Assembly (NCBI GenBank): GCA_964588955.1
Contig: CAZPQJ010000003.1
Span: 42 to 64,041 of the forward strand
Direction: 5' to 3'
Origin: an uncultured Gammaproteobacteria bacterium
GTDB lineage: Bacteria > Patescibacteriota > Patescibacteriia > UBA9934 > CAMTUG01
DNA: 64,000 nt
Shown: piece by piece, positions 1-64,000 of the stretch
How positions within the stretch are numbered: position 1 is the first letter of the stretch
How the letters are laid out: the number at the start of each line of letters is the position of its first letter
Notes under the pieces: model-generated
Databases searched by the model: none
What the model saw: the letters and a program-made list of their open reading frames with translations, nothing else
What the model was told of the DNA's origin: nothing
Position numbers and translations under genes: made by a program

Positions 1-1170
1 GGCGATAAGCGTCGAACCGCTTCCACCGAATAGGTCGAGAACGTAATCACCTGGCTTAGTGCAGCGTCGCAATGACTTTTCGTGAAGCGTTGGATTCTTG
101 CTCGTCGGATGTTCGTAAGAAGACGAGGCGAGCCGCTTCACGAGCCACACGTTGAGGAGATCAAGTACGTCGTCGATAAGCTGATTACCCGTACCAACTT
201 CCTTGTTAAGAACTTCGTTTAGATTCATGACGGAGGGCGCGAGATACGGCTTCCCACGTGTGGCGTACACGCACGGTTCGCTGACCTTGTTGAAGGCAAC
301 GCCCGGCGTAGGATTTGCGTTGTCCTTGAGCCAAATGCAGACACGCCGGTTCGTCAGTCCGAATTCTCGGAACAGTTCCTGCATGAGATAGATGTAAGAC
401 TCGTCGCACCAATAGAAGGCGTGGACGTCATGCTTCGCAACGGCGAGCGCGTTTTCCATCGTCTTCCTGATGAACGCGCGATAGTCTTTGTCGCTCAGAC
501 TGTCATTCGTCTTGTGGCCTCCGTACTTCCCAGCCGTGCCAACGCCTTTGTCGTAAGAAAGGCCGATGTTGTAGGGAGGATCGCAGGCAATGAAGCTCAC
601 GTCTCGCTTGCCAACGAGTAATGCGACATCTTCCGCCTTGGTCGAGTCTCCGCAGAGCAGACGGTGAGAACCGAGAACGTAAAGCGTTCCGGGTTTCGTC
701 ACGGGTTTCTTGATTGCGGCGATCTCCTTCACCACATCGAACTCGTCATCTTCAGTCTCAAGCGTCTCGTCCCAAATGTTGGTGATGTCTTCGCTGTCGA
801 ACCCGACGTCGAGTAGTAGATCGATATCGAATCCTTCGGCGAGCTTTGACCAATCCCAATCGCCGTGAACGCGATTGCTTGTCAGAAGATACTGGTCGTA
901 CTCGGACTGCGTGAGCTTACGGTTCGGAACACGTACTTCGATCTCCTCGTTCTCACGTCCAAGGAGTTTCAGCACAGCAAGCCGCTGATGACCTGCCAGT
1001 ACCTTGTCATCCGCGTCGATGACAGGGATCTCAACAAGATTAAATTTCTTGAGACTCTTCGTGAGATCCTCGACCTGCTTCGGACTCATGACGCGTGGGT
1101 TCTTGTCGTTCGGAATAAGGTCTGCGGCGCGCCGCTTCTCGGTGCGCCATGTGAGTTTTGTCATAAAGAT
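1..1170 (-). CDS. ParB-like nuclease domain fused to an N6-adenine/N4-cytosine DNA methyltransferase. The C-terminus runs off the window start.
   Basis: The minus-strand translation from the ATG at 1170 reads MTKLTWRTEKRR..NDKNPRVMSPKQVEDL..VIDADDKVLAGHQRL (ParB/Srx-like N-terminus), then a DPPY motif (IACDPPYNIGLSYD) and FGGSGST typical of beta-class amino-MTases. The ORF is open to position 1. Confidence 0.8.
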   Translation of the reverse strand, partial: MFMTKLTWRTEKRRAADLIPNDKNPRVMSPKQVEDLTKSLKKFNLVEIPVIDADDKVLAGHQRLAVLKLLGRENEEIEVRVPNRKLTQSEYDQYLLTSNRVHGDWDWSKLAEGFDIDLLLDVGFDSEDITNIWDETLETEDDEFDVVKEIAAIKKPVTKPGTLYVLGSHRLLCGDSTKAEDVALLVGKRDVSFIACDPPYNIGLSYDKGVGTAGKYGGHKTNDSLSDKDYRAFIRKTMENALAVAKHDVHAFYWCDESYIYLMQELFREFGLTNRRVCIWLKDNANPTPGVAFNKVSEPCVYATRGKPYLAPSVMNLNEVLNKEVGTGNQLIDDVLDLLNVWLVKRLASSSYEHPTSKNPTLHEKSLRRCTKPGDYVLDLFGGSGSTLIA

Positions 1171-1356
1171 GACGTTAAGAATGAATAGCGGGAAAAAGAA
1201 AACGCCCGCTCTGCACGGAACGAAAGCAAAAAATGCTTTTCGTCCTGTACAGAACGGGCGTTGCCGAGGCGATGCCTCTCGGGAATCAATGATTCCGTCT
1301 ATCGCTTACGCGAAATTCGCAAGACTCGTTGCCGCAAGGGCTAGAATCTTCAATTG

Positions 1357-1839
1357 TTAGTCGGTTTTTACATATAGTGGAATGCCTTGGGGTGGCATGA
1401 CGACCTTGATCTCGCGTCCCTTGGCGCGTAGATCATTGATCCGAGCCATGTCCTCTTCCGGAAGGGGAAAGAAGGCTTCAATGCGGTTACCTTCGATCTT
1501 GAAGGATTCCGTGAACGCCCGCCCGGCTTCGCCGTTCATCGCGGACTTGTGCAGATGACGCGCGAGGCTTTTCGGGTTGTTCGCCTTACGGCGGTGAAGA
1601 GTGAAGTCGGTGACGAGAAAGACGCTGACCGTCTTGCCGTCATCCTCGAGGCGGATTGTGGTCGGTCTTTCCATAGGTATTCCGCTCTCGCCACTGACTG
1701 CCAGTTTGTCGGTGAACGAAGACGTCGCCGCCCTGATTTGTAGCGATTTGTTTAGCGATTTTTTCTGCTGCTTTCTGCGTGGGAACGACGACGGTGTCGC
1801 GGGAAGCCTTCTCCCGGCGCACGCCCCAGCCGTCTTCAC
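1357..1839 (-). CDS. Hypothetical protein. The N-terminus is low-complexity; the true start may be the internal Met near 1674 (MERPTTIRLEDDGKTV...).
   Basis: ORF only; a weak GAGAG Shine-Dalgarno precedes the internal ATG; no family recognised. Confidence 0.35.
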   Translation of the reverse strand: MKTAGACAGRRLPATPSSFPRRKQQKKSLNKSLQIRAATSSFTDKLAVSGESGIPMERPTTIRLEDDGKTVSVFLVTDFTLHRRKANNPKSLARHLHKSAMNGEAGRAFTESFKIEGNRIEAFFPLPEEDMARINDLRAKGREIKVVMPPQGIPLYVKTD

Positions 1840-1922
1840 GCTTCAAAACGTGTTGGTTGGCCATAAAATAAATTAGGAATCATGCGACTATGATACGCCC
1901 GGCATTATTTAGCTGTCAACGA

Positions 1923-1975
1923 GTTCAACAAACATTGAACAACATTTGACAACGTTGCTCATCCTGATCCATAAT
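1923..1975 (+). promoter_or_regulatory. Putative operator and promoter of the LexA-like gene: an inverted repeat GTTCAA-N6-TTGAAC followed by a sigma70-like promoter.
   Basis: The inverted repeat gttcaacaaacattgaac lies at 1923-1940. It is followed by TTGACA (1946-1951), an 18-nt spacer and CATAAT (1970-1975), which ends 8 nt before the ATG at 1984. This would give a near-leaderless transcript with the operator abutting the -35. Confidence 0.45.
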
Positions 1976-1983
1976 ATTGCCGT

Positions 1984-2652
1984 ATGCATCCCATCCAAAA
2001 AGCAATTCTCGATCTCGCAAAGACTCGGAATATAGCCAAAATGACGCTCCGTGACCTTGGATTGGCGGTCACTGGCAAGGAGGAATTGCCCCAGAAGATG
2101 AAGTATCACCGTGAGAAGCTGATCGAAGCGGGACTTTTGCGGGTTGTCCACAATGGCGAGACGATTGAGCCCGTCGAATCTCGCGGCGCGACACCGGGAT
2201 TCGTACAGATTCCAATCCTTGGCGCGGCTTCCTGTGGTCCAGCCCTTGAAATCGCTCAGGAGAGCGTTGAAGGCTATCTCGTCATGTCCGAGAAGCTCGT
2301 ACCAGCCAATCATGATGCGGTTTTTGCCCTTCGCGCCGTCGGTCCCTCGATGAACCTCGCGAACGTGAATAACAAAACGATCGAGGACGGCGACATCGTC
2401 CTCGTGGATGGGAATGTCAGACAGCCATCGAACAACATGTATGTTCTTTCCGTCATCGGTGACGCCGCCAACATCAAGAAATACGTAGAGGAAGGAAACG
2501 GCCAAATCGCTCTCGTGTCCGAATCCACGGAGGATTTTCTTCCCATCTACATCCACCCAGAAGACGATTCGAGTTTCTTTATTAACGGAAAAGTAATCGA
2601 CGTCTTCAAGAAAAGGACGAAGCAGAAACAATATGCACATCGGCCATTCTGA
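1984..2652 (+). CDS. LexA/CI-like repressor: an S24 peptidase with an N-terminal winged-HTH domain.
   Basis: The N-terminus (MHPIQKAILDLAK..MTLRDLGLAV..KLIEAGLL) resembles the LexA DNA-binding fold. The C-terminus carries the S24 Ser/Lys dyad (AVGPSMNLANV ... ANIKKY) and the DGDIVLVD beta-strand typical of LexA/UmuD autoproteases. Confidence 0.75.
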   Translation: MHPIQKAILDLAKTRNIAKMTLRDLGLAVTGKEELPQKMKYHREKLIEAGLLRVVHNGETIEPVESRGATPGFVQIPILGAASCGPALEIAQESVEGYLVMSEKLVPANHDAVFALRAVGPSMNLANVNNKTIEDGDIVLVDGNVRQPSNNMYVLSVIGDAANIKKYVEEGNGQIALVSESTEDFLPIYIHPEDDSSFFINGKVIDVFKKRTKQKQYAHRPF

Positions 2653-3586
2653 AATTGTTCGCTTCGCTGACGATAGGGTTAACCTTAAGCGCGAGGACGT
2701 AAAGGAATATCGCGATCAGGTGAACCGTCTGCGCGATCGTCTTGAACAGCACATAGCGGAAAATCCCGCCTTCGCTCTGCGGAAGATGCTTCTTTCCGGT
2801 AGTCTCGCAAAGGGCACAGCACTAAAATCTATCAACGACATCGACGTTGCCGTGTACGTATCGGAATCGGACGCACCGGCCACAATGTCCGAGCTGATTG
2901 CAAGCGTGGCGGGTCGGCTTCGCACGGCATTTCCAAATTTCAAGCCCGAACAGGTCGTGCAGAACTCCTCGAACATCACAATTCTGTTCTCTGGCACCGG
3001 ATTGAAGGTCGACATTGTTCCCATCCTTTACGATCAGGATCCTGATTGGAAGGGTCACATTGTCTATGAGAACGGGAATAAGGTGCTCACAAGCATACCG
3101 ATGCACCTGGATTTCATTCGTCGCCGGAAGGCAAAGCACGAACAGCATTACGCGCAGATAATTCGACTTTTGAAGTATTGGGTTAAGTATCAGAGGTCGA
3201 AGAATCCCGAATTTCGCTTCAAGTCCTTCATGATCGAACTGTTGGTCGCCCACCTCGTGGATCGCGGCCTCGAACTCGAGGACTACCCGGAAGCTCTGGC
3301 GAATATATTCGCATACCTTGCCACGGACGCCTTCCGTACCGATATCGCATTCAGCGATCACTACGATCCGACCGATTGCCCGGAGTGTTCTGACCCTATT
3401 CGCATCTGGGATCCGGTGAACCACCAGAATAACGTGGCGAGTAGGTACACCACGGCACAGCGTGAGGCGATTATTGACGCTGCGCTTGAGGCTGGTGACG
3501 CCGTAGACTCAGCGCTCCGCGCCCCAACCAAAGCAGAGGCACTCCGTTACTGGCGCAAGGTCTTTGGGCCAACTTTTGACGCATAG
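2633..3586 (+). CDS. CBASS cGAS/DncV-like nucleotidyltransferase (CD-NTase).
   Basis: It has the GS...DID nucleotidyltransferase signature (GSLAKGTALKSINDIDVAVYV) with a third acidic residue in GLKVDIVP. It is the first gene of a four-gene operon and its start overlaps the end of the LexA-like gene by 20 nt. Confidence 0.8.
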   Translation: MHIGHSEIVRFADDRVNLKREDVKEYRDQVNRLRDRLEQHIAENPAFALRKMLLSGSLAKGTALKSINDIDVAVYVSESDAPATMSELIASVAGRLRTAFPNFKPEQVVQNSSNITILFSGTGLKVDIVPILYDQDPDWKGHIVYENGNKVLTSIPMHLDFIRRRKAKHEQHYAQIIRLLKYWVKYQRSKNPEFRFKSFMIELLVAHLVDRGLELEDYPEALANIFAYLATDAFRTDIAFSDHYDPTDCPECSDPIRIWDPVNHQNNVASRYTTAQREAIIDAALEAGDAVDSALRAPTKAEALRYWRKVFGPTFDA

Positions 3587-3588
3587 CT

Positions 3589-4098
3589 ATGTCTTACTCA
3601 ATGACCCGCACTGCCATCGAGGCATTCACCGTTACGCATGCTCGGCACATCGCCGCAAAGGTCGCGACCGACCTTCTTCGTTACACCCGTTACTACAAAA
3701 ATCCTACGATCGAGTTGATCAATAAGTACGAAGAGGAACTGGTTGCGCTCTTGAAGGCGGATTACCTGGACTACGTTATTTATGGGTACAAGCGTGATGG
3801 TAAGTGGGTCGAAGCCCTGCGTTATCACGCGCTTCCCGGTGGTACCCTGATGACCGACGATGATCCCGGAAAAATTCGCCCAGGAACCGATGTGCCAGGT
3901 GAAAATTTTGGTTCTTATCTTGTAAGGAATAGCCGCTGGGACAGCCTGCCGAAGGCGGAACAAGACCGCTTCGACGCGTCGCTTCCATTCTCGCGTAACG
4001 GTGTTCCTGAGCCCGAGCTGGTATCCGGCCGTTGGTCGCAGGATCACACTTATTCGGCACAAGGCCGTGGCATTACTCGAAGTACGATAATCCGCTAA
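3589..4098 (+). CDS. HORMA-domain protein, the CBASS type III signalling regulator (assigned from context).
   Basis: A 169-aa protein placed between the CD-NTase and the TRIP13-like ATPase, with 2-nt spacing on each side. Its size and position match bacterial HORMA1; no strong motif was recognised by eye. Confidence 0.5.
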   Translation: MSYSMTRTAIEAFTVTHARHIAAKVATDLLRYTRYYKNPTIELINKYEEELVALLKADYLDYVIYGYKRDGKWVEALRYHALPGGTLMTDDDPGKIRPGTDVPGENFGSYLVRNSRWDSLPKAEQDRFDASLPFSRNGVPEPELVSGRWSQDHTYSAQGRGITRSTIIR

Positions 4099-4100
4099 CT

Positions 4101-5030
4101 ATGGACACAGAAATTGATGATCTCTTTGACCGTCGAAGTTCCTTCCCAGATAGCGACGCCTCGACGAGATTCGGCCAGCTCGTAGGAATCGACGAAACCA
4201 AGAAACGCCTCATCGGTACCTTGGGTATTTTAGTGAATCCGCAGGGTGTACGTGATTGGGCGAAAAAGTTTCATAAGAAGAGTTCTTCGCTTCTCGACCT
4301 CGTTGAACGCCGACCTCCGCTGGTGATTTTGGCTGGTGATGTAGGTACAGGAAAGACAGAGCTCGCAAGCACCGTCGGTGATCCCGTGGCACGTCAGGAA
4401 GGAGTTGAGATCACTCTGTACCCGATCAGTCTGTCGACCCGTGGGTCCGGCATGGTTGGAGAAATGACAAAACTATTAAGCGCGGCTTTCGATGAGGTTG
4501 TGAAGCGAGCGACGGAATTAAAGGGGTCAGGAGCAAAAGCAAAGGGTGCCGTTATTCTTTTGGTAGACGAGGCTGACGCTCTCGTGCAAAGCCGCGAAAA
4601 CGCACAAATGCACCACGAGGATCGCGCGGGGGTTAACGCGTTTATTCGCGGCGTTGACCGTCTTGCGGAGCGCCACCTTCCCGCAGTTGTCATCTTGTGC
4701 ACGAATCGTCTGTCCGCCATCGATCCGGCTGTCCGACGTCGTGCCGCCGAAACTTTTGTATTTGAGAGACCTAACGAAGAGCAGCGATCGTCAGTTCTTA
4801 AAAAGCCCTTGGCTGAGATTGGCTTCTCTGAGGAAGAGATTGCTAGCATCGTGACCACCACGGGCGTCTCTGGGAGTCGTGAATATGGCTTTACTTACTC
4901 GGACTTGACCCAGAGGCTACTTCCTTCAATCGTTTTGGACGCCTACCCTGACCACGCGGTCGTCTTTGACCGTGCTTTGGAGATCGCGTCTTCAATCCAT
5001 CCCACGCCGCCTTTTCAGGAGTCCAAATAA
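4101..5030 (+). CDS. TRIP13/Pch2-like AAA+ ATPase, a CBASS type III accessory protein.
   Basis: Walker A (LVILAGDVGTGKTELA) and Walker B (VILLVDEADAL) motifs are present. The start at 4101 (MDTEIDDLFDRR) lies 2 nt after the HORMA stop codon. Confidence 0.8.
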   Translation: MDTEIDDLFDRRSSFPDSDASTRFGQLVGIDETKKRLIGTLGILVNPQGVRDWAKKFHKKSSSLLDLVERRPPLVILAGDVGTGKTELASTVGDPVARQEGVEITLYPISLSTRGSGMVGEMTKLLSAAFDEVVKRATELKGSGAKAKGAVILLVDEADALVQSRENAQMHHEDRAGVNAFIRGVDRLAERHLPAVVILCTNRLSAIDPAVRRRAAETFVFERPNEEQRSSVLKKPLAEIGFSEEEIASIVTTTGVSGSREYGFTYSDLTQRLLPSIVLDAYPDHAVVFDRALEIASSIHPTPPFQESK

Positions 5031-5034
5031 CGCT

Positions 5035-5793
5035 ATGCCAAATCGAGCAAAAGCACAGTCAACTAAAGACGGCAAGACCTTTCTCAAAGAACGTTTTATT
5101 GACGTCGAGAAGGTGTTTGTAACAAAACTGAAGGCAGATCAACGTGCTATCACTCATGATGGAGCCCTGGGGGACACCACAGAAGATTCGTGGATTGAGC
5201 TTCTTCAGCGGTATCTTCCTTCTCGTTATAAAGTTGCTAAAGCTTTCGCGGTGGATCACTTGGGAAATACCACGCAACAACTTGATTGTCTGATTTTTGA
5301 TGCGCATTTTACTCCGGCACTATTCGGAAAGGATAAGAACCTGTACGTTCCAGCAGAAGCTGTTTACGCAACTTTTGAAATTAAACAAACGGCAAATGCC
5401 ACCCATCTGAAAGCGGCGGCAAAAAAAGTTGCGTCGTTGCGTGCGTTACAACGCACATCTGTTCCTCTTACATACGGTAAAAAACAAAACCCGGCGAAAA
5501 AGCCCTTCCCGATCATCGGCGGTCTGATCTCCATGAACGCGTCGTGGAAAGGTGGTTTGGGATCAGCTTTCTTGACTCAGTTCGACTCGTTGAAAAAAGA
5601 AAAATCTCTTGATCTTGTACTTACGGCGGAGCACGGATTTTGCGACCATCTTACGCCCGCCAATGAACGCGAGGTTGTAACAGGACCCGGTTCCTTACTG
5701 CGAGGATTATTTCGTCTGCTTGATAGTCTCAGGTCTCGGGCGTCGGTAGTTGCGATCGATTGGAAAAAATATGAGGCTGTATTTGAGGACTAG
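5035..5793 (+). CDS. nucC: NucC-like restriction-endonuclease-fold (PD-(D/E)xK) nuclease, the CBASS effector.
   Basis: A PD-(D/E)xK arrangement is visible (LDCLIFD ... YVPAEAVYATFEIKQ). Long colinear similarity to E. coli NucC, as far as recalled from memory, is seen in WIELLQRYLPSRYKVAKAFAVD, KVASLRALQRTSVPL and PIIGGLIS. The gene sits 4 nt after the TRIP13-like stop codon. Confidence 0.7.
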   Translation: MPNRAKAQSTKDGKTFLKERFIDVEKVFVTKLKADQRAITHDGALGDTTEDSWIELLQRYLPSRYKVAKAFAVDHLGNTTQQLDCLIFDAHFTPALFGKDKNLYVPAEAVYATFEIKQTANATHLKAAAKKVASLRALQRTSVPLTYGKKQNPAKKPFPIIGGLISMNASWKGGLGSAFLTQFDSLKKEKSLDLVLTAEHGFCDHLTPANEREVVTGPGSLLRGLFRLLDSLRSRASVVAIDWKKYEAVFED

Positions 5794-6296
5794 CAGAGAT
5801 CCGGATTTTCGTTCTTCAGAAATACGAAAAACCAATGATGCTCACCATTCTTGATCTGCCGTGCCTTGAGTTCGCCGTTCCGCACCTTCTTGGCAACAGT
5901 TGTATGGTGCCAACCGAACTTCTTTTTGAGATCGTCAGATGATAACCAAATATCGGACTTACAAGCGACTTCTCCGGGGATCACGCCTTCCTTCACGGCC
6001 TTCTGACAGACCGGGCATTTGATCCCGAATTGGTCATACCAGCCCTCATCGTTGAACATGTGCTGCGAACACACAGCGCATGAGTAGGTACCCTGACCCG
6101 TAACGGCAAATCCATCAGGCTCTTTGAGAAGCCGCTCCTTCCACTGTTCCATCCTTACATGAACGTCGAGCAAAGTTCGGTAAAGTCCCAGGAGATTTTC
6201 GGAATACTCCAACGCTTGATCGTCAGTTAAATCTTGGTCATATTCTTTCTTCCAAAGTTCTTTGAAGGATTCGATCTGTTCGCGTTTTGTGCGCAT
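5790..6296 (-). CDS. Zn-ribbon plus excisionase-family HTH protein, a possible regulator or recombination directionality factor. The ORF extends to 6422 and the start is uncertain.
   Basis: Two CxxC pairs (CAVCSQH...CPVCQK) are present. The C-terminus (LSSDDLKKKFGWHHTTVAKKVRNGELKARQIKNGEHHWFFVF) resembles excisionase/HTH_17-type DNA-binding domains. Confidence 0.5.
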   Translation of the reverse strand: MRTKREQIESFKELWKKEYDQDLTDDQALEYSENLLGLYRTLLDVHVRMEQWKERLLKEPDGFAVTGQGTYSCAVCSQHMFNDEGWYDQFGIKCPVCQKAVKEGVIPGEVACKSDIWLSSDDLKKKFGWHHTTVAKKVRNGELKARQIKNGEHHWFFVFLKNENPDLC

Positions 6297-6439
6297 AAAA
6301 TCAGGGTTAATTTTAACTTGAGACACACCCCGTTTTCGTGTCTCATTTGTCTCATTTTGCCATGTGACCCGGGTGCTCGCACGACCCCCTAAAAAATCGC
6401 TCTGGGGGTTAAGGGAAATCAAGTTCTGTACCCGCCCGG

Positions 6440-6479
6440 GGAGCCAACAATGCCTCAGCAGAAATGCTGGGGTTTTGTT
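6440..6479 (+). terminator. Copy 1 of a 40-nt direct repeat holding a GNRA-tetraloop hairpin followed by a U-tract; it looks like an intrinsic terminator.
   Basis: The repeat is ggagccaacaatgCCTCAGCAgaaaTGCTGGGGttttgtt. It has an 8-bp stem (6453-6472) with a GAAA loop, then TTTTGTT. Confidence 0.5.
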
Positions 6480-6530
6480 ATGGTTTTGAGGCTACCTCAG
6501 GTGGGGTGAGAACTGGTATGCTTCGGATGT

Positions 6531-6884
6531 ATGAAAAAGAGTTTGATTGTTGGATTGTCTTTACTCGGCCTTCTTGTGTTATACGCCTTTGGAATGTTCG
6601 GGTGGGAAATGTATGTACAAGCCACGCAATTGCCGCGAGTTGAACAAGAAATGGGAATTGATTTGGGAACTCCGGAAGTCGATGGCCGTGAGGTGATTCA
6701 GTTTGTTCGAGTTGATGAAGATGGAATCGCATATCATGCAGGTGTACGTAAAGGTGATGTTCTCAACCAGTCATCGTTAGCTGAATTTGTGAATGCGTAT
6801 CTTGATGCTCAGCGATCCTTTTCATTTGTTGTTTTACGCGAAAATCAGAATGTGACAATTGTCATAGAGAAAGACACGCAATAG
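6531..6884 (+). CDS. Membrane-anchored PDZ-domain protein.
   Basis: An N-terminal TM/signal segment (MKKSLIVGLSLLGLLVLYAF) is followed by a PDZ-like segment (GIAYHAGVRKGDVLNQ). Confidence 0.55.
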   Translation: MKKSLIVGLSLLGLLVLYAFGMFGWEMYVQATQLPRVEQEMGIDLGTPEVDGREVIQFVRVDEDGIAYHAGVRKGDVLNQSSLAEFVNAYLDAQRSFSFVVLRENQNVTIVIEKDTQ

Positions 6885-6991
6885 GTAAAGAGGATTGTTT
6901 AATATCAAATCAAATCTACCCCTGCGAATTTTTGGGATGCTGATGTAGTCCCCATAGTCCACAATCGCGGTTCTAACACGCTCCACGACGC

Positions 6992-7033
6992 GGAGCCAAC
7001 AATGCCTCAGCAGAAATGCTGGGATTTTGTTTT
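6992..7033 (+). terminator. Copy 2 of the 40-nt hairpin/U-tract repeat.
   Basis: Apart from one G/A change, the sequence is identical to 6440-6479. It lies downstream of the PDZ gene and immediately upstream of the next MKKSL-leader gene. Confidence 0.5.
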
Positions 7034-7063
7034 AGCAAAATACATGTGGTAAGTTGATTTCGT

Positions 7064-7465
7064 ATGAAAAAATCTTTAGGAATCGCCGTGGGTGTTGCTG
7101 TCGTTGCGCTGCTGGCGGGAATCATTGGCATTATTGTGCGCATCGTCCCTGATGCTATTTACGTTCATGACGTCACTGCAGACGATTCCGCGTACCTTAT
7201 TCTGTACAAAGATACCGTTCTTACGTCTTATGGCGATATGGTCGCGGAGTCTGTTGTAGAGAATCAGGACGGCGAGATGCTTGTGTTGAAGTACAAAACC
7301 CCTGGCGAAAAGGGTGGAAATTTTCGTCGCGTTCTGAATATTACTGGTGATACCGCGGCGTTAGACGGCGTGGAGTATTCGCGCGTGTCTTCTTGGAATG
7401 TGTTTCAGCCGGCGCTTTACCAAACGCCGTTTGCGTACTTTTTGACGATTTTTTTGATGCGATAA
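7064..7465 (+). CDS. Hypothetical membrane-anchored protein, a paralogous MKKSL leader.
   Basis: The leader reads MKKSLGIAVGVAVVALLAGIIGIIV. It is preceded by the same repeat as the PDZ gene. Confidence 0.5.
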   Translation: MKKSLGIAVGVAVVALLAGIIGIIVRIVPDAIYVHDVTADDSAYLILYKDTVLTSYGDMVAESVVENQDGEMLVLKYKTPGEKGGNFRRVLNITGDTAALDGVEYSRVSSWNVFQPALYQTPFAYFLTIFLMR

Positions 7466-7531
7466 AAGCTGAATCGAGGTGAATTATAGCGACGCTCGTT
7501 TGTGGGTGTTGTACAAAATAATAAATTCAGT

Positions 7532-7990
7532 ATGAACAGACGTTTTTTCTTTTCTGTCGTGGATATTCTCGGGCTTTGCGTCGTTGTTGCGGCGGTAACA
7601 TTAGCATTTGTGAATCACGATCAGTGGATGGGATTCGTGCTCATTGCGCTTGGCATTGTGTGTATTTTTAGTCTTCTGCCTTTTGGCATCAAGTTGAAGT
7701 CCACTGTCCCCGACGTGCTTTTTGGAATCATCGATAACGGGATACTGGCCGTCATGGCGATTTTCGGTGGACATTTTGGCGGAATCGCGGGAGCGATTCT
7801 TGGTGGGGTTGTTGGCAACGCCATTACGGACGGCATCGCGGGAATTTTTGAGGGATACATTGCTGAAAAATTTGATGGTCAAGACGTTGCAAATCATCGA
7901 TCAATGCTAAAGTCGGCTGTGGGGAAAATGGCCGGGTGTCTTTTGGGTGCTGGTACCGTTTTGGCTGTCGTAAGTCTATTGCCGTTGTAG
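7532..7990 (+). CDS. Hypothetical multi-TM membrane protein with a glycine-zipper-rich C-terminal half.
   Basis: The ORF 7502..7990 has hydrophobic segments and repeated GxxxG motifs (GGHFGGIAGAILGGVVGNAITDGIAG). Confidence 0.45.
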   Translation: MNRRFFFSVVDILGLCVVVAAVTLAFVNHDQWMGFVLIALGIVCIFSLLPFGIKLKSTVPDVLFGIIDNGILAVMAIFGGHFGGIAGAILGGVVGNAITDGIAGIFEGYIAEKFDGQDVANHRSMLKSAVGKMAGCLLGAGTVLAVVSLLPL

Positions 7991-8136
7991 ACCAGCGAAA
8001 ACGGGAGGATCTTTTGTGTTAGAAATGTTTCCTGGTTAATGAGAGGATAGTGGTCGTTACTGTTTTCGCGGGGGGATAAAAACATGCGCGTTGTTGATAA
8101 GTGAGGTAAGATATATCCATATCTATCATTGATCTG

Positions 8137-18195: not shown

Positions 18196-18196
18196 G

Positions 18197-19810
18197 TTAA
18201 TAGCCAAGATGTTTGAGTGCTGCTTCCGTACGGTGAAAGACGAGCTGCTGTTTTTCTAACAACCGAAATCCCTTACTCTCCTCCAGATGTTTTTGTATGA
18301 ACGGGCTCACGCTGGAAATAAGAACATCTTTGCCCTGGGCGTGTATTCCCTCAATGATTTCATCTAAGATGTCCACGCCGTCGAGATCAATAAAGTAAAG
18401 CTCCCGTAAACGTAGGACGATATGTTTGTAGCCGTTTAATTTAGAAAGGCGTTCCAAATGCGCGCGGCCGTTGATAAAGGCGAGCTGACCTTTGATGGAA
18501 TAGACAAGCGTTTGAGCGTGTTCCGGAATGTTCGTGATGTCATCACTGGTAGCCTTTTTGAAGTCCTTTCGCTCAGCGTCGTTGATGATGAGATCAAACT
18601 GACCGTGAGATAGACGTTCAATAAAGATCATGAGCGTAATGGCGGTACCGAACAATATTCCGACGATTGGGTCAAGATAAACCGTTACCAACGCCACTAA
18701 AAGTGAGATGCCAAAGGAAAGTTTGTCGCGGCGGAACATGCGCACAAAATGTTCTCCCTCAACCATGCGTATTGCTACAAATACCAGGATGGCGGCAATG
18801 ACCGCCAGGGGAATGTAGGAGAACGAACGAAGAAAAACGAGAGAGATAAGGGCGATGCAGACACTGCTGATTCCGGCTGACACGCGGTGGTCGGCTCCGC
18901 TTTTAATGTTAAGCGACGTGCGTGCCAGCGCCGCGGTGGCCGGAATACCCCCCATAAGGCCAACGGCGATGTTCGCCAGAGCCAGGCCGCGCATTTCTTT
19001 GCGTTCATCGTGTTTGGTTTTGGTCATACCGTCGGCAATTTTCGCCGAAAGCATTGTTTCTAAAATCGCGACAACGGCGACGGTAAATCCTCCAATCAGT
19101 AATTGCTCATCCCACTGCCAGTGCGGAGGAATAAAGAGGACGGCATGGAGGTTAGAAAACTTTTGCCCCAGAGTCTGTATGGTAAGGGGAATCGTGCCGT
19201 TGGCGGTGAGGTATCCGAACAGAATACCAATTGGCGCGAGCAAAACAGCTCCCGGGATTTTTGGTACAAGACGCTGAAGAATGAAAAGTCCCACTAAAAA
19301 GAAAAGAAAAACAACAAACGTTGTCCATGATCCGGAACCGAGGTGTCGCAATGACTCTAAAAGATTTTCAACGAAGCGTTCGTGGGTGGCCAGTCCAGAT
19401 ATTCCCGTAGCAAAGTTTAATTGCCCTAAAGCGATGATAATCGCCACGCCAAGGGTAAAGCCATGCATCGCGCTTGCCGGAACAAATACCAAAAAGCGTT
19501 GCAGGTTGCCAAGGTAGGCGAGCAAGATAAATCCTCCAGCCACAATCGCAAGAAGGGCAAGGCTTGATTGGCCGTGGGCGATGGCATAGGTGGCTAGCAC
19601 ACCGGAAAGCGCGCCCGTTGGCCCAACAATATTAAAGTTGCTTCCGCCAAATAGGGCAGCGATAAGTCCTGCCCAAATGGCCGTCAAAATGCCGATCGTT
19701 GGGGTAGATTGAGAGGCGACGGCAAGGGAAACGGAAAGGGGAATGGAAACAAGGGAAACGGTCAATCCGGACTTCCAGTTTTGGCGTACGCGTGTGAAGA
19801 TGGTGTGCAT
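18197..19810 (-). CDS. SulP-family anion transporter with a C-terminal STAS domain.
   Basis: Typical SulP N-terminus (LTVSLVSIPLSVSLAVASQ...FGGSNFNIVGPTGALS) and a STAS-like C-terminus. Confidence 0.85.
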   Translation of the reverse strand: MHTIFTRVRQNWKSGLTVSLVSIPLSVSLAVASQSTPTIGILTAIWAGLIAALFGGSNFNIVGPTGALSGVLATYAIAHGQSSLALLAIVAGGFILLAYLGNLQRFLVFVPASAMHGFTLGVAIIIALGQLNFATGISGLATHERFVENLLESLRHLGSGSWTTFVVFLFFLVGLFILQRLVPKIPGAVLLAPIGILFGYLTANGTIPLTIQTLGQKFSNLHAVLFIPPHWQWDEQLLIGGFTVAVVAILETMLSAKIADGMTKTKHDERKEMRGLALANIAVGLMGGIPATAALARTSLNIKSGADHRVSAGISSVCIALISLVFLRSFSYIPLAVIAAILVFVAIRMVEGEHFVRMFRRDKLSFGISLLVALVTVYLDPIVGILFGTAITLMIFIERLSHGQFDLIINDAERKDFKKATSDDITNIPEHAQTLVYSIKGQLAFINGRAHLERLSKLNGYKHIVLRLRELYFIDLDGVDILDEIIEGIHAQGKDVLISSVSPFIQKHLEESKGFRLLEKQQLVFHRTEAALKHLGY

Positions 19811-19964
19811 ACAACTCGCTTAACTCGTAAAAACGTCGGTAGTGTACTCCTGGTTTTGCGGATGATCAAGAGAATGCGAAATGCTAGTCGTTTTTGTTAG
19901 CAACACAATGCGGTTTGACGTAGGTTCATTATTTCTGTTACAAGATGGTGAGCTTGGAGTGTCC

Positions 19965-20435
19965 ATGTCTGTTCGAGAAGGTTCTGTGCTGGCCATCTGC
20001 GTTGCAACGGGTGCTGGCAGGCCGATGATCTCTGTGAACGAAGTCAAGGCTATCGCTGGGGCGGGACTGGAGGGCGACCGTTACTGCGTCGGTAAGGGGA
20101 GCTTCAACAAGGGCGAGGTGGGTCGTCGACAGGTAACGTTCATGAATGGGTCCTTCATCGGCGGAAGTGGGTACATCTTCGGACAGACGCGTCGCAACAT
20201 CTGCGTCGGCGACGTCGAACTGATGCGCTGCATCGGCCACGAGTTCTACGTCGGAACGGTATTGTTTCGGGGTACCAAGTACTGCGAGCCGTGTTCGCGT
20301 CCCGGAACCTTGCTCCGCCTTCCCGTCGCGTTCGATGAAGCCTTTCACGACACCGGCGGCTTGGTCGCCGAAGTGCTCACGACGGGGATCATTCGCGTCT
20401 TCGACAAGGTGTACCCGCCGTCCAGGAGCTACTGA
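19965..20435 (+). CDS. MOSC-domain protein.
   Basis: GLEGDRY ... RRQVTFMN ... conserved Cys (YCEPCSRPG), typical of the MOSC beta-barrel. Confidence 0.65.
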   Translation: MSVREGSVLAICVATGAGRPMISVNEVKAIAGAGLEGDRYCVGKGSFNKGEVGRRQVTFMNGSFIGGSGYIFGQTRRNICVGDVELMRCIGHEFYVGTVLFRGTKYCEPCSRPGTLLRLPVAFDEAFHDTGGLVAEVLTTGIIRVFDKVYPPSRSY

Positions 20436-20558
20436 CCAACGTGTCTCGTTAGCATTCTCTTCTCGCCCCGCGCGGCATGAACACACAGTTCTGCCGCGCT
20501 TCGTCTTTTCTGTCCAAGCCTCAGTAAAACTGCTAAACTGAAATGACAAAATACTTCT

Positions 20559-21617
20559 ATGCAAATGAATAAACAGAACTGGTTGGCCGGTTTAGGAATC
20601 ATAGCTGTGTGCGCGCTTGGGGTTGCGGGTGGGTATGTGGCGTATCAAACACAGATGCCGACGACGATAATTGAAGACAACGCCACAGAAAACACCACGC
20701 CGACGACGGCAGTCAATCAACAAACCGCTAGCAAATTGTGCGGTGATGGGATGTGTGATGCTATCGAAAGCGCGCGTGGAATTTGTCCAAAAGACTGCAC
20801 AACGAAGGATGCCGCCTCGGGCTTTACCAACGGAACGGAAGCGAACACTTATTACGTTGTCAATCCCACGTCGGGGAGCAAGCTGTACGCCTGGGTGATG
20901 TATCCAAGCAGCAAAGAAGGGGACACGAGTTTGCCGCCGATTGTCCTTATCCCCGGATCGACAGAAACCAGTGACGGTTTTACGGCGGGGGAGCGAAAAG
21001 ACGCCCAGCCAATCGCTGACGCGGGTTTCGCCGTGTATGCCTTTGATCCTGAAGGGCGCGGCAAGAGCGAGGGGGAGGAAGACAATAATGGATCTATCGG
21101 CCAAGATGGTTTGGGCGAGATCATCAATTTTGCCTCCGCCCAGCAATCGCAACAAGCTGTCGGCGTGATCAGTTTCTCTTATGGCGTGACCATGGCTACA
21201 GGCGCCTTGGCACGACATCAAGATTTACCCGTAGCATTTCTCATCGATTGGGAAGGGCCGGCGGATCGTAACGACACTGGCGGTTGTGACGCCGATGACA
21301 CGGGGCACATGAAAGATGTGGGCTGTACTAACGAAGCATTTTGGAAAGAACGCGAGGCGATCAACTTTGTGGATCAGCTCACTGTGCCGTATTTGCGCGT
21401 TCAGTCACAAAAGGACCACTCGCAGCCAGACACCCTTTCTGCCGTACGTATGGTCAATGCCGCCGTGGCTGGAACCAGCCCGTGGGTACGATTGAACGAT
21501 GGCAAGGTCGACGCTACCTACAGCGAATCCGCTCCGCCGACCATGCTACCGGAAACATTTGATCGGGTCGTTATGAAACGTCTCGGTGCCTACGCTCAAG
21601 AGATGTTCGCTCTTTAG
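20559..21617 (+). CDS. Secreted alpha/beta hydrolase.
   Basis: Signal anchor plus a GxSxG-like nucleophile elbow (ISFSYGVT). Confidence 0.55.
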   Translation: MQMNKQNWLAGLGIIAVCALGVAGGYVAYQTQMPTTIIEDNATENTTPTTAVNQQTASKLCGDGMCDAIESARGICPKDCTTKDAASGFTNGTEANTYYVVNPTSGSKLYAWVMYPSSKEGDTSLPPIVLIPGSTETSDGFTAGERKDAQPIADAGFAVYAFDPEGRGKSEGEEDNNGSIGQDGLGEIINFASAQQSQQAVGVISFSYGVTMATGALARHQDLPVAFLIDWEGPADRNDTGGCDADDTGHMKDVGCTNEAFWKEREAINFVDQLTVPYLRVQSQKDHSQPDTLSAVRMVNAAVAGTSPWVRLNDGKVDATYSESAPPTMLPETFDRVVMKRLGAYAQEMFAL

Positions 21618-22708
21618 TGAAGCGAAGGAGGATTATGGTTTTTCACCGCTTACGGGAAAGTAAAACATTTAAACGCGTGACGGCTTGGACCAAGCGCCAT
21701 GAGCGGCTGTGGATTCCGCTCATGCTCGTGGGTGGACTCTCTGCCGACGTCATTCAGTTTAGCGCACTCAACATTGAGGAAAAGTTCGCCATCATGGGGT
21801 TGTATTTGGTGGTGTCCACCGGCACACTGCTCTTAATGTTCTACCCCAAAGCAGGGGAGACGCGCGGATTGCGCAGTTTGCGTTTGGCCTCGCCGTTCGC
21901 ACATCAATTCGCCGTTGGTGGTTTGCTCTCCACCTCGTTATTGTTTTATTGGTTTAGCGGAGACATTTCCGTAAGTTGGCCAATCATTTTGTTGGTAGTA
22001 GTGTTCATGCTTTCCAACGAATTTTTTCGTAAGCACTTTTTGCGTCCTACGGCGCAGGTTGGTGTGCTCATGTTTTCGTTGTTCTCGCTCACTGCCGTGT
22101 TATTTTCGTTTGTTTTCAACTCGCTTGATCCGCTGGTGTTTTTCTCCGCTGGTCTAGCTAGCTTAGTGTTCATGGCGGTCTTTACGATGGCGTTTGCGCG
22201 TGTTGGTCAACTTGCCCACCGACGCAAGCTCATGTTCTCCACAATCCTTGTTGTTTTTGGACTCATGAACGCGGCTTACTTTTTGAACATCATTCCTCCG
22301 ATCCCACTTTCTATTCGTTCTGCCGGTGTCTATCACACCGTGGTGCGTAACGGTCAAACGTACGATTTGAGCGGGGAACCAGAAACCTGGTGGCAAAAAC
22401 TTCTTCCCGGCCAAACGATCCATGTTCGTCCGACAGAATCGCTCTATGCCTACAGCGCCATTTTTGCTCCCGCGGATTTGTCCACGACGATCGTTCACGA
22501 GTGGCAGTATTACGATGCCTCGACTAAGGACTGGAAGACGGCAGCAGTGCTGTCGTTCTCCATCAGCGGTGGTCGAGACGACGGCTATCGCGGGTACAGC
22601 AAAAAGTCGCACCTCACTCCCGGCAAATGGCGGGTCAACGTAAAAACCACCCGCGGGCAAGTGCTGGGTCGTATTCCGTTTACGGTTGTAACACAAGAGG
22701 TGCTATAA
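21617..22708 (+). CDS. Hypothetical polytopic membrane protein with a C-terminal soluble domain.
   Basis: ORF with 6-7 TM segments. Confidence 0.45.
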   Translation: MKRRRIMVFHRLRESKTFKRVTAWTKRHERLWIPLMLVGGLSADVIQFSALNIEEKFAIMGLYLVVSTGTLLLMFYPKAGETRGLRSLRLASPFAHQFAVGGLLSTSLLFYWFSGDISVSWPIILLVVVFMLSNEFFRKHFLRPTAQVGVLMFSLFSLTAVLFSFVFNSLDPLVFFSAGLASLVFMAVFTMAFARVGQLAHRRKLMFSTILVVFGLMNAAYFLNIIPPIPLSIRSAGVYHTVVRNGQTYDLSGEPETWWQKLLPGQTIHVRPTESLYAYSAIFAPADLSTTIVHEWQYYDASTKDWKTAAVLSFSISGGRDDGYRGYSKKSHLTPGKWRVNVKTTRGQVLGRIPFTVVTQEVL

Positions 22709-23233
22709 TTGATTTCTATGATCGTTGGATTATTACATCGCCGCGGAGTGAGAATGTTTGTCGGTCTTTTGCTGTTCGCCTGCGTGTTCCTTGCCGGGTA
22801 CGCGATTGGTGCGGGCAAGGTGTCTGTTCCTCAAGTTGTGTCCAATGATCCTCTCGTCGAGATTGCTTATTCCGGAGGATGGATCGATGATCCTGGCAGC
22901 GCGGTCGGCTTTGTCCGTTTGTATCCAGACGGCACGCTGTCTACGATTACTCGTGCTGGAGATGTGAAATCCACCACCACGGTCGATCGAGCCAACGTCC
23001 TCCTTCTCCAACAGCAACTCGACGATCTTGATCCGCAGTCGGCCTTTACCAAAAAAGATCGAAGAATGTGTAGTAGCTTTACCGACGGTGTCGACACGGA
23101 GATGCGTTTGAGAACGTCAGACGGCCAGGAATCCTCTTATTCCGATTGTGACTATACGTTCAACGTTGATGATCCGTTTATCCATTCGGTGTACCGCATT
23201 GTTCTCGGGTTTACGTTTGAGACTGCAGACTAG
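22709..23233 (+). CDS. Hypothetical membrane-anchored protein.
   Basis: ORF with an N-terminal TM. Confidence 0.4.
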   Translation: MISMIVGLLHRRGVRMFVGLLLFACVFLAGYAIGAGKVSVPQVVSNDPLVEIAYSGGWIDDPGSAVGFVRLYPDGTLSTITRAGDVKSTTTVDRANVLLLQQQLDDLDPQSAFTKKDRRMCSSFTDGVDTEMRLRTSDGQESSYSDCDYTFNVDDPFIHSVYRIVLGFTFETAD

Positions 23234-23249
23234 TTTCTAAGTTTATCCT

Positions 23250-23879
23250 ATGTGCTTCTCCGCCACCGCCAGTTTTGCCGCCGCCGGAACGCTGTCGATC
23301 GCTGGCATTGTCGCGATGAAATACGCGGGCAAGTCGAGCAAGCGCTGGTACGCCGCCATTCCGCTGTTATTTGGCATTCAGCAGGCGATTGAGGGCATCG
23401 AGTGGTTGCTGGTAAAACCAAGCCCAACCTGTAACGCCTTCGGCTACGGGTTTTTATTTTTCGCCTTTTTGTTGTGGCCTGTTTATATTCCCTTTGCTGT
23501 TTGGATGATGGAGACGGTGGCTTCGCGCAAGCGGTTGTTCAAAGGAATCACGATTTTAGGAGCTGTTAGCAGTTTCGTTTTACTCGGTGCCTATCTTACC
23601 TACCCGTTGACCGTAAATGTGCTTGGCCATCGCTTGGATTACGCCATCGCTGTTCCTTGGCAAGCGGTGGGTGTACCGATATATGTGTTTTGTGTTTGTT
23701 CGGGAGTTTTTTCTTCACGGCGATATGTTCGGATGCTTGGTTGGTTAGTATTGGCAGGGTTTGTATTAACGATGTTTGCGTATCGGTACGCCTTTACATC
23801 CGTGTGGTGTTTTTTCGCTGCGTGGATAAGTATGCTCGTGGTTTTTGATATTTATAACGACAAAAAGATAAAAGCATAG
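23250..23879 (+). CDS. Hypothetical polytopic membrane protein.
   Basis: ORF with 6 TM segments. Confidence 0.4.
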   Translation: MCFSATASFAAAGTLSIAGIVAMKYAGKSSKRWYAAIPLLFGIQQAIEGIEWLLVKPSPTCNAFGYGFLFFAFLLWPVYIPFAVWMMETVASRKRLFKGITILGAVSSFVLLGAYLTYPLTVNVLGHRLDYAIAVPWQAVGVPIYVFCVCSGVFSSRRYVRMLGWLVLAGFVLTMFAYRYAFTSVWCFFAAWISMLVVFDIYNDKKIKA

Positions 23880-23942
23880 CCGCCCCGAGTGAGGAGCGGC
23901 CGAATCGACGCGGTGAGGATCTGGGACTGTAAGCGTTGGTTA

Positions 23943-24566
23943 TTAGCGAGCACGCGAAAGCCAGTCGTTGCGGCGGAGGATCTCGCCGTTAGCGTTGGCG
24001 AAGATCGGTCCATAGTCTGATCGGCCGGTGCGACACGTCCACATGGTTTCATCCGGATCGTGAATGAAACCCAGCAGTGTTTTCACCGCTTGCTGCCGAC
24101 GTCGTTCGCGCAACAGCCAGTAGAAGAGACCGTTGCAGACGAACGGTCCGGCGCAGCCGCTCTCCATGATGCCGAGTGTTTCTCCCGGCAAATGGAGAGA
24201 TTCAAGAAGCGTCTGCGTCATCCAGCGATGCTCCCAGCGGAGATCGTGACAGACGAGCGTTTCTTCGTCCGTGCCGACGAGCTTGGTGGACGGCAGGTTC
24301 CCATCCACATCCTTGAAAGTTCCCCCGCGGCGAGCCATCCGTTCCACGCCGATGAAGTGATGGTAGCCCTCGCCGAGGCCGAGGATGTGTCCGTACCTCC
24401 CGATGTCGATCTCGAGGCTCTCAAGCGCGTCCCAACGGACGGACAGGACGCGATGTTCCCACCCGAGTTCTTCCGCGAGGATGGTTCCGATGGTGGTGCT
24501 TCCGTTTGTGAAGTTTCCCCCAAACGGTTCGAAGGTGATGACTAGATTCGGCTTCGCTTTCTTCAT
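23943..24566 (-). CDS. pcp: Pyroglutamyl-peptidase I (peptidase C15).
   Basis: LVITFEPFGG; catalytic-Glu context IGVERMARR; Cys motif AGPFVCNGLFY; His context GFIHDP. All match the PCP-I signatures. Confidence 0.85.
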   Translation of the reverse strand: MKKAKPNLVITFEPFGGNFTNGSTTIGTILAEELGWEHRVLSVRWDALESLEIDIGRYGHILGLGEGYHHFIGVERMARRGGTFKDVDGNLPSTKLVGTDEETLVCHDLRWEHRWMTQTLLESLHLPGETLGIMESGCAGPFVCNGLFYWLLRERRRQQAVKTLLGFIHDPDETMWTCRTGRSDYGPIFANANGEILRRNDWLSRAR

Positions 24567-24686
24567 GAGACTGCTCCTAGGTCGAGCGGAATTGAAACAG
24601 ATTTTTCTTTGTTTGTCAATCCGCATTGTGTTTGTTTGTAATTGATGAAATACTATTTGTAGCCGCTTATTCACTAAACGTGTTTT

Positions 24687-25166
24687 ATGCAAAAGATTGT
24701 CAGTTTGTTGTTCGTCTCGGCGTTGTTCCTTGCCGGTGCGGGATGCGTGAGTGGAGTGAATACAACGCTTAATACGTCCGCGGATGTAAATACAGACGCA
24801 CAGACAGGCGCGGGTTCAACCGACGCAAATTCTGCGGCCAACACGGGCGCCAGCGCGGGAGCCAATGTTTCCGGCTCTGCCGACATTAAGGTACCTGTCC
24901 CAACCCCGGCGGTAACGATTGGTAACGCAGTGAGTATTAAGGGCTACGCTTTCGATGTGGCCACTCTCTCCACTACGGCAGGCATGACGGTTGTTTGGAC
25001 CAACAACGACTCCGTCGCCCATTCAGTCACGGCCGTGGATGACTCCTTCGACAGCGGTTTGATCTCTGCTGGTCAAACCTATAGTCACACCTTTAGTAAA
25101 GCCGGGACGTTCGCCTATTACTGCAAATACCACCCGTCGATGAAGGGGGTGGTGGTAGTGAAATAG
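24687..25166 (+). CDS. Cupredoxin (plastocyanin/azurin-like blue copper) lipoprotein.
   Basis: Lipobox LAGAGC. C-terminal type-1 Cu ligands are present: H in AHSV, then YYCKYHPSMKG supplying C, H and M. Confidence 0.7.
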   Translation: MQKIVSLLFVSALFLAGAGCVSGVNTTLNTSADVNTDAQTGAGSTDANSAANTGASAGANVSGSADIKVPVPTPAVTIGNAVSIKGYAFDVATLSTTAGMTVVWTNNDSVAHSVTAVDDSFDSGLISAGQTYSHTFSKAGTFAYYCKYHPSMKGVVVVK

Positions 25167-25175
25167 TCATTCGCT

Positions 25176-26564
25176 ATGGCCAAGAGACCGCTGCCATCCT
25201 TTGCCCTGCCGCTCGCTGTAATGCTGGCGGCGGGGCTTTGCGTTGGCGTGGCATCATTGACGTGGGGCGTACTTTCGTTAACAGAGCATCGTGAGATTTC
25301 ACTAACGGGCGCGGCATCTGACGAAGTCGCTGAAGCCGGTACGACCGTTGAAACGCGTCTAGAAACAGACGAGGTCGGATCTGTCCTTGTGCAAGTCACG
25401 TTGCCAACGCGGCCGCGTTTTGCCGAAGGAGCGCCGGTGGTCGTAACCGTGCCGACGTTTTTTACGCCAGATGTGGAAGGTTTTCATCCACTGCAAGGAT
25501 TGGATGATGCGGGCATTATTTCGTTAACCCTTATGTATCCAGGGCGATCGGACGGTGCGGGGCAGGCGAGTGATGGGGAAGATGATTTCGGCGGAGCAGA
25601 TTCTCTCAAAGCTCTCCGCGACGTGATTATGTTTGCTCTTGGGAAAAAGACCAATACTAATGGAAAAACTTTGGCTGAACTTTCCGCCGTGCCACCACTC
25701 TACTCCGACGTCGGCTTGTACGCCTTTTCGCATCCAGGCATTGCCGCTACGGCTGTGCTCGCGACCTATGCGGATGATTTACAAGGAGTGAAGTTTTTTG
25801 TGGGCAGAGAAAATCCTACTCTCGATTTACTCTCTACCATGGAACTTGGGCATTGGGAGTCTGTGGCGGGGAAGAAGGTGGCTATGAATAATGCGCTTTA
25901 TCGTTATTCAGAAGATTATCATTCGACCTCCATTGATTTGGATTATCGATCGGTGCAATTTGATGCCAAGCAGGAGGTGCCGTTTTTTGATCTGAACGGT
26001 AACAAGAAAATTGATGACAGCGAGTATGTCTTGGGTAAAGAAGTGCCACGCATGTTTGGGAAGCGCTTTTATTCTCGGGCGTTGCTGCACGCGCTCGAAG
26101 ATAATGGTGCGCTCACGGCAAACACCTGGCCGAAGGATTTAGCTACGCCGCAAGAGGCGGATGCGATTTGGCCGAGTCGAGAATCAGTTGGATATTATTC
26201 GGCGTTATCGGCGTTAGATGATTTGTATGTAATGCTCGTATTCGCGCAAAGTGATCACGTGCAAACGCTTAAAGACAAGCCGCACGTGCACCAAGCGTTT
26301 GATGGTTTTACTTCTGTTGGACGCTGGGTGCGTTTGAATCCAGATAAGAGTTATGTATTGGCGGTGGATGCTAAGACTGGGGCTCAGTATGTGGAGCATC
26401 CAGCCAATGTGCAACCAAACGACTGGCTCTTGTTAGATGATTGGGCCTTTGTAAACGCCGGCGCGTCGAGTCAAACCGTGCCGTTGGCGGCCGTTCTTGA
26501 AATGGCGGATCGTGCTTACGCTAATCAATGGTCGGATGACTTGGAAGAAATCATTGGCCGATAA
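25176..26564 (+). CDS. Hypothetical secreted protein.
   Basis: Signal peptide on a 462-aa ORF. Confidence 0.45.
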   Translation: MAKRPLPSFALPLAVMLAAGLCVGVASLTWGVLSLTEHREISLTGAASDEVAEAGTTVETRLETDEVGSVLVQVTLPTRPRFAEGAPVVVTVPTFFTPDVEGFHPLQGLDDAGIISLTLMYPGRSDGAGQASDGEDDFGGADSLKALRDVIMFALGKKTNTNGKTLAELSAVPPLYSDVGLYAFSHPGIAATAVLATYADDLQGVKFFVGRENPTLDLLSTMELGHWESVAGKKVAMNNALYRYSEDYHSTSIDLDYRSVQFDAKQEVPFFDLNGNKKIDDSEYVLGKEVPRMFGKRFYSRALLHALEDNGALTANTWPKDLATPQEADAIWPSRESVGYYSALSALDDLYVMLVFAQSDHVQTLKDKPHVHQAFDGFTSVGRWVRLNPDKSYVLAVDAKTGAQYVEHPANVQPNDWLLLDDWAFVNAGASSQTVPLAAVLEMADRAYANQWSDDLEEIIGR

Positions 26565-26660
26565 ATTAGATAGAATCGTTTGTTAAACAACTTTTTCTCC
26601 TTCTTTCTCCTATTTTCTCTGTTTCTTTGCTAACCCGTTCTTGTTTGGGGGGTAGAGATA

Positions 26661-26678
26661 GTTGAGACCGGTCTCAAC
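26661..26678. promoter_or_regulatory. Perfect 18-bp palindrome (GTTGAGACC/GGTCTCAAC), a candidate operator upstream of the Met/His-rich secreted protein gene.
   Basis: Perfect dyad symmetry 25 nt upstream of the ATG at 26703. Confidence 0.35.
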
Positions 26679-26702
26679 CGTGCTTAACTCCTAACGATAC
26701 TT

Positions 26703-27215
26703 ATGAAGCAAATGAAGTATGCCCGTCGCGTGATTGCTGCCGCGGCGTTGATTGCCGCGCTCGGTGTGGGGGCGTTTGGAATCAATGCCACGCTTGCCGC
26801 AAGTAATGGAGAAAGCGATCGCACAACGCTTGTAGAAGCCATTGCTGAGAAGTTTAACGTCAATGTTTCCGATGTCCAGGCGGTATTCGATGAACATCAT
26901 GCTCAAATGCGAGCCGATTTTGAGACTCGAGAAGCAGACCGCTTGGCGCAAGCGGTAGAAGAGGGAAAAATCACCCAAGAACAAGCGGATCTGATTACAG
27001 ATAAGCGCGCGGAGATCGCCTCCTTCCGTGCTTCACTTAAAGACATGACTCCTGAAGAGCGTCGGGCAGCCTTGAAAGACGAAAAGGCAGAAATTAAAGC
27101 CTGGGCAGAAGAAAATGACATCCCGTTGAACGTTTTTCTTCCAGAATCATTCGGTATGCGTGGAAACATGCATGGAAAGGGAATGATGGGACACGGCATG
27201 ATGGGAAATCGCTAG
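26703..27215 (+). CDS. Secreted protein with a Met/His-rich C-terminus and possible metal (Cu) binding.
   Basis: Signal peptide; the C-terminus reads MRGNMHGKGMMGHGMMGNR. Confidence 0.45.
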   Translation: MKQMKYARRVIAAAALIAALGVGAFGINATLAASNGESDRTTLVEAIAEKFNVNVSDVQAVFDEHHAQMRADFETREADRLAQAVEEGKITQEQADLITDKRAEIASFRASLKDMTPEERRAALKDEKAEIKAWAEENDIPLNVFLPESFGMRGNMHGKGMMGHGMMGNR

Positions 27216-27290
27216 CCTTAATTTTGAACACAAACCCGCGCAACAAAAGCGCGGTTTTGTGTTATACTAAGGCGATCAAAATATCATTCT

Positions 27291-29306
27291 ATGAATAAGC
27301 GTCTTTTGTCCGTTTTTGCCTTTGTGGCTTTTGTCCTTCCTTCCGTCGCGGTTTTGCCACATCCTGCTTTAGCCGCCGGTTGGGCAGAAGTGGATTCTCC
27401 AACTTCAGAAACCCTATTTTCTGTCGATAAATACGGCGATCTTATGATTGCTGTAGGGGCAGACGGAACGGCTATTTATAGCGAAGACGAGGGGAAATCG
27501 TGGGATGAAGGCGATAGTAATACCTCAATTGATTTGTACGGGACCACCATCTTTACCAGTAGCAAGGCGGTAGCAGTTGGAACAGATGCAATGATTATGC
27601 GTACAAGTAACGGTGGCCAATCCTGGAGCGAGGCCTCAATTGATGGATTAACAAGCGCGCAAGAATCGTATGAATTTCGTGCTGTTTACGCAGTCAGTTC
27701 GACGGTTGGCTGGGCAGTCGGGGCTCATGGAATGATTGTTAAAACAGAAGATGGGGGAGCGACGTGGGAAGCAATTGATTCGCCGACTTCGCAAAGCTTG
27801 AACCAGGTTGATGCCGTGAGTACATCGATTGTGTGGGTGGTTGGAGAAAATGGAGTGATTTACAAAAGTACGAACGGCGGAAATTCTTGGAGTAGTCAAT
27901 CGTCTGGCACCTCAGAGCACCTTGTCTGTATTTACATGTACAACAGCTCGATCGGCTATGCTTCCGGGGATAACGAAACCATTCTCAAAACGACCAATGG
28001 TGGATCGGATTGGGATCAAATCTACGCCAGTGAATTACAAAATGGAGAAACGGTGATTGATCTATCGTTCGATTATTCTGAAAATGGCATTTTGACCGGT
28101 TCTGAGGGAACACTGTTGCGAACGGAAGATGGGGGAGATAATTGGAGTGAGGTTGATGAAAGTGTTTCTGAGCCGTTGTTAGATGTCATCGATTCGGCAA
28201 CGACCACATGGTGGGGGGTTGGGGATAATGGTACCATCGCCCGCTATGACGCCGCGGCTCCCGACGCGCCCACGAATTTTGATGTTAGCGGCGACAATTC
28301 TAGTGTCTCTGATTCCACTCCGAAATTTACTTGGAGTGCTTCAAATGACGACGAAACCAGCATTGACTACTACGAATTCAAAATGGACTCTGATTCTTAC
28401 AAAAATATTGGAAATGTCACTACAAAAACGTATTCTACGGAGCTCGATAATGGCAGACACACGGCCTACGTGCGTGCGGTTGATGATGCGGGAAACACGT
28501 CATCTGCCGCGAGTGTTACGTTTACCGTAGATGCTGACTCTTCTTCCAGCCCTTCTGGCAATCCAGACATCGCTAAGATCACCCCTACCTCCGCAGTCAA
28601 AAATGAAACCGTCACCTTTAACGCCATGATCGAAGACGATGACGGCACCATCGATTCGTGTGCGCTTTACGTTGACGGGGATTATGAAAAGGCCATGAGC
28701 ATCAAAACAGACATGGCCTATACCACCATGAAGTTCACGGCTACAGGTTCATATTCGGTCTACGCACGCTGTATCAACGACGATGGTGATACCGTGAGTG
28801 GATCAAGTACGACCGTGAGCGTAGTGAGCGATTCTGGATATGCCGATCCGGGAGATTTGATCAAAATTACCTGTTCCGGCAACGTGTATGTGAACGATCC
28901 TTGCACGACGGTCTATTACTATGGTTATGATGGCCGCCGTCACGCTTTTCCGAATGAAGCAGTGTTCAAAAGTTGGTTTAACGACTTCGACGATTTGGTT
29001 CAACTGACGAGTTCCGCAATGGCCAATATTTCATTGGGCGAAAACGTCACCTATAAACCGGGAGAGCAGCTCGTGCAATTTTCCACCTCAACCGTCTATG
29101 CGGTTTCCTACGGAGGGATCTTACGGCCAATCGCTAATGGCACCATCGCCAAGTCCCTTTTTGGGAGCAATTGGACAAGCGAAATTGCCTGGGTGAGTGA
29201 TGTCTTCTTCGGTAACTACCGTATTGGTTCGACGATTGAAAGTAGCGCCGACTTTTCCATTAGTGGCGTTCAAAGCGTTAGCAAAACCATTGATTCGACG
29301 TTCTAA
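27291..29306 (+). CDS. Secreted BNR/Asp-box repeat protein (Ycf48/sortilin-like beta-propeller) with C-terminal Ig/Fn3-like domains.
   Basis: Repeated S/T-x-D/N-G-G-x-S/T-W motifs (TSNGGQSW, TEDGGATW, STNGGNSW, TTNGGSDW, TEDGGDNW). Confidence 0.6.
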   Translation: MNKRLLSVFAFVAFVLPSVAVLPHPALAAGWAEVDSPTSETLFSVDKYGDLMIAVGADGTAIYSEDEGKSWDEGDSNTSIDLYGTTIFTSSKAVAVGTDAMIMRTSNGGQSWSEASIDGLTSAQESYEFRAVYAVSSTVGWAVGAHGMIVKTEDGGATWEAIDSPTSQSLNQVDAVSTSIVWVVGENGVIYKSTNGGNSWSSQSSGTSEHLVCIYMYNSSIGYASGDNETILKTTNGGSDWDQIYASELQNGETVIDLSFDYSENGILTGSEGTLLRTEDGGDNWSEVDESVSEPLLDVIDSATTTWWGVGDNGTIARYDAAAPDAPTNFDVSGDNSSVSDSTPKFTWSASNDDETSIDYYEFKMDSDSYKNIGNVTTKTYSTELDNGRHTAYVRAVDDAGNTSSAASVTFTVDADSSSSPSGNPDIAKITPTSAVKNETVTFNAMIEDDDGTIDSCALYVDGDYEKAMSIKTDMAYTTMKFTATGSYSVYARCINDDGDTVSGSSTTVSVVSDSGYADPGDLIKITCSGNVYVNDPCTTVYYYGYDGRRHAFPNEAVFKSWFNDFDDLVQLTSSAMANISLGENVTYKPGEQLVQFSTSTVYAVSYGGILRPIANGTIAKSLFGSNWTSEIAWVSDVFFGNYRIGSTIESSADFSISGVQSVSKTIDSTF

Positions 29307-29374
29307 CGTAGACTTGATGCGTTGCAAGACCAGGTTCTTTTAAGATGGAGTAGTGGGCAGTTCATTTTGTATAG

Positions 29375-29394
29375 GCAGGAGTCTCTACTCCCGC
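29375..29394. repeat. GC-rich hairpin, copy 1 of a duplicated element.
   Basis: gcaggagt ctct actcccgc, an 8-bp stem with one mismatch. Its perfect twin lies at 29640-29659. Confidence 0.5.
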
Positions 29395-29639
29395 CATGTT
29401 GTTAAGATTATCTACCACGACTGGATGGATACCTTCCGGTTGGGTTGTTTTATGGATAGATTCGGATTAGGTATGGTTTGTATAGCTTTTGTCTATACAA
29501 AACACCTCCCAACACGCACCTGTTTGAAAAACGAGGTGCTGGAGAGGGCATGCTTCTAACCTACTTGGCTAGGTATATCGTAGAAGACTATTTCGCGACA
29601 TCCCTAGCACATCTGTACGATACCGATTTAGAAACAAAG

Positions 29640-29659
29640 CGGGAGTCTCTACTCCCGCC
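29640..29659 (-). terminator. Hairpin copy 2, the likely greA terminator on the minus strand.
   Basis: A perfect 8-bp stem (gcgggagt/actcccgc) followed on the minus strand by a U-rich run (gctttgttt), 50 nt downstream of the greA stop. Confidence 0.5.
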
Positions 29660-29711
29660 TATTCAAATCAGACCAAACCGGTTTTTCTCTTAACAGGATT
29701 CCGCCCGATGC

Positions 29712-30221
29712 CTACATCACTTCCCCAATTTGATACACAACTTTTCCAACTGGTCCATCGAACACAACCTCCTCGCCAGCCTTGTGTCCAAGTAAAGCTA
29801 ATCCAAGAGGGGAGTTATGCGAAATGCGGCCGCGCGAGGGGTTAGTTTCGAGTGAGCCAACGAGCTCAAATGTCATGGGTTTAGCGTTTACAAACACCGT
29901 CACTGTTGATCCTAAGCGAATTGTGCCGTCAGCAGATCCCGATTGAATAGGGATCGCCATTTTAATTCGCTCTTTTAACGATTCAATCCGCCCGTTAATG
30001 CGTCTCAGCAACGCTTTGGCATTTTGATAGCCAAAGTTCTCAGAAAAGTCTCCCATTTCTGCCAATCGCCGTACTTCCGCCACAGTTTCCGGTCGTTGGC
30101 GCTTTTCTAGATCGATCACTTCTTGTTTAAAACGTTCAATCGCGGCGGAAGTTAAATGGCGGTCTTCTGGCTCGGCCAAAGCCGCTCGATCTAACTCGCC
30201 TTTGCGTGTAGGGATGCGCAT
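29712..30221 (-). CDS. greA: Transcription elongation factor GreA.
   Basis: A GreA N-terminal coiled coil and a C-terminal FKBP-like domain (GKISHNSPLGLALLGHKAGEEV). Confidence 0.85.
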   Translation of the reverse strand: MRIPTRKGELDRAALAEPEDRHLTSAAIERFKQEVIDLEKRQRPETVAEVRRLAEMGDFSENFGYQNAKALLRRINGRIESLKERIKMAIPIQSGSADGTIRLGSTVTVFVNAKPMTFELVGSLETNPSRGRISHNSPLGLALLGHKAGEEVVFDGPVGKVVYQIGEVM

Positions 30222-30253
30222 AGATGATCCTTATGATATCCTAAAAATATCCT

Positions 30254-31390
30254 ATGATCAAACGTTATCTCCCGCTATTTCTTTTTTTATTCTGTCTACC
30301 GGTCAGTGCTGCGCGCGCACAAACATTAGATGCTGCTTCAACCCCGGCATACTTTATCGCGGAGCTCACTTCCGATGGCGTGTCGACGACGCAATCGATT
30401 GCTGGCATACAGGAAACAACCACCGTTTACAAGGCGACAATCATTAAAGGAGAAGCCAAGGGTACGCGCATCGAAGTGGAGCAAAGTGATCTTTTTGCCG
30501 CTAATCGTGCCCTCAAGGTCAAGTCCGGTGACAACGTGGTGGTGATTCAATCCATTGATGATTCGGGTTTGCCCTCCTATCAACTTGTTGACGCGTATCG
30601 CGTTCCCTCCTTGTGGTGGATGGCAGTACTGTTTTTTTTCTTGGCCGTTCTTTTTGGTCGGCTTAAGGGCTTTTCCTCAATGATTGGCTTAGCCGTCAGT
30701 GCATGGATTATTGTGGGACTGATTGTGCCAAAGATTGTCGCTGGAGCAGATCCGTTGCTTGTGAGTTTGCTTGGTTCGTTGTTGATTGCAACAATTTCGC
30801 TCTTTTTGGCACATGGATTCACGAAGCGTACCACGGTGGCATTTGTTGGAACGGTTGTGACTTTGATTCTGTCCGCGGGGCTCGCTGTGGCTGCTGTTCG
30901 CTTTACACATTTGTTCGGAATGGGGAGCGAAGCGAGCTTATTTGTGATTGGTGACTTGCCGGGAATTAATTTGCAAGGATTGTTGTTGGGTGGCATTATG
31001 CTTGGGCTTTTGGGGGTACTTGATGACATCACTACCGCTCAGTCTGCCGTCGTTGATGAGCTTAAGCGAGCCAATCGTCAGCTAACCTTTCGCGAACTGT
31101 ATTATCGGGGTCTGTCTGTCGGTCGTGAGCATATTGCTTCGCTCGTGAACACGCTGTTCTTGGCTTATGCGGGAGCTTCGTTACCCTTGTTTCTGCTCTT
31201 TTCGGTCAATCAAGGCCAGGAGTTATGGATGATCTTCAATAATGAAATGATCGCTGAAGAGATCGTGCGTACCCTTGTTGGCAGTGCCGGTCTCATCCTT
31301 GCCGTACCGATTACCACCGCCTTGGCGGCCTATATTTTCCGCCATCAGACGGACAACCCTAACCAAAATCATCCCTATCATCATCACTAA
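30254..31390 (+). CDS. YibE/F-like polytopic membrane protein.
   Basis: Signal peptide, a periplasmic N-domain, then 6-7 TM segments; architecture typical of YibE/F. Confidence 0.45.
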   Translation: MIKRYLPLFLFLFCLPVSAARAQTLDAASTPAYFIAELTSDGVSTTQSIAGIQETTTVYKATIIKGEAKGTRIEVEQSDLFAANRALKVKSGDNVVVIQSIDDSGLPSYQLVDAYRVPSLWWMAVLFFFLAVLFGRLKGFSSMIGLAVSAWIIVGLIVPKIVAGADPLLVSLLGSLLIATISLFLAHGFTKRTTVAFVGTVVTLILSAGLAVAAVRFTHLFGMGSEASLFVIGDLPGINLQGLLLGGIMLGLLGVLDDITTAQSAVVDELKRANRQLTFRELYYRGLSVGREHIASLVNTLFLAYAGASLPLFLLFSVNQGQELWMIFNNEMIAEEIVRTLVGSAGLILAVPITTALAAYIFRHQTDNPNQNHPYHHH

Positions 31391-31396
31391 TGTCTT

Positions 31397-32260
31397 ATGT
31401 TGTTTGAAACGGGCGAAGATGTTCTGCATTGGTACGACAAGGAGGAACGGGTGTTAACCCCTGCTTTTTTAGAGACGATTCCTTGGGATAAAGTCAAAGA
31501 AACTCCACTCGCGCCAGAGTTGGCGCCTGTGTTGCGCTACATGCGGGACATTGAAACATTTACTACCATGTATGCCGACGAGTTGCGGCGCACACCCACA
31601 GGAAAAGATCCCGTGGTCAAGCGGTTTATGGAACGGTGGGAAACAGAGGAAACCTTGCATGGCGAATTACTTAATCGCTTTTTGAACGAGGCGGGGTTTG
31701 TGACGCCTAGTGATTGGAAAGATCAGTCGTTTGCCGCTATTTCGCCGGAATATCGACGTAGCGCCAAGCTGACGACGAGTATTACCAATTTGGTTGGCAA
31801 AAACTTTTCCGCCGTACACATGACTTGGGGGGCGATTCAAGAGCTCTCGACGCTTTCGGGATATGAGCGTTTGTGGCATTTGGCAGAGCATCCCGTGTTG
31901 GAAAAGATTTTGCGAGCGATTGTGCGCGAAGAGGCGCGCCACGCGTTATTTTATTGGAGTCTGGCTCGTATCCGTTTGGCAGAATCGAAGTGGCGCCAAG
32001 AGTTGGCCAAGTTTTTGGTCAACCATTTTTGGACGCCGGTTGGACAAGGGGCCAAGCCTAAGGCCGACACGGATTATGTGATTAAAACCGTCTTCCAAGG
32101 CAAAGAAGGATTGGCGCTTATGGACAGTCGCGTAACGAAGCGCATTCAACAATTGCCAGGATTTGATCACTTCACCAAACTGACCGAACGCATTGCTGAG
32201 GTCGTCGGGGGCGGTTCGCCCATCGAGAACTTGCAGCCGCTCATTCCCGTATCGGAATAA
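31397..32260 (+). CDS. Ferritin-like diiron-carboxylate family protein.
   Basis: Two E-x-x-H motifs in helical context (ETEETLHGELL; REEARHALFY). Confidence 0.4.
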   Translation: MLFETGEDVLHWYDKEERVLTPAFLETIPWDKVKETPLAPELAPVLRYMRDIETFTTMYADELRRTPTGKDPVVKRFMERWETEETLHGELLNRFLNEAGFVTPSDWKDQSFAAISPEYRRSAKLTTSITNLVGKNFSAVHMTWGAIQELSTLSGYERLWHLAEHPVLEKILRAIVREEARHALFYWSLARIRLAESKWRQELAKFLVNHFWTPVGQGAKPKADTDYVIKTVFQGKEGLALMDSRVTKRIQQLPGFDHFTKLTERIAEVVGGGSPIENLQPLIPVSE

Positions 32261-32261
32261 T

Positions 32262-32657
32262 ATGGATCAACAAAAAATAGACGAGGCAAAAAAGCAGCTC
32301 TCGCCGGAGCAGTACACTGTTTGTTTTCTGAAAGGCACGGAGCCGCCGTTTTCCGGCAAGTATTATCATAATCACGAACCAGGCATGTATGCCTGTGCGG
32401 TTTGCCACACTCCGTTATTTTCTTCCGACACCAAATTTGATTCCGGTACGGGTTGGCCAAGTTTTTACGACATTGTCGAACAGGGGAACGTGAAGCAGAT
32501 TGCCGACGATACGCTTGGCATGCGCCGCACAGAAGTACAGTGTGCCACCTGCGGAGCGCATTTGGGTCACCTGTTTAATGATGGTCCCGCGCCAACGGGT
32601 CAGCGCTATTGTATAAACTCTCTGGCGTTGGACTTTGACGCTAAGCCGAAATCGTAA
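32262..32657 (+). CDS. msrB: Peptide-methionine (R)-S-oxide reductase MsrB.
   Basis: Two CxxC zinc motifs (CAVCHTPLF...CATCGAHLGHLF) and the catalytic region RYCINS; MsrB/SelR fold. Confidence 0.85.
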   Translation: MDQQKIDEAKKQLSPEQYTVCFLKGTEPPFSGKYYHNHEPGMYACAVCHTPLFSSDTKFDSGTGWPSFYDIVEQGNVKQIADDTLGMRRTEVQCATCGAHLGHLFNDGPAPTGQRYCINSLALDFDAKPKS

Positions 32658-32742
32658 CGCGCGAACTCCCTCCGCGTCCGAGACAGAGGTTGTCCTTGAG
32701 TAGAAGGCCTAAAGGAACAACCCAACGGTTCGAGCTCAGAAC

Positions 32743-32775
32743 AACACAGACCTGCAAGGTCTGTGTTGTTTGTAT
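32743..32775 (+). terminator. Intrinsic terminator after msrB.
   Basis: A perfect 10-bp stem (aacacagacc tgcaa ggtctgtgtt) followed by GTTTGTAT. Confidence 0.65.
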
Positions 32776-32871
32776 CGCTTATGTGACTTTCAGTCCGTCG
32801 CTCGAACCGTTGGTCGGCTGTTCTGCTCTGCGGAGCAACATCTGCCCCGGCCGCTTTGGGGGGTTCGCACG

Positions 32872-33804
32872 TTACTTAATAATAACTGGCGCGGCGAGTG
32901 GTGGATAAAGAGCAGGATCAATTGTGCGTTCAAAGCAGACGCGGCCAGCGGCGTGATCCCAGTTTTGTCCGTAGGGGTAGGGGGCGCTGAGTCGACTGTC
33001 TGTACCATGGACCGTCGCTTGGTCGAAGGTGGCGCAGAGGCTAAAGGTAAGGGGAGCGCTCGTGCTGTATTCATAAGCGGCATTGGTTTCCGGATCTATG
33101 GGGGAGGAAAATCCATTAAGATCACTTCTCAAATCATCCAGCGTTGCGGGAAGCTTTTGCTTTTGCTGATAGTAGTTAGTGACTTCGTACTGGATGTTGG
33201 AAAGATCGTTGACACGTTGGTCGTCAAAGCGCACTTGGCGCTGCATGGCTGGCGTGCCTACCAAAAGGAATCCTCCAACAATCGCTCCCACTAAGACAAT
33301 CACCGAGGTAATCCCCGCCATTTTATACACCTTGGTTGCTTGCTTCGCTTCGTGTTTAAGTTCCCATAACTCGTACCAAAATACGGCGCCAACCGTCACC
33401 AGCACTGCCAATACTTTAAGAATGAATCGGGCGGTGATTTCCCCATTCAGGAAATAATTTACCAAGGTCACCAAATCCACGATCATGGCAATGGCGGTGG
33501 CGAATAAGGTTAAATACAAGAGCCATTTGCGAATAGCGCTTTCCGTGCCGGGTTCTTGCTGCCGTTCTTTGTTAATAAACCAACTGATCAGTAGGTAGCA
33601 CGGCCAAACAACAATAAGCGCGGCCATGGCTCCACGAATAATATCGAGTGAGCCGACGTAGTAATCATTTAACGCGTCGGGAAATTTCACGTTCACGTAT
33701 TGAAATAACAACGTGATAAAACTAATCACACCAACGTAGAGAGTGACAACGGCCAAGAGGTGGGAAAAGACATCCTTGGCGGTGGAACGGGGGAGAGATT
33801 TCAT
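32872..33804 (-). CDS. Hypothetical polytopic membrane protein (DUF5671-like).
   Basis: 6 TM segments with a C-terminal soluble domain. Confidence 0.45.
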   Translation of the reverse strand: MKSLPRSTAKDVFSHLLAVVTLYVGVISFITLLFQYVNVKFPDALNDYYVGSLDIIRGAMAALIVVWPCYLLISWFINKERQQEPGTESAIRKWLLYLTLFATAIAMIVDLVTLVNYFLNGEITARFILKVLAVLVTVGAVFWYELWELKHEAKQATKVYKMAGITSVIVLVGAIVGGFLLVGTPAMQRQVRFDDQRVNDLSNIQYEVTNYYQQKQKLPATLDDLRSDLNGFSSPIDPETNAAYEYSTSAPLTFSLCATFDQATVHGTDSRLSAPYPYGQNWDHAAGRVCFERTIDPALYPPLAAPVIIK

Positions 33805-33859
33805 AAAAAAGAATTAACGAATGACGTAATGGTTGATTTTATGATATCATAAACGCCGT

Positions 33860-34345
33860 ATGCAGAGGAGGAAGCCGCGCGTGAAAAGTACGCTCACATC
33901 TATTCGTCGAAAGTCATTTGGCGAACGTATCGCGGACGCGTTGACCAACGTGTTTGGTACGCTTGGTTTTTTTATTGTTAACGCGCTTTTTTTTCTTGTC
34001 TGGATCGTCCTCAACACGGGATTAGTTCCTGGAGTGAACATTTTTGATCCATTTCCTTTCAACCTGTTGACGATGTTCGTTTCCTTGGAAGCCATCTTTT
34101 TGTCCGTTATTGTGTTGATCAGTCAGAATAAGGCGGCAAATGTGGCCGATATTCGCGAAGAGATTGATTTTCGCGTCAACGTGTATGCCGAACAGGAAAT
34201 TACCAAGATTTTACGTATGTTGGAGGTTGTGGAAAAGCATTTAGAGATCAAAACTCGCCGTGACAGAGAGTTAAACTCCATGAAGCATAAATTGAATATT
34301 GAACGAATTGCGGCGGAAGTCATGAACGAGCGGCTGAAGATGTAA
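33860..34345 (+). CDS. DUF1003-domain membrane protein.
   Basis: FGTLGFFIVNALFFLVWIVLNT...NLLTMFVSLEAIFLSVIVLISQN is characteristic of DUF1003. Confidence 0.6.
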   Translation: MQRRKPRVKSTLTSIRRKSFGERIADALTNVFGTLGFFIVNALFFLVWIVLNTGLVPGVNIFDPFPFNLLTMFVSLEAIFLSVIVLISQNKAANVADIREEIDFRVNVYAEQEITKILRMLEVVEKHLEIKTRRDRELNSMKHKLNIERIAAEVMNERLKM

Positions 34346-34392
34346 CCCTTGTACGAGGGTGGGGGTATGGATAACAGCATTATCCATTTTTT

Positions 34393-35616
34393 ATGACAAA
34401 AAATGATTTTCAGAGAAGTGTGCTCGCAGGTGCGGTGGGGGGAATGATGATCGTTGTTATTACGGGTGCGGCGCTTATCCATAATGTTGGTGGTCTGGCA
34501 GACCGGCTGGCAGGAACACGTACAACTGGCGTGGCTGTGGCTTCCGGCGACGTGTCTGTTACTGCGTTAGACGTGTCTGACATCGTGGCGAAAGTGAATC
34601 CGGCCGTTGTTTCCATTGTGATTTCTAAAGACGTGCCTAAGCTCAAAACAGTCTATCGCAATCCGTTCGGTGGAGTTTTTGGCAATCTCCCATTTAATTT
34701 TGGTGTACCAACGCAAGAACAAGATGGTACGGAAACGGAGCATAAAGAAATTGGTGGCGGTTCCGGATTTTTGATTTCGGCTGATGGATACTTAGTCACG
34801 AATAATCACGTCGTTGAGGATGACACCGCAGACTATACCGTTTTTACCATTGATGGCAGCCAATACGACGCCAAGGTAATTGCGCAAGACAGTGATCTCG
34901 ACATTGCTTTGTTGAAAATTGAAGCCACGGATATGTCGTTTCTGAATTTTGGCGATTCAGATGCGCTTCGGCTTGGGCAAGCGGTGATTGCCATCGGCAA
35001 CGCCTTGGGCGAGTTTCGTAATACTGTTTCCACGGGGGTCGTTTCTGGCTTAGCTCGGTCAATTACCGCCGGAGATCAGTCTGGCCAAGCGGAACAGCTT
35101 GATAACGTGATTCAAACCGACGCAGCAATCAATCCAGGAAATTCTGGTGGACCTTTGTTGGACTTGCGCGGCAATGTTGTGGGTGTAAACGTGGCCACTA
35201 GCCAAGGGGGAGAGAATATTAGTTTTTCTTTGCCGGCCTCGTTGATTGCCCCGGCAATCGAATCGATGAAAGCAACCGGGCATGTGGTACGGGCCTATCT
35301 TGGTGTGCGGTACGTGCCGGTCACGGCGGCGCTGAAGGAGAAAAATAATCTTTCCGTTGATTACGGTGCTTTGGTTTTGCGCGGTGCCGATGATACCGAA
35401 CTAGCAGTGATCCCTGGTTCACCGGCAGACAAGGCGGGGATTGTGGAAAATGATATTATTCTCGAATTCGATGGACAGAAAATCGACGAAGATCATACGC
35501 TGTCCTCGATGATTCGCGCCAAAGGCGTTGGCGACGTAGTCTCCTTAAACGTTTTAGACAAAGGCACAGAGAAAACGGTTAGCGTAACCTTGCAAGAAAA
35601 ACCTGCTACTCCATGA
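34393..35616 (+). CDS. htrA: HtrA/DegP-family serine protease (trypsin-like domain plus PDZ).
   Basis: Catalytic triad contexts TNNHVV, DLDIALLKI and GNSGGPL, with a C-terminal PDZ (GSPADKAGIVENDIILEFDGQ). Confidence 0.85.
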   Translation: MTKNDFQRSVLAGAVGGMMIVVITGAALIHNVGGLADRLAGTRTTGVAVASGDVSVTALDVSDIVAKVNPAVVSIVISKDVPKLKTVYRNPFGGVFGNLPFNFGVPTQEQDGTETEHKEIGGGSGFLISADGYLVTNNHVVEDDTADYTVFTIDGSQYDAKVIAQDSDLDIALLKIEATDMSFLNFGDSDALRLGQAVIAIGNALGEFRNTVSTGVVSGLARSITAGDQSGQAEQLDNVIQTDAAINPGNSGGPLLDLRGNVVGVNVATSQGGENISFSLPASLIAPAIESMKATGHVVRAYLGVRYVPVTAALKEKNNLSVDYGALVLRGADDTELAVIPGSPADKAGIVENDIILEFDGQKIDEDHTLSSMIRAKGVGDVVSLNVLDKGTEKTVSVTLQEKPATP

Positions 35617-35912
35617 AAAAACCTGCCATAACATTTCGTGAAGCCGTTTACGCCGTGGTCAGAAAGATTCCCAAAGGGGAGGTGATGACCTACAAAATGG
35701 TTGCAGCATTAGCTGGCCGCCCGAAAGCCTATCGGGCGGTTGGCAATTTGTTGAATAAGAATTATGATGAGCGGATCCCGTGCCACCGCGTCGTCCGTTC
35801 CGATGGCAAGACAGGCGGCTACAATCGCGGAGCTATTAAGAAACAGATGATCTTGAAACAAGAAGGGTATGAATTACGACCAAACATCTCTCGATCTCCA
35901 CAGAAAGCATAA
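35613..35912 (+). CDS. MGMT-family protein: the methylated-DNA-protein-cysteine methyltransferase DNA-binding/active-site domain only.
   Basis: PCHRVV active-site motif; 99 aa. Confidence 0.75.
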   Translation: MKKPAITFREAVYAVVRKIPKGEVMTYKMVAALAGRPKAYRAVGNLLNKNYDERIPCHRVVRSDGKTGGYNRGAIKKQMILKQEGYELRPNISRSPQKA

Positions 35913-37011
35913 AGGCAAAATTGCTTTAGCCCCTAAGGTGCATATTGAAACGCGTGAGGATTTAAGCTGGGCCTACACACCGGGCGTGGCTGCACCATGT
36001 TTGGCGATTCAGAAAGAGCCTTCGCAAGCTTGGGAACTCACCTCGCGCCGCAATTGGGTGGCAGTCATTACTGACGGTTCAGCCGTACTTGGGCTTGGGG
36101 ACATTGGACCGCTCGCTGGATTGCCGGTGATGGAAGGTAAAGCGGTGTTGTTCAAAGAATTTGCCAACGTCGATGCCTTTCCGATTTTGCTCAATACGCA
36201 GAACGTCGATGAGATTGTGGAGACGGTAAAACGTATTTCCTTGTCGTTTGGAGGAATCAATTTAGAAGATATTTCCGCTCCACGCTGTTTTGAAATTGAA
36301 GAGCGTTTGGTGGAAGCGTTAGATATCCCTTTGTGGCATGATGATCAGCACGGTACGGCGATTGTGGTGTTGGCTGGTCTTATTAATGCCTTGAAGCTGA
36401 CGGATCGCGAATTTGCCACCGCCAAAATGGTGATTAGCGGCGCGGGCGCGGCGGGGGTAGCCATCGCAAAAATTTTGTTGAGTCAAGGCGCGAAAGATGT
36501 CATTGCTGTCGATAGTAAAGGTATTATTTCTTTTTCGCGTGCAGATTTAAATGAATCGAAAAAGCGTCTACTTGTGCTCACTAATCCCAATAATGTTGAT
36601 GGTTCGCTCGCCGAGGCGCTTAAGGATGCGGATGTGTTTATTGGTGTTAGTGCTCCCGGCATTGTCACTGAAGAGATGGTCCGTTCCATGGCGCCGCAAG
36701 CGATTGTGTTTGCTATGGCGAATCCTATCCCAGAGATCATGCCAGATGTGGCTAAATCTGCCGGCGCGGCGATCGTTGCTTCCGGGCGCAGCGACTTTGC
36801 TAATCAAATCAACAATGTTCTCGCGTTCCCAGGCATGTTCCGTGGCGCACTCGATGCTGGCGCAAAAAAAATCACCGACGCGATGAAATTAGCGGCAGCA
36901 AAAGCGTTGGCCGAATATGTCCAAGAACCGACGCCTGACCACATCATTCCCAACGCGCTTGATAAAAACGTCGCCTATGTCGTTGCTAAAGCTGTTCAAG
37001 CGGCTGTCTAA
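35869..37011 (+). CDS. NAD(P)-dependent malic enzyme, short form.
   Basis: DLSWAYTPGVA, ITDGSAVLGLGDIG and ISGAGAAGVA (Rossmann fold) are malic-enzyme signatures. Confidence 0.85.
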   Translation: MNYDQTSLDLHRKHKGKIALAPKVHIETREDLSWAYTPGVAAPCLAIQKEPSQAWELTSRRNWVAVITDGSAVLGLGDIGPLAGLPVMEGKAVLFKEFANVDAFPILLNTQNVDEIVETVKRISLSFGGINLEDISAPRCFEIEERLVEALDIPLWHDDQHGTAIVVLAGLINALKLTDREFATAKMVISGAGAAGVAIAKILLSQGAKDVIAVDSKGIISFSRADLNESKKRLLVLTNPNNVDGSLAEALKDADVFIGVSAPGIVTEEMVRSMAPQAIVFAMANPIPEIMPDVAKSAGAAIVASGRSDFANQINNVLAFPGMFRGALDAGAKKITDAMKLAAAKALAEYVQEPTPDHIIPNALDKNVAYVVAKAVQAAV

Positions 37012-37012
37012 A

Positions 37013-37663
37013 ATGTGTTTGATAATTGCCGGGGGCGGCTGCTTGCTGCTGTTGGCAATTTTTTTACTGACGTCTGTCATGGTTCCCTGGAAACGGATCG
37101 TTGAATTGAGTGACGCGCCATCCGCAAATTACACCGTTGTCATTGTTCCTGGAGCCAGTGTTCTTAGAAACGGTACGCCATCCGATGTATTGACTGATCG
37201 ATTGTTGACCGCGCTCGATTTGTATCAGGCGGGTAAGGTGAAGACCTTTTTACTTTCTGGCGATCATGGTCAAGATGGTTACGATGAAGTTAGTGTCATG
37301 CGGGACTTTTTGCTCGATCGCGGCGTACCAGGCGAAGATCTATTTCTTGATCATGCTGGCTTTGATACCTACGACACGCTCTACCGAGCGGTACATATTT
37401 TTGGTATCACCCAAGGAGCGATGATTGTTACGCAGCGGTTTCATTTGCCTCGGGCGATGCTGATCGCCGACGGATTGGGAATGTTTGAAACCACCGGCGT
37501 GATTGCCGACCGTCAGACGTACCTGAAAGCATCCGTATTTTCCGCCCGTGAATGGCCAGCGCGGGTTAAAGCATTGTTTGATGTTATCTTCAAATCTAAA
37601 CCGAAGTACTTAGGCGACCCCATCGACATAACTGGCGACGGAAGAGTCACTTGGGATAAGTAG
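37013..37663 (+). CDS. SanA/YdcF (DUF218) family protein.
   Basis: An N-terminal TM is followed by the DUF218 core (VIVPGASV...LLSGDHGQDGYDEVSVMRDFL). Confidence 0.6.
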   Translation: MCLIIAGGGCLLLLAIFLLTSVMVPWKRIVELSDAPSANYTVVIVPGASVLRNGTPSDVLTDRLLTALDLYQAGKVKTFLLSGDHGQDGYDEVSVMRDFLLDRGVPGEDLFLDHAGFDTYDTLYRAVHIFGITQGAMIVTQRFHLPRAMLIADGLGMFETTGVIADRQTYLKASVFSAREWPARVKALFDVIFKSKPKYLGDPIDITGDGRVTWDK

Positions 37664-37755
37664 ACTACACGTCTACCTAAAAGCGAAGCGGCCCCAAGAC
37701 GAAGTCTGTTGTCAACGTGGATGGCTGGTGCTAGCCTTTGGTGAGGAGGTCTCTC

Positions 37756-37935
37756 ATGCGTGAACAGGAAACTTCCCTCGGCGATCTCATCTCGAGCGTC
37801 TACGACGAGTTCCTCGCACTCTACGGCGACGAAGAGCTCGCCGCCGTCGCCACGGCGCAGGTCATCAACGAACTGCTTGCCAGCGAGGAGCCTGTCGTCT
37901 ACCACTACGGCTCTCAACAAGACTTCACGAGTTGA
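37756..37935 (+). CDS. Small acidic hypothetical protein from a GC-rich orphan gene.
   Basis: A strong Shine-Dalgarno GGTGAGGAGG sits 8 nt upstream of the ATG. 59 aa with a hairpin plus T-run downstream; no family recognised. Confidence 0.35.
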   Translation: MREQETSLGDLISSVYDEFLALYGDEELAAVATAQVINELLASEEPVVYHYGSQQDFTS

Positions 37936-37990
37936 AGCCAGCTTTCCGCCTCGGTCGCCCTCTCGATCGAGGCTTCCGCTTTTTACGATG

Positions 37991-38932
37991 CTAAGCAAGA
38001 AAAAGTCGGTTCTTTTTTTCAACGACCAAATGATCCTGAACCATACGAGCAATCATGGCACGCAGCCAGGCATCGTCTTGGTGCGGATCAAAGATTGGAT
38101 CGATGGCGGATCCAATGTTTTTGATCAGTTTTCCATTGATGGACTCTCGCACCAGTTTTAATATCCTCCCGCGATAAATGCGGTCGGGATATTTTTTGTT
38201 ACGGTAGATTTTTTCGTTGGACTTTTTGATCATCGCTTTCGGTGTCTTGATTCGACCAGACAAAAACTTGTTTGCGGCTGGACACACCTCCCGCAGAGGA
38301 CAGTTGGCGCAGTCAGGCACTTTTTTACAAACGCTGGTGGCAAGGTCGAACAAGGCTTGGGGGACGAGATCAAAGTCGTTGCCTGACAAAAGTTTTGTCG
38401 ATTGCTTGCGAATTTTTTCGTCGAGCAACGGATCTGGAAACGTTACGCCCAGCAACAATCGGTCGAGGACGCGGCGGATGTTGGTATCAATCGGCATCAC
38501 GCGCTCCGCTCGTGTAAACACCGCTAATGCCGCAGCAGTGTACGGACCAATCCCTTTATAGTCTAGCCAGTCGTTAACAGTTTTTGGCTTTCCAACTTTT
38601 CCGCTTAGTATTTGTTTGGTACTTCGAATTTCGGATTTAGTATTTATATGTTGCCGCGCAATATCCCTCAAAGCGAGTGCTCGTCGATTATATCCAAGCC
38701 CCGCCCAGGCTCGGATCACCTCGCTGTTCGATGCCTCCGCCAATTTCGACCAAGTGGGAAACTGTTTCAGCCATTTTTTGTAATACAACAACACCCGCGG
38801 CACTTGCGTCTGCTGCAACATCATCTCTGAAACAAGAATTTTATACGGATCCCGTGTCCGTCGCCATGGCAAATTTCGTCCGTTTTTCTTGTACCAGGCA
38901 AGTAACTTACGGTCGGTGAGCATAGTGGACAA
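37991..38932 (-). CDS. mutY: A/G-specific adenine glycosylase (MutY / EndoIII family, HhH-GPD with 4Fe-4S) carrying an in-frame repeat-derived insertion.
   Basis: HhH (LDYKGIGPYTAAALA) and a Cys cluster (CKKVPDCANCPLREVC). Residues KSEIRSTKQILSGK are encoded by a copy of the 55-nt intergenic repeat. Confidence 0.8.
   Translation of the reverse strand: MSTMLTDRKLLAWYKKNGRNLPWRRTRDPYKILVSEMMLQQTQVPRVLLYYKKWLKQFPTWSKLAEASNSEVIRAWAGLGYNRRALALRDIARQHINTKSEIRSTKQILSGKVGKPKTVNDWLDYKGIGPYTAAALAVFTRAERVMPIDTNIRRVLDRLLLGVTFPDPLLDEKIRKQSTKLLSGNDFDLVPQALFDLATSVCKKVPDCANCPLREVCPAANKFLSGRIKTPKAMIKKSNEKIYRNKKYPDRIYRGRILKLVRESINGKLIKNIGSAIDPIFDPHQDDAWLRAMIARMVQDHLVVEKKNRLFLA
38596..38650 (+). repeat. Copy A of a ~55-nt repeat, lying inside the mutY coding sequence.
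   Basis: cttttccgcttagtatttgtttggtacttcgaatttcggatttagtatttatatg is near-identical to 41579-41636. Confidence 0.7.
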
Positions 38933-38963
38933 TAGTGTATCAATCTGTTATGTTTTACGCACT

Positions 38964-39767
38964 ATGCAAGTTAAACGCGTGATCATCATCAACGACTGTT
39001 CCGATGCCAACGCCCGTTTGCGCATTGAATCGCAAGTGGCTATGGCTTTTCCTGGCGTGCCGACAACGTTTTATGCGGCTGAGCCGTTTGCCACCTTGTC
39101 ACTTAGTTTCTTGCTGGCGGAAAGTGAATTTATGGCGGGCGATGTTGTGTTGTTTAACGCTGCACCGCGTAATTCGAGCGATACCCACGTGGACAATCGC
39201 GCCGGAGCAATGGTATTCGTTACTCTCAAAAATGGCGCCGTTTTGGTTGGACCCAACGAGGGATTCTCGCTGTCGCTCATCCAAAACCAAGTGGAAAAGA
39301 TTGAAATGAAAAAAGATGACGATGGCAACAAATCTGGCTCACAGTTTCGTTCCGCTTATGTGTTCCCCAAGGCTGCGGGAGAATACGCGCGCGGAGAAGG
39401 AGAATATGAAGTTCAAGATCTGGCTAGCTGGCCGTGGAATAATGCGGCGATAGAACAAATCGTCTGGTTTGATTCATTCGACAACATTAAAACGTCGTCG
39501 ACCAAGAAGCTCGTCGACGGACAATCTTACACGGTGCGCTTTATTCGCGACGGTCGCTTGCTCGGAGAGATGAAATTGCCGTATCGGGAAAAAATGACTT
39601 TGCTCGCTCCGGGAGAGCTTGGACTCATTACCGGTTCAAGCTTTGGTCACACTGGCATTGAAGTGGTACGCCGCACTGGCATGGTCGGCCTCACTCGTAC
39701 GCGTCGGTATATTCACGAGCAATACGGCATTGAGTTGTTGGTAGAAGATGAAATCCAAATTTTCTAA
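38964..39767 (+). CDS. Divergent DUF62-like protein (SAM hydroxide adenosyltransferase / chlorinase-fluorinase fold).
   Basis: VIIINDCSD ... VVLFNAAPRNSSDTHVDNRAGAMVFVTLKNGAVLVGPNEGFSL parallels DUF62 TDFG...VVDPGVG...VGPDNG blocks, although the DPGVG motif itself is absent. Confidence 0.45.
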   Translation: MQVKRVIIINDCSDANARLRIESQVAMAFPGVPTTFYAAEPFATLSLSFLLAESEFMAGDVVLFNAAPRNSSDTHVDNRAGAMVFVTLKNGAVLVGPNEGFSLSLIQNQVEKIEMKKDDDGNKSGSQFRSAYVFPKAAGEYARGEGEYEVQDLASWPWNNAAIEQIVWFDSFDNIKTSSTKKLVDGQSYTVRFIRDGRLLGEMKLPYREKMTLLAPGELGLITGSSFGHTGIEVVRRTGMVGLTRTRRYIHEQYGIELLVEDEIQIF

Positions 39768-39781
39768 ATCGATGTCAAAAT

Positions 39782-39810
39782 CAAAACGACCCCCGAGAGG
39801 GTCGTTTTGC
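39782..39810. terminator. Bidirectional intrinsic terminator.
   Basis: A perfect 10-bp stem (aaaacgaccc ccgaga gggtcgtttt) with T-runs on both strands. Confidence 0.65.
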
Positions 39811-39922
39811 TACTTGGTCTTTTTTGCCGCCGCCTTCTTGTGGCGAATGGCAGCCGCTTTGCGTCGTCCGGCTTCCGCGACTTTACGTTCGGCTTTCCAA
39901 ACGTTGCGCCCCTTTTTTCTCA
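39809..39922 (-). CDS. Possible 37-aa Lys/Arg-rich small protein.
   Basis: MRKKGRNVWKAERKVAEAGRRKAAAIRHKKAAAKKTK; it ends at the bidirectional terminator. It is below the ORF-track size cutoff and no family was recognised. Confidence 0.3.
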
Positions 39923-39997
39923 TGCCCATAGTGGTCCCGGTAAGTTTGATTAAATTGCCAAATCATGATATCGAATATGTAAGACTAATGCAAATGT

Positions 39998-41497
39998 ATG
40001 ATGGTATTTAGCGTTCGAAAAGGGGATTTAACAAAAGAGAAAGGGGATCTGCTCGTGGTTAACGTTTTTGAGGGCTGGGATAAGACAGCTGGAGCTACGG
40101 GTGCTGTTGATAAAGCCCTAAAGGGCTTGTTGACAACGGTCGCTCGCGAAGATCAGTTTAAAGGCAAACTTGGTGAAGTGCTATTTTTACGCACGCATGG
40201 TCAGATTCCGGCTAAACGTGTGATGGTGGTCGGGCTTGGAAAAAAAGAGGAGTTTTGCGAAGAAACCGTTCGCGAAGTCGCTGCCGTGTCACTGAACCAA
40301 GCAGAAAGAATTGGTGCCAAAACGGTTATTTCTATTTTGCACGGTGCGGGAGCGGGAAAACTTGCCCCAAAGATTTCTGGAAAAGCAATGGTTGAGGGAG
40401 TGCGTTTGGCCGCTTACACGTTTGACGAATACAAAAAACAAAAAGCAGCACCAAAGGTGCAGGCATTCTCGATCGTCTCAAACGATGGACGCGATGTTGC
40501 ACAAGCGGCACTCGGTGTTCAGGTTGGCGAATTAAATGCTAAAGGAACCATGCTTGCGCGCCATCTCGTTAATACGCCATCGGGTCACATGCAACCAGCC
40601 ACACTTGTGGAAACGGCTCGCCGTATTGTACGCGAAAGCAAAGGAGCCGTAACGATGAAGGTGTACGATTACGCCGCACTGAAAAAAATGGGAGCTGGTG
40701 GTCTTCTCGGTATTTCGCAAGGCTCGGATCATCCGCCGGTGATGGTGCACCTTCGTTACGCTCCACGAGGTGCCAAGAAACATGTTAGCCTTGTCGGCAA
40801 GGCGATTACCTTTGACTCCGGTGGATTGTCGATTAAACCAGCAGAAGCCATGTACACCATGAAGTGCGATATGGCCGGTTCTGCGGCCGTGCTCGGCGTG
40901 TTTGATGTAATTGCTAAAGAGAAGCCAAAAGTAATTGTTGATGGCATCTTTGGAGCTTGTGAAAACTTGCCATCTGGTAAGGCAATTCGCCCGGGCGATG
41001 TGGTCAAAACACTCAACGGCAAAACCATTGAGGTGTTGCATACGGATGCTGAGGGGCGGGTAACATTGGCGGACACACTCGCTTATGCCGCGCGCTTGAA
41101 GCCGGATGCGATTGTTGATTTGGCTACCTTGACTGGCGCCTGCATGGTGGCGCTTGGTGAAGAAATTTCTGGCGCTATGAGCAACAACAAAAAATTGGTT
41201 GGTAAAGTACTTGCCGCGGCGGAGTCGGCCGGGGAGAAGATGTGGGAGTTGCCGCTGGAAAAAAACTACAAAAAGGAGATCAAGTCAGAAGTGGCAGACT
41301 ATCGCAACATCGCCGGACGTTGGGGTGGAGCGTTGACGGCTGGATTACTGTTGGAAGAATTTGTTGACGGCTTGCCGTGGGTGCACCTCGACATCGCCGG
41401 CCCTGCTTTTGCGGAACGACCATTGAATGCGTATACGTCTCGAGGTGGATCGGGGGCGGGAGTGAGGACACTGTTGGAGTTTCTTCGAAGTTATTAG
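39998..41497 (+). CDS. pepA: Leucyl aminopeptidase (M17).
   Basis: NTPSGHMQP, the metal-site region VGKAITFDSGG, and HTDAEGRVTLADTLAYA are M17 signatures. Confidence 0.85.
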   Translation: MMVFSVRKGDLTKEKGDLLVVNVFEGWDKTAGATGAVDKALKGLLTTVAREDQFKGKLGEVLFLRTHGQIPAKRVMVVGLGKKEEFCEETVREVAAVSLNQAERIGAKTVISILHGAGAGKLAPKISGKAMVEGVRLAAYTFDEYKKQKAAPKVQAFSIVSNDGRDVAQAALGVQVGELNAKGTMLARHLVNTPSGHMQPATLVETARRIVRESKGAVTMKVYDYAALKKMGAGGLLGISQGSDHPPVMVHLRYAPRGAKKHVSLVGKAITFDSGGLSIKPAEAMYTMKCDMAGSAAVLGVFDVIAKEKPKVIVDGIFGACENLPSGKAIRPGDVVKTLNGKTIEVLHTDAEGRVTLADTLAYAARLKPDAIVDLATLTGACMVALGEEISGAMSNNKKLVGKVLAAAESAGEKMWELPLEKNYKKEIKSEVADYRNIAGRWGGALTAGLLLEEFVDGLPWVHLDIAGPAFAERPLNAYTSRGGSGAGVRTLLEFLRSY

Positions 41498-41498
41498 G

Positions 41499-41623
41499 GA
41501 AATCCGAAATTCGAAGTACCAAATCCGAAACAATCGGAAAAAGGAAAATCCCAATCGGAAAACTGTTTGGGACTTTTCTTTTTTCCGATTAGAATTTGTT
41601 TGGTACTTCGAATTTCGGATTTC
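41499..41623. repeat. 125-nt palindromic repeat element: 25-bp inverted arms around a structured ~75-nt core. It is the likely bidirectional terminator between pepA and the peroxiredoxin gene.
   Basis: The arms are gaaatccgaaattcgaagtaccaaa (41499-41523) and tttggtacttcgaatttcggatttc (41599-41623). The right half (41579-41636) matches the copy inside mutY. Confidence 0.7.
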
Positions 41624-41669
41624 GAATTTAACATCCAGCCTACGCCGGTTTTAAGTTTACAAAACAATC

Positions 41670-42194
41670 CTAAGCCTTTCCGAGTGACTCCGTCCCCGGC
41701 TCCCACTCCATTTGGCAGAGCTCACCAGACTGCAATGCCTCGACCACACGCAGGGTCTCTTTGACCGAACGCCCGACCGATCCAGCACTTACGAGAGCGT
41801 ATTTAACGATTCCTTCCGGATCAATCACAAACAGTCCGCGTTCAGAAAGGCCGTCTTTTTCGTTATACACGTCATACGCTTTAGAAACGGCGTGGGTAGT
41901 GTCGGCGAGCACGGGGTATTCCACTTCTTTCAAGTCGCGCTCAAACCAGTTTTTGTGGCTCCACTCGGAATCTGTCGAAGCACCAACGACTTCGCAGTTC
42001 ATCTTTTCGAATTCGGCGCGGTGAGCGCTGAAGCCTTTAATCTCTGTAGGGCAGATAAAGGTGAAGTCGCGGGGGTAAAAGAAGAATACCAACCACTTAC
42101 CTTTGTAATCCGCTAAGCTCACCGAGTGAAACTCACCTTTGTGGTAAGCCATCACGTCTTTAAACTCCGGTGCCGGTTGTCCAACATGAATCAT
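41670..42194 (-). CDS. Peroxiredoxin, typical 2-Cys AhpC/Tsa family.
   Basis: Peroxidatic Cys in FTFICPTE and resolving Cys in GELCQMEW. Confidence 0.85.
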   Translation of the reverse strand: MIHVGQPAPEFKDVMAYHKGEFHSVSLADYKGKWLVFFFYPRDFTFICPTEIKGFSAHRAEFEKMNCEVVGASTDSEWSHKNWFERDLKEVEYPVLADTTHAVSKAYDVYNEKDGLSERGLFVIDPEGIVKYALVSAGSVGRSVKETLRVVEALQSGELCQMEWEPGTESLGKA

Positions 42195-42212
42195 AAGATA
42201 GTGGTTAAGTGG

Positions 42213-42812
42213 TTAGTGGCTAGTTGCCGTCTTCGTAAATCGCTCCTCCACGACGCTCCAATCAATGGCGCTCATGAACGCGGTAATGTAGTCGGCACGT
42301 TTAATGCCATAGTCAGTCATGTACGCGTGCTCGAAGACGTCCATAATGAGAAGGGGGGTCGTTTCCACACGGTGTCCGACGTCGTGCTCGTTTACCCAGG
42401 TATTCGCAAACATTCCCGCTTCTGCATCGAAGACAAGGACAACCCAGCCGATGCCGCGCATCGATCCCGTAGCAACAAAGTCTTTCTGCCACGCTTCGAG
42501 ACTGCCGTACTGAGCAATGAGTTTTTTCGAGAGTTCGGAATCTTCGCCTAGCGCTTTTCCTCCGTTTATCATGTTGCCAAAGTACAACTCATGTAGACGA
42601 ACCCCATTGAACTCCCAAGCGGAGCGGCGCTTGATCTCTGCGTACTCGATCGATCCAAATTGATCGTTAGCACGTAACTCCGAAAAACGTTCGTGAAGCG
42701 CGTTCAGATTTTTCATATATCCCTGATACAGCGTAAAGTGGTTCTTGAGCATCGTCTCGGAGAACCCAGGGGTTCCCAGAAGATGGTCAAAGTTCTTTGC
42801 AACGTATTCCAT
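42213..42812 (-). CDS. sod: Fe/Mn superoxide dismutase.
   Basis: HFTLYQGY... and DVFEHAYM metal-ligand motifs. Confidence 0.85.
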   Translation of the reverse strand: MEYVAKNFDHLLGTPGFSETMLKNHFTLYQGYMKNLNALHERFSELRANDQFGSIEYAEIKRRSAWEFNGVRLHELYFGNMINGGKALGEDSELSKKLIAQYGSLEAWQKDFVATGSMRGIGWVVLVFDAEAGMFANTWVNEHDVGHRVETTPLLIMDVFEHAYMTDYGIKRADYITAFMSAIDWSVVEERFTKTATSH

Positions 42813-42957
42813 AGAATCTTTGTTATTTCCTCTGTAAATGTTATCCTGATTAGGAAGAAATGTCTATGAAACACCATTGGCGTATTTTGTTGGCTTTACT
42901 GGCAGTTGGCCTTGGAGTCGCGGCCTATCTGTTTTGGAAAAGCATGATTGCTTCCCT

Positions 42958-43707
42958 ATGAGTCGATTCCTGCGCGGATTGTTGATCGCGGGGGTTGTTT
43001 TGTTGTTGGTGGGAGGAATGGTTGTGGAGATTCGCAATCATCTGCCGCTTACAACTCCCGCGTTTGATGGGGTGGTAGACAGCGGATCTGGTGGTAACAT
43101 TCCGGCCATCAATCAACCGCGATTTGACACAGTCAAAGTAGCGGACGCCTACCTGAGCGACGATGGCTTAGGGATTGATTTCGCTGTCGGATCGACGCAT
43201 CGTTTTTATCCCTATCAAATTCTCGTCTGGCACGAAGTAGTTAATGATGAGATCAACGGCACGCCGATCGTTGTTACGTACGATCCACTTTGTGGCTCCG
43301 GCATGGTGTTTGATCGAACCTATAACGGCACAACCTATACATTTTCTGTCGCCGATAAAGTCAAGAATAATAACTTGCTGATGCAAGACGGCCAGTCAGA
43401 TGATCTGTGGTCTCAGATTGGGGACACACGATTAAATTATTGGGCGTCGACGGTTGAATCGTGGAAAACGTTTAAGGCCGAACATCCAGACGGCGAGGTG
43501 CTTTCGCGATCTACGGGCGCGATTCGTGATTACACGAGTAATCCGTATGGGGATTACGCGACAAGCGATACAATCTACTTTCCGTTGACGACGCTGGATG
43601 GCACACGTCCTCCTAAAGAAATAGTCGTGGGAGAACGCGGTGAGCAGATGTATTGGTTTTGCTGGGCGGCTTTTCATCCTGGTCAGGAGCCCGTGTCCTC
43701 TCTTTAA
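42958..43707 (+). CDS. DUF3179-domain membrane-anchored protein.
   Basis: A TM anchor, then FYPYQILVWHEVVNDEINGTPIVVTYDPLCGSG, characteristic of DUF3179. Confidence 0.6.
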   Translation: MSRFLRGLLIAGVVLLLVGGMVVEIRNHLPLTTPAFDGVVDSGSGGNIPAINQPRFDTVKVADAYLSDDGLGIDFAVGSTHRFYPYQILVWHEVVNDEINGTPIVVTYDPLCGSGMVFDRTYNGTTYTFSVADKVKNNNLLMQDGQSDDLWSQIGDTRLNYWASTVESWKTFKAEHPDGEVLSRSTGAIRDYTSNPYGDYATSDTIYFPLTTLDGTRPPKEIVVGERGEQMYWFCWAAFHPGQEPVSSL

Positions 43708-43720
43708 TGCATAAACGTGT

Positions 43721-44392
43721 ATGGCAACTCTTTCGATCGTGGCCACACCTATTGGAAATCTAAAAGACATTACCCTTCGCGCGATAGAAACGTTAAAAGA
43801 CGTCGATGTTGTTTTGTGTGAAGACACCCGTGTCACGATGAAACTTTTGTCCCATTTAGAACTCAAAAAAAAACTGATAAGTTTTCACGAGCATTCGGAT
43901 CGTCATAAACTCGACGAGGTCCTCGATGTGCTGCGTGGCGGATCGAACGTCGCCCTCGTGACCGACGCGGGCACCCCAAGCGTTTCCGATCCTGGCGCCT
44001 GGCTGGTACGCGAAGTGACGCGATCGTTGCCGGATGTTGTCATCACGACTATTCCTGGACCATCCGCCGTGGCCGCCGCCATCTCTATTTGCGGATTCGA
44101 CGGCTCTGAGTTTGTCTTCATGGGCTTTCCGCCACACAAGAAGGGGAGGAAAGCGTTTTTTGATCGTCTGGCCGCGGAGGAACGCATCGTCGTCGTGTAC
44201 GAGTCGACCCACCGCATTATGAAAGCCATGGAAGAGCTGTGTGAACGCTTAGGTGACCGTCCCCTGGTCGTTTGCCGGGAACTCACCAAAGCCTTTGAAA
44301 CCATCTATCGCGGCACCGCCGACGAGGTGACAGAACAGCTCAAAACAGGTAGCATTAAAGGAGAATTTGTGATTGTTGTTGGATCTGTATGA
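43721..44392 (+). CDS. rsmI: 16S rRNA (cytidine1402-2'-O)-methyltransferase RsmI (short form).
   Basis: LSIVATPIGNLKDITLRAIETLKDVDVVLCEDTR and the tetrapyrrole-methylase-fold motifs. Confidence 0.85.
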   Translation: MATLSIVATPIGNLKDITLRAIETLKDVDVVLCEDTRVTMKLLSHLELKKKLISFHEHSDRHKLDEVLDVLRGGSNVALVTDAGTPSVSDPGAWLVREVTRSLPDVVITTIPGPSAVAAAISICGFDGSEFVFMGFPPHKKGRKAFFDRLAAEERIVVVYESTHRIMKAMEELCERLGDRPLVVCRELTKAFETIYRGTADEVTEQLKTGSIKGEFVIVVGSV

Positions 44393-45822
44393 AGACGTTT
44401 TACGTGAGCACCCCCATTTATTACGTGAATGACAAACCGCACATTGGCCACGCCTACTCCACGATTGCGGCAGATATTTTGGCGCGCTATCACCGTTTGC
44501 TTGGTGAAGAGGTGTTCTTTTTAACCGGCACGGACGAGAATTCGCAGAAAAATATTGATGCCGCCAAGAAAGCCGGTGAAGAAGATATCCAAGCGTACCT
44601 GGATCGCATGAGCGGGGTGTGGCAGTCCACCTGGAAAACCCTTGGTCTCACTAACGACGATTTTATTCGTACCACACAAGAACGTCATAAAATGGGCGTG
44701 GAAAAATTTTGGGGCGCGGCGGCCGAGCGCGGTGATATTTACGAAGGCCGGTACGAAGGATTGTATTGCGTCGGCTGCGAGGAATACAAAAAAGAAGATG
44801 ATTTGGTTGACGGTCTCTGCCCTATGCACAAAAAGGCGCCAGAGAAATTGTCAGAGAAGAATTATTTTTTCAAACTTACTAATTACCGCGAGGCGCTCCT
44901 TAAGCATATTGACGATCATCCAGACTTTATTCAGCCGATGAGTCGTCGCAACGAAGTGCGTTCCTACGTCGACAAGTTCATGACTGACACGAGCATCTCT
45001 CGCGAAACGGTCAAATGGGGGATTAGCGTGCCGAATGACGAGAGTCAACGGATTTATGTGTGGTTTGATGCCTTGATCAACTATTTGACCGGTGTTGGTT
45101 ATGGAACCGATGAAGGAAGGTTTCAGAAGTTTTGGCCAGCCAACCTACACATCGTCGGCAAAGACATTATTAAATTCCACTGCGCTCTGTGGCCAGCGAT
45201 GCTTATGAGCGCGGGGTTGCCGTTGCCTGAGCGCGTTTTTGCTCACGGGTTTTTTACCATCGACGGCGAGAAGATTTCCAAGTCGCTTGGTAATGCCATT
45301 GATCCTGTTGAACTCGCTCAGGACTTCGGCGTCGACGCCGTGCGCTACTTTTTGATGCGCGAAATTTCTTTTGGCGAAGACGGCGATTTCTCTCGATCGC
45401 GTTTGGAACAGCGTTACGACGGCGAGCTGGCGAGTGAGCTTGGTAATCTTGTAAATCGTGTTCTCGTGATGGCTAACAAATATGGTGTTGGCGCCATCGC
45501 GGAAAAAGCTCCTGTTCTGCCTTCTGAATATCACCAAGCCATGATCGACATTCGTCTGCACGACGCTCTGCAAGAGGCGTTCCGTATGGTGCGCGAAGCC
45601 AATCAATACATTGATCAACAAGCACCTTGGAAACTTGCTAAAGAAGGGAAGCAAGAAGAGGTTGCGGCGGTGCTGACAAAACTGCTGGAAATGATCACTC
45701 AGATTGCCGGCATGCTCGTCCCGTTTATGCCGACCACGGCAGATAAAATCAACGAGCAACTTGTGTCGATGATTCCGACGCCAATCTTCCCTCGTCGTGA
45801 TCCGTCCGCCCCAACGAGCTAA
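44389..45822 (+). CDS. metG: Methionyl-tRNA synthetase, minimal form.
   Basis: HIGH (PHIGHAYS) and KMSKS (KISKSLGN) motifs, with a CxxC...CPxH zinc knuckle. Confidence 0.9.
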   Translation: MKTFYVSTPIYYVNDKPHIGHAYSTIAADILARYHRLLGEEVFFLTGTDENSQKNIDAAKKAGEEDIQAYLDRMSGVWQSTWKTLGLTNDDFIRTTQERHKMGVEKFWGAAAERGDIYEGRYEGLYCVGCEEYKKEDDLVDGLCPMHKKAPEKLSEKNYFFKLTNYREALLKHIDDHPDFIQPMSRRNEVRSYVDKFMTDTSISRETVKWGISVPNDESQRIYVWFDALINYLTGVGYGTDEGRFQKFWPANLHIVGKDIIKFHCALWPAMLMSAGLPLPERVFAHGFFTIDGEKISKSLGNAIDPVELAQDFGVDAVRYFLMREISFGEDGDFSRSRLEQRYDGELASELGNLVNRVLVMANKYGVGAIAEKAPVLPSEYHQAMIDIRLHDALQEAFRMVREANQYIDQQAPWKLAKEGKQEEVAAVLTKLLEMITQIAGMLVPFMPTTADKINEQLVSMIPTPIFPRRDPSAPTS

Positions 45823-45839
45823 TTGCCAATTACTAATCC

Positions 45840-46373
45840 TTGCTCTTTATGACTTTCACTCTCATCGATGTCATCCTCATTGTCCTTGTCGTTGTCTTCG
45901 TCGTTTCCGGATCGATTCTCGGGTTTGTAAAATCCCTTGGTGGATTTCTTGGTGCGGCGGTAGGTATTTTTGTGGCCTCACGCGTGGCGGGGCCGATTGG
46001 CGACTGGCTCGCTCCGGTGGTTGGCGGCAATAGTCAGATCGTTTCGATCGTTGCCTTCTCGATTGTCTATTTGGTCGCTTCACGTTTGTTTGCCTTGCTG
46101 TTTTGGATTGTGGAAAAAACCCTTGGAGTGGCCGCCAAGTTGCCATTCTTGAGTTCGGTGGATCATTTGCTTGGTGCTATTTTTGGATTTTTGGAAGGCG
46201 TTATTGCCGTGGCGGCAGTGGTTTATTATGCGGGTGCCGTTTTGCCAACAGATGTGTTGCAGAATTCCATTCAAACCTCACAAGTAGGCGTTTGGCTGCT
46301 TTCAGTGTTTGATTTAGTCAAAGGATTAGTTCCGGCCGCCTTACAAGCAAAGATTGAAGAGCAAGTTTTGTAA
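45840..46373 (+). CDS. cvpA: CvpA-family membrane protein.
   Basis: IDVILIVLVVVFVVSGSILGFVKSLGGFLGAAVGIFVA is a typical CvpA N-terminus. Confidence 0.6.
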   Translation: MLFMTFTLIDVILIVLVVVFVVSGSILGFVKSLGGFLGAAVGIFVASRVAGPIGDWLAPVVGGNSQIVSIVAFSIVYLVASRLFALLFWIVEKTLGVAAKLPFLSSVDHLLGAIFGFLEGVIAVAAVVYYAGAVLPTDVLQNSIQTSQVGVWLLSVFDLVKGLVPAALQAKIEEQVL

Positions 46374-47217
46374 TGTGATTGATACTCACTGTCACGTCCA
46401 CTTTCGGGCGTACAAAGACGACATGGATGAAGTGATTAAACGGACGCTGGAAAAAGGCGTGCGCATGATTACGGTTGGTACGCAGTCGACGACGAGTAAA
46501 AATGGCATCGAAGTCGCAGAAAAATACGACGGTGTGTACACCACCATCGGCCTACATCCCAATCACACTTGCGAGCAGCATTTTGAAGATGAGATGGAGG
46601 AAATTAAAACGCGTTGTGAGAGTTTTGACGTGGAGTATTATCGTGCGCTGGCAAAGCACCCTAAAGTGGTGGCGATCGGGGAGTGCGGATTGGATTATTA
46701 TCGCATTCCGCCGGAAGTGGATCGTGATGCGTTGATTGTGAAACAAAAAGAAGAACTGCACAAACAACTCTCGTTAGCGGATGAACTCAATCTGCCGGTG
46801 GTGATTCATTGCCGCGACGCGCATGCGGATCAGTTAGCCATGCTCAAGGAATTTACGGACGCGGGAAAACTAACGCGCAAAGGAGTCATTCACTGCTTCA
46901 CCGGCACCCTTGCCGAAGCCTGTGCCTATCATGCGATTGGTTTCTTAACGAGCTTCACTGGCATCATCACGTTTCCACCAAGAAAAAGCGAAGGTCCAAT
47001 CTCCCCGCTGCAATCCGTCGTCGCCGACTGCCCTCTCGAAATGATGATCCTCGAAACCGATTCCCCCTACCTAACCCCCGAACCCCACCGCGGCGAACGT
47101 AACGAACCCTGGTACGTACAGTTCGTCGCCGCTAAAGTAGCGGAGCTCAAGGGGATTAGCCTGGAAGAAGTGGATCGCGTAACGACACAGAATGCGGAAA
47201 GATTGTTTGGAATATAG
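46372..47217 (+). CDS. tatD: TatD-family metal-dependent hydrolase. The start is probably the GTG at 46372 overlapping the cvpA stop; the long ORF begins at 46354.
   Basis: (V/M)IDTHCHVHF, GECGLDYYR and VIHCRDA motifs. Confidence 0.8.
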   Translation, partial: NVIDTHCHVHFRAYKDDMDEVIKRTLEKGVRMITVGTQSTTSKNGIEVAEKYDGVYTTIGLHPNHTCEQHFEDEMEEIKTRCESFDVEYYRALAKHPKVVAIGECGLDYYRIPPEVDRDALIVKQKEELHKQLSLADELNLPVVIHCRDAHADQLAMLKEFTDAGKLTRKGVIHCFTGTLAEACAYHAIGFLTSFTGIITFPPRKSEGPISPLQSVVADCPLEMMILETDSPYLTPEPHRGERNEPWYVQFVAAKVAELKGISLEEVDRVTTQNAERLFGI

Positions 47218-47257
47218 AGCGAAGAGAAAGATGGAGAAAGTAGGAGAAAAAGATATA

Positions 47258-47369
47258 GGCGGGGCCACTGTGCCCCGCCAGGGACACGTGTAGAAATAGC
47301 AAGCGCCCCCGGAGGAGAGTTTCCTTCGGGGGCGTTGAAGTTGTCGCTGCCCCCGGAGGAAGTTCCTCC
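47258..47369. repeat. Three consecutive GC-rich hairpins with an internal 12-nt direct repeat (gcccccggagga), located at the junction between tatD and the GC-rich island.
   Basis: ggcggggccactgtgccccgcc; cgcccccggagg..ccttcgggggcg; ggaggaagttcctcc. Confidence 0.5.
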
Positions 47370-47472
47370 ACAACCACGAGGGGTTGCTTGGGGACGCTAG
47401 CGTGCGGAGATCAGTCCCGCGTGGCGTCTTTCGACTACCTCCTTGATCTACGCGGAACCTTGATCCCGCGAA

Positions 47473-49260
47473 CTACGACGAGGCCGGGGCCTCGCCAGGG
47501 GCCTGCTGGATCTCTCCCGTCGCGCGACCCTTGCGCGAACGGCGGGGCTTCTTCTCCGTCACGGGCGGGGTGGCGGGCGCTTCGGGAGCCGGGGCGGAGG
47601 GATCGATCACGGCGATGAGCGCCGCCTCCGCCGCGTCGAGCGCGGCCAGGAGCTCGAGCCTGCCGGTCCCGATCTCGATCGCCGCCAGGCCGTGGTGCTG
47701 GCGCCGCTGGTTGAGGTAGGTGAGGGCCGTTCCCCCGTCCTCCTTTCCTTTCTGCTCCGCGGTGGCTCCGCGGACGGCCTGAGGCGTGTTGCCCCGCGGC
47801 TGCAGGAAGGCCCAGGCTTCCACCGTGATCGCCTCGCCGAATGTGACCGTGAGATCCACCAAGGGGCAGGTGATGAGCTTCTCCGCGGCCTGCAGAAGAT
47901 CCTTGCGGACCTGTAGCGCCGTCGGGTTCTCGAAGTCGGCGTCGGCTGCCCCGTTCCCGCGCATCCACGCGAGCATCGGGTCGTCCTCGACCGGCCGCTT
48001 GAACTTGAAGTCACCGAAGCGCTTGCGCGCCTCCCAGATCGGCACGTCCGTGCCGATCCCGGTGGCCGCGCGGGCTTGCTCTACCGAGAAGACACTGGTC
48101 AGTCGCCCGACCATGTCCGCCCGGTAGTGCCCCTGTTCGACTTCGGCACTCGGACGCACGTTCTCGACGAGCGTGGTCATCACGAGGCCTCGTCGCTCGC
48201 CTTCCTGCCTCGGCATGGTCCACCCCACGGCCATGATGGCCTTGACCGTCGGATGGGTGTCCCTCGGCTCCTCCCTGCCGAGACGGTCGATGATCGACGC
48301 CAGGCGCGTGACGTCGAAGCGGTTGATGGTGACCCCCAACGCGTCCATGGGGGGAACGTTCGGCACCTTGCTCATGTGCGCGACCGTCTTCGGGGCGCGC
48401 TGCTTGAGCTGCGGGCGGAGATCCGCACCGCTGGTGTACGCTCCGACGACTCGTGCCCAGACCGCTCCGAAGGTCTCCATGCGCTCGCCGATGGGGAGGC
48501 TGAAGATGACCGCACCCGGATCAGGAACCACCGAGTCGTTGAGCAGCATGACGGACTTCCCCTCGTATCGGACACCGCGCACCTTCCGAACCCGCCCACC
48601 GTCATAGGTGATCACGGGATCTTCCGACTGCACTTCGCCCACGAAGAGGATCTGTCCCTCGTAGAGCTCGTAGACCGGATCCTCGTCCTCCGGGATCAGG
48701 CGCTTGGACGGTTCGGCCATGATGTTGTAGGCCTTGACCGCCTTCGAGCCGGCCACGATCCAGGGGAGCGCACACCATTCACCGTCGATCTCCCAGACCA
48801 AACAGTCGTAGGCCTTTCCGGGGATCGGCTTGTGGATGGCACAGGTGAGCGCGCGCGCCAGCAAGTGCCTGGTCTCCCCGTCGACATCCATGTCGAAGGG
48901 GGCCACGTAGACTTGCTTGCGTCCCATCTGCCGCGGACCGAAGGTCAGGCGACGCTGGGTCACTCGGTCACCCGGGATCACGCACTTCGACCCGAGCCGG
49001 TAGCTCGCGTAGTAGAGTAGACCCCAGAGCGCGGCGTAGGCCTTGTCCTGGGGGCTCATCACCACCAGGGCGTTCTTGGTGCCCAAGATGGAGTTGGCGG
49101 CATCCTCGATGGTCAGGCTGGGGTTGTCCGCCACCATCTGCCTGGCCTGCGTGAGCTGCTTGACGGTGAGGCCAAGCTTCTTGGCTTCGGCCTCGTCCAG
49201 AGCGGCTTGCATGGCGTTGGCGGGCGTGGTGGAGCGGGGCGGGTTCTTCTTCTGGGACAT
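47473..49260 (-). CDS. Hypothetical 595-aa protein of a GC-rich, foreign-looking island.
   Basis: Long ORF with strongly G/C-biased third positions, unlike the flanking genes. No Walker or recombinase motifs were recognised. Confidence 0.5.
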   Translation of the reverse strand: MSQKKNPPRSTTPANAMQAALDEAEAKKLGLTVKQLTQARQMVADNPSLTIEDAANSILGTKNALVVMSPQDKAYAALWGLLYYASYRLGSKCVIPGDRVTQRRLTFGPRQMGRKQVYVAPFDMDVDGETRHLLARALTCAIHKPIPGKAYDCLVWEIDGEWCALPWIVAGSKAVKAYNIMAEPSKRLIPEDEDPVYELYEGQILFVGEVQSEDPVITYDGGRVRKVRGVRYEGKSVMLLNDSVVPDPGAVIFSLPIGERMETFGAVWARVVGAYTSGADLRPQLKQRAPKTVAHMSKVPNVPPMDALGVTINRFDVTRLASIIDRLGREEPRDTHPTVKAIMAVGWTMPRQEGERRGLVMTTLVENVRPSAEVEQGHYRADMVGRLTSVFSVEQARAATGIGTDVPIWEARKRFGDFKFKRPVEDDPMLAWMRGNGAADADFENPTALQVRKDLLQAAEKLITCPLVDLTVTFGEAITVEAWAFLQPRGNTPQAVRGATAEQKGKEDGGTALTYLNQRRQHHGLAAIEIGTGRLELLAALDAAEAALIAVIDPSAPAPEAPATPPVTEKKPRRSRKGRATGEIQQAPGEAPASS

Positions 49261-49401
49261 GGTGCCTCCTAGGCGGATGTGGCCGTTTGGCCGTTTGTGG
49301 CCTTATGGCCGGGTGATTGGACTGACTGCCGACTTTATATTAGACGGCCCAAAGGCCTAAAAGTCGATTTAAGTCAGCTCAAAAAATTATCACATTTTTT
49401 T

Positions 49402-49444
49402 ACTTTTGTCAATGGCTAATGATGCTGAAGCTATTGACAAAAGT
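49402..49444. promoter_or_regulatory. Perfect 12-bp inverted repeat (ACTTTTGTCAAT ... ATTGACAAAAGT), a candidate operator in the AT-rich divergent promoter region of the GC-rich island.
   Basis: Each arm contains TTGACA. The region 49300-49576 is AT-rich and sits between two divergently oriented GC-rich genes. Confidence 0.5.
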
Positions 49445-49576
49445 GTATTTTTATGCTAGTTTTTTAAGTCGGTTTTTCGTTGCTGGACAGTTAAAAACAG
49501 CTCGAAACGCCGTAGAGTTTCTGTTCACAGATCGATTCTGATCCACCCGCATCTTCAAACTGCCCAAGGAGGCACC

Positions 49577-50785
49577 ATGGCACTTTCCATCGACCAGGCC
49601 GCTGATCTCTTTGTTAATGCCTTCACGAACCCCGTCAAGCCGCTCACCCGCGGGGAGGTCGGGGAGCTGAAGGTACACATCAACGAGGCCGGGCGGGTGA
49701 TCCGGGGGGAGATCGGGAACACCCCGTTCTTCGACGCGATCCTCGCTATTCCTGCAATGGACGAGGCCATGCAGCTCCTGAGCGATCTCGCCCAGGCCAC
49801 CGACGACCTCCAGCGGGGGACGATTCTTGCCGGGAAACCGGCAAACGTCGTCACTAACGCCGGAAAGTTCTTCAAGGTGGCCACGCCGGCGGCCGCACCC
49901 CCCGCGACTCACGGACCGGCACCTGGTGCCCCTCCCGTGGCCGTGCCTCCGGTTCCGCCCGGAATCGGTGGGCCGGTTCCTCCCACTCCGCCCGCTCCGG
50001 CCAACCCGCCCGCAGGAGCACCGGCCCCGGCACCGGCACCGGCACCGGCACCGGCACCGGCACCGGCACCGGCACCGGCACCGGCCAACCCCGCACCCAC
50101 TGGGGCACCGACCGGTGGGGCGACGAGGCGTGCCTTCTCCCGTCTAGGAGCGAGGGTCGTCGCACAAGGAGGCGCGAGTCCGGTGCCCGTGGCCGCCCCG
50201 GCCGCGGTCGTCGCGGCGACGCCTGTCGCAGTCGCAACCCCTGCGGCGGCAACGGTCGCGGCAGCCACCCCGGTCGCCGCAACCACACCGGCTCCGGCGA
50301 CCACCCCGGTCGCAGGAACACCGGCAGCGGCGGCCGTCGTGGCGTCCTCCGCGCCCTCTCAGGGACGGAGCTGGTGGATGTGGGGCTTCCTCGGCCTCGC
50401 AGCCATCGGCCTCGTCGTCTGCTGCGGTGGGGGAGGAGTCTGGGGCTACCGCTCCTTCTTCTCCGGCAACGGGGAGAAGGTCGAGGCTGCGACCGAGGCT
50501 CACGCCGAAGTCAAGGTCAAGCCCTCCGAGATCAAGGGGGACGGGACGGTCGCGCTCGAGGCGGTCCCGATCGAGACGCTCGCTGCGACCGTCGCGGGCA
50601 AGGAAAACCTCTGCAACCTCTGCAAGGAGGGAGCGGAGGCGCCCGATCCCGCCTGTCCGAGCCAGGATCTTGGTCCCGCGGCCTGCGCGGCCATCCAGGA
50701 CATCTGCGACCAGTGCGAGGATCACCGCACCTACTGGAAGCGATGTGACGCCATCATCCGGCGTCACATCAACAACCTCCGGTAG
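49577..50785 (+). CDS. Hypothetical membrane protein: an N-terminal domain, a Pro/Ala-rich linker, one TM helix and a Cys-rich C-terminal domain.
   Basis: (PA)n low-complexity region; TM WWMWGFLGLAAIGLVVCCGGGGVWGY; the C-terminus reads CNLCKEG...CPSQDLGPAACAAIQDICDQCEDH. Confidence 0.5.
   Translation: MALSIDQAADLFVNAFTNPVKPLTRGEVGELKVHINEAGRVIRGEIGNTPFFDAILAIPAMDEAMQLLSDLAQATDDLQRGTILAGKPANVVTNAGKFFKVATPAAAPPATHGPAPGAPPVAVPPVPPGIGGPVPPTPPAPANPPAGAPAPAPAPAPAPAPAPAPAPAPANPAPTGAPTGGATRRAFSRLGARVVAQGGASPVPVAAPAAVVAATPVAVATPAAATVAAATPVAATTPAPATTPVAGTPAAAAVVASSAPSQGRSWWMWGFLGLAAIGLVVCCGGGGVWGYRSFFSGNGEKVEAATEAHAEVKVKPSEIKGDGTVALEAVPIETLAATVAGKENLCNLCKEGAEAPDPACPSQDLGPAACAAIQDICDQCEDHRTYWKRCDAIIRRHINNLR
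50020..50078 (+). repeat. Hexanucleotide microsatellite (GGCACC)n, about 9 units, encoding (PA)n.
   Basis: Visible tandem run ccggcaccggcaccggcacc... lying in-frame within the CDS. Confidence 0.8.
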
Positions 50786-50853
50786 GGACAATTCACGAAT
50801 TGTCCAAGGAGACCCGGGCTCCCTCCGCTTTCGGAGCCCACAACACGCGTGAA

Positions 50854-50898
50854 CGCCGGCCAGGGTCAACTCCCTCGGCCGGCGATCGCTTTTTATTT
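50854..50898 (+). terminator. Intrinsic terminator closing the GC-rich island on the plus strand.
   Basis: An 8-bp GC stem (cgccggcc ... ggccggcg) followed by ctttttattt. Confidence 0.6.
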
Positions 50899-50937
50899 CA
50901 CTTTTCTCATATTTTCTCCTATTTTTTCTTTTTTCCC

Positions 50938-50966
50938 TTGACCCCACCCTCTATTTCCTCTATACT
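50938..50966 (+). promoter_or_regulatory. Sigma70-like promoter of the ATP synthase operon.
   Basis: TTGACC (50938-50943), a 17-nt spacer and TATACT (50961-50966), lying 40 nt upstream of atpZ. Confidence 0.6.
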
Positions 50967-51006
50967 TTGGCCGCAATTGTGAACCTTGAATTAACGCAAA
51001 AAAGCT

Positions 51007-51249
51007 GTGGATAACTACCGAAAAATCTACGCCTTTGCTTTCAAAACTTTTGGAGATTTCGGCATCACGATTGCTGTGCCAGCGGTTTTGGCAGCTCTAG
51101 GAGGAAAGTGGTTGGACGCTCGTTTTATGACAGGGAAGCGTTATACCGCCATCCTTCTCGTCCTCGCGTTCGCCTTAACGGCTTACATCATTGTCAAAAA
51201 AGTGAAAGAATACGGTCGCGCTTACAGTCAATTGTTTGAAAAGAACTAG
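51007..51249 (+). CDS. atpZ: AtpZ/AtpI-like small membrane protein of the ATP synthase operon.
   Basis: 80 aa and 2 TM, positioned immediately upstream of atpB. Confidence 0.5.
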   Translation: MDNYRKIYAFAFKTFGDFGITIAVPAVLAALGGKWLDARFMTGKRYTAILLVLAFALTAYIIVKKVKEYGRAYSQLFEKN

Positions 51250-51251
51250 TT

Positions 51252-52321
<1,070 letters not shown>

Positions 52322-52330
52322 TCGGAAATT

Positions 52331-52867
52331 ATGTCCGCAGAAGTAAAGGCTGCAGCCGAGGCAGTAGAAGCCACGGGCGGTATCGCCGCCTTGGGGCTTA
52401 ATGCCAAAATCTTCGTCGCACAGTTGATCAACTTCACGGTTGTTCTGCTTGTGCTTTGGAAATGGGCGTATCGACCGATCGTCAAATTGTTGGAAGAGCG
52501 TCAAACCAAGATTGAGAAGTCGGTCAAAGGCGCGGAAGAAATTGAAGAACGATTGAAGGCTTCGGCTCAAGATCGTGAAGCAATGTTGCGTGAGGCCAAG
52601 GCCGAGGCGCAAAAGGTTCTTGATGAAGCGATGGCTTCCGCGGAAGAACGCAAAGCCGAAATGGTTGCTGCTGCCAAGCGCGAAGTGGAACGCGTGATCA
52701 TGCAAGGCAAAACCCAGCTTGCTCAAGAACGCGAAGCTATGGTACGCGAGGCACGCAAGGATTTGGTGGAAGTCGCTTTGTCTGCCACCAAACGCATTAT
52801 CGGTGAAGAGATCAACGAGAAGAAGGCAACCTCGCTCGCTGAAGAGGTTGTTCGCAAAATGACCTAA
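52331..52867 (+). CDS. atpF: F0F1 ATP synthase subunit b.
   Basis: N-terminal TM plus a long charged coiled coil. Confidence 0.8.
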   Translation: MSAEVKAAAEAVEATGGIAALGLNAKIFVAQLINFTVVLLVLWKWAYRPIVKLLEERQTKIEKSVKGAEEIEERLKASAQDREAMLREAKAEAQKVLDEAMASAEERKAEMVAAAKREVERVIMQGKTQLAQEREAMVREARKDLVEVALSATKRIIGEEINEKKATSLAEEVVRKMT

Positions 52868-52868
52868 T

Positions 52869-53255
52869 ATGAAACTCACAGCACGACAATACGCAAGCGC
52901 CCTCATGACCATGACGGATGGAAAAACCGGCAAAGCGTTGGAGTCGGCTGTGAGTCAGTTCGCCGGAGAGCTTCAGGAACGACATGAGCTCTCCCGCTGG
53001 CGCGAGATCGTGCGCGCTTTCGACAATGCCTGGCGCCGCAAACATGGCGCGGCAACGGTGAAGCTGACAACCGCGTTTGCTCCATCAAAAACAATGCTCG
53101 AGGACGTAGAAAAAGCTTATCCGAACGCTTCCATCACCCATGAGGTGAAAGAAGAACTGGTTGGAGGAGCTGTTCTGCAAGTCGATGACCGTCTGTTTGA
53201 CGGAAGTGTGTCTGGGCAACTGTCGAAACTGCATGATCAATTGATCGGAAACTAA
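52869..53255 (+). CDS. atpH: F0F1 ATP synthase subunit delta (short, 128 aa).
   Basis: Its position between atpF and atpA and its OSCP-like C-terminal half. Confidence 0.7.
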
Positions 53256-53268
53256 CCGTAACTCTACT

Positions 53269-54771
53269 ATGTCTAAAGATGCAATTATTGACGCGTTAAA
53301 ATCTCAAGTCGCTTCGTTCGAACGCGATGCGAAATCAGAAACAGTCGGCAAGGTGCTTACGATCGGTGACGGTATTGCACGACTCAGTGGTCTCTCTAAC
53401 GTGAAAGCGTCGGAGATGTTGGAGTTTCCGGGCGGCGTGATCGGTGTGACCTTAAACTTGGAAGAAGAAACGGTCGGAGCCATTTTGCTCGGCGACTACG
53501 CGCACATTAAAGAAGGGGACACCGTGAAATCGACCGGACAAGTATTGTCGATTGCGGTTGGAGATGAATTAATCGGACGCGTGGTCAACGGTGTTGGTGA
53601 ACCGATTGATGGCAAAGGAGCTATTGTTTCCAAAAAGCGCATGAACGTGGAGCGTGTTGCACCGGGCGTGATGCAGCGCCAGCCCGTCGATACTCCGTTA
53701 CAGACCGGTATCAAAGCTATTGACGCCATGATCCCGATCGGACGCGGTCAGCGCGAGTTGATTATCGGAGACCGCCAAACGGGTAAAACAGCCGTGGCCG
53801 TGGACGCCATCATCAACCAGAAAGGCCTTGGCGTGAAATGCATCTACGTGGCTATTGGCCAGAAAGAATCCAAAGTAGCCAAGATCGTTGCCAAGCTCGA
53901 AGAAGCGGGAGCGATGGAATACACCACGGTCGTTGTTGCTGGCGCATCGGATCCGGCTGCTATGAGTTACATCGCTCCTTACGTTGGATGCACCATTGGT
54001 GAATACTTCATGGAAAAAGGAGAAGACGCTCTTGTTGTTTACGATGATTTGTCCAAGCATGCTTGGGCGTATCGCGAAGTTTCGCTGTTGCTCCGCCGCC
54101 CGCCGGGTCGCGAGGCGTATCCGGGGGACGTGTTTTACTTGCACTCACGTTTGCTTGAACGTGCCGCACGCTTGAACCAAGAGTTGGGCGGAGGATCGCT
54201 GACCGCCTTGCCGATCATCGAAACTCAAGCAGGTGACGTTTCTGCCTACATTCCAACGAACGTTATTTCCATTACGGATGGTCAGATTTTCTTGGAGAGC
54301 GACTTGTTCTACAAGGGTATTCGCCCGGCCTTGAACGTGGGTATTTCTGTTTCGCGTGTGGGTTCGGCTGCGCAAACCAAAGCCATGAAAAAAGTTTCTG
54401 GAAAGATGCGTTTGGACTTGGCGCAGTTCCGTGAGTTGGAAGCCTTCTCGCAATTTGCTACGGATTTGGACGAAGCCACGCGCAAGCAAATTGAACGTGG
54501 TCGCCGTACGGTGGAGTTGTTGAAACAAGGTCAGTACTCGCCGATGCCGTTTGAAGAACAGGTGGTGGTGATTTTCGCTGTGACCAACGGAATGCTCGAC
54601 GCGGTTCCAGCGGAGAAGATTCGCGAATGGGAAGCAAGCTACCTGCACTTTGTGAAAACGCAGCCAGGTGATTTGTTGAAGACGATTCGCGAGAGCGCCA
54701 AATTGGAAGATGCAACGGTGGAAGCATTGAAAGCTTCTATTCAGGAACACGTTAAACAGTTCGTTGGTTAA
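53269..54771 (+). CDS. atpA: F0F1 ATP synthase subunit alpha.
   Basis: Walker A GDRQTGKT and many conserved alpha-subunit blocks. Confidence 0.95.
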
Positions 54772-54774
54772 GAT

Positions 54775-57038
<2,264 letters not shown>

Positions 57039-57160
57039 AATGGCGAGCTGCTTGGGCTTCGCATCGTCGAGTACTCAACGTAGATGTCCTACGTCTCGCA
57101 CTCTCCTCGCTCCAGCCCGTCGCATCTCATCCATTTTCTGCATTTTGCCAATCCAATCCT

Positions 57161-57613
57161 ATGTCGCATTTGAACTTAAAAATCGTCACTCCCGAACGGG
57201 TGGTCTACGAGGCCGTGGTTGATTCGGTGACCGTGCCGACAACGAGTGGGGAAGTGACCATTCTCAAAAATCACATTCCGCTGGTTTCCAAAATCCAGGC
57301 TGGAGAGATTCGTACCAAAATTGGCAGCGAAGAGCATTTGCTCGCCGTCTCCACCGGATTTTTGGAAGTGCGTCCAGGAAACGAAGTGGTGATTTTGGCA
57401 GATACGGCAGAGCGTGCCGATGAGCTTGATTTGAAAAAGATTGAAGAGGCACGTGAGTTGGCTCGTAAGACGATGGAAGAAAAACGCCACGTCGACGACG
57501 AATCCTTCGCCGCTGCCGCAGCGGCCATGGAACGTGAATTGGCTCGCTACAAAGTGGCCATGAAGCGCAAAGGCCGCTCGATGACTATTGATCAGCAAGA
57601 TCGGGAGAACTAG
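57161..57613 (+). CDS. atpC: F0F1 ATP synthase subunit epsilon.
   Basis: LNLKIVTPERVVYEAVVDSVTVPTTSGEVTIL, a typical epsilon beta-sandwich, plus a C-terminal helical hairpin. Confidence 0.85.
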   Translation: MSHLNLKIVTPERVVYEAVVDSVTVPTTSGEVTILKNHIPLVSKIQAGEIRTKIGSEEHLLAVSTGFLEVRPGNEVVILADTAERADELDLKKIEEARELARKTMEEKRHVDDESFAAAAAAMERELARYKVAMKRKGRSMTIDQQDREN

Positions 57614-57641
57614 ACCAAGCCGCAATATTTATTGTCAAAAT

Positions 57642-57665
57642 CACGCTGTAACGGCGTGTTTTTGG
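57642..57665 (+). terminator. Intrinsic terminator of the atp operon.
   Basis: cacgc tgtaacg gcgtg followed by tttttgg, lying 29 nt after the atpC stop. Confidence 0.5.
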
Positions 57666-57685
57666 CTTATGTTGGCCTAATACGA

Positions 57686-57715
57686 TTGACAAAACCGGTT
57701 TTTTATGCTATATTT
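57686..57715 (+). promoter_or_regulatory. Sigma70-like promoter for the acidic lipoprotein gene.
   Basis: TTGACA (57686-57691), an 18-nt spacer, then TATATT (57710-57715). Confidence 0.5.
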
Positions 57716-57785
57716 TCTCCTCCGCAAACGCGCGGAAAATGGTACCATCAACGTGTCCAACCCCCTATCGAGAGGAGATACCACC

Positions 57786-58643
57786 ATGCTTTTCAGTACC
57801 CTGTTCCTGGTTGCTTGCAGCGAGAACAACATCATCGTGCAGGAGTCCAGCTCGAAGGTCGATGACCCCAAGAACGTCGAGGGCTACACCGAGGTGTACG
57901 TTCCGACGCAATCGACCACCGACACCGATCCGTCGGGTGTTGGCACCATGGACGTGCCGGAAGACTCCAACCCGGACGGCGTCGAGACCGACACCGACAC
58001 CGACACCGGCACCGACCTTGAACCGACCGAGGATCCCTGCGCCACCACGCAAGTGATCTCCACCGGCCTCTGGGACGACACCGACGGCGATGGAGACCGT
58101 GAGCTTGTGTACGCGGAAGTGTACGCCAAGCCGATCTTCTCCCACCTGGGCGAGGATGCAATGGAGGTCACCCAGGGTGAGGAGTCGCCGTTCGACCTGG
58201 TTGTCACCAACCAGTGCTCGGCGATCCGCATCTGGAACTTGTTCTACCTGATCGACGACGACGACCTGGACGGGGAGGGGTGGCTCTACGACATCAACGA
58301 GGAGCGCATGGAGGCCGGCTACCTCTCGGAGTACTCCACCGGCGAGGAGTTCTCCCCGATCGCGGCCATCAACCTCGACTGGGGAACGACTTCCGATGAG
58401 CTCCAGTACGAATGGTGTTCCGAAGATGTCGGCACCAGCCCCTGCACCGACATGGGCGACCCCCGCGAGATCGGCGCGGACGAGACGGAGTTGTATCCGT
58501 TCGAGTTCACCGCGACGGACTACGCGCCTGTCGGCACCATCTTCCAGGAGATGATCGTTTCCGTCGTCTGGGAGGACGTCGCCACTGGCACGGTCGTGTG
58601 GGACTACTCGTACGACATCGTCGACGTCACCGTCGTCGAGTAG
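57786..58643 (+). CDS. Highly acidic Asp/Thr/Glu-rich lipoprotein encoded by a GC-rich gene.
   Basis: Lipobox LFLVACS, a DTDTDTGTD repeat, and numerous D/E runs. Codon GC is clearly higher than in the adjacent atp genes. Confidence 0.5.
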   Translation: MLFSTLFLVACSENNIIVQESSSKVDDPKNVEGYTEVYVPTQSTTDTDPSGVGTMDVPEDSNPDGVETDTDTDTGTDLEPTEDPCATTQVISTGLWDDTDGDGDRELVYAEVYAKPIFSHLGEDAMEVTQGEESPFDLVVTNQCSAIRIWNLFYLIDDDDLDGEGWLYDINEERMEAGYLSEYSTGEEFSPIAAINLDWGTTSDELQYEWCSEDVGTSPCTDMGDPREIGADETELYPFEFTATDYAPVGTIFQEMIVSVVWEDVATGTVVWDYSYDIVDVTVVE

Positions 58644-58806
58644 TCGGTTCAACCATCAGATCGGGTCTCTCGCGCACCCCGGCGAACGCATCGCCTTCGG
58701 GTGCGTTCTGCTTTTAGGGCCTTTTTGACGGCTTTTCGTGAGCTCTTTTTTGATGTAAAATGCTGCTGCGAGAGATTGCTTCGCATGCGCTCGCAAAGAC
58801 AAGAAT

Positions 58807-61752
58807 ATGCAAGATAATCTTCTCGAAAAACTCAATCCCGAACAGCTCTCAGCGGTGATGCATGATGCTGGGCCGCTCATGATTATTGCTGGTGCGGGGA
58901 CAGGGAAGACCACGGTGATTACCCATCGCATTGCTTATTTAATTGAGCAGAAAAAGGCCAAGCCCGATGAAGTCCTGGCACTGACGTTTACCGAAAAAGC
59001 GGCGGCAGAGATGGAGGAACGTGTCGACAAGTTGTTGCCGATTGGGTATGTGGATTTGTGGATTTCTACCTTCCACTCGTTTTGTGAACGCATTTTGAAA
59101 GCGCACGGTCTTGACGTTGGCATTCCCAATGACTTTAAGCTACTAAATCAAACGGATGCCTGGTTGCTCGTGCGTCAAAATTTCGATCGGTTCAATTTGG
59201 ATTATTATCGCCCGGCAGGAAATCCGACCAAGTTCATTCACGGCATGTTGCAGCATTTTTCTCGGGCGAAAGATGAGAACATTACGCCGGAGGAATATTT
59301 GGCTTACGTCGAGGGGCTTAAAGCCGATAAGGACACGACCAACGCGGGAGGCATCGACGCCACGGAACTCTCACGTTTGGAGGAACTCGCTGGCGCTTAT
59401 CACACCTATCAACAAATTTTGTTGGAAAATAATGCTCTAGATTTTGGTGATTTGATTAGCTATACCTTGAAGTTGTTTACTGCTCGCCCAAAAATCCTAG
59501 CGCAGTATCAACAACAGTTTAAATACGTGCTGGTGGACGAGTTTCAAGACACCAACTGGGCGCAGTACGCGCTGGTGAAAATGCTTGCCGCGCCTGGTAA
59601 TAACATCACGGTTGTTGGTGACGATGATCAATCGATTTATAAATTCCGTGGAGCATCGCTTTCGAACATTCTGCAGTTCGAGGCAGATTATCCAACAACT
59701 AAAAAAATTGTTCTCACCGCCAACTATCGCAGCTTACAATCCATTCTTGATGTCTCCTATAATTTCATCCAAGCCAACAATCCTAATCGCTTGGAAGCGC
59801 AGCTGCAAACGAGCGGATCGGGACTTAGCAAGAAGCTTGTTTCACCGCGAGAAGGGAAGGGAGTGATTGAACATATTCACTGCGAAACGCTAGAGGATGA
59901 AGCGCGGGCGGTGGTGGAACGCATCGTGGAATTGCAAAAGCAGGGCACGCCACTCAAAGAGATTGCTATCCTTGTGCGCGCTAACAGTTCGGCAGAACCG
60001 TTTGTTTCGTGTTTGGAGTTGTTTGGGATCCCGTATCAATTCATGGCGCTCAAAGGCTTGTATCGCAAGCCATTAATTATTGATGCCTTGGCGTATTTGC
60101 GGGTGATTGATCAGCCCAACGAAAGTCCGAGTTTGTATCGCATTCTGAGTCATCCAACGCTGGGTGTCCGTCCGGACGACCTTGTGAAGCTGACCCATGA
60201 GTGTTACAAGCGTGGCAAATCGTTGGCCGACGTTCTGGAGATTGCTAAAACCCTGCGCACGCTGGATCCGGAAACAAGCGAGAGCGCGGCAACGCTCTTG
60301 GGGCTATTTGCTCGGATGCGTCTTGAGGCTCGACGCAAGCCCGTGGCTGAGTTATTCGTTGACGTGATGAAAGAATCCGGTTTGCTTGGCTTTGTCAGTA
60401 CCTTACCGGAGCGTCAGCAACAGGAAGAGTTTCGTTTGTTGCAACAGTTTTATGAACGCATGAAAGCGTTTCAGGCACTCACGGCTGACACAACGCTAAA
60501 ACGATTTTTGATCGAATTGGAACACGAGCAAGCTTCTGGCGAAGAAGGAAGTTTGAAAATGGATCCGGAAGAAGGGCCAGAAACCGTGCGGATTATGACC
60601 ATCCATGCATCGAAAGGCTTGGAGTTTGCCCATGTGTTTATTGTCAATTTGGTGGATCGTCGTTTTCCAACGTCGGAAAAGAAAGATGCCATTCCGTTGC
60701 CGGATGCGTTGATTAAAGAAAAAGTTCCTGAAGGTGACATCCACTTGGAAGAAGAGCGTCGATTGATGTACGTCGCTTTGACGCGTGCCAAGGATGCTTT
60801 GTATTTGACTTCGGCGGAGGACTACGGTGGTGCGCGCAAGAAAAAGCCGTCGCGGTTTCTGGTAGAAATGGGACATGACACCACTCCGGTACGTTTGGGA
60901 TCGATCCAAAAAGGTGGAGTGTTTGCCTCGAATGAGCCGCACCGCTACGACCTGACCGATGCGCACGTGAGCATTCCAACGGCCTTTAGCTACACTCAGT
61001 TGGCGGCCTTTGAAACGTGTCCCTTGCAATACAAATTTGCCCACGTGCTGCATGTGCCCGTGTATGGACGCTATCAAATGAGTTTTGGAAAAACCATGCA
61101 CGGATGTTTGCAGCACTTTTTTGAGTTGTTTAAGGAGAGTGTTGAAACCCCCCAGGGAACCCTTTTCGAGACCCCGTCACCGAGTGGCGGGGCAAAGGTG
61201 CCGAGTCTCGACGCGTTGATGAAGCTTTATGATGAGGCTTGGATCGACGAGTGGTACGAAAGTGACGCTCAACGCGAGGAGTATCGCGCCCGCGGCAAGA
61301 AAACCCTTAAGGAGTATCATGCCGAGCTGGTGGCTAATCCTCCGCGGCCGTTTCATTTGGAAAAGGGCTTTACGGTTAAGTTCGGCGACGTTGTTGTTCG
61401 TGGTAGAATTGACCGTATCGATTTGGTAGACGGCGGGGTGGAGATTATCGATTACAAAACGGGTAAGCCAAAAACCGAATTGGCGAGCGAAGATAAACGG
61501 CAGTTGATGATTTATCAAATCGCGGCTATGGAGTGTTTTCAGCCGCCGCTTGTGCCGGTGAAGCTCACCTACCATTACTTGGAAGATAACTCGACCATTT
61601 CTTTTCTTGGCAAGCCCGAGGAGCTCGACGTCTTACGTCAGGAACTTGTGGAAACCGCCCGGGGCATTCGCGCCTCGGTGTTTCCGCCAACGCCAGGGTT
61701 TATGTGCGAGTACTGCGACTTTAAAGATATTTGCGAATTCCGCCAACGGTAA
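58807..61752 (+). CDS. UvrD/PcrA-like SF1 helicase fused to a C-terminal PD-(D/E)xK (RecB/Cas4-like) nuclease domain with a 4-Cys cluster.
   Basis: Walker A AGAGTGKT, UvrD motifs (VDEFQDTN, TIHASKGLEF), and a C-terminal domain reading CPLQYKF...GRIDRID...DYKTGK...CEYCDFKDIC. Confidence 0.85.
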   Translation: MQDNLLEKLNPEQLSAVMHDAGPLMIIAGAGTGKTTVITHRIAYLIEQKKAKPDEVLALTFTEKAAAEMEERVDKLLPIGYVDLWISTFHSFCERILKAHGLDVGIPNDFKLLNQTDAWLLVRQNFDRFNLDYYRPAGNPTKFIHGMLQHFSRAKDENITPEEYLAYVEGLKADKDTTNAGGIDATELSRLEELAGAYHTYQQILLENNALDFGDLISYTLKLFTARPKILAQYQQQFKYVLVDEFQDTNWAQYALVKMLAAPGNNITVVGDDDQSIYKFRGASLSNILQFEADYPTTKKIVLTANYRSLQSILDVSYNFIQANNPNRLEAQLQTSGSGLSKKLVSPREGKGVIEHIHCETLEDEARAVVERIVELQKQGTPLKEIAILVRANSSAEPFVSCLELFGIPYQFMALKGLYRKPLIIDALAYLRVIDQPNESPSLYRILSHPTLGVRPDDLVKLTHECYKRGKSLADVLEIAKTLRTLDPETSESAATLLGLFARMRLEARRKPVAELFVDVMKESGLLGFVSTLPERQQQEEFRLLQQFYERMKAFQALTADTTLKRFLIELEHEQASGEEGSLKMDPEEGPETVRIMTIHASKGLEFAHVFIVNLVDRRFPTSEKKDAIPLPDALIKEKVPEGDIHLEEERRLMYVALTRAKDALYLTSAEDYGGARKKKPSRFLVEMGHDTTPVRLGSIQKGGVFASNEPHRYDLTDAHVSIPTAFSYTQLAAFETCPLQYKFAHVLHVPVYGRYQMSFGKTMHGCLQHFFELFKESVETPQGTLFETPSPSGGAKVPSLDALMKLYDEAWIDEWYESDAQREEYRARGKKTLKEYHAELVANPPRPFHLEKGFTVKFGDVVVRGRIDRIDLVDGGVEIIDYKTGKPKTELASEDKRQLMIYQIAAMECFQPPLVPVKLTYHYLEDNSTISFLGKPEELDVLRQELVETARGIRASVFPPTPGFMCEYCDFKDICEFRQR

Positions 61753-61791
61753 TAATTGGATAGGCAGGCACATGGGCCTGCCCCTACGTAT

Positions 61792-62106
61792 ATGCTCGAC
61801 ATGAAACATCTCATTACTTCCGCGGTTCACCGTGCGGGCATTACCGCGGAAATCAATTCGGTGCAGATTGTGGCGGCGGTGCGCGCCTTTTTAGATAGCG
61901 CTGTTTTGCCCGCTTTACGTCCGAGTATTCAAGTCATTTCGTATCAGCACGGCACCTTGAAAATTCTTTGCGCCAACGCCGTGGCGGCACACGAAACGCG
62001 TTCTTTGGAAACCGGTGTACGCGACGCACTCGTGCGCGCGGATCCTAAAGCCGAATTGCGGCAGCTGTTGATTCACATCGGCACGCCGAAAACGTATGAA
62101 CTTTAA
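61792..62106 (+). CDS. DUF721/DciA-like small protein.
   Basis: ~100 aa; the Q.V.AVR.F....LP...R.....Y..G.L.I pattern resembles DUF721. Confidence 0.35.
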   Translation: MLDMKHLITSAVHRAGITAEINSVQIVAAVRAFLDSAVLPALRPSIQVISYQHGTLKILCANAVAAHETRSLETGVRDALVRADPKAELRQLLIHIGTPKTYEL

Positions 62107-62482
62107 GCAGTATCTTATTTTCATGGCTGTTGGAACGGGGGTGGCTTTCATCTCTTGGTTGTTGGTGCTCGTGGCAATCGATCCGGTAACCGCGGGGTTG
62201 CCTTCACGGGCGGCTTTTTTACTTACGCTGTTCATTACGCTTGTCGGAGTCTTCTCTTTGTTTGGTGCCTTGATTCGGGTGCTTGTGGTGCATCGTGAGG
62301 CGGTAGTGGCTCGTGAAGTTGCCCGTGCCTTTCGACAAGGCTTGCTTTTTTCCGCTGTCGTTCTTTCCGCCTTGGTTATGGCTAGCGTAAATTATTTGCG
62401 CTGGTGGACCATGATCCTGGTCATCATTCTTTTTGCCTGTATTGAGCTCTTTTTTTTGACCGCTGGACGCAGGGATCTGTAG
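62096..62482 (+). CDS. Hypothetical 4-TM membrane protein.
   Basis: ORF with hydrophobic segments. Confidence 0.4.
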   Translation: MNFKQYLIFMAVGTGVAFISWLLVLVAIDPVTAGLPSRAAFLLTLFITLVGVFSLFGALIRVLVVHREAVVAREVARAFRQGLLFSAVVLSALVMASVNYLRWWTMILVIILFACIELFFLTAGRRDL

Positions 62483-62517
62483 AGGATAAGATAGAGGCCT
62501 TCCAACGATAATCTTGT

Positions 62518-63567
62518 ATGTTGAATAAGTTTTTCGGTCAGTTTTCAAAAGATTTAGGGATTGACTTGGGTACCGCCAATACCCTGGTTTTTGTGAAGGA
62601 AAAAGGGGTGGTGATCAACGAACCATCGATTGTGGCCATTAATACCCGCACGGACCAAATTTTGGCTGTGGGTCGCGACGCCAAAGATATGCTCGGCAAA
62701 ACGCCGCCGCATATCACCACTGTACGGCCACTCATGAAAGGGGTGATTTCCGATTTTGAAGTGACGGAAAAAATGTTGAAGTATTTTATCGACAAGGTTC
62801 ACGAAGAAACGTTTACCATTGTTCCGCGTCCGCGCGTGGTGATTGGAGTGCCGCTTGAGATTACCGAAGTGGAGCGTAAGGCAGTTGAAGATGCAGTGCT
62901 TTCTGCCGGAGCGCGACAGGTGCTATTGGTGGAGGAACCGATTTTGGCAGCCATTGGCGGACGTATTCCTATCACCGAATCCAATGGCCACATGTTGGTA
63001 GACATTGGTGGGGGAACAGCGGAGATCGCCGTCCTTTCCTTGTCTGGAGTGGTGACCTGGAAGTCGCTGACTATCGCTGGAGACGAGCTCACCAAAAATA
63101 TTGTCCAATACGCACGCGAGGCCTTTAACTTGTTGTTGGGTGAGCGCGTGGCAGAGCAAGTCAAAATGGAGATTGGTTCAGCCGTGCCACTTAAACAAAC
63201 GTTGCAGATGAGCATGCGCGGGCGCGATTTGATTAGCGGGTTGCCAAAAGAAATTTCGGTCAACGATGGTCAGATTCGCGAAGCCATGTATCGATCGGTA
63301 CGTACCATTGTAGAAAACATTAAAGCCACGTTGGAGGTGACTCCGCCGGAATTGGTGGCCGATATTTACGAGCGTGGCATTGTCCTTACGGGTGGCGGGG
63401 CGTTACTAAAAGGACTTGATGAATTGATTTCCAAAGAAACGACTATCCCGGTACGCATTATCGACGATCCTCTTACGGCCGTAGTGCGCGGCGCCGGCGC
63501 ATTGCTCGACGATGAAACGTTACTTAAAGAGGTTGCTCTTCCATCCGCTACCCAAACATCATCCTAA
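62518..63567 (+). CDS. mreB: Rod shape-determining protein MreB.
   Basis: LGIDLGTANTLV, the actin-fold phosphate loops, and DIGGGTAE. Confidence 0.9.
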   Translation: MLNKFFGQFSKDLGIDLGTANTLVFVKEKGVVINEPSIVAINTRTDQILAVGRDAKDMLGKTPPHITTVRPLMKGVISDFEVTEKMLKYFIDKVHEETFTIVPRPRVVIGVPLEITEVERKAVEDAVLSAGARQVLLVEEPILAAIGGRIPITESNGHMLVDIGGGTAEIAVLSLSGVVTWKSLTIAGDELTKNIVQYAREAFNLLLGERVAEQVKMEIGSAVPLKQTLQMSMRGRDLISGLPKEISVNDGQIREAMYRSVRTIVENIKATLEVTPPELVADIYERGIVLTGGGALLKGLDELISKETTIPVRIIDDPLTAVVRGAGALLDDETLLKEVALPSATQTSS

Positions 63568-63576
63568 CGCTCGCGT

Positions 63577-64000
63577 ATGCGATTGAACGTACGGCGCCAT
63601 CGACGGCTCGTGGTCTTTTCCGCCACCGCGGTGGCGCTTGTATTGTTAGTATCTTTGTTTCAAAAAACCGCGCCGGTGGTGGCGATCATGAATGGTACAC
63701 GAGCCGCTGCCTATGCGGTTGGTGATGGGATAGGCGGACTTTTGGAACGCGTTTTCTCTAGCAAGTCTGTCTTGATTCAGGAAAATACGCGCCTGCAGCA
63801 AGAGGTAGCGGCTTTGGCAGAATCTGCCGCGAGCGCCGACCAACTGAAAGCGGAAAATTCTTCGTTGAAAGAATTGATACAGTATCAAGAGCGTTCGGGT
63901 GTTCAGCCGGTGGTGGCCCGTGTACTGAGCCGCGTAAGCGAACTTTCTTCTGAAGCCGTGTTAGTAAACCGCGGTTCGGTCGATGGCGTGGCGGTGGGGG
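63577..64000 (+). CDS. mreC: Rod shape-determining protein MreC; the N-terminal part only, as the gene continues past the window end.
   Basis: An N-terminal TM, a coiled coil (LQQEVAALAESAASADQLKAENSSLKEL), then the beginning of the beta domain. Its position directly after mreB supports the call. Confidence 0.7.
   Translation, partial: MRLNVRRHRRLVVFSATAVALVLLVSLFQKTAPVVAIMNGTRAAAYAVGDGIGGLLERVFSSKSVLIQENTRLQQEVAALAESAASADQLKAENSSLKELIQYQERSGVQPVVARVLSRVSELSSEAVLVNRGSVDGVAVG

Follow-up and report, generated by a model that had tools for sequence, protein, structure and literature searches.

A LexA-family S24 repressor heads a type III CBASS operon on a mobile island of Patescibacteria and may link interchangeable immune cargo to DNA damage

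The locus described here lies in a 64,000-nucleotide stretch of a Patescibacteria genome (the window, meaning the whole stretch of DNA that was analyzed). The host was placed in this group through relatives of GreA. The gene of interest codes for a predicted LexA-family self-cleaving repressor, comprising a winged helix-turn-helix (wHTH) and an S24 domain (positions 1984 to 2652, plus strand; 222 amino acids). Through comparison with related loci, we found that this gene belongs to a mobile integrative island of about 10.9 kb. The leftward arm of the island holds, in order, genes for a serine integrase, a 253-amino-acid protein, TerL, TerS, a ParB-methylase, a 105-amino-acid protein, and a DUF2188 protein. 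Rightward, the repressor gene is followed by a cargo slot, which here contains type III CBASS and is closed by a convergent gene of 178 codons.

By its sequence, the repressor is a bona fide LexA/S24-family protein whose cleavage site and Ser/Lys dyad are intact. The wHTH and the dyad had been recognized in an earlier sequence-only reading of this DNA, and both assignments held up. Pfam Peptidase_S24 (PF00717) matches residues 77 to 205 with the whole model covered (E = 1.7e-14), the protein matches the PHROG transcriptional repressor phrog_4, and E. coli LexA (7b5g) aligns end to end with a profile built from 28 members of the family (E = 4.7e-16). In this alignment, C84-G85 falls in register with A84-G85 of LexA, S122 with S119, and K165 with K156; the dyad motifs are GPSM (G120-P121-S122-M123) and KKY (K165-K166-Y167). 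G85, S122, and K165 show no variation across the 28 homologues, while the scissile pair reads A-G in some homologues instead of C-G. The wHTH assignment rests on the same alignment, in which profile positions 22 to 70 pair with LexA residues 28 to 70, and on matches to PF01726 (LexA_DNA_bind) recorded for many homologues; the repressor alone did not match that model at E ≤ 0.01. One public annotation places the start at ATG 2041 (203 amino acids). This is ruled out by the MHxIQ N terminus, whose conservation in about 130 homologues identifies 1984 as the true start. The protein is predicted to cleave itself.

The four genes that follow form an authentic CBASS operon, contiguous and co-directional on the plus strand, with the CD-NTase, HORMA, TRIP13, and effector that define type III. 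They encode a CdnC-type CD-NTase (2633 to 3586; PADLOC Cyclase PDLC00808, 2.4e-127; Pfam SMODS), a bacterial HORMA protein (3601 to 4098, in a reading frame open from 3589; Pfam bacHORMA_1, 2.2e-49; PADLOC HORMA, 3.4e-63), a TRIP13-like AAA+ ATPase (4101 to 5030, open from 4032; PADLOC TRIP13, 1.1e-130), and a NucC endonuclease effector with DUF6602 (5035 to 5793, open from 4966; PADLOC Effector/NucC, 6.4e-72; Pfam DUF6602, 3.1e-28). The HORMA and TRIP13 starts were taken from the gene calls in another copy of the element (L135). The repressor gene lies directly ahead of this operon, and its stop overlaps the CD-NTase start by 20 nt in a different frame; both points had been made from the sequence and were borne out, the first by the PADLOC and Pfam matches and the second by the coordinates of the open reading frames. 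We found no terminator between the repressor gene and the CBASS genes, no obvious Shine-Dalgarno sequence before cdnC, and, in a scan for sigma-70-type promoters, no promoter-like site inside the repressor gene or between this gene and cdnC. The repressor and CBASS genes are presumably cotranscribed.

The repressor and DUF2188 genes diverge from a 119-nt intergenic region (1865 to 1983). Within positions 1300 to 6600, our scan, which covered the sigma-70-type consensus only, returned just three promoter-like sites, all of them in this region, and two are 11/12 matches. The first, P(+) (1946 to 1975, plus strand), consists of TTGACA (1946 to 1951), an 18-nt spacer, and CATAAT (1970 to 1975), and is the promoter that the earlier reading had proposed for the repressor gene. 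The second, P(−) (1890 to 1919, minus strand), consists of TTGACA (1919 to 1914), an 18-nt spacer, and TATCAT (1895 to 1890). The two −35 boxes stand back to back with 26 bp between them, and the promoters fire outward. P(−) and its divergent operon (DUF2188, the 105-amino-acid gene, ParB-methylase, TerS, and TerL) had no place in the sequence-only reading, and the same intergenic region must control this operon as well as the repressor side. The presence of two 11/12 promoters argues for negative control. The −10 hexamer of P(+) ends 8 nt ahead of ATG 1984, too close for a leader or a Shine-Dalgarno sequence to fit in between, so that the repressor mRNA is probably leaderless. Among the upstream regions of homologues, −10-like hexamers pile up 6 to 8 nt before the ATG (36 matches, 21 of them at 6 nt), and a Shine-Dalgarno-like sequence occurs in just 5 of 115.

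A candidate operator, comprising four units with TCAA/TTGA cores, spans positions 1914 to 1951: TGTCAA (1914), GTTCAA (1923), TTGAAC (1935), and TTGACA (1946). The inner pair forms the inverted repeat GTTCAA-N6-TTGAAC (1923 to 1940) that had been put forward as the operator. It is indeed perfect, lies by the promoter, and is unique in the 64 kb, but as a stand-alone operator it fails; in this 119-nt intergenic region, a 6+6 inverted repeat that is perfect and has a spacer of up to 10 is at chance level (P = 0.26 against shuffles), and the palindrome is absent from the closest relative with a comparable promoter (L056). Its meaning comes only from its context as the inner pair of the four units. 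The four-unit arrangement is unique within the 64 kb, and 6 of 300 shuffles reproduce it. Its outer units coincide with the −35 hexamers of P(−) and P(+), and a second back-to-back −35 pair at 49404 to 49441 lacks the inner units, so the outer units are ambiguous and could be explained simply as −35 boxes.

At the level of the family, the signal consists of (T)GTCAA/TTGAC units that recur, in many cases as tandem arrays of 9-bp period. TGTCAA was found in 92 of 115 homologue upstream regions (80%), compared with 12 of 324 controls (4%), these being the other upstream regions taken from these loci; the tandem GTCAA-N4-GTCAA was found in 20 of the 115 and in none of the controls, and GTCAA-N2-9-TTGAC in 22 and in 1, respectively. 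The enrichment of TGTCAA is not a mere divergent −35 signal, as it stays family specific against these controls. The units gather at about −76/−68 and either on the −35 or inside the spacer, and at this locus they lie at about −68, −60, −48, and −37. Since their spacing varies across the family (TCAA-N4 to N7-TTGA; tandem periods of 9, 11, and 17), the exact operator is undefined. The repressor presumably binds the TCAA/TTGA units. The most conserved of these (about −68/−76) lie upstream of the core promoter, a position that also suits an activator or an architectural role.

The element beyond the repressor and its cargo resembles a satellite. The window enters it within the gene for a ParB_N plus N6_N4 DNA methyltransferase (1 to 1164, minus strand; the first ca. 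388 codons, the gene exiting the left edge of the window; Pfam N6_N4_Mtase, 1.1e-21), which is 426 amino acids long in the L135 copy and whose homologue in L052 matches phrog_498. The second gene of the divergent operon (1357 to 1674, minus strand; a called gene in L135 to L138) encodes the 105-amino-acid protein, which has homologues at the same position in L003, L007, L052, and L064 and no match in Pfam, PHROG, or the PDB. The first (1640 to 1864, minus strand) encodes the 74-amino-acid DUF2188 protein (Pfam DUF2188, 5.3e-16; PADLOC PDC-S16, 1.2e-20; phrog_3220); DUF2188 is likewise placed divergently in L003, L004, L054, and L064, and no solved relatives of the protein were found. The convergent 178-amino-acid gene at the right edge of the cargo slot (5790 to 6326, minus strand; reading frame open to 6422) is without a Pfam or PHROG match and has homologues in L005, L031, and L163; a putative C-terminal helix-turn-helix in its product is a reading of the sequence only. 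A terminator-like hairpin at 6452 to 6481 marks the right end of the element, as the homology of differently flanked copies stops at about 6481. Copies that encode an identical repressor, and whose DNA is 97 to 99.9% identical, have different flanks in L135, in L136, and in the window, so that the ca. 10.9-kb element occurs in at least three flanking contexts. The tRNA and Rfam scans of the window were empty, which indicates that it contains neither a tRNA integration site nor any known RNA element.

These data bear on whether the gene might be the housekeeping lexA of the host, the master SOS repressor, with a CBASS operon inserted behind it by chance. Public annotations do name family members “repressor LexA,” and the family occurs widely among Patescibacteria, where some clades occupy stable chromosomal contexts (for example, beside MscL). 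Against this, an identical gene is carried by element copies with three different flanks, which speaks strongly against the host's own lexA; the element encodes an integrase and a terminase of its own, the four-unit motif was found nowhere else in the 64 kb (nor was recA), and the entire clade holding this repressor has variable defense cargo. We consider the chance that this is a housekeeping repressor to be vanishingly small, and treat the protein as the island's own.

None of the 13 genes of the element, all of which are accounted for, encodes a capsid, portal, tail, or lysis protein, which rules out a full prophage; no primase, replicase, or helicase gene was recognized. The integrase matches phrog_95 (2.3e-65), TerL matches phrog_38 (7.3e-74), and TerS also has a match. 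The layout, an integrase, a repressor facing a divergent regulator, and packaging genes without virion genes, is that of a PICI-like satellite. The ParB-methylase, TerS, TerL, and integrase block is also found in 20 IMG/VR contigs, and the island TerL shares 43 to 50% identity with TerL on IMG/VR contigs. A pattern scan of 2.9 million IMG/VR contigs found no member of the S24 repressor family; despite this, a member is present on three IMG/VR contigs that contain TerL. It is usually helper proteins that induce satellites, and one alternative is that the repressor answers to a signal other than host RecA, such as a helper-phage antirepressor or a RecA-independent self-cleavage, so that the island and CBASS would sense infection directly and not DNA damage. 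The satellite-like gene content and the relatedness to TerL proteins on IMG/VR contigs are in keeping with this possibility, and a LexA-like protein with RecA-independent cleavage has been documented (PMC7101444). No antirepressor candidate was identified, however, and, as selection for self-cleavage predicts, neither the cleavage site nor the dyad varies in a family that is otherwise very divergent. We regard a non-RecA signal as improbable and continue to favor release by RecA-stimulated self-cleavage.

The recurrence of the repressor family in front of defense genes extends the argument beyond this locus. The same backbone in L051 (TerS, 90% identity; TerL, 79%; ParB-methylase, 72%, or 70% by tblastn; slot-closing right-end gene, 66 to 68%) carries other cargo behind a 54%-identical repressor. 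Elsewhere, relatives stand ahead of CBASS with Cap15 (L004), Cap5 (L005 and L047), or patatin (L069) and of type III CBASS (L010), ahead of ThsB-TIR plus caspase (L007) or TIR (L001 and L142), ahead of restriction-modification systems (L008, L021, L052, and L072) or an OLD-like gene (L154), and ahead of the PADLOC candidates PDC-M48B, PDC-M36A, and PDC-S05. The range thus runs over CBASS types I to III, Thoeris-like TIR, TIR-caspase, restriction-modification, OLD-like genes, and MazF, with at least ten cargo types interchangeable behind the family. The genes just behind family members are enriched for defense systems, and several uncharacterized candidates are among them. The repressor is, then, no CBASS-specific accessory; it belongs to the island, of which CBASS is one interchangeable cargo.

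In most of the cargo-linked homologues examined, repressor and cargo genes are separated by −47 to +35 nt, whatever the cargo, and such close coupling recurs in dozens of independent loci. This speaks to a further alternative, in which adjacency has no regulatory meaning, the 20-nt overlap reflects genome compaction, and CBASS is expressed mainly from an unrecognized internal promoter. Patescibacteria genomes are compact, and the promoter scan covered only the sigma-70-type consensus. Nevertheless, positions 1984 to 2652 contain no promoter-like site, and coupling that recurs regardless of cargo is not expected from chance compaction. We find this alternative very hard to credit. The recurrence of the family before defense cargo lends a regulatory link much more credibility than one locus by itself would.

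Taken together, these observations suggest a model in which the repressor shuts both promoters and RecA-stimulated self-cleavage frees the CBASS and packaging genes; we would put this model at about an even chance of being correct. P(+) would give rise to a leaderless mRNA with the repressor as its first cistron, followed by CdnC, HORMA, TRIP13, and NucC. Repressor dimers would bind the four TCAA/TTGA units at 1914 to 1951, both −35 hexamers included, and so keep both promoters at a low, self-limiting level. RecA on single-stranded DNA that arises from DNA damage or phage replication would stimulate self-cleavage at Cys84-Gly85 by Ser122/Lys165, parting the DNA-binding domain from the dimerizing domain. 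Both operons would then be released, yielding more CBASS and expression of the methylase/terminase arm. Of what enters this model, the domain layout and key residues of the repressor, the promoter sequences, the overlap of the genes, the movement and cargo exchange of the island, and the motif specific to the family were observed; repression at the rightward promoter and dependence on RecA are inferred.

The closest competing scheme follows the logic of lambda cI-rexAB. Here, the S24 protein would repress the leftward operon only, and the rightward promoter would either be constitutive or be subject to positive autoregulation; CBASS would be produced as long as the element stays quiescent, and repressor cleavage would activate the element and leave CBASS uninduced or perhaps lowered. 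The architecture does mirror that of lambda, in which an S24 repressor likewise comes first, there on a leaderless transcript, abortive-infection genes (rexA and rexB) follow, and a divergent lytic promoter for the element's other genes lies opposite in the same control region. Moreover, the most position-conserved units of the family, at about −68/−76 from the predicted start, are outside the core promoter, the palindrome is centered about 50 bp upstream of each predicted start, and the integrase and terminase arm of the element needs a switch. On the other hand, a rightward promoter that already matches 11/12 of the consensus should need no activator, and in many relatives a TTGAC unit sits where a repressor would act, either on the −35 or within the spacer. 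Autorepression is typical of LexA-family proteins, and the toxic cargo behind relatives (MazF and restriction enzymes) argues for tight negative control. Both parts of the lambda-like scheme, one-sided repression and a CBASS that is not induced by cleavage, strike us as unlikely, if deserving of serious attention. The island also departs from lambda in its serine integrase, its interchangeable cargo, and its lack of capsid, tail, and lysis genes.

In its chemistry, the repressor resembles E. coli LexA, UmuD, and lambda CI, with which it shares the S24 Ser/Lys dyad, the LexA register, a wHTH, and a linker with an Ala/Cys-Gly scissile bond, Cys-Gly being the scissile bond of UmuD. In contrast to E. 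coli LexA, it comes from a mobile island rather than from a chromosomal SOS locus, its candidate operator consists of TCAA/TTGA units in place of CTGT-N8-ACAG, it is co-operonic with immune genes, and its mRNA is probably leaderless. The island, for its part, shares with phage satellites and integrative islands that have defense hotspots (PICI, P4-like elements, and the SXT ICE, whose SetR is an S24 repressor) a compact integrative design in which an integrase accompanies a master repressor facing a divergent operon, together with packaging genes without virion genes and a swappable defense slot. It differs from these elements in having a serine and not a tyrosine integrase, the set of TerS, TerL, and ParB-methylase, no recognized replication module, a Patescibacteria host, and cargo that is apparently fused transcriptionally to the repressor.

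Known couplers of antiphage operons to DNA damage are the WYL proteins CapW/BrxR and the pairs CapH plus CapP and CapK plus CapS. To our knowledge, none of these uses the classical RecA/LexA self-cleavage chemistry, and the literature searched describes no S24-type regulator of CBASS. As in those systems, a transcription factor stands directly at diverse immune operons, CBASS included, and release upon a DNA damage signal through proteolysis of the repressor is plausibly shared as well. The earlier suggestion that the regulator differs in type from CapH/CapP proved sound. CapH and CapP are an HTH protein and a Zn-metallopeptidase and are divergent from the immune operon, whereas here one S24 protein is predicted to be both repressor and protease and is the co-directional first cistron; no metallopeptidase domain was found in the genes neighboring it. 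Neither does the single S24 protein resemble a WYL sensor (CapW/BrxR, of wHTH-WYL-WCX architecture) or a kinase pair (CapK plus CapS); Peptidase_S24 is its sole Pfam domain, with no match to WYL, and it has no PADLOC match. We propose that the damage signal would arrive via RecA, as opposed to direct sensing of single-stranded DNA. DUF2188, the first gene of the divergent operon here, also accompanies CapH/CapP-type modules (bioRxiv 10.1101/2022.04.27.489752).

Patescibacteria are ultra-small and mostly uncultured, and their immunity and mobile elements are poorly known. With some hesitation, as the odds lie somewhat against so broad a statement, we suggest that they carry previously undescribed capsid-less, terminase-encoding islands in which an S24 repressor is fused to a swappable immune slot (CBASS I to III, Thoeris-like TIR, TIR-caspase, restriction-modification, OLD-like, and PADLOC candidates), that RecA-sensed damage may be the common trigger, and that the family may also have radiated into a self-cleaving “antitoxin” position before MazF. 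If the repressor works as we propose, immune cargo, including abortive-infection systems that need to stay quiet, has taken up the oldest damage switch of bacteria as a portable regulator carried on board. The repressor gene could act as a search anchor for defense systems, and the island offers a first handle on mobile defense islands and possible phage satellites in Patescibacteria. Given that related repressors head many defense operons, DNA damage sensing may gate immunity in these organisms.

At this locus, a mobile island carries a LexA-like repressor with a predicted transcriptional fusion to an interchangeable defence slot. The repressor gene (1984-2652, + strand) encodes a 222-aa protein with a Pfam Peptidase_S24 match (E=1.7e-14), and a profile of 28 homologues aligns both of its domains with E. 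coli LexA (7b5g; E=4.7e-16), bearing out the sequence-only reading of a LexA-type domain with an intact S24 dyad. In this alignment, the scissile Ala84-Gly85 of LexA corresponds to Cys84-Gly85, Ser119 to Ser122, and Lys156 to Lys165. Gly85, Ser122, and Lys165 are invariant across the 28 homologues; Ala-Gly replaces Cys-Gly in some repressor homologues. Pairwise identities within the family are mostly 30 to 60%, and we would argue from the invariant scissile bond and dyad that self-cleavage is what selection has kept in the family. Since the N-terminal MHxIQ is kept in about 130 relatives, the start is ATG 1984, not ATG 2041; one public annotation, which begins at the latter (203 aa), drops the conserved MHPIQ of the DNA-binding domain.

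The four genes 3′ of the repressor are a textbook type III CBASS, with PADLOC matches for the cyclase (2.4e-127), HORMA (3.4e-63), TRIP13 (1.1e-130), and NucC (6.4e-72). The first of these ORFs begins at 2633, 20 nt ahead of the repressor stop (2652), so that the previously proposed overlap with the CD-NTase start is confirmed. An exact-protein look-up of the repressor returned contigs with the same block but different neighbours. Two of these (L135 and L136) share 97.3% identity across 10,923 bp but have unrelated sequence past either end, and the window follows them to about 6481-6522 before departing from both. The left part of this island holds, in order, a serine recombinase gene, genes for 253-aa, 505-aa, and 136-aa proteins, a ParB-methylase gene, a 105-aa gene, and DUF2188; the remainder holds the repressor, CdnC, HORMA, TRIP13, NucC, and a 178-aa gene. 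Of these products, the 505-aa protein is the large terminase subunit and the 136-aa protein the small one (phrog_38, 7.3e-74), while the recombinase belongs to the phage-type serine integrases (phrog_95, 2.3e-65); TerS, TerL, and the integrase lie just beyond the window's left edge. No capsid, portal, tail, or lysis genes are present in the island block. IMG/VR contigs carry TerL relatives (43 to 50% identity), and the block of ParB-methylase, TerS, TerL, and integrase recurs on IMG/VR contigs, often with the integrase right after TerL; three of the TerL-bearing contigs also have a divergent S24 homologue. The host is a Patescibacteria bacterium, and the closest named relatives of the window's chromosomal GreA are all from Patescibacteria.

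Two further features of the islands were observed. A terminator-like repeat of ~42 nt (GGAGCCAACAATGCCTCAGCAGAAATGCTGGGGTTTTGTTAT) lies at the right end (6440-6481), returns ~550 bp on (6991-7031), and occurs in L135 (15307-15357) and other contigs; such copies may belong to a terminator family that is dispersed, or be tied to the insertion site. In related islands, a further cargo slot separates TerL from the serine integrase; that of L142 (9579-17144) contains genes for a reverse transcriptase (RVT_1), an N6_N4 methylase, and a ResIII helicase. Many other contigs have the integrase immediately after TerL.

In the related island L051, the slot that follows the repressor and ends at the right-end gene is occupied by a DUF8370/DUF8371 protein (PADLOC candidate system PDC-M36A) in place of CBASS. 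The backbone of this island is 66 to 90% identical to that of the window element (copy L135; TerS, 90%; TerL, 79%; ParB-methylase, 72%; right-end gene, 66%), while the repressors share only 54%. The islands are mosaic in other pairs too: the L003 and L004 repressors are 75% identical, their TerL proteins are 56% identical, and their cargo differs. From these identities, recombination breakpoints must flank the repressor gene on both sides. Every member of the window protein's clade carries defence or defence-candidate cargo: besides L051, TIR (L001), PDC-M48B with an MBL fold (L003), CD-NTase with Cap15 (L004), HNH-SAVED with CD-NTase (L005), an HsdR-like protein with a methylase (L052), and a TM effector (L056). 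Elsewhere in the family, relatives precede type III CBASS (L010), patatin with CD-NTase (L069), DUF2188 with Cap5 and CD-NTase (L047), ThsB-TIR with a caspase (L007), two ThsB with 8xMP (L142), OLD-like ATPase-TOPRIM proteins (L154), type II RM (L008, L021, and L072), Eco57I-like protein with Dcm (L070), and, in further relatives, Dcm or Dam methylases or MazF toxins. The first cargo gene typically lies -47 to +35 nt from the repressor. A CBASS, RM, DNA methylase, TIR, or MazF gene is found ≤60 nt downstream for 39 of the 97 non-redundant proteins whose downstream DNA could be seen. This count still contains redundancy within clades: the Dcm-linked group is one lineage, as is the MscL-linked group. 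The regulatory reading made earlier is supported in part, and its frame is substantially widened here to an island with an interchangeable slot.

At 17 loci, a longer LexA-like S24 protein (~245-251 aa) overlaps a MazF/PemK toxin gene (Pfam 8e-23) by 4 nt (for example, 8001-8747 and 8744-9097 in L009; also L022, L025, L027-L030, L074, L077, L079, L082, L093, L106, L118, L120, and L125). These S24 proteins share a conserved C-terminal tail of ~35 aa (..DILKDLGPISKExYxYYxNL). The gene layout puts a LexA-like protein with S24 self-cleavage features in what would be the antitoxin position before MazF.

The repressor's own promoter (TTGACA-18-CATAAT, 1946-1975, + strand; 11/12 consensus positions) is present as first described. 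A leftward promoter, absent from that description, likewise matches at 11/12 positions (TTGACA at 1919..1914, 18-nt spacer, TATCAT; - strand). It faces the predicted DUF2188 gene (1864..1640, - strand; Pfam 5.3e-16; PADLOC PDC-S16), the 105-aa second gene of the divergent operon (1674..1357, - strand), and then a ParB_N/N6_N4 methyltransferase gene (1-1164, - strand), which extends past the left edge and so does not appear among the listed ORFs. The rightward -10 stops 8 nt short of ATG 1984, leaving no space for a leader. Leaderless mRNA looks like a trait of the repressor family, because 36 -10-like hexamers in the homologue upstream regions pile up 6 to 8 nt before the start codon (21 at 6 nt) and a Shine-Dalgarno-like sequence occurs in only 5 of 115 non-identical regions.

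The -35 hexamers stand back to back, 26 bp apart, and the palindrome GTTCAA-N6-TTGAAC (1923-1940) occupies the gap. It had been proposed as the operator; it is indeed there, but alone is no better than chance, given that P=0.26 for finding any perfect 6+6 repeat (spacer ≤10) in this 119-nt region. Shorter motifs distinguish the regions upstream of S24 homologues from control upstream regions of the same loci: TGTCAA (92/115 versus 12/324), the tandem GTCAA-N4-GTCAA with its 9-bp period (20/115 versus 0/324), and GTCAA-N2-9-TTGAC (22/115 versus 1/324). In the window, TGTCAAC-GA-GTTCAAC (1914-1929) is a 9-bp tandem of the family type, mirrored by TTGAAC-AACAT-TTGACA (1935-1951). Of these four TCAA/TTGA-core units, the outer pair coincide with the -35 boxes, whereas the inner pair form the palindrome. 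The pattern occurs once in 64 kb, and 6 of 300 shuffles produce such a pattern. L056, which among relatives with a comparable promoter is the closest, keeps the tandem (GTCAAC-GA-TTTCAAA) and lacks the palindrome partner. Erill-lab work (PMC7739468) gives a direct-repeat motif as the target of Patescibacteria LexA. Back-to-back -35 boxes also occur in a divergent intergenic region at 49404-49441 (TTGTCAAT-N19-ATTGACAA), without inner TCAA units; outer TGTCAA/TTGACA pairs of this genome can thus be ordinary promoter parts. Separately, a perfect DnaA box (TTATCCACA/TGTGGATAA) is found in 37/115 homologue upstream regions versus 1/324 controls (for example, some 40-60 nt ahead of the ATG in L129, L087, L091, and L073), and is absent from the window's own repressor promoter.

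Two intrinsically strong promoters, one of which yields a LexA-type product, together with family-specific repeats that take in the -35 boxes, are most simply explained by a repressor that acts on both promoters and represses itself, setting the basal level of the putatively co-transcribed CBASS. Counted from the predicted start, units in the family gather at about -76/-68 and at the -35 or in the spacer; those of the window lie at about -68, -60, -48, and -37. The main rival is a lambda-like logic, in which an intact repressor leaves the rightward promoter unrepressed, or even activates it, so that cargo is made; the best-conserved units lie upstream (about -68/-76), which would suit this logic. 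Under repression of both promoters, the intact protein would hold down its own gene and CBASS as well as the leftward operon. If LexA, CI, and UmuD are a guide, a RecA-ssDNA filament would be the trigger, and self-cleavage would then yield more CBASS and switch on the methylase/terminase arm. A caveat to the RecA trigger is that for phage satellites the inducer is usually a helper-phage protein.

Damage-released control of immune operons is experimentally established for CapH/CapP and has been proposed for CapW and CapK/CapS (bioRxiv 10.1101/2022.04.27.489752; PMC9122588; PMC13373217). These are the nearest functional precedents; the S24 repressor would follow the same logic, but with one polypeptide and a RecA route. 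The nearest architectural precedent is lambda cI-rexAB, and the nearest at the level of the element are PICI/P4-type satellites and SXT with SetR. DUF2188 has an earlier link to defence and is reported beside HTH and metallopeptidase regulators, which its position under the divergent promoter parallels. Full-text literature searches returned no paper combining CBASS with LexA and S24, and the CapW, CapH/CapP, and CapK/CapS literature examined makes no mention of an S24-type immune regulator. Nor did the literature searched link CBASS regulation to Patescibacteria or describe such islands or regulators in that lineage. We class the locus as a variation on known kinds rather than a separate category, and the regulatory principle itself will not surprise specialists. 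What is new, and directly testable, is the proposed single-protein, RecA-type solution, the wide range of cargo, and the family of islands in Patescibacteria.

What the first reader, a model, noticed from the sequence alone, without database searches (positions are those of the whole stretch)
2633..5793. Complete four-gene Type III CBASS operon (CD-NTase / HORMA / TRIP13 / NucC)
Four genes packed with 2-4 nt spacers. (1) The nucleotidyltransferase has the GS..DID CD-NTase signature. (2) A 169-aa protein sits in the HORMA position. (3) An AAA+ ATPase carries Walker A/B motifs like TRIP13/Pch2. (4) A PD-(D/E)xK nuclease is colinear with NucC. This is the architecture of the cA3-activated NucC abortive-infection system first described in E. 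coli MS115-1, here found in a very different small-gene genomic background.
Basis: partly seen in the sequence, partly recalled or inferred. Interest (0 to 1): 0.75.

Follow-up and report, generated by a model that had tools for sequence, protein, structure and literature searches.

The report
Type III CBASS operon on mobile element
This is a real, intact four-gene CBASS anti-phage suicide system closely related to the well-studied E. coli MS115-1 one, so the system is ordinary; what is less ordinary is that it sits in an ultra-small Patescibacteria genome, on a small phage-derived mobile island, apparently in one operon with a LexA-like self-cleaving repressor.

Summary

**The four genes.**
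- CdnC-type CD-NTase, 2633-3586.
- HORMA, 3589-4098.
- TRIP13/Pch2 ATPase, 4101-5030.
- NucC nuclease, 5035-5793.

Spacers are 2, 2 and 4 nt. Each protein matches its family model far above threshold and aligns over its full length to the solved E. coli MS115-1 protein (38-58% identity). Catalytic, Walker and cA3-pocket residues are retained. The AlphaFold model of the 169-aa protein superposes on E. coli HORMA (TM 0.86). As such this is a new member of a known kind.

- A LexA-like S24 repressor gene (1984-2652) overlaps the cyclase start by 20 nt. It has its own near-leaderless promoter, so the unit probably has five genes.
- Window 1 to about 6480 is the right end of a roughly 10.9-kb integrative island found with three different right-hand flanks. 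It carries a serine integrase, TerS/TerL, a methylase and a repressor, but no virion structural genes.
- The host is a Patescibacteria (CPR) bacterium.
- In related elements, S24 homologues head other defence cargo: type I CBASS, RM, TIR and OLD-like systems.

I found no published description of a LexA-type regulator for CBASS. Its function is inferred, not shown.

The parts
2633..3586 (+). CdnC-type CD-NTase (cGAS/DncV-like cyclic-oligonucleotide synthase), 317 aa
   Evidence: NF041116 CBASS_cyclase_a scores 390 bits (cut-off 200) and PADLOC Cyclase PDLC00808 scores 423 bits. It is 50% identical over 315 aa to E. coli MS115-1 CdnC, 6p80. G56-S57, D69, D71 and D127 are conserved.
3589..4098 (+). 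Bacterial HORMA domain protein (family 1), 169 aa
   Evidence: PF18138 scores 168 bits and PADLOC HORMA 211 bits. It is 48% identical to E. coli HORMA, 6p8v_H. The AF2 model has pLDDT 75.5, and Foldseek gives TM 0.86 to 6p8v_H. The N-terminal SYS...THARH aligns with E. coli HORMA, which supports the 3589 start over the 3601 start used by some gene callers.
4101..5030 (+). TRIP13/Pch2-like AAA+ ATPase, 309 aa
   Evidence: PADLOC TRIP13 PDLC00914 scores 433 bits. It is 58% identical to E. coli MS115-1 Trip13, 6p8v_A, and also matches Rhizobiales Pch2, 6pb3. Walker A K85 and Walker B D156-E157 are present.
5035..5793 (+). NucC-family cA3-activated endonuclease effector, 252 aa
   Evidence: PADLOC Effector 'Endonuclease (NucC)' scores 240 bits and PF20247 DUF6602 scores 98 bits. 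It matches Serratia NucC 7zgv at 170 bits and E. coli NucC 6p7o at 149 bits. Catalytic D84, E115 and K117 are present. Pocket residues are R64, F92 (E. coli Y81), S237 (E. coli T226) and V238.
1984..2652 (+). LexA-like S24 self-cleaving repressor, 222 aa. Its stop codon lies 20 nt inside the cyclase gene, so it is the probable first gene of the transcription unit.
   Evidence: PF00717 scores 54 bits, and phrog_4 'transcriptional repressor' matches. It aligns to LexA 8s7g over residues 12-207, placing Cys84-Gly85 at the LexA Ala84-Gly85 cleavage site, Ser122 at S119 and Lys165 at K156. G85, S122 and K165 are invariant in 14 homologues.
1865..1983 (.). Divergent promoter/operator region between the DUF2188 gene (-) and the S24 gene (+)
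   Evidence: There are two promoter-like sites, each matching 11 of 12 consensus positions. On the + strand, TTGACA (1946) -18- CATAAT (ends 1975) lies 8 nt before the ATG at 1984, which implies a near-leaderless transcript. On the - strand, TTGACA (1919) -18- TATCAT ends at 1890. A perfect palindrome GTTCAA-N6-TTGAAC (1923-1940) lies between the two -35 boxes. It is unique in the window but not statistically significant, so it is only a candidate operator.
5790..6326 (-). Last gene of the island (about 178 aa, Zn-ribbon plus an HTH-like tail), convergent with NucC and overlapping it by 4 nt. Function unknown.
   Evidence: It is called as a 178-aa gene in all related contigs. It has no Pfam, PHROG or PADLOC hit. 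A homologous segment lies next to the S24 gene in L047.
1..6480 (.). Right-hand 6.5 kb of a roughly 10.9-kb integrative phage-derived island. The window starts inside its ParB_N/N6_N4 methyltransferase gene. The right junction is at about 6450-6485.
   Evidence: Window 1 to 6315-6522 (by locus) is 99.6-99.9% identical to six metagenome contigs (247-6481 for the cut-off L005) and diverges from all of them beyond 6481-6522. Between them, those contigs and the window show three different right flanks. The full island also carries a serine integrase, TerL and TerS.
1640..1864 (-). DUF2188 small protein, first gene of the divergent (leftward) operon of the island
   Evidence: PF09954 and phrog_3220 (61 bits) match. 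The gene is conserved at 68-69% identity next to S24 homologues in L009 and L059.

Best explanation
The region encodes an intact type III CBASS abortive-infection system. It is carried as cargo on a small phage-derived integrative island in a Patescibacteria genome and is most likely transcribed together with the island's LexA-like repressor.

**Mechanism, by homology to E. coli MS115-1 (inferred here).**
1. In uninfected cells the TRIP13 hexamer pulls on the disordered N-terminus of HORMA and keeps it in the open, inactive state.
2. On infection, HORMA closes around a peptide ('closure motif') of a foreign protein and binds CdnC.
3. CdnC, probably with DNA bound to its basic patch, makes cyclic tri-AMP.
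4. cA3 binds the three-fold pocket of NucC trimers, which pair into hexamers and cut double-stranded DNA non-specifically.
5. The cell dies before phage is released.

**Expression (inferred from sequence).**
- A sigma-70-like promoter abuts the ATG of the S24 gene.
- The five genes overlap or are 2-4 nt apart, with no convincing internal promoter or terminator.
- CBASS is therefore made from the repressor's own message, as lambda rexAB is made with cI.
- The repressor has the LexA autocleavage apparatus, so DNA damage (RecA*) should inactivate it and change expression of the locus.

**What is shown:** gene identities, intact motifs, the HORMA fold, operon geometry, island mobility, the host phylum, and recurrence of S24-led defence cargo.

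**What is inferred:** the cA3 product, anti-phage activity, co-transcription, repressor binding and repressor cleavage.
For: **Family models.** All four proteins score far above threshold.

**Solved relatives.** Each protein aligns over its full length to the E. coli MS115-1 CdnC, HORMA, Trip13 or NucC structure, at 50, 48, 58 and 38% identity.

**Functional residues are retained.**
- CdnC: D69 and D71, equivalent to E. coli D72 and D74, the published active-site residues.
- Trip13: K85 and E157, equivalent to E. coli K87 and E159.
- NucC: D84, E115, K117, plus R64, F92, S237 and V238, equivalent to E. coli R53, Y81, T226 and V227.

[quoted passage not shown] Foldseek gives TM 0.86 to 6p8v_H.

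**Gene order in relatives.** Among 49 GTDB loci, the order CdnC-HORMA-TRIP13 holds in 46, and NucC follows directly in 27.

**Operon geometry.** The inter-gene distances are -20, 2, 2 and 4 nt. The two promoter-like sites that match 11 of 12 positions lie in the 1865-1983 gap (a weaker 9-of-12 site at 1842-1869 overlaps its left edge), and no promoter-like site lies inside the operon.

**S24 linkage recurs.** S24-CdnC-HORMA-TRIP13-NucC is found in three further diverged lineages: L099/L100, L101/L102 and L047. CdnC identity to the window's copy is 47-74% and S24 identity is 31-46%, and the genes are always tightly abutted.

**Island.** Near-identical copies sit in different right flanks. It carries an integrase, TerL (phrog_38, 251 bits), TerS and a methylase.

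**Host.** AtpD's nearest named relatives (80-83% identity) are mostly Patescibacteria, Uhrbacteria, Magasanikbacteria or Parcubacteria. The named S24 homologues that carry a taxon are all CPR (two say only 'bacterium').
Against: - Nothing here shows activity. There is no expression, nucleotide-product or phage-challenge data.
- The NucC gate-loop 'latch' residues differ from E. coli (H136 to Y, Y141 to N), and two pocket residues carry conservative substitutions.
- Two of the four mapped basic DNA-patch residues of CdnC are not conserved (R171 to A, K175 to Q), although the patch stays basic (RRRKAK).
- Co-transcription rests on spacing and consensus scans. The count of promoter-like hits in the region is no higher than chance (3 found against 3.8 expected).
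- The candidate operator is not statistically significant.
- Sigma-70 consensus rules are untested in Patescibacteria.
Confidence: 0.85

Rival explanations
1. The S24 protein is a dedicated, DNA-damage-responsive regulator of CBASS. It would be a one-polypeptide functional analogue of CapH/CapP rather than merely the island's immunity repressor. It represses its own five-gene operon, and RecA*-stimulated self-cleavage during SOS boosts CBASS expression.
For: - The LexA autocleavage residues are invariant.
- An S24 gene heads four different CD-NTase systems: this type III operon and its relatives, L047, CD-NTase plus Cap15 in L059, and a 168-aa gene plus SMODS plus SEC-C in L093-96. In L093-96 no integrase or terminase is annotated within 8 kb.
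- A near-palindrome at 1936-1961 overlaps the -35 box of the S24 promoter, which would fit negative autoregulation.
- CapH/CapP sets a precedent for DNA-damage induction of this same kind of CBASS.
Against: - The same S24 family heads unrelated cargo (RM, TIR, OLD-like ATPases, PDC-M48) and faces the island's terminase/methylase operon across a divergent promoter. That is the layout of a prophage immunity region.
- If the repressor stimulates its own promoter, as lambda cI does, cleavage would lower CBASS expression rather than raise it.
- The two readings are not mutually exclusive.
Confidence: 0.35
2. The operon serves the mobile island rather than the cell. It would be a satellite or prophage weapon that destroys the host or a competing or helper phage genome at a particular stage of the island's own life cycle, or an addiction module that stabilises the island.
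For: - It sits inside a mobile element that has a terminase but no capsid or tail genes.
- NucC cuts DNA non-specifically.
- Satellites are known from the wider literature (my own knowledge, not checked here) to carry defence systems that target non-helper phages.
Against: - There is no evidence for a helper phage or for excision.
- All sensing components of a standard CBASS are intact, which fits ordinary infection sensing.
- Benefit to the island and benefit to the host coincide while the island is integrated.
Confidence: 0.1
3. The operon is an inactive relic: recently transferred cargo that is not expressed, or not functional, in a Patescibacteria cell.
For: - The closest cyclases in named reference genomes are non-CPR, at 50-57% identity: one Gemmatimonadaceae MAG and otherwise mostly Proteobacteria, which suggests horizontal origin.
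- In one relative (L101) the S24 gene is truncated.
Against: - All four ORFs are intact with catalytic residues.
- The operon is identical in at least 20 contigs from several samples.
- GC content equals that of the host (0.515 against 0.515).
- Orthologous five-gene arrays persist in lineages diverged to 47-74% identity, which argues for purifying selection.
Confidence: 0.05

Closest known systems
E. coli MS115-1 type III CBASS (CdnC-HORMA-Trip13-NucC; Ye et al., 10.1101/694695; Lau et al., 10.1101/694703)
   Same: - Same four proteins in the same order.
- 50, 48, 58 and 38% identity across essentially the full length of each protein.
- Same catalytic, Walker and cA3-pocket residues.
- One-HORMA architecture (bacHORMA_1).
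- Predicted closed-state HORMA fold.
   Different: - The host is Patescibacteria rather than Enterobacteria.
- The upstream regulator is a LexA-like S24 protein in the same orientation and overlapping the cyclase. E. coli MS115-1 instead has the CapH/CapP pair.
- NucC gate-loop latch residues differ (Y147 and N152 in place of H136 and Y141).
- The operon is carried on an integrase/terminase island of about 10.9 kb.
CapH/CapP and CapW regulators of CBASS (10.1101/2022.04.27.489752; PMC9122588)
   Same: A repressor gene sits immediately upstream of CBASS. The predicted inactivation is by proteolysis in response to DNA damage, which is the same logic as CapP cleaving CapH.
   Different: - It is one polypeptide with a serine-lysine S24 autoprotease, not an HTH protein plus a Zn-metallopeptidase and not a WYL protein. 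Pfam finds only Peptidase_S24.
- It is co-directional with the CBASS genes and overlaps the first of them.
- The CapH/CapP paper does not mention LexA or S24.
- Function is untested here.
Lambda cI-rexA-rexB and other prophage or satellite defence slots next to the immunity repressor
   Same: - Defence genes lie directly downstream of, and apparently co-transcribed with, a self-cleaving repressor that faces a divergent promoter.
- The promoter is leaderless-type.
- Cargo at the same position varies between related elements.
   Different: - The repressor's DNA-binding domain is LexA-type winged helix rather than cI-type HTH. PF01726 hits appear in homologues.
- The element has TerS and TerL but no structural genes, and its hosts are CPR bacteria.
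- The comparison with lambda rests on my own knowledge of lambda biology.
Serratia and Vibrio metoecus NucC of type III CRISPR-Cas loci (PDB 7zgv, 6uxf)
   Same: It is the same nuclease family. Serratia NucC is the best solved-structure match, at 170 bits.
   Different: Here NucC follows a CD-NTase, HORMA and TRIP13. No cas genes or CRISPR array are seen in the island.

Membership tests
Type III CBASS | CD-NTase with the GS...DxD...D nucleotidyltransferase active site | tested here: met
   NF041116 scores 390 bits against a cut-off of 200. G56-S57, D69, D71 and D127 align with E. coli CdnC G59-S60, D72, D74 and D130.
Type III CBASS | HORMA-domain ancillary protein next to the cyclase | tested here: met
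   PF18138 scores 168 bits. The protein is 48% identical to 6p8v_H. The AF2 model reaches TM 0.86 to 6p8v_H, followed by REV7 and MAD2.
Type III CBASS | TRIP13/Pch2 AAA+ ATPase with intact Walker A and B motifs | tested here: met
   PADLOC TRIP13 scores 433 bits. The protein is 58% identical to 6p8v_A. K85 and D156-E157 are present.
Type III CBASS | Effector gene in the same operon | tested here: met
   NucC starts 4 nt after the TRIP13 stop. The same order occurs in 27 of 49 related loci.
Type III CBASS | Protection against phage by abortive infection; HORMA-dependent cyclic oligonucleotide synthesis | not testable with these tools
   This needs a phage challenge and in-vitro synthesis with LC-MS.
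NucC endonuclease family | IDx30EAK active-site motif (Lau et al.) | tested here: met
   The window has L-D84...x30...E115-I-K117. All three catalytic residues are conserved, and the flanking I-to-L and A-to-I changes are conservative.
NucC endonuclease family | cA3 pocket residues R53, Y81, T226 and V227, and gate-loop residues H136 and Y141 | tested here: inconclusive
   The pocket residues are R64, F92, S237 and V238, so the pocket chemistry is kept. The gate-loop positions are Y147 and N152, so the latch is not conserved. In the same alignment columns Serratia NucC also differs from E. coli, with N and A.
NucC endonuclease family | Trimer-to-hexamer assembly on cA3 binding | not testable with these tools
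   This needs SEC-MALS or a structure.
LexA/S24 self-cleaving repressors | Ser-Lys catalytic dyad and an Ala/Cys-Gly cleavage site | tested here: met
   S122, K165 and C84-G85 align to LexA S119, K156 and A84-G85. S122, K165 and G85 are invariant in 14 homologues.
LexA/S24 self-cleaving repressors | N-terminal LexA-type winged-helix DNA-binding domain | tested here: inconclusive
   The window protein itself has no PF01726 hit. However, it aligns to LexA 8s7g from residue 12, and homologues of the same family, including L047's S24, do hit PF01726.
LexA/S24 self-cleaving repressors | RecA*-stimulated autocleavage and operator binding | not testable with these tools
   This needs biochemistry.
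CapH/CapP- or CapW-regulated CBASS | HTH repressor plus IrrE-like metallopeptidase, or a WYL-domain factor, upstream of the operon | tested here: not met
   The only upstream regulator is the S24 protein. Pfam, NCBIfam and PADLOC give no XRE-type HTH, metallopeptidase or WYL hits within window 1357-2652.
Phage satellite / phage-inducible island | Integrase, repressor and packaging genes, small size, no virion structural genes, helper-dependent transfer | tested here: inconclusive
   The island has an integrase, an S24 repressor, TerS and TerL within 10.9 kb, and no capsid, portal or tail hits. The slot between TerL and the integrase holds defence-like genes in a relative. No replication module was identified. 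Helper dependence and excision were not testable.

The most novel reading that the evidence does not exclude
Patescibacteria carry a family of small satellite-like integrative elements with this layout: serine integrase, TerL, TerS, ParB-methylase, then a divergent promoter region, then a LexA-like repressor.

In these elements the LexA-like self-cleaving repressor gene is the fixed head of a swappable defence-cargo slot. The slot holds type III CBASS here. In relatives it holds type I CBASS, another SMODS system, RM, ThsB-TIR plus a membrane protein, OLD/Gabija-like ATPases, or PDC-M48.

The LexA-type protein would then be a third, previously undescribed class of CBASS and defence regulator. 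It would couple immune-gene expression to the SOS signal through a single autoproteolytic polypeptide.
Probability: 0.45. Interest if true: 0.6.

Novelty: new member of a known kind. Interest (0 to 1): 0.4.

Why it matters
**The operon itself.** It adds little to what is known. It is a clear orthologue set of the best-characterised type III CBASS.

**The context is the useful part.**
- It documents an intact cA3/NucC abortive-infection system in a CPR/Patescibacteria genome. These are organisms with minimal genomes and an epibiotic lifestyle, and suicide immunity is not obviously expected there.
- It shows how such genomes acquire the system: a mobile phage-derived island of about 11 kb, found in several insertion contexts.
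- It suggests a simple regulatory solution, a LexA paralogue translated from the same message. This solution recurs in front of many different defence systems.

If confirmed, the repressor-led slot would give a cheap 'guilt-by-position' handle for finding new defence genes in CPR metagenomes. Several cargos there have no annotation: the 131-aa, 177-aa and 310-aa proteins in L009, L008 and L084.

Tried and rejected
**Searches that found nothing.**
- tRNA and Rfam scans of the window: no tRNA att site and no RNA element.
- Repeat finder on 1830-2010: no result at its thresholds.
- CdnC against 50,697 deposited phage genomes: no match.
- Literature searches for CBASS with LexA/S24 or with Patescibacteria: no paper describing either.
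- The Patescibacteria LexA-motif paper (PMID 28618189) is not held in the library, so its binding motif could not be compared.

**Tests that were inconclusive.**
- The hand-read palindrome GTTCAA-N6-TTGAAC is unique in the window, but 29 of 100 shuffles give at least one match within one mismatch. It remains only a candidate operator.
- Comparing regions upstream of 13 S24 homologues showed recurring GTCAA/TTGAC words. These coincide with the -35 hexamers of the divergent promoters, so no operator motif could be separated from promoter signal.
- dN/dS between island copies was uninformative for CBASS, because the copies are 100% identical there. It did reveal that the integrase gene alone is only 80% identical.

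**Ideas considered and rejected.**
- The S24 gene is the host's own lexA sitting there by chance. Rejected because it lies inside the mobile island, and the tight S24-CBASS linkage recurs in four diverged lineages. A homologue in a housekeeping context (P0054) shows what a probable host copy looks like.
- NucC belongs to a type III CRISPR locus. Rejected because there are no cas genes.
- An exact-sequence look-up of the 203-aa NCBI version of S24 failed. The source genome could not be named; it is known only as a 141,142-bp NCBI contig.

Full report
**1. Observation.**

The region 2633-5793 holds four co-directional ORFs on the + strand.
- 2633-3586, 317 aa.
- 3589-4098, 169 aa.
- 4101-5030, 309 aa from the ATG. 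The mechanical ORF list extends it to a TTG at 4032.
- 5035-5793, 252 aa from the ATG. The listed TTG at 4966 is an extension.

The motifs it read by eye are present at the stated places.

**2. Identity of the four proteins.**

Family models:
- The cyclase matches NCBIfam NF041116 'CBASS oligonucleotide cyclase' at 390 bits (cut-off 200) and PADLOC Cyclase at 423 bits.
- The 169-aa protein matches Pfam bacHORMA_1 at 168 bits (cut-off 35.6) and PADLOC HORMA at 211 bits.
- The ATPase matches PADLOC TRIP13 at 433 bits.
- The last protein matches PADLOC 'Endonuclease (NucC)' effector at 240 bits and Pfam DUF6602 at 98 bits.

Against all PDB sequences, the best or near-best hits are the E. coli MS115-1 proteins themselves.
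- CdnC, 6p80: 358 bits.
- HORMA, 6p8v_H: 141 bits.
- Trip13, 6p8v_A: 392 bits.
- NucC, 6p7o: 149 bits. Serratia NucC, 7zgv, scores 170 bits.

BLASTP identities to the E. coli proteins are 50%, 48%, 58% and 38% over essentially full length.

Residues that the primary papers showed to be needed are present.
- CdnC D69 and D71 are equivalent to E. coli D72 and D74.
- Trip13 K85 and E157 are equivalent to E. coli K87 and E159.
- NucC D84, E115 and K117 form the IDx30EAK motif.
- The cA3 contacts R64, F92, S237 and V238 are equivalent to E. coli R53, Y81, T226 and V227.

Deviations:
- The NucC gate-loop latch is not conserved (E. coli H136 and Y141 become Y147 and N152).
- Two of the four mapped basic residues of the CdnC DNA patch are not conserved, although the stretch stays basic (RRRKAK).

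**3.

An AlphaFold2 model was built on 49 homologues. It has mean pLDDT 75.5 and pTM 0.73. It shows a disordered N-terminus (residues 1-10) and a C-terminal beta-hairpin. Foldseek against the PDB returns E. coli MS115-1 HORMA first (6p8v_H, TM 0.86, E = 2e-17), followed by REV7, MAD2 and P. aeruginosa HORMA2. The test is passed. The conserved N-terminal SYS...THARH stretch supports the 3589 start rather than the 3601 start used by some metagenome gene callers.

**4. Relatives.**

A scan of one genome per GTDB species found 49 loci encoding a related cyclase, at 36-57% identity. The top hit is a Gemmatimonadaceae MAG and the rest are mostly Proteobacteria. HORMA and TRIP13 follow the cyclase in 46 of them, and NucC follows directly in 27. 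The architecture is therefore the standard one-HORMA type III CBASS.

**5. A fifth gene.**

Immediately upstream, 1984-2652 (+) encodes a 222-aa S24 peptidase-family protein (PF00717, 54 bits; phrog_4 'transcriptional repressor'). Its stop codon lies 20 nt inside the cyclase gene.
- It aligns to LexA (8s7g) from residue 12 to 207. This places Cys84-Gly85 at the LexA Ala84-Gly85 cleavage site, Ser122 at the nucleophile S119, and Lys165 at K156.
- G85, S122 and K165 are invariant among 14 homologues.
- Homologues of the family hit the LexA DNA-binding domain model.

The 119-bp gap upstream (1865-1983) contains the only two strong sigma-70-like sites of the 5.4 kb scanned. They are back to back.
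- The rightward site ends 8 nt before the S24 ATG, which implies a near-leaderless message.
- The leftward site serves a DUF2188 gene.

No promoter-like site and no convincing terminator lies between 1984 and 5793. A perfect palindrome GTTCAA-N6-TTGAAC sits between the two -35 boxes. It is a candidate operator only, because it is not statistically significant.

**6. Mobile island and host.**

The exact cyclase protein occurs on at least 20 metagenome contigs.
- Window 1 to 6315-6522 (by locus) is 99.6-99.9% identical to six of them (247-6481 for the cut-off L005). Beyond 6481-6522 the window and two groups of contigs all differ.
- Upstream, off the window's edge, the shared block continues to a large serine integrase.
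- The full block of about 10.9 kb encodes, in order: integrase, a 253-aa protein, TerL (phrog_38, 251 bits; distant hits to annotated terminases of cultured phages), TerS, a ParB_N/N6_N4 methyltransferase, two small genes, S24, the CBASS genes and a 178-aa Zn-ribbon protein.
- No capsid, portal or tail gene is present.
- Two variants of the island are 99.7-100% identical in every gene from the 253-aa gene through the 178-aa gene, but only 80% identical in the integrase gene, and they sit in different flanks.
- Island GC content equals host GC content.

The rest of the window is chromosomal. It encodes F-type ATP synthase, MetRS, leucyl aminopeptidase and an AddA-like helicase. The nearest named relatives of its AtpD, at 80-83% identity, are mostly Patescibacteria, Uhrbacteria, Magasanikbacteria or Parcubacteria.

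**7. The repressor heads a variable defence slot.**

The named S24 homologues that carry a taxon are all CPR (two say only 'bacterium'). The table lists what directly follows an S24 homologue in each context examined. The separation ranges from a 32-nt overlap to a 20-nt gap.

| Locus | What follows the S24 gene |
|---|---|
| L099/L100, L101/L102 (HORMA 69-73% identical to the window's) and L047 (Patescibacteria BroJett025) | The same type III CBASS |
| L059 | CD-NTase plus Cap15 (type I CBASS) |
| L093-96 (Minisyncoccia) | 168-aa gene, SMODS, SEC-C protein |
| L060/61 | HsdR-like helicase plus an N6_Mtase/Eco57I/Methylase_S protein |
| L068 | Two ThsB-type TIR proteins plus an 8xMP membrane protein |
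| L080 | Two OLD/AriA/GajA-like ATPases |
| L007/8 | A TIR-effector-like protein plus a 177-aa protein |
| L009 | 131-aa protein plus PDC-M48B |
| L062/63, L084 | Unannotated proteins |

- Most of these loci share the Mtase-TerS-TerL-integrase backbone, which also recurs in about 25 IMG/VR contigs.
- In one of those contigs the TerL-integrase interval holds a second defence-like block: a PIF1 helicase, a PD-(D/E)xK nuclease, a ResIII helicase and a large methylase.
- One homologue (P0054) sits among glycolysis and pentose-phosphate genes and is probably a host lexA.
- Among the 49 GTDB cyclase loci, only the Patescibacteria one has an S24 gene upstream.

**8. Mechanism.**

By homology to E. 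coli MS115-1, inferred here:
1. Trip13 keeps HORMA open by engaging its N-terminus.
2. A foreign closure-motif peptide closes HORMA, which then binds and activates CdnC, together with DNA.
3. CdnC makes cA3.
4. cA3 drives NucC trimers into hexamers that shred double-stranded DNA and abort the infection.

Expression, inferred from geometry:
- The five genes form one message from the repressor's promoter, as lambda rexAB does with cI.
- The repressor's LexA-type autocleavage would link the locus to DNA damage.
- Whether cleavage raises or lowers CBASS expression cannot be decided from sequence.

**9. Comparison and novelty.**

The four-gene system meets every sequence-testable criterion of type III CBASS and of the NucC family. 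It is a new member of a known kind. The known CBASS regulators are CapW (WYL domain) and CapH/CapP (HTH plus metallopeptidase). Neither is present here, and the CapH/CapP paper does not mention LexA or S24. Full-text searches found no report of a LexA-type regulator for CBASS, and no report of CBASS in Patescibacteria. The library is incomplete, so this is absence of evidence only. The repressor-led cargo slot resembles prophage and satellite defence hotspots in concept.

**10. Limits.**

- There is no functional data of any kind.
- The promoter and operator calls rest on E. coli-type consensus patterns.
- Contexts were sampled (about 15 S24 homologues), not surveyed exhaustively.
- The element's satellite nature (helper dependence, excision) is untested.
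- The source genome could not be named beyond phylum level.

Noticed in passing
window 1-6480; L001 2867-13847; L059, L060, L009, L065-L084: There is a family of small Patescibacteria integrative elements with a fixed backbone: serine integrase, TerL, TerS, ParB_N/N6_N4 methylase, DUF2188, then a LexA-like repressor across a divergent promoter. No capsid, portal or tail genes are present, so they look satellite-like. The backbone recurs in about 25 IMG/VR contigs.
   Followed up: partly
L069 11517-19099: The interval between TerL and the integrase is a second variable slot. Here it holds a PIF1 helicase, a PD-(D/E)xK nuclease, an 895-aa ResIII helicase and an 839-aa N6_N4 methylase, which looks like a type III RM-like defence block. 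In other relatives the integrase follows TerL directly.
   Followed up: partly
L001 2867-4216 compared with L002 2869-4200: Two copies of the island are 99.7-100% identical in DNA in every gene from the 253-aa gene next to the integrase through the last (178-aa) gene. The integrase gene alone is only 80% identical (dS about 0.76), and the two copies sit in different flanks. This points to a swapped integrase module.
   Followed up: partly
window 6450-6485: The right junction of the island coincides with a terminator-like hairpin (GCCTCAGCAGAAATGCTGGGGT followed by TTTGTT). The hairpin is present in similar but not identical form in all three insertion contexts. It may be the attachment target.
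   Followed up: partly
window 5790-6326 (-): This is a 178-aa protein with two CxxC pairs and an HTH-like C-terminal tail. It is convergent with NucC and overlaps it by 4 nt, and it matches no family in Pfam, PHROGs or PADLOC. A homologous segment forms the C-terminus of a 540-aa protein just upstream of the S24 gene in L047, and another occurs in L089. It might be a directionality factor or regulator.
   Followed up: partly
L093 8001-10997 (also L094-L096): In a Minisyncoccia genome, a LexA-like S24 gene is followed, with a 4-nt overlap, by a 168-aa protein, a SMODS cyclase (335 aa) and a SEC-C-domain protein (284 aa). This looks like an unclassified CD-NTase system.
   Followed up: no
L068 3582-4907 (-): Directly after an S24 homologue come two small ThsB-type TIR proteins (123 and 135 aa) and an '8xMP' octameric membrane protein (189 aa). 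This could be a compact TIR-plus-membrane-effector defence system.
   Followed up: no
L101 6784-7026: In one relative of the five-gene array the S24 gene is truncated to 80 aa while the CBASS genes stay intact. This is a natural 'repressor-less' variant that could show what the repressor does.
   Followed up: no
window 46000-52000: This stretch has GC 0.57-0.62, against about 0.51 elsewhere. It includes a 595-aa ORF (47473-49260, - strand) with no Pfam hit, and may be foreign DNA.
   Followed up: no
window 15137-17023 and 27291-29306: These are large surface-type proteins (DUF285 'Mycoplasma' repeats plus PKD; BNR/Ycf48-like repeats plus Big_13). They fit an epibiotic Patescibacteria lifestyle.
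   Followed up: no

Follow-up and report, generated by a model that had tools for sequence, protein, structure and literature searches.

The window, which here denotes the whole 64-kb stretch of DNA that was analysed, contains a gene for a MutY-like adenine glycosylase in which about 50 nucleotides closely resemble one half of a palindrome lying between two other genes. This arrangement raises the question of which of the two sequences was the donor, and whether the additional residues serve a DNA-repair enzyme or are only carried by it. A sequence-only reading of the window had taken the segment for a MITE/REP-like element domesticated as a coding insertion. The evidence assembled here indicates that one arm of a palindromic repeat was inserted in frame and is probably tolerated as selfish DNA.

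The glycosylase gene and the repeat arm within it

The gene (37991-38932, minus strand), which belongs to an uncultivated bacterium of Uhrbacteria type, encodes 313 residues from a TTG start codon, and the reading frame is open over its full length, as was originally described. The 313-residue product itself has no exact protein record; the form on record is the database protein P0001 of 310 residues, which starts at an ATG three codons later. Homologs are found in Candidatus Uhrbacteria and other Patescibacteria. HhH-GPD is the sole domain detected by a Pfam scan, residues 7-226 match the catalytic domains of MutY structures in the PDB (E 1.9e-33), and the best Foldseek matches to the predicted model are MutY and MUTYH. 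The PDB match aligns the VSEMMLQQTQV and PIDTN stretches with the regions of E43 and D144 in Bst MutY. Glu36, Asp149, Asn151 and Cys202/208/211/217 either show no variation within the family or align with catalytic or cluster residues of the MutY of Geobacillus stearothermophilus; all 120 orthologs have the four cysteines (C202, C208, C211 and C217), which correspond in the alignment to the [4Fe-4S] cluster motif of MutY.

The match to MutY is confined to the catalytic part of the protein. The NCBIfam mutY model (TIGR01084) gives 183.9 bits against a cut-off of 286.5 and is covered at profile positions 4-220 of 277 only, and no MutY C-terminal (NUDIX-like, 8-oxoG-recognition) domain was detected by sequence in the Pfam and PDB searches. 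The earlier assignment of the gene as mutY therefore stands for the catalytic domain and not beyond it, and the protein is called MutY-like rather than canonical MutY because of the sub-cut-off score and the absence of a detectable MutY C-terminal domain. The C-terminal ∼85 residues (window positions 37991-38250) are predicted to be mostly helical, with residues 250-313 forming three helices and a short hairpin in an AlphaFold2 model. A conserved, mostly helical C-terminal domain (KKYPDRIYRGRIL...) is common to all 120 orthologs.

Comparison of repeats within the 64-kb window revealed that positions 38597-38646 and 41581-41630, both read on the plus strand, are identical at 46 of 50 nucleotides (92%) without a gap, in agreement with the near-identity first noticed between the segment and the right half of the intergenic palindrome. 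The coordinates first proposed, 38589-38650 and 41579-41636, pointed to the right place and were a few bases too wide. The 24-mer TTTGGTACTTCGAATTTCGGATTT has three copies in the window (38615 and 41599 on the plus strand, 41500 on the minus strand) and none in 100 shuffles. An HMM of the repeat family (nhmmer) matches the arm in the gene at E 7.5e-08 and detects three arms only over the 64-kb window, which are those of one full element and the solo arm of the glycosylase gene. Beyond the shared 50 nucleotides, identity falls sharply, to 11% over 36 nucleotides on one flank; the other flank has 42% identity over 36 nucleotides (15/36, ungapped; shuffle p ∼0.03), which is treated as not significant. 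A similarity continuing for ∼36 nucleotides into native mutY sequence (GKKKSPKQFSDW compared with GKVGKPKTVNDW) was rejected, as it amounts to these 15 of 36 positions in the ungapped register and its p value is post hoc.

The arm is read in frame on the minus strand, where the ORF translates as ..HINTKSEIRSTKQILSGKVGKPK.. immediately ahead of LDYKGIGPYTA. It encodes approximately residues N97-G111 (NTKSEIRSTKQILSG), and the net gain over insertion-free orthologs is 45 nucleotides, or 15 codons, so the reading frame is kept. The sense strand of the arm is its A-rich strand, and the 15 extra residues are therefore hydrophilic. ORF translation, codon comparison and the structural model all confirm the proposed in-frame position of the segment, in the loop that precedes the helix-hairpin-helix (HhH) motif, and the earlier estimate of a loop ∼14 residues longer than that of E. 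coli MutY is close to the 15-residue gain.

Repeats can mislead metagenome assemblers, and a score below the mutY equivalog cut-off might be taken as the sign of a gene decaying to a pseudogene. However, Logan per-run assemblies from SRR16481186 (L001, 13,360 nt) and SRR16481187 (L002, 3,404 nt) have 0 mismatches to the window across the region, and because two separate run assemblies are identical to it, an assembly artefact or chimera is unlikely. The ORF is intact and keeps all family-invariant residues, and its low mutY score reflects the non-MutY C-terminal domain of the whole family rather than decay. A chimera or a pseudogene is, on these grounds, very improbable.

The intergenic palindrome, identified by palindrome search and folding, is a full-length element of 125 nucleotides (41499-41623) that forms a long imperfect hairpin between the stop codons of two convergent genes. 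The stop codon of the leucyl aminopeptidase gene pepA (39998-41497, plus strand) is 2 nucleotides before the element, and a peroxiredoxin (AhpC/TSA) gene (41670-42194, minus strand) flanks it on the other side. The outer arms of 25 nucleotides (41499-41523 and 41599-41623) are 100% complementary, and pairing runs inward to a small loop near 41560. Folded as RNA, the element reaches -75.7 kcal/mol compared with -31 ± 3.4 kcal/mol for shuffles (z = -13). Its right arm (41581-41630, plus strand) is the closest relative, within the window, of the segment in the glycosylase gene and forms with it a direct repeat 2,984 nucleotides apart, and its left arm (41500-41541) forms with the same segment a 42-nt inverted repeat that is 81% complementary. 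Between the two copies of the 50-nt direct repeat lie pepA, a 292-residue ORF and the 5′ portion of the glycosylase gene; together with the inverted pairing to the left arm, the repeat could allow deletion or inversion of the intervening genes.

The intergenic copy may act at the 3′ ends of its neighbors as a terminator or a stabilizer of mRNA; a canonical terminator role is unsupported, as an intrinsic terminator scan of 41300-41800 gave no terminator-like site. A scan of the whole window at Rfam gathering thresholds returned no match, and a permissive scan related the element only to generic long-hairpin precursors of plant miRNAs, far below threshold, so it was rejected as a member of a known RNA family.

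The window contains further repeats of other kinds. A 43-nt repeat (6437-6479 and 6989-7031; 95% identical, 552 nt apart) includes a hairpin, made of an 8-bp stem and a GAAA loop, with TTTTGTT directly behind it, and each copy lies ∼50-35 nucleotides upstream of a small ORF starting with MKKSL (6531-6884 and 7064-7465). The repeat is a possible leader or terminator common to small genes that are paralogs. At 49378-49468, an AT-rich inverted repeat has 40-nt arms, 73% complementary, on either side of an 11-nt spacer; a role as operator or as divergent promoter region is possible. GC-rich 18-nt tandem repeats (CCGGTCGCNGCAAC-like units) occupy 50202-50321, with related units at 49972-50013.

The palindrome family and the direction of transfer

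The exact 20-mer core of the element, AAATCCGAAATTCGAAGTAC, occurs at 40 loci (42 matches in the tally) in the GTDB representatives, a set of 596 Gb in which ∼1 chance match to a 20-mer is expected. In 36 of the 42 matches, the core is followed by the next 12 nucleotides, GAAATCCGAAAC (with at most 3 mismatches), or by a variant one heptad shorter, and this extension constitutes independent evidence because it lies outside the searched pattern. The hosts belong to the Planctomycetota (Gemmata, Kuenenia and others), Omnitrophota, Verrucomicrobiota, Lentisphaerota (Lentisphaerae/Kiritimatiellia), Deltaproteobacteria and Patescibacteria, the last with Saccharibacteria, Gracilibacteria, Shapirobacteria, Parcubacteria and Uhrbacteria. 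The core that recurs across phyla is 20-32 nucleotides in length, and conservation of primary sequence across phyla can be followed in loci L007-L046 and in window positions 41499-41623.

The arms of the family, ∼55 nucleotides each, are built from degenerate 7-nt units (GAAATCC GAAATTC GAAGTAC ...) in variable number, and the elements end in GAAATCC...GGATTTC (end sequence GAAATCCGAAAT). Most copies are hairpins, which measure ∼110-180 nucleotides where the fold delimits the element cleanly; solo arms make up about one quarter of the copies, with ∼11 of 41 lacking a partner arm. Several 8-kb loci in other genomes carry two to five arms, placed in unremarkable intergenic spacers. The family is overwhelmingly intergenic, and other copies are likewise situated downstream of ORFs or between convergent ORFs.

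It is the distribution of the family that points to a putative mobile element. No transposase or IS was seen adjoining the copies in the window, and by eye none is apparent between the element pairs of L033, L035 and L041. A REPtron-like arrangement was rejected for these three loci, since the ORFs between the close pairs look like ordinary genes. No direct repeat that could be a target-site duplication flanks 38597-38646, and none is evident at the borders of the family hairpins listed. The exact core has no match in IMG/VR, and the element has no blastn match among PLSDB plasmids and INPHARED phages. A search of JGI metagenomes with the window-specific variant GTACCAAA gave two matches, which were set aside as they look like chance or unrelated coding sequence. 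A protein-database search with the translated consensus, a synthetic query in three frames, yielded two weak matches from 33 candidates, too little for a count of in-frame insertions. Literature searches that extended to CPR, Planctomycetes and Omnitrophica gave no description of the family. The element is a hairpin-forming palindrome with terminal inverted repeats, in line with its initial description as MITE/REP-like; it departs from that description in that no target-site duplication was seen, the ends have no GTAG/CGTC tag and the family is not private to one genome.

The direction of transfer can be read from the orthologs, which were compared in an alignment (A3) of 120 Uhrbacteria-type MutY-like proteins. 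The segment from LRD to KGIGPY consists of 29 residues in 93 of the 120 orthologs and of 44 in the window protein. The nearest orthologs, P0007 and P0004, are 72-74% identical to it outside the loop, in a sample whose nearest available relatives are all at most 75% identical, and both have a native loop of 14 residues. At the codon level, QHI[NTKSEIRSTKQILSG]KVGKPKTVNDW of the window gene aligns with QVAERGAPKSVDEW of the P0004 gene, and the net difference is exactly 15 codons gained. Synteny extends over the P0004 locus (L047), with genes for SOD, peroxiredoxin and PepA, two small ORFs and the glycosylase, and this locus has neither the insert in the gene nor the intergenic copy. Its genes for peroxiredoxin and PepA directly adjoin each other, and at the corresponding place the window has ∼176 extra bases, the palindrome included. 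As L047 is without either copy and the nearest orthologs are without the insert, both copies in the window are lineage-specific gains and the gene is the recipient of the repeat.

The orthologs, the L047 locus and the mainly intergenic family thus bear out the insertion of a palindromic repeat into the gene, and not the reverse. Alignment with orthologs, which the sequence-only reading had suggested as a check, bounds the insert at approximately N97-G111 and finds it missing from the closest orthologs; the same reading had named orthologs with the same extra residues, in genomes free of intergenic copies of the repeat, as the case that would speak against it, and no relative has the window insert. 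An ancestral loop, in which the extra residues would be old in the MutY lineage and the intergenic sequence would derive from the gene or resemble it by chance, could draw on the weak flank similarity (42% over 36 nt), which is not significant at a post hoc p of ∼0.03. It is scarcely credible, given that the residues are missing from the nearest orthologs, that the intergenic copy is one member of a large family unconnected with mutY and that the 24-mer, with three copies against none in 100 shuffles, excludes chance.

The loop ahead of the HhH motif

The AlphaFold2 model, built on the 120-sequence alignment, has a mean pLDDT of 93.2 and a pTM of 0.88. Its only weak stretch comprises residues ∼101-120 (pLDDT 58 for block 101-110 and 78 for block 111-120). 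The site of the insert is a surface loop between a long helix (82-96) and the first helix of the HhH motif; in the model, the helix extends over residues 82-101, reaching into the insert, and is followed by a loop. Structure prediction, another check proposed at the outset, therefore places the insert as a low-confidence surface excursion on a confident MutY catalytic fold, at a position that, by comparison with HhH-GPD structures in general, is probably far from the bound DNA. As RNA, the loop-coding region with its half element has a folding energy of -9.4 kcal/mol and no notable structure; the mRNA cannot form the hairpin of -76 kcal/mol because only one arm is present.

Coding insertions of the family have arisen elsewhere. 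P0063 (L003), a MutY-like protein from another lineage of Uhrbacteria with 57% overall identity to the window protein in A3, has the 20-nt core at this very loop too, but in another reading frame (KNPKFEVRNPKKIRKIQ), which gives NPKFEVRNPK compared with KSEIRSTK in the window protein and appears, from these sequences, to be an independent event. The family is also in frame in the C-terminal subunit of a Saccharibacteria transketolase (L024 3245-4312, minus strand), with KSEIRSTRPAGRTDGGKSETNSKFNIQNSKQS at the start of the Transketolase_C domain, and in a 504-residue Trans_reg_C protein of Patescibacteria (L046 3998-5512, plus strand), where the insert adjoins a second, unrelated repeat that translates as ..SVIPAKAGIQ... 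The A-rich strand is the sense strand in all four coding cases (the window gene, P0063, L024 and L046), and selection may favor hydrophilic translations of the repeat. A long ORF in a Phycisphaerae MAG seems to read into an element (L025 ∼5723-5779, minus strand; ..SKRGNPKFEVRNPKQARMTEIHK..), which may extend or replace the C-terminus of the gene.

The loop before the HhH motif receives other sequences as well. All 21 internal insertions of at least five residues in the 120 orthologs map to reference residues 95-118, and none occurs elsewhere. The loop inserts are mutually unrelated and mostly palindromic: those of P0002 (L050) and P0003 (L049) are GC-rich double hairpins of -43 and -49.5 kcal/mol, that of P0088 (L051) is a TKQS...FTRND palindrome of -37.6 kcal/mol, that of P0021 (L052) is an A-rich stretch with a 7-nt period, and that of P0033 (L053) is 24 residues long. 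P0063 and P0088, which are syntenic and share 87% identity outside the loop, have different elements in it. The loop may be permissive as no other site is, or it may capture palindromic DNA by preference, and its repeated use could reflect targeting rather than mere tolerance.

The position of the insert next to a DNA-binding motif, and in frame, is what lends appeal to functional domestication, in which the 15 residues would be kept for a new property, such as an additional contact with DNA or protein beside the HhH motif, or the sequence would act in cis as a DNA or RNA motif. Many orthologs have some insert at this loop, so that extra length there is at least not harmful. The window insert, however, is found in no other sequence, and the inserts of the loop differ in sequence, length and frame, which is a pattern of tolerance rather than of selected function; the low model confidence of the insert and the lack of notable RNA structure in the half element also argue against a new role. 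There is no sign of selection for the insert, as no relative shares it. We therefore find the term 'domesticated' unsupported for a low-confidence surface excursion that relatives do not share, and domestication itself unlikely.

According to the preferred reading, that of a tolerated, selfish insertion, a one-arm copy of the palindromic repeat entered the coding sequence at the surface loop before the HhH motif. The gain of 45 nucleotides keeps the frame and leaves the core of the enzyme unchanged, and the hydrophilic NTKSEIRSTKQILSG, a floppy surface excursion, would be borne as selfish or neutral DNA in the one place of the gene that accepts insertions. The insert is probably neutral, and the enzyme probably remains active. 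The arm may have arrived by transposition followed by loss of the other arm, or by direct capture of one arm through template switching or repair.

A related scenario dispenses with transposition and views the insert as a local copy error, in which 50 nucleotides would have been copied by template switching or as filler DNA in break repair, with the intergenic element at a distance of 3 kb, or some other copy, as their source. The closest copy is indeed just 2,984 nucleotides off and in direct orientation, a single arm is present with no visible target-site duplication, solo arms are common in the family (∼11 of 41 without a partner) and no transposase is apparent between the element pairs in L033, L035 and L041. 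Local copying nevertheless has to contend with the arrival of the family in the same loop of a distant ortholog and in other genes and genomes, which requires a recurrent process, and with flanks that have no significant homology to guide a switch. We regard it as possible and somewhat doubtful.

Relation to known repeats and significance

Among the known systems, the RPEs of Rickettsia bear the closest comparison. RPEs are palindromic repeats present between genes and in frame in unrelated housekeeping genes, where they keep the reading frame and reportedly do not disturb how the host protein folds and works (PMC10969869). The review regards RPEs as selfish DNA that coding sequences tolerate, with in-gene elements of ∼150 bp (PMC10969869). 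The family described here is similar in that palindromic repeats of ∼100-150 nucleotides lie between genes and in frame inside functional genes, also in L003, L024 and L046. It differs in its host, which is Patescibacteria instead of Rickettsia, in the insertion of one 50-nt arm instead of an element of ∼150 bp, in the 7-nt periodicity of its arms and in its span of many phyla. The relation to RPEs may thus be seen as a functional analogy only.

REPs are defined as imperfect palindromes of 20-40 nucleotides with a GTAG or CGTC tag at one end (PMC3733652). Some members of the GTAG and CGTC superfamilies lie wholly within ORFs, many of them in genes for replication and repair (Di Nocera et al. 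2013, PMC3733652), and two species of Xanthomonas have different REPs at nearly the same position in recB (PMC3733652). The recB case parallels the repeated insertions in one MutY loop, whereas the arms of the present family are longer (∼55 nt), end in GAAATCC and have no terminal GTAG or CGTC. REPINs provide a further likeness, as they too are pairs of inverted arms that fold into a long extragenic hairpin, in many cases where convergent genes meet, and copies are dispersed in several genomes. REPIN/RAYT families, which are mobilized by RAYT transposases, are typically lineage-specific and vertically inherited; the primary sequence of the present family, in contrast, is shared across phyla. 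ERIC, Correia/NEMIS, BOX and Nezha MITEs are likewise small non-autonomous repeats with occasional in-frame fusions to host ORFs. Characteristic of these MITEs are defined terminal inverted repeats, duplication of the target site and a cognate IS transposase, and none of these is seen for the insert in the glycosylase gene: the intergenic copy has terminal inverted repeats in its perfect 25-nt outer arms, and the copy in the gene has one arm only.

In-frame colonization of essential genes by palindromes is best documented in Rickettsia, and the locus described here exhibits the same process in the reduced genomes of CPR bacteria, in a case that concerns a DNA-repair enzyme. One loop of the HhH-GPD fold is very tolerant of insertions, which is of use for protein engineering and for reading orthologs of odd length, and annotators are warned that a repeat can be the origin of additional residues in proteins of CPR bacteria. 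A broader and more tentative proposal joins two claims, namely that the window element belongs to an apparently undescribed family of 7-nt-periodic palindromes with a cross-phylum core (AAATCCGAAATTCGAAGTAC GAAATCCGAAAC), and that the MutY loop is an actively targeted landing site for unrelated palindromes that replace one another; taken together, we hold these to be conceivable, though the odds are against them. If confirmed, the cross-phylum family and the single-loop hot spot would matter more than the insertion itself, as they bear on how such elements move and choose their targets. The cross-phylum core would then imply that the element spreads horizontally between uncultivated bacteria that occur together, or that it has a conserved partner acting in trans, and the targeted MutY loop would be the CPR counterpart of the RPE phenomenon in Rickettsia, with a site-specific twist.

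Follow-up and report, generated by a model that had tools for sequence, protein, structure and literature searches.

The window analysed here, a stretch of 64,000 nucleotides whose own positions are used throughout, contains a single block above 60% GC, at 47258-50890, between tatD and the operon encoding ATP synthase. The two divergent genes of this block have codons so extremely G+C-rich that the pair seems freshly imported, and the locus raises the question of how such a cassette came to be there and why its composition differs from that of its host.

Composition and gene content of the block

An abrupt composition change at both edges had been described in an earlier note on this DNA and is borne out by 400-nt windows and 1-kb bins: GC rises from 0.47-0.55 outside to 0.63-0.775 over the interval from about 47.2 to 50.8 kb, except for a dip to 0.485 in mid-block, and no 1-kb bin elsewhere in the window exceeds 0.585. 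GC skew of the block is about 0. Third codon positions are dominated by G and C, as the note had also claimed, with a GC3 of 0.87 in the gene for a 595-aa protein (GC1/2/3 of 0.66/0.47/0.87) and 0.77 in that for a 402-aa protein; the host mean is 0.558 (sd 0.062; 66 ORFs, one further GC3 outlier among them). That other outlier is the ORF at 57705..58643, in which a GC-type amino-acid shift is absent. The shift in the cassette proteins is moderate, with a Gly/Ala/Arg/Pro share of 0.31-0.35 versus 0.26 in the host. The elements of the locus are as follows.

47258..47279, minus strand: GC-rich hairpin, then a T-rich tail on the minus strand (terminator scan, 8 GC pairs)
47280..47472, minus strand: 3' UTR of the 595-aa gene, containing two more strong hairpins (folding; GC 0.61)
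47473..49260, minus strand: large gene, 595 aa (ORF), the conserved core of the cassette
49261..49376, minus strand: predicted 5' leader of the large gene, about 115 nt from the inferred transcription start (fold z -3.1)
49384..49412, minus strand: large-gene promoter, TTGACA at 49412..49407, 17-nt spacer, TGn, TAATTT at 49389..49384 (sequence; scan of seven loci)
49434..49462, plus strand: small-gene promoter, TTGACA at 49434-49439, 17-nt spacer, TGn, TAGTTT at 49457-49462
49577..50785, plus strand: small gene, 402 aa (ORF; GC3 0.77)
50786..50890, plus strand: three hairpins 3' of the small gene (fold z -5.8; sequence)
50938..50966, plus strand: atp operon promoter, TTGACC-N17-TATACT, in the flank outside the cassette

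Promoters, leaders and terminators

The short AT-rich promoter region proposed between the genes is a 316-bp spacer with a GC of 0.44 overall and 0.28 in the promoter core. It contains two back-to-back promoters of the form TTGACA-N17-TGn-TAnnnT, which jointly make a 40-nt imperfect palindrome (49378-49468). This architecture is present in 13 of the 14 promoters at seven loci, while TTGACA occurs at only 0.28 per kb in the window. A predicted leader of about 100 nt recurs at five of six homologous loci. That of the large gene in the window has a host-like GC of 0.53 and displays a stem-loop at its 5' end, short GGCC..GGCC hairpins and an AGGAGG 4 bases upstream of the ATG. Four of the five leaders that were folded do so better than shuffles, the fifth being no better, and a hairpin is found at predicted position 1-2 in four.

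Hairpin clusters claimed for both edges are real (z -4.8 to -6.9, with 0/200 shuffles folding as well). Of the terminator-like elements of the 595-aa gene, the hairpin at 47258..47279 (fold z -4.8, -6.9) lies farthest out, towards the end of tatD. Two others lie in the 3' UTR at about 47303-47335 and 47349-47369; these can be aligned, with paired changes, with their counterparts 3' of the homologous gene in two relatives (L001 and L023). At the opposite edge, the last hairpin (50853-50882) and its T-run form the small-gene terminator. The atp promoter, conserved in relatives both with and without the cassette, is the right-hand host boundary.

Similar motifs reported at the two junctions, CACAACCACG and CACAACACGCG, are at chance level, their common part being a hexamer plus a few bases; the pattern CACAACNNCG, taken from the first junction copy and unmatched by the second, occurs 3 times in the window versus 3.3 expected. 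A 29-nt inverted repeat (79%) at 47222/50902, whose left arm is rich in purines and whose right arm is rich in pyrimidines, is read as the T-rich tails of two outward-facing terminators. Neither a target-site duplication nor convincing terminal repeats were found around the block, and no integrase, att site or tRNA site was found at it. The description of an uncharacterised two-gene module with strikingly foreign-looking codons, divergent promoters and terminator brackets stands.

The two proteins

The 595-aa protein (65 kDa, pI 8.4) has no predicted signal peptide or TM segment and a basic, disordered C-terminal tail. It had been said to lack any recognisable motif, and indeed it has no family match in Pfam, PHROG, NCBIfam or PADLOC and no sequence match in the PDB. 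Among 1.84 billion protein representatives, four relatives were retrieved at E<=1e-10, the query counted, all of them chromosomal or context-less fragments. Structural searches with a low-confidence model gave no significant fold match and a weak multi-OB-fold resemblance: OB-fold binders ranked top for the beta-rich part in three separate searches, all below significance, the top neighbours being RPA, baculovirus LEF-3, CST/Teb1 and SSB/PriB. The protein has no sequence match to any SSB or RPA family, however, and its helical C-terminal half of ~250 aa has no counterpart in multi-OB-fold proteins. A weak likeness of the modelled beta-rich N-terminal half to tandem-OB-fold binders of single-stranded nucleic acid is the sole functional lead.

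The 402-aa protein is divided as follows.

49577-49870, plus strand: structured N-terminal domain, ~97 aa (secondary structure)
49871-50371, plus strand: Pro/Ala-rich disordered linker of low complexity, residues ~98-265
about 50372-50440, plus strand: strongest hydrophobic segment, residues ~266-288 (hydropathy; helical by prediction)
to 50782, plus strand: C-terminal part, ~110 residues with 8 Cys

This order of parts, a globular N-terminus, Pro/Ala linker, TM helix and Cys-rich C-terminus, had been read from the sequence before and fits hydropathy and secondary structure, the hydrophobic segment being read as one TM helix. The protein is 22% Ala and 14% Pro overall, its linker contains CCGGCA tandem repeats (50015-50086), and its AF2 model is of low confidence. 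An N-terminal motif, M-x(3-5)-[IV]-x(4)-LFG, is common to it and the small genes of five other loci (L001, L003, L004, L010 and L022). Residues 265-337 resemble the TM part of the Zot-like profile PHROG 197 (inovirus Zot/pI), a weak match (E 1e-4) confined to a TM/low-complexity stretch; in contrast to Zot/pI, the defining P-loop ATPase domain is missing and other filamentous-phage genes are absent. Both proteins are orphans. In its build, with a long disordered linker and, in this genome, an apparent membrane anchor, the small one resembles an adaptor.

Conservation of the locus

Seven further Patescibacteria genomes, assembled independently in different studies, carry a homologous cassette at this same tatD-atp junction (all genomes compared are MAGs). 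The G+C-rich block lies directly 3' of tatD in the window genome, L001, L023, L003, L004, L010, L011 and L006, and its right end is atpZ wherever the contig continues. The earlier note had offered an assembly chimera as one explanation and had named the same block in relatives among the evidence against it; because the same kind of cassette recurs in these seven assemblies, a chimera is excluded. Sequence is continuous across both junctions in the window, and the relatives have homologues of its flanking terminators and atp promoter. The outgroups L017 and L018 have an empty junction of 123 bp and 146 bp, respectively.

Homologues of the large gene comprise P0002-P0004 and those in L003, L004, L010, L011 and L006. 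The 595-aa protein is 43% identical to L023/P0002 (E 1e-123), 24-25% to L001/P0003 (E 3e-21) and 25% to P0004; the large proteins of L003 and L004 share 30% (E 1e-36), L010 and L011 share 66%, and translations of the incomplete large-gene ORFs in L011 and L006, read by eye, are similar to the L010 protein. A profile-profile match (E 3.6e-4) links the subfamilies; it runs colinearly through 266 columns, the LGVTINRFD motif among them. Cassette proteins show 25-44% identity versus 60-89% for their housekeeping neighbours, with ORFs intact.

The hosts fall into subclades A (window genome, L001, L023), B (L003, L004) and C (L006, L010, L011), each with 100% bootstrap, and the three cassette subfamilies and their orientation coincide with these subclades: the large gene is opposite to nearly all neighbours in A and C and co-oriented with them in B. 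In the best trees of two gene sets, the bearers as a whole are monophyletic, with bootstraps of 59% and 62% (NJ trees, 573-1486 aligned columns); addition of MetG, which is visibly xenologous, destroys this monophyly. Protein identities within subfamily A (43% between window genome and L023, 25% between window genome and L001) do not track a resolved host tree. Since its three hosts are roughly equidistant, some allele exchange may have occurred within this subfamily.

Maintenance of the codon bias

GC3 of the complete large genes is 0.87-0.95 versus 0.46-0.66 in host genes. Synonymous sites are saturated between all cassette hosts: the proportion of identical third bases at conserved four-fold codons lies near the expectation from composition, equal to it in some pairs and up to 0.12 higher in others, in both tatD and the large gene. 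GC4 of the latter is nonetheless 0.81-0.98. As the pair appears to be old and inherited and its codons are still G+C-rich, something is probably keeping them so actively. To our knowledge, no mechanism is established by which individual genes of a 50% GC bacterium would retain a GC3 of about 0.9.

The excess is limited to coding sequence. In subfamily A, large-gene GC3 is at least 0.85 already in the first 20-codon bin; in L003, L004 and L010 it starts at 0.65-0.75 and reaches at least 0.85 within 40-60 codons, and it stays high up to the stop. The 5' leaders have a GC of 0.49-0.53 versus 0.486 for host intergenic DNA, and no rise is seen in the final 40-80 codons of tatD. Small genes are more weakly affected (GC3 0.66-0.79), though just 160-320 bp away. 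A3 and T3 are depleted equally and C3 and G3 rise symmetrically, with no strand asymmetry.

Adaptation to the host tRNA pool was considered and rejected. Host atpA, atpD and atpE favour GGT, GCT, TTG, GAA, AAA, CGY and CCA/CCG and avoid CCC, GGG, CGG and CTG; the cassette uses the avoided codons (CCC 40%, GGG 28%, CGG 18%), together with AAG at 97% and CCA at 0%. That the codon choice of the cassette runs counter to that of well-expressed host genes is awkward for the idea of very high expression.

A recent horizontal acquisition, the note's other proposal, is contradicted by these observations: bearers group together, with subfamily and orientation following the host subclades; GC3 is ~0.9 in each lineage despite synonymous saturation; non-coding leaders and promoters are host-like or AT-rich; and no integrase, att/tRNA site, target-site duplication or viral/plasmid copy was found. 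The abrupt change in composition, the orphan genes and the foreign codon usage are what would be expected of a single recent acquisition by this genome or of a chimera produced in assembly or binning, yet these two options together now retain a very small probability.

Alternative explanations

The same foreign codons, opposite to those preferred by the host, would also be found if small G+C-rich mobile elements (cryptic virus or plasmid remnants) circulated among these Patescibacteria and inserted recurrently, either way round, into the stretch that separates the tatD terminator from the atp promoter; each copy would then be young and have the composition of its own gene pool. Occurrence in both orientations, empty outgroup sites, the many contigs that break inside the block (L001, L002, L006, L011, L021, L022 and L023), two copies of a MITE-like repeat flanking the L004 block and the weak Zot-like match are consistent with this. 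However, no integrase, transposase, Rep or capsid family was matched in any of the profile libraries searched, and the cassette has 0 matches in 2.9 M viral contigs, 50,697 phage records and 72,556 plasmids. L021 and L022 lack terminal overlap and are therefore not circles. The lack of a tRNA, att site or target-site duplication, the small number and chromosomal or context-less setting of the relatives, the host-like leaders and promoters, and the fixation of subfamily and orientation within each host subclade also argue against recurrent insertion, which we regard as unlikely.

Equally doubtful is a recombination hotspot. In this view the cassette would be a hypervariable replacement locus at which strains exchange alleles by recombining in the conserved tatD and atp flanks, and frequent heteroduplex repair would drive GC upward by biased gene conversion; replacement surface-antigen islands and Borrelia vls are comparable. 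GC-biased conversion has reportedly been proposed for bacteria by Lassalle et al., and fast protein evolution at a fixed position, subfamily A identities not obviously proportional to host distance, assembly breaks concentrated in the block and the symmetric C3 and G3 rise would suit it. Conversion tracts would not, however, stop at the start codon and spare the leaders, promoter region and tatD end; nor do the strong difference in bias between adjacent genes, a GC skew about 0 or the absence of silent cassettes and paralogues from the 64-kb window favour it. The effect, +0.3 to +0.45 in GC3, far exceeds known reports of bacterial GC-biased conversion. Local AT-to-GC-biased mutagenesis caused by very high or head-on transcription, without selection, is less probable again: it would account for fast protein evolution and the moderate amino-acid shift, and the large gene of subclades A and C does lie opposite to nearly all neighbours, but transcribed leaders are not enriched in GC, the co-oriented large gene of subclade B is equally GC3-rich, A3 and T3 show no asymmetry, and the outlier at 57705..58643 is GC3-rich without a GC-type amino-acid shift. 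Transcription-associated mutation in bacteria is, moreover, generally AT-biased.

Comparison with known systems

The cassette shares with a classical genomic island or prophage remnant its sharp composition break, orphan genes and position in an intergenic spacer beside a conserved operon. Unlike such islands, it has no mobility genes, tRNA/att site or direct repeats, occurs in every sampled clade member as congruent subfamilies, and has not ameliorated in composition despite saturated synonymous divergence. Replacement flexible islands (O-antigen/OBC clusters) have a fixed position and very divergent alleles and are usually AT-richer than the genome, while the Borrelia vls locus is persistently GC-richer than its genome. 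The cassette resembles such replacement and antigenic-variation loci in its fixed position and in alleles very divergent between relatives, but it is GC-richer rather than AT-richer, its large protein has no export signal, and glycosyltransferases, surface-polysaccharide genes, silent cassettes and GC skew are lacking.

RcGTA-like head-tail clusters of Alphaproteobacteria are likewise vertically inherited chromosomal genes in which G+C content and codon usage differ from those of the host genome, a difference put down to selection and not to recent transfer (Kogay & Zhaxybayeva 2022, PMC9765227, citing Kogay et al. 2020, mBio, for elevated GC in GTA genes). GTA genes are, however, recognisable phage structural homologues with a codon bias reported to match available tRNAs, whereas the cassette has no viral homology, uses codons avoided by host atp genes, consists of only two genes and has a far larger GC3 excess.

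A model for the gene pair

The data presented above lead us to propose, at somewhat better than even chance, that the cassette is an ancient, vertically inherited and strongly promoted pair of orphan genes whose G+C-rich codons are held by a force specific to coding sequence. It would have entered, or arisen in, the short tatD-atp spacer at or close to the origin of one clade of ultra-small Patescibacteria (Uhrbacteria/Parcubacteria-like), and its later descent would have been vertical, with a single inversion in one of the subclades. Each gene has a promoter of sigma-70 type that is close to consensus, with a perfect -35, a 17-nt spacer and an extended -10, and a predicted leader of ~100 nt that opens with a stem-loop and contains a consensus AGGAGG ribosome-binding site; stacked hairpin terminators would insulate each gene from tatD and the atp operon. 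Strong expression of the cassette, the nature of the GC force and any function are inferred. The extreme GC3 would be a steady state kept separately in each lineage rather than a relic of transfer, under a force confined to translated regions and of greater strength in the large gene than in the small. This force may be selection on synonymous GC of the mRNA or of the coding DNA, for example for a long-lived, RNase-resistant transcript.

Composition and boundaries of the block

The GC content of the window is about 50% throughout, the sole exception being a stretch from 47.2 to 50.9 kb in which 400-nt windows reach 0.63–0.775, with a drop to 0.485 at the centre. This stretch, a block or cassette spanning 47258–50890, contains two divergent genes between tatD and the ATP synthase (atp) operon.

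Gene content of the block and its surroundings in the window
Left flank: rsmI, metG, cvpA, tatD
47473..49260, minus strand: large gene, ORF of 595 aa
49577..50785, plus strand: small gene, ORF of 402 aa
Right flank: atpZ, B, E, F, H, A, G, D, C

GC at codon positions 1/2/3 is 0.66/0.47/0.87 in the 595-aa ORF and 0.72/0.61/0.77 in the 402-aa ORF, against a mean GC3 of 0.558 (sd 0.062) in the remaining 66 ORFs of the window. The reading frames are fixed by the codon-position periodicity and the conservation of the proteins across genomes. An earlier note had described an abrupt GC-rich island holding an uncharacterised two-gene module, and both points are upheld by the 400-nt windows, the GC3 values, and the presence of two ORFs whose products lack a known family. 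The hairpins said to bracket the block are present as stacks at both edges (folding z −4.8 to −6.9; none of 200 shuffles equal), the AT-rich spacer carries two back-to-back promoters, and the architecture assigned to the 402-aa protein (N-terminal domain, Pro/Ala linker, one TM helix, Cys-rich C-terminus) fits. The 'similar junction motifs' at the edges, on the other hand, occur at the frequency expected by chance. A repeat scan found no target-site duplication at the block edges, the 64-kb window has no tRNA gene, and searches against Pfam, PHROGs, NCBIfam and PADLOC placed neither block protein in an integrase, transposase or relaxase family. A 29-nt inverted repeat flanking the block was considered as the terminal repeats of a mobile element and rejected; it is read as low-complexity terminator tails. 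Rfam returned sub-threshold chance matches only over 46.5–51.5 kb.

Distribution and inheritance

A TatD-based scan yielded 20 related loci, all from Patescibacteria MAGs with Uhrbacteria, Parcubacteria or Magasanikbacteria labels, and locus L023, from Hainich groundwater, was added by a metagenome scan; L023 and L002 are of the same species. A GC-rich block directly follows tatD in eight genomes (the window genome, L001, L023, L003, L004, L010, L011 and L006) and ends at atpZ wherever the contig extends that far. The blocks have a GC content of 0.60–0.66 compared with 0.44–0.58 for their hosts. Every complete block consists of one large gene (512–640 aa) and one small gene (240–400 aa), divergent in all. 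The order is large (minus)/small (plus) in the window and L010; the incomplete blocks of L001, L011, L006 and L023 likewise have a minus-strand large gene, while in L003 and L004 the entire cassette is inverted. Among genomes without the cassette, L017 and L018 have empty spacers of 123 and 146 bp with the conserved atp promoter only, and L005, L009, L012, L016 and L020 have spacers of 0.66–1.4 kb with host-like GC; the spacer ORFs of L009 (an inositol monophosphatase) and L005 (no family match) are unrelated to the cassette.

NJ trees of RsmI and TatD, built on few genes and from MAGs throughout, place all eight bearers in one clade with three subclades: A (window, L001, L023), B (L003, L004) and C (L006, L010, L011). 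Exactly the same three groups make up the cassette subfamilies, and only B shows the inverted orientation. Each subclade, and likewise the grouping B+C, has 100% bootstrap support, but the bearer clade as a whole only 59%; with AtpB, AtpF and AtpA added to TatD and RsmI, the bearer clade is recovered at 62%, with the non-bearers L005 and L012 as sister. MetG, xenologous in L001 and in other genomes, scrambles the host tree and was left out of the trees. Eleven syntenic neighbours are 47–89% identical between the window and L001 or L023, the exception being the MetG of L001 (6613–8112), which is 40% identical to that of the window (44389–45822); the L023/L002 MetG is 72% identical, and the genes beside metG are 56–89% identical. 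This suggests, from identity levels, a xenologous replacement of the L001 methionyl-tRNA synthetase. The 3' hairpins of the large gene can be aligned throughout subclade A and contain paired changes. A single origin near the base of the clade, followed by vertical descent and one inversion, would be the simplest history; an additional loss or gain is possible, the deep bootstrap being weak.

Several loci have features of their own. In L004 the cassette is flanked by two ~110-nt palindromic MITE-like copies (GTCATCCTGAGCG...CGCTCAGGATGAC) that include a perfect 35-nt direct repeat. The element flanks the cassette in L004 only, and none was noticed by eye at the junctions of the sister L003, which are far shorter.

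MITE-like element of L004
10955–10989 and 13925–13959: the two copies
~10895–11042 and ~13879–13993: their palindromic arms

In L023, a sister species, an extra 180-aa gene that the window lacks lies between tatD and the large gene (2174–2716, minus strand); its product carries a Cas2-like domain of the PaaX type (Pfam PF20803, E 5e-11). Seven contigs (L001, L002, L006, L011, L021, L022, L023) break off in or beside the cassette. L021 stops just beyond the large gene and L002 in neighbouring tatD; the other five end within the block. L021 and L023 differ at 3 of 1880 nt. The breaks could reflect strain-level heterogeneity or loss of coverage at 70–77% GC in low-coverage (5–6x) assemblies. The short contigs L021 and L022 were considered as possible circles, a reading that was rejected.

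Two protein families

An exhaustive phmmer search of 1.84 billion representatives returned the 595-aa query and three relatives at E<=1e-10: P0002, the L021/L023 protein (43% identity, E 1.5e-123); P0003, the L001 protein (24%); and P0004 (25%), from a 2.5-kb contig that carries a divergent partial small gene. All relatives lie at the same kind of locus or on short contigs, the fifth match was confined to a 33-residue stretch (E 5.7e-4), and no homologue was found in a plausible donor lineage among these representatives. The large proteins of L003 and L004 are 30% identical (E 1e-36) and those of L010 and L011 66% identical; the translated large-gene fragments of L011 and L006, read by eye, look similar to the L010 protein. 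Two family alignments, A1 and A2, are colinear over 266 columns (E 3.6e-4, probability 37%), and their match includes the motifs A-[LIV]-P...AG...V..[YW]N and LG[VI]TI.RFD. The small proteins have a common N-terminus, M-x(3-5)-[IV]-x(4)-LFG and [SRN]-P-[ED]-[ED], followed by a long low-complexity linker. Cassette protein identity is 25–44%, compared with 82–89% for TatD.

Searches of Pfam, PHROGs, NCBIfam and PADLOC with single proteins and with all seven family members gave low-complexity or TM noise only, the sole PHROGs match of the 402-aa protein being to its TM region (E 1e-4). PDB sequence searches, tblastn against phages and plasmids, a viral-contig scan, and a BFVD fold search for viral matches were all negative. 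By their sequences, both proteins are orphans, yet each forms one family of its own. This defines two protein families, so far confined to one locus of one Patescibacteria clade. The 595-aa protein is present in the word-indexed protein collection as P0001, unlike its 402-aa neighbour; a linker-deleted 402-aa query (N- and C-terminal parts) found no match there, itself included, and the 402-aa gene may have gone uncalled in the deposited annotation.

GC-rich codons are confined to coding sequence

Observed and composition-expected frequencies of identical third bases at conserved four-fold codons were compared for tatD and the large gene. Between the window and L001, observed and expected values are 0.30 and 0.29 for tatD and 0.39 and 0.39 for the large gene, and other pairs show an excess of up to 0.12 over expectation. 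Even the most closely related hosts have therefore reached, or nearly reached, synonymous saturation. In every lineage the large gene nevertheless has a GC4 of 0.81–0.98 (tatD, 0.49–0.77); a relic of transfer would have decayed.

The bias follows the limits of translation. GC3 over the opening 20 codons is 0.85–0.95 in subfamily A and 0.65–0.75 in L003, L004 and L010, which climb to the subfamily A level within 40–60 codons; in all lineages it remains high to the stop codon. GC content is much the same in the 5' leaders (0.49–0.53) as between host genes (0.486) and drops to 0.28 in the promoter core, and the final 40–80 codons of tatD show no rise in GC3. The small genes, 160–320 bp away, have a weaker bias (GC3 0.66–0.79). 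C3 and G3 increase together, with A3 and T3 down to 2–9% each. Translational selection was rejected as the source of the high GC3: host atpA, atpD and atpE favour GGT, GCT, TTG, GAA, AAA, CGY and CCA/CCG and avoid CCC, GGG, CGG and CTG, whereas the cassette uses CCC (40%), GGG (28%), CGG (18%), AAG (97%), CTG and GAG, with CCA at 0%. Codon use is thus opposite to that of the host atp genes, and the bias is therefore not an adaptation to the host translational optimum.

ORFs antisense to the large gene, full-length or nearly so in most loci, were rejected as genes. The sense codons TTA, CTA and TCA are almost absent from the large gene (0–1%), and the ORFs are read as a by-product of their avoidance because the ORF is interrupted in the window.

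ORFs antisense to the large gene
Window: 48076–49020, plus strand
L001: 10625–12271
L003: 6019–7554
L004: 12138–13676
L010: 11371–13059
L023: 236–2173

Promoters, leaders and terminators

The AT-rich spacer of the window is 316 bp long, and both of its promoters consist of a perfect TTGACA, a 17-nt spacer, TGn and a TAnnnT −10 box. The same architecture is found in 13 of 14 promoters from seven loci, and the density of TTGACA in the window is only 0.28 per kb. The context AGGAGGCACCATG is common to both window genes. Predicted large-gene leaders are ~95–120 nt in five of six loci. Of the five that were folded, four have a predicted 5' hairpin starting at position 1–2 (position 9 in L004) and four have a folding z of −2.1 to −3.1; the hairpins are supported only singly, because the alignment of the seven loci is too divergent to give a consensus leader structure. 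GGCC repeats at 49270–49310, considered as 'iteron-like', were reinterpreted as small leader hairpins. Both window transcripts are predicted to terminate in strong hairpins. From these elements and the predicted transcription starts, at about 49376 on the minus strand and about 49470 on the plus strand, we infer strong transcription and stabilised messages, and since the promoters appear unusually strong, both proteins may be abundant cell components.

Structural leads

AF2 modelling of the 595-aa protein from a four-sequence alignment gave a mean pLDDT of 55.6 and a pTM of 0.31, with moderate confidence only at residues ~20–60, ~220–250 and ~390–555. Multi-OB-fold single-strand binders (LEF-3, RPA, CST/Teb1, SSB/PriB, HIN-200) were at or near the top in all three fold searches with this low-confidence model, and the large protein has no SSB, RPA or tRNA_anti-type match among Pfam, NCBIfam and PDB sequences. 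The OB-fold resemblance of the modelled beta-rich region, ~100–275, is no more than a lead. The large protein lacks both a signal peptide and a TM segment, and that of the window ends in a basic, disordered tail.

The 402-aa protein, modelled at low confidence from its single sequence, has a structured N-terminus of ~97 aa, a Pro/Ala-rich disordered stretch of ~170 aa, its strongest hydrophobic segment at ~266–288 (helical by prediction), and a C-terminal part with 8 Cys. Only the window protein has the TM helix and the Cys-rich end; the small proteins of L003, L004 and L010, read by eye, have no obvious TM segment. The protein looks like an adaptor or tether. Within the small gene, at 50015–50086, lie about twelve head-to-tail copies of CCGGCA encoding (Ala-Pro)n, scored as five units of 12 nt in the repeat scan; slippage might change the length of this array.

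Other GC3-rich genes near the atp operon

A second GC3 outlier lies at 57705–58643 (plus strand; GC1/2/3 0.58/0.40/0.85), directly after atpC and ahead of an AddA/UvrD-PD-(D/E)XK helicase-nuclease, so the atp operon has GC3-rich orphans on both sides. Its product, a very acidic 312-aa orphan (pI 4.05), starts like a lipoprotein (..LFLVAC) and has a linker rich in D, T and E. The GC excess is purely synonymous, because the amino-acid composition is not GC-shifted (GARP 0.19). In L009, an outgroup that lacks the cassette, the atp operon is directly followed by another GC-rich gene (18633–20837, plus strand; GC3 0.75 against a host median of 0.39), whose product is a lipoprotein that combines an acidic linker with numerous Cys-rich D-x-N-P-C-T repeats. 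GC3-rich genes for envelope proteins may be more widespread in these bacteria.

Origin of the block and its relation to known systems

The earlier note proposed a recent horizontal acquisition or an assembly chimera, and the block is in all probability neither. The same junction architecture occurs in seven other assemblies from several projects, which speaks against a chimera. A recently acquired island would share the atypical composition of the cassette (GC 0.63–0.775 against ~0.50; GC3 0.87/0.77 against 0.558), but the mobility genes, tRNA/att insertion and direct repeats of such islands were not found in the searches above, the junction motif is at chance level, and in place of patchy presence the cassette is found in all eight genomes that cluster together (59–62% bootstrap). 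The block is old and inherited: its subfamilies match the host subclades, its synonymous sites are saturated, and its GC3 has been kept. Taken together, the two original options are hardly credible. Recurrent insertion of an element that lacks an integrase is unlikely. The fixed position and highly divergent alleles of vls-like or replacement loci are also true of the cassette, but such loci have silent donor cassettes or paralogues and a strong GC skew, while the cassette has no paralogues in the window, across which skew stays within +/-0.14.

Selection for GC at synonymous sites and gBGC are both matters of debate (PMC4478552, PMC4450053). The GC excess is confined here to translated sequence, and the composition data argue against regional processes (gBGC, transcription-linked mutagenesis) as well as against recent import, favouring a force that acts on the translated sequence itself; a recombination or gBGC hotspot is improbable, and local biased mutagenesis very much so. 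Our preferred reading, held with moderate confidence, is that the cassette is an ancient, clade-restricted, fast-evolving divergent pair with strong promoters, whose GC-rich codons are actively maintained up to the boundaries of the translated region.

The closest known analogy for this compositional behaviour is the GTA clusters, which are vertically inherited with elevated GC (PMC9765227); the cassette shares vertical inheritance and a GC above that of the genome but lacks the phage head/tail homology that defines GTAs. It also lacks the capsid, Rep and Zot P-loop (assembly ATPase) genes of a prophage, inovirus or microvirus, and does not show the shift to host-preferred codons of highly expressed host genes. 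No known system fits the cassette.

Atypical composition is a standard first-pass sign of horizontal transfer. The cassette is a clean counter-example, foreign-looking by every compositional measure, yet old, syntenic and inherited, with a synonymous-site equilibrium ~0.3–0.45 GC3 units above the host. It bears directly on the long-standing question of what determines the GC content of bacteria (selection, biased conversion or mutation), and offers a compact, testable system: two genes with sharp boundaries in several independent lineages, over a host GC range of 44% to 58%. It is conceivable, if doubtful, that some Patescibacteria have a small class of inherited genes whose synonymous sites are held at ~90% G+C through CDS-specific selection that is independent of the tRNA preferences of the host; such a class would take in the cassette, the lipoprotein gene after atpC, and perhaps the similar outgroup gene. 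One candidate for the force is that energy-starved, ultra-small cells require unusually stable messages that resist RNase; more speculatively, messages or genes might have to function in contact with, or within, a GC-rich partner organism. If true, the 595-aa protein would found a new clade-specific family of nucleic-acid-binding proteins, possibly of tandem-OB type.
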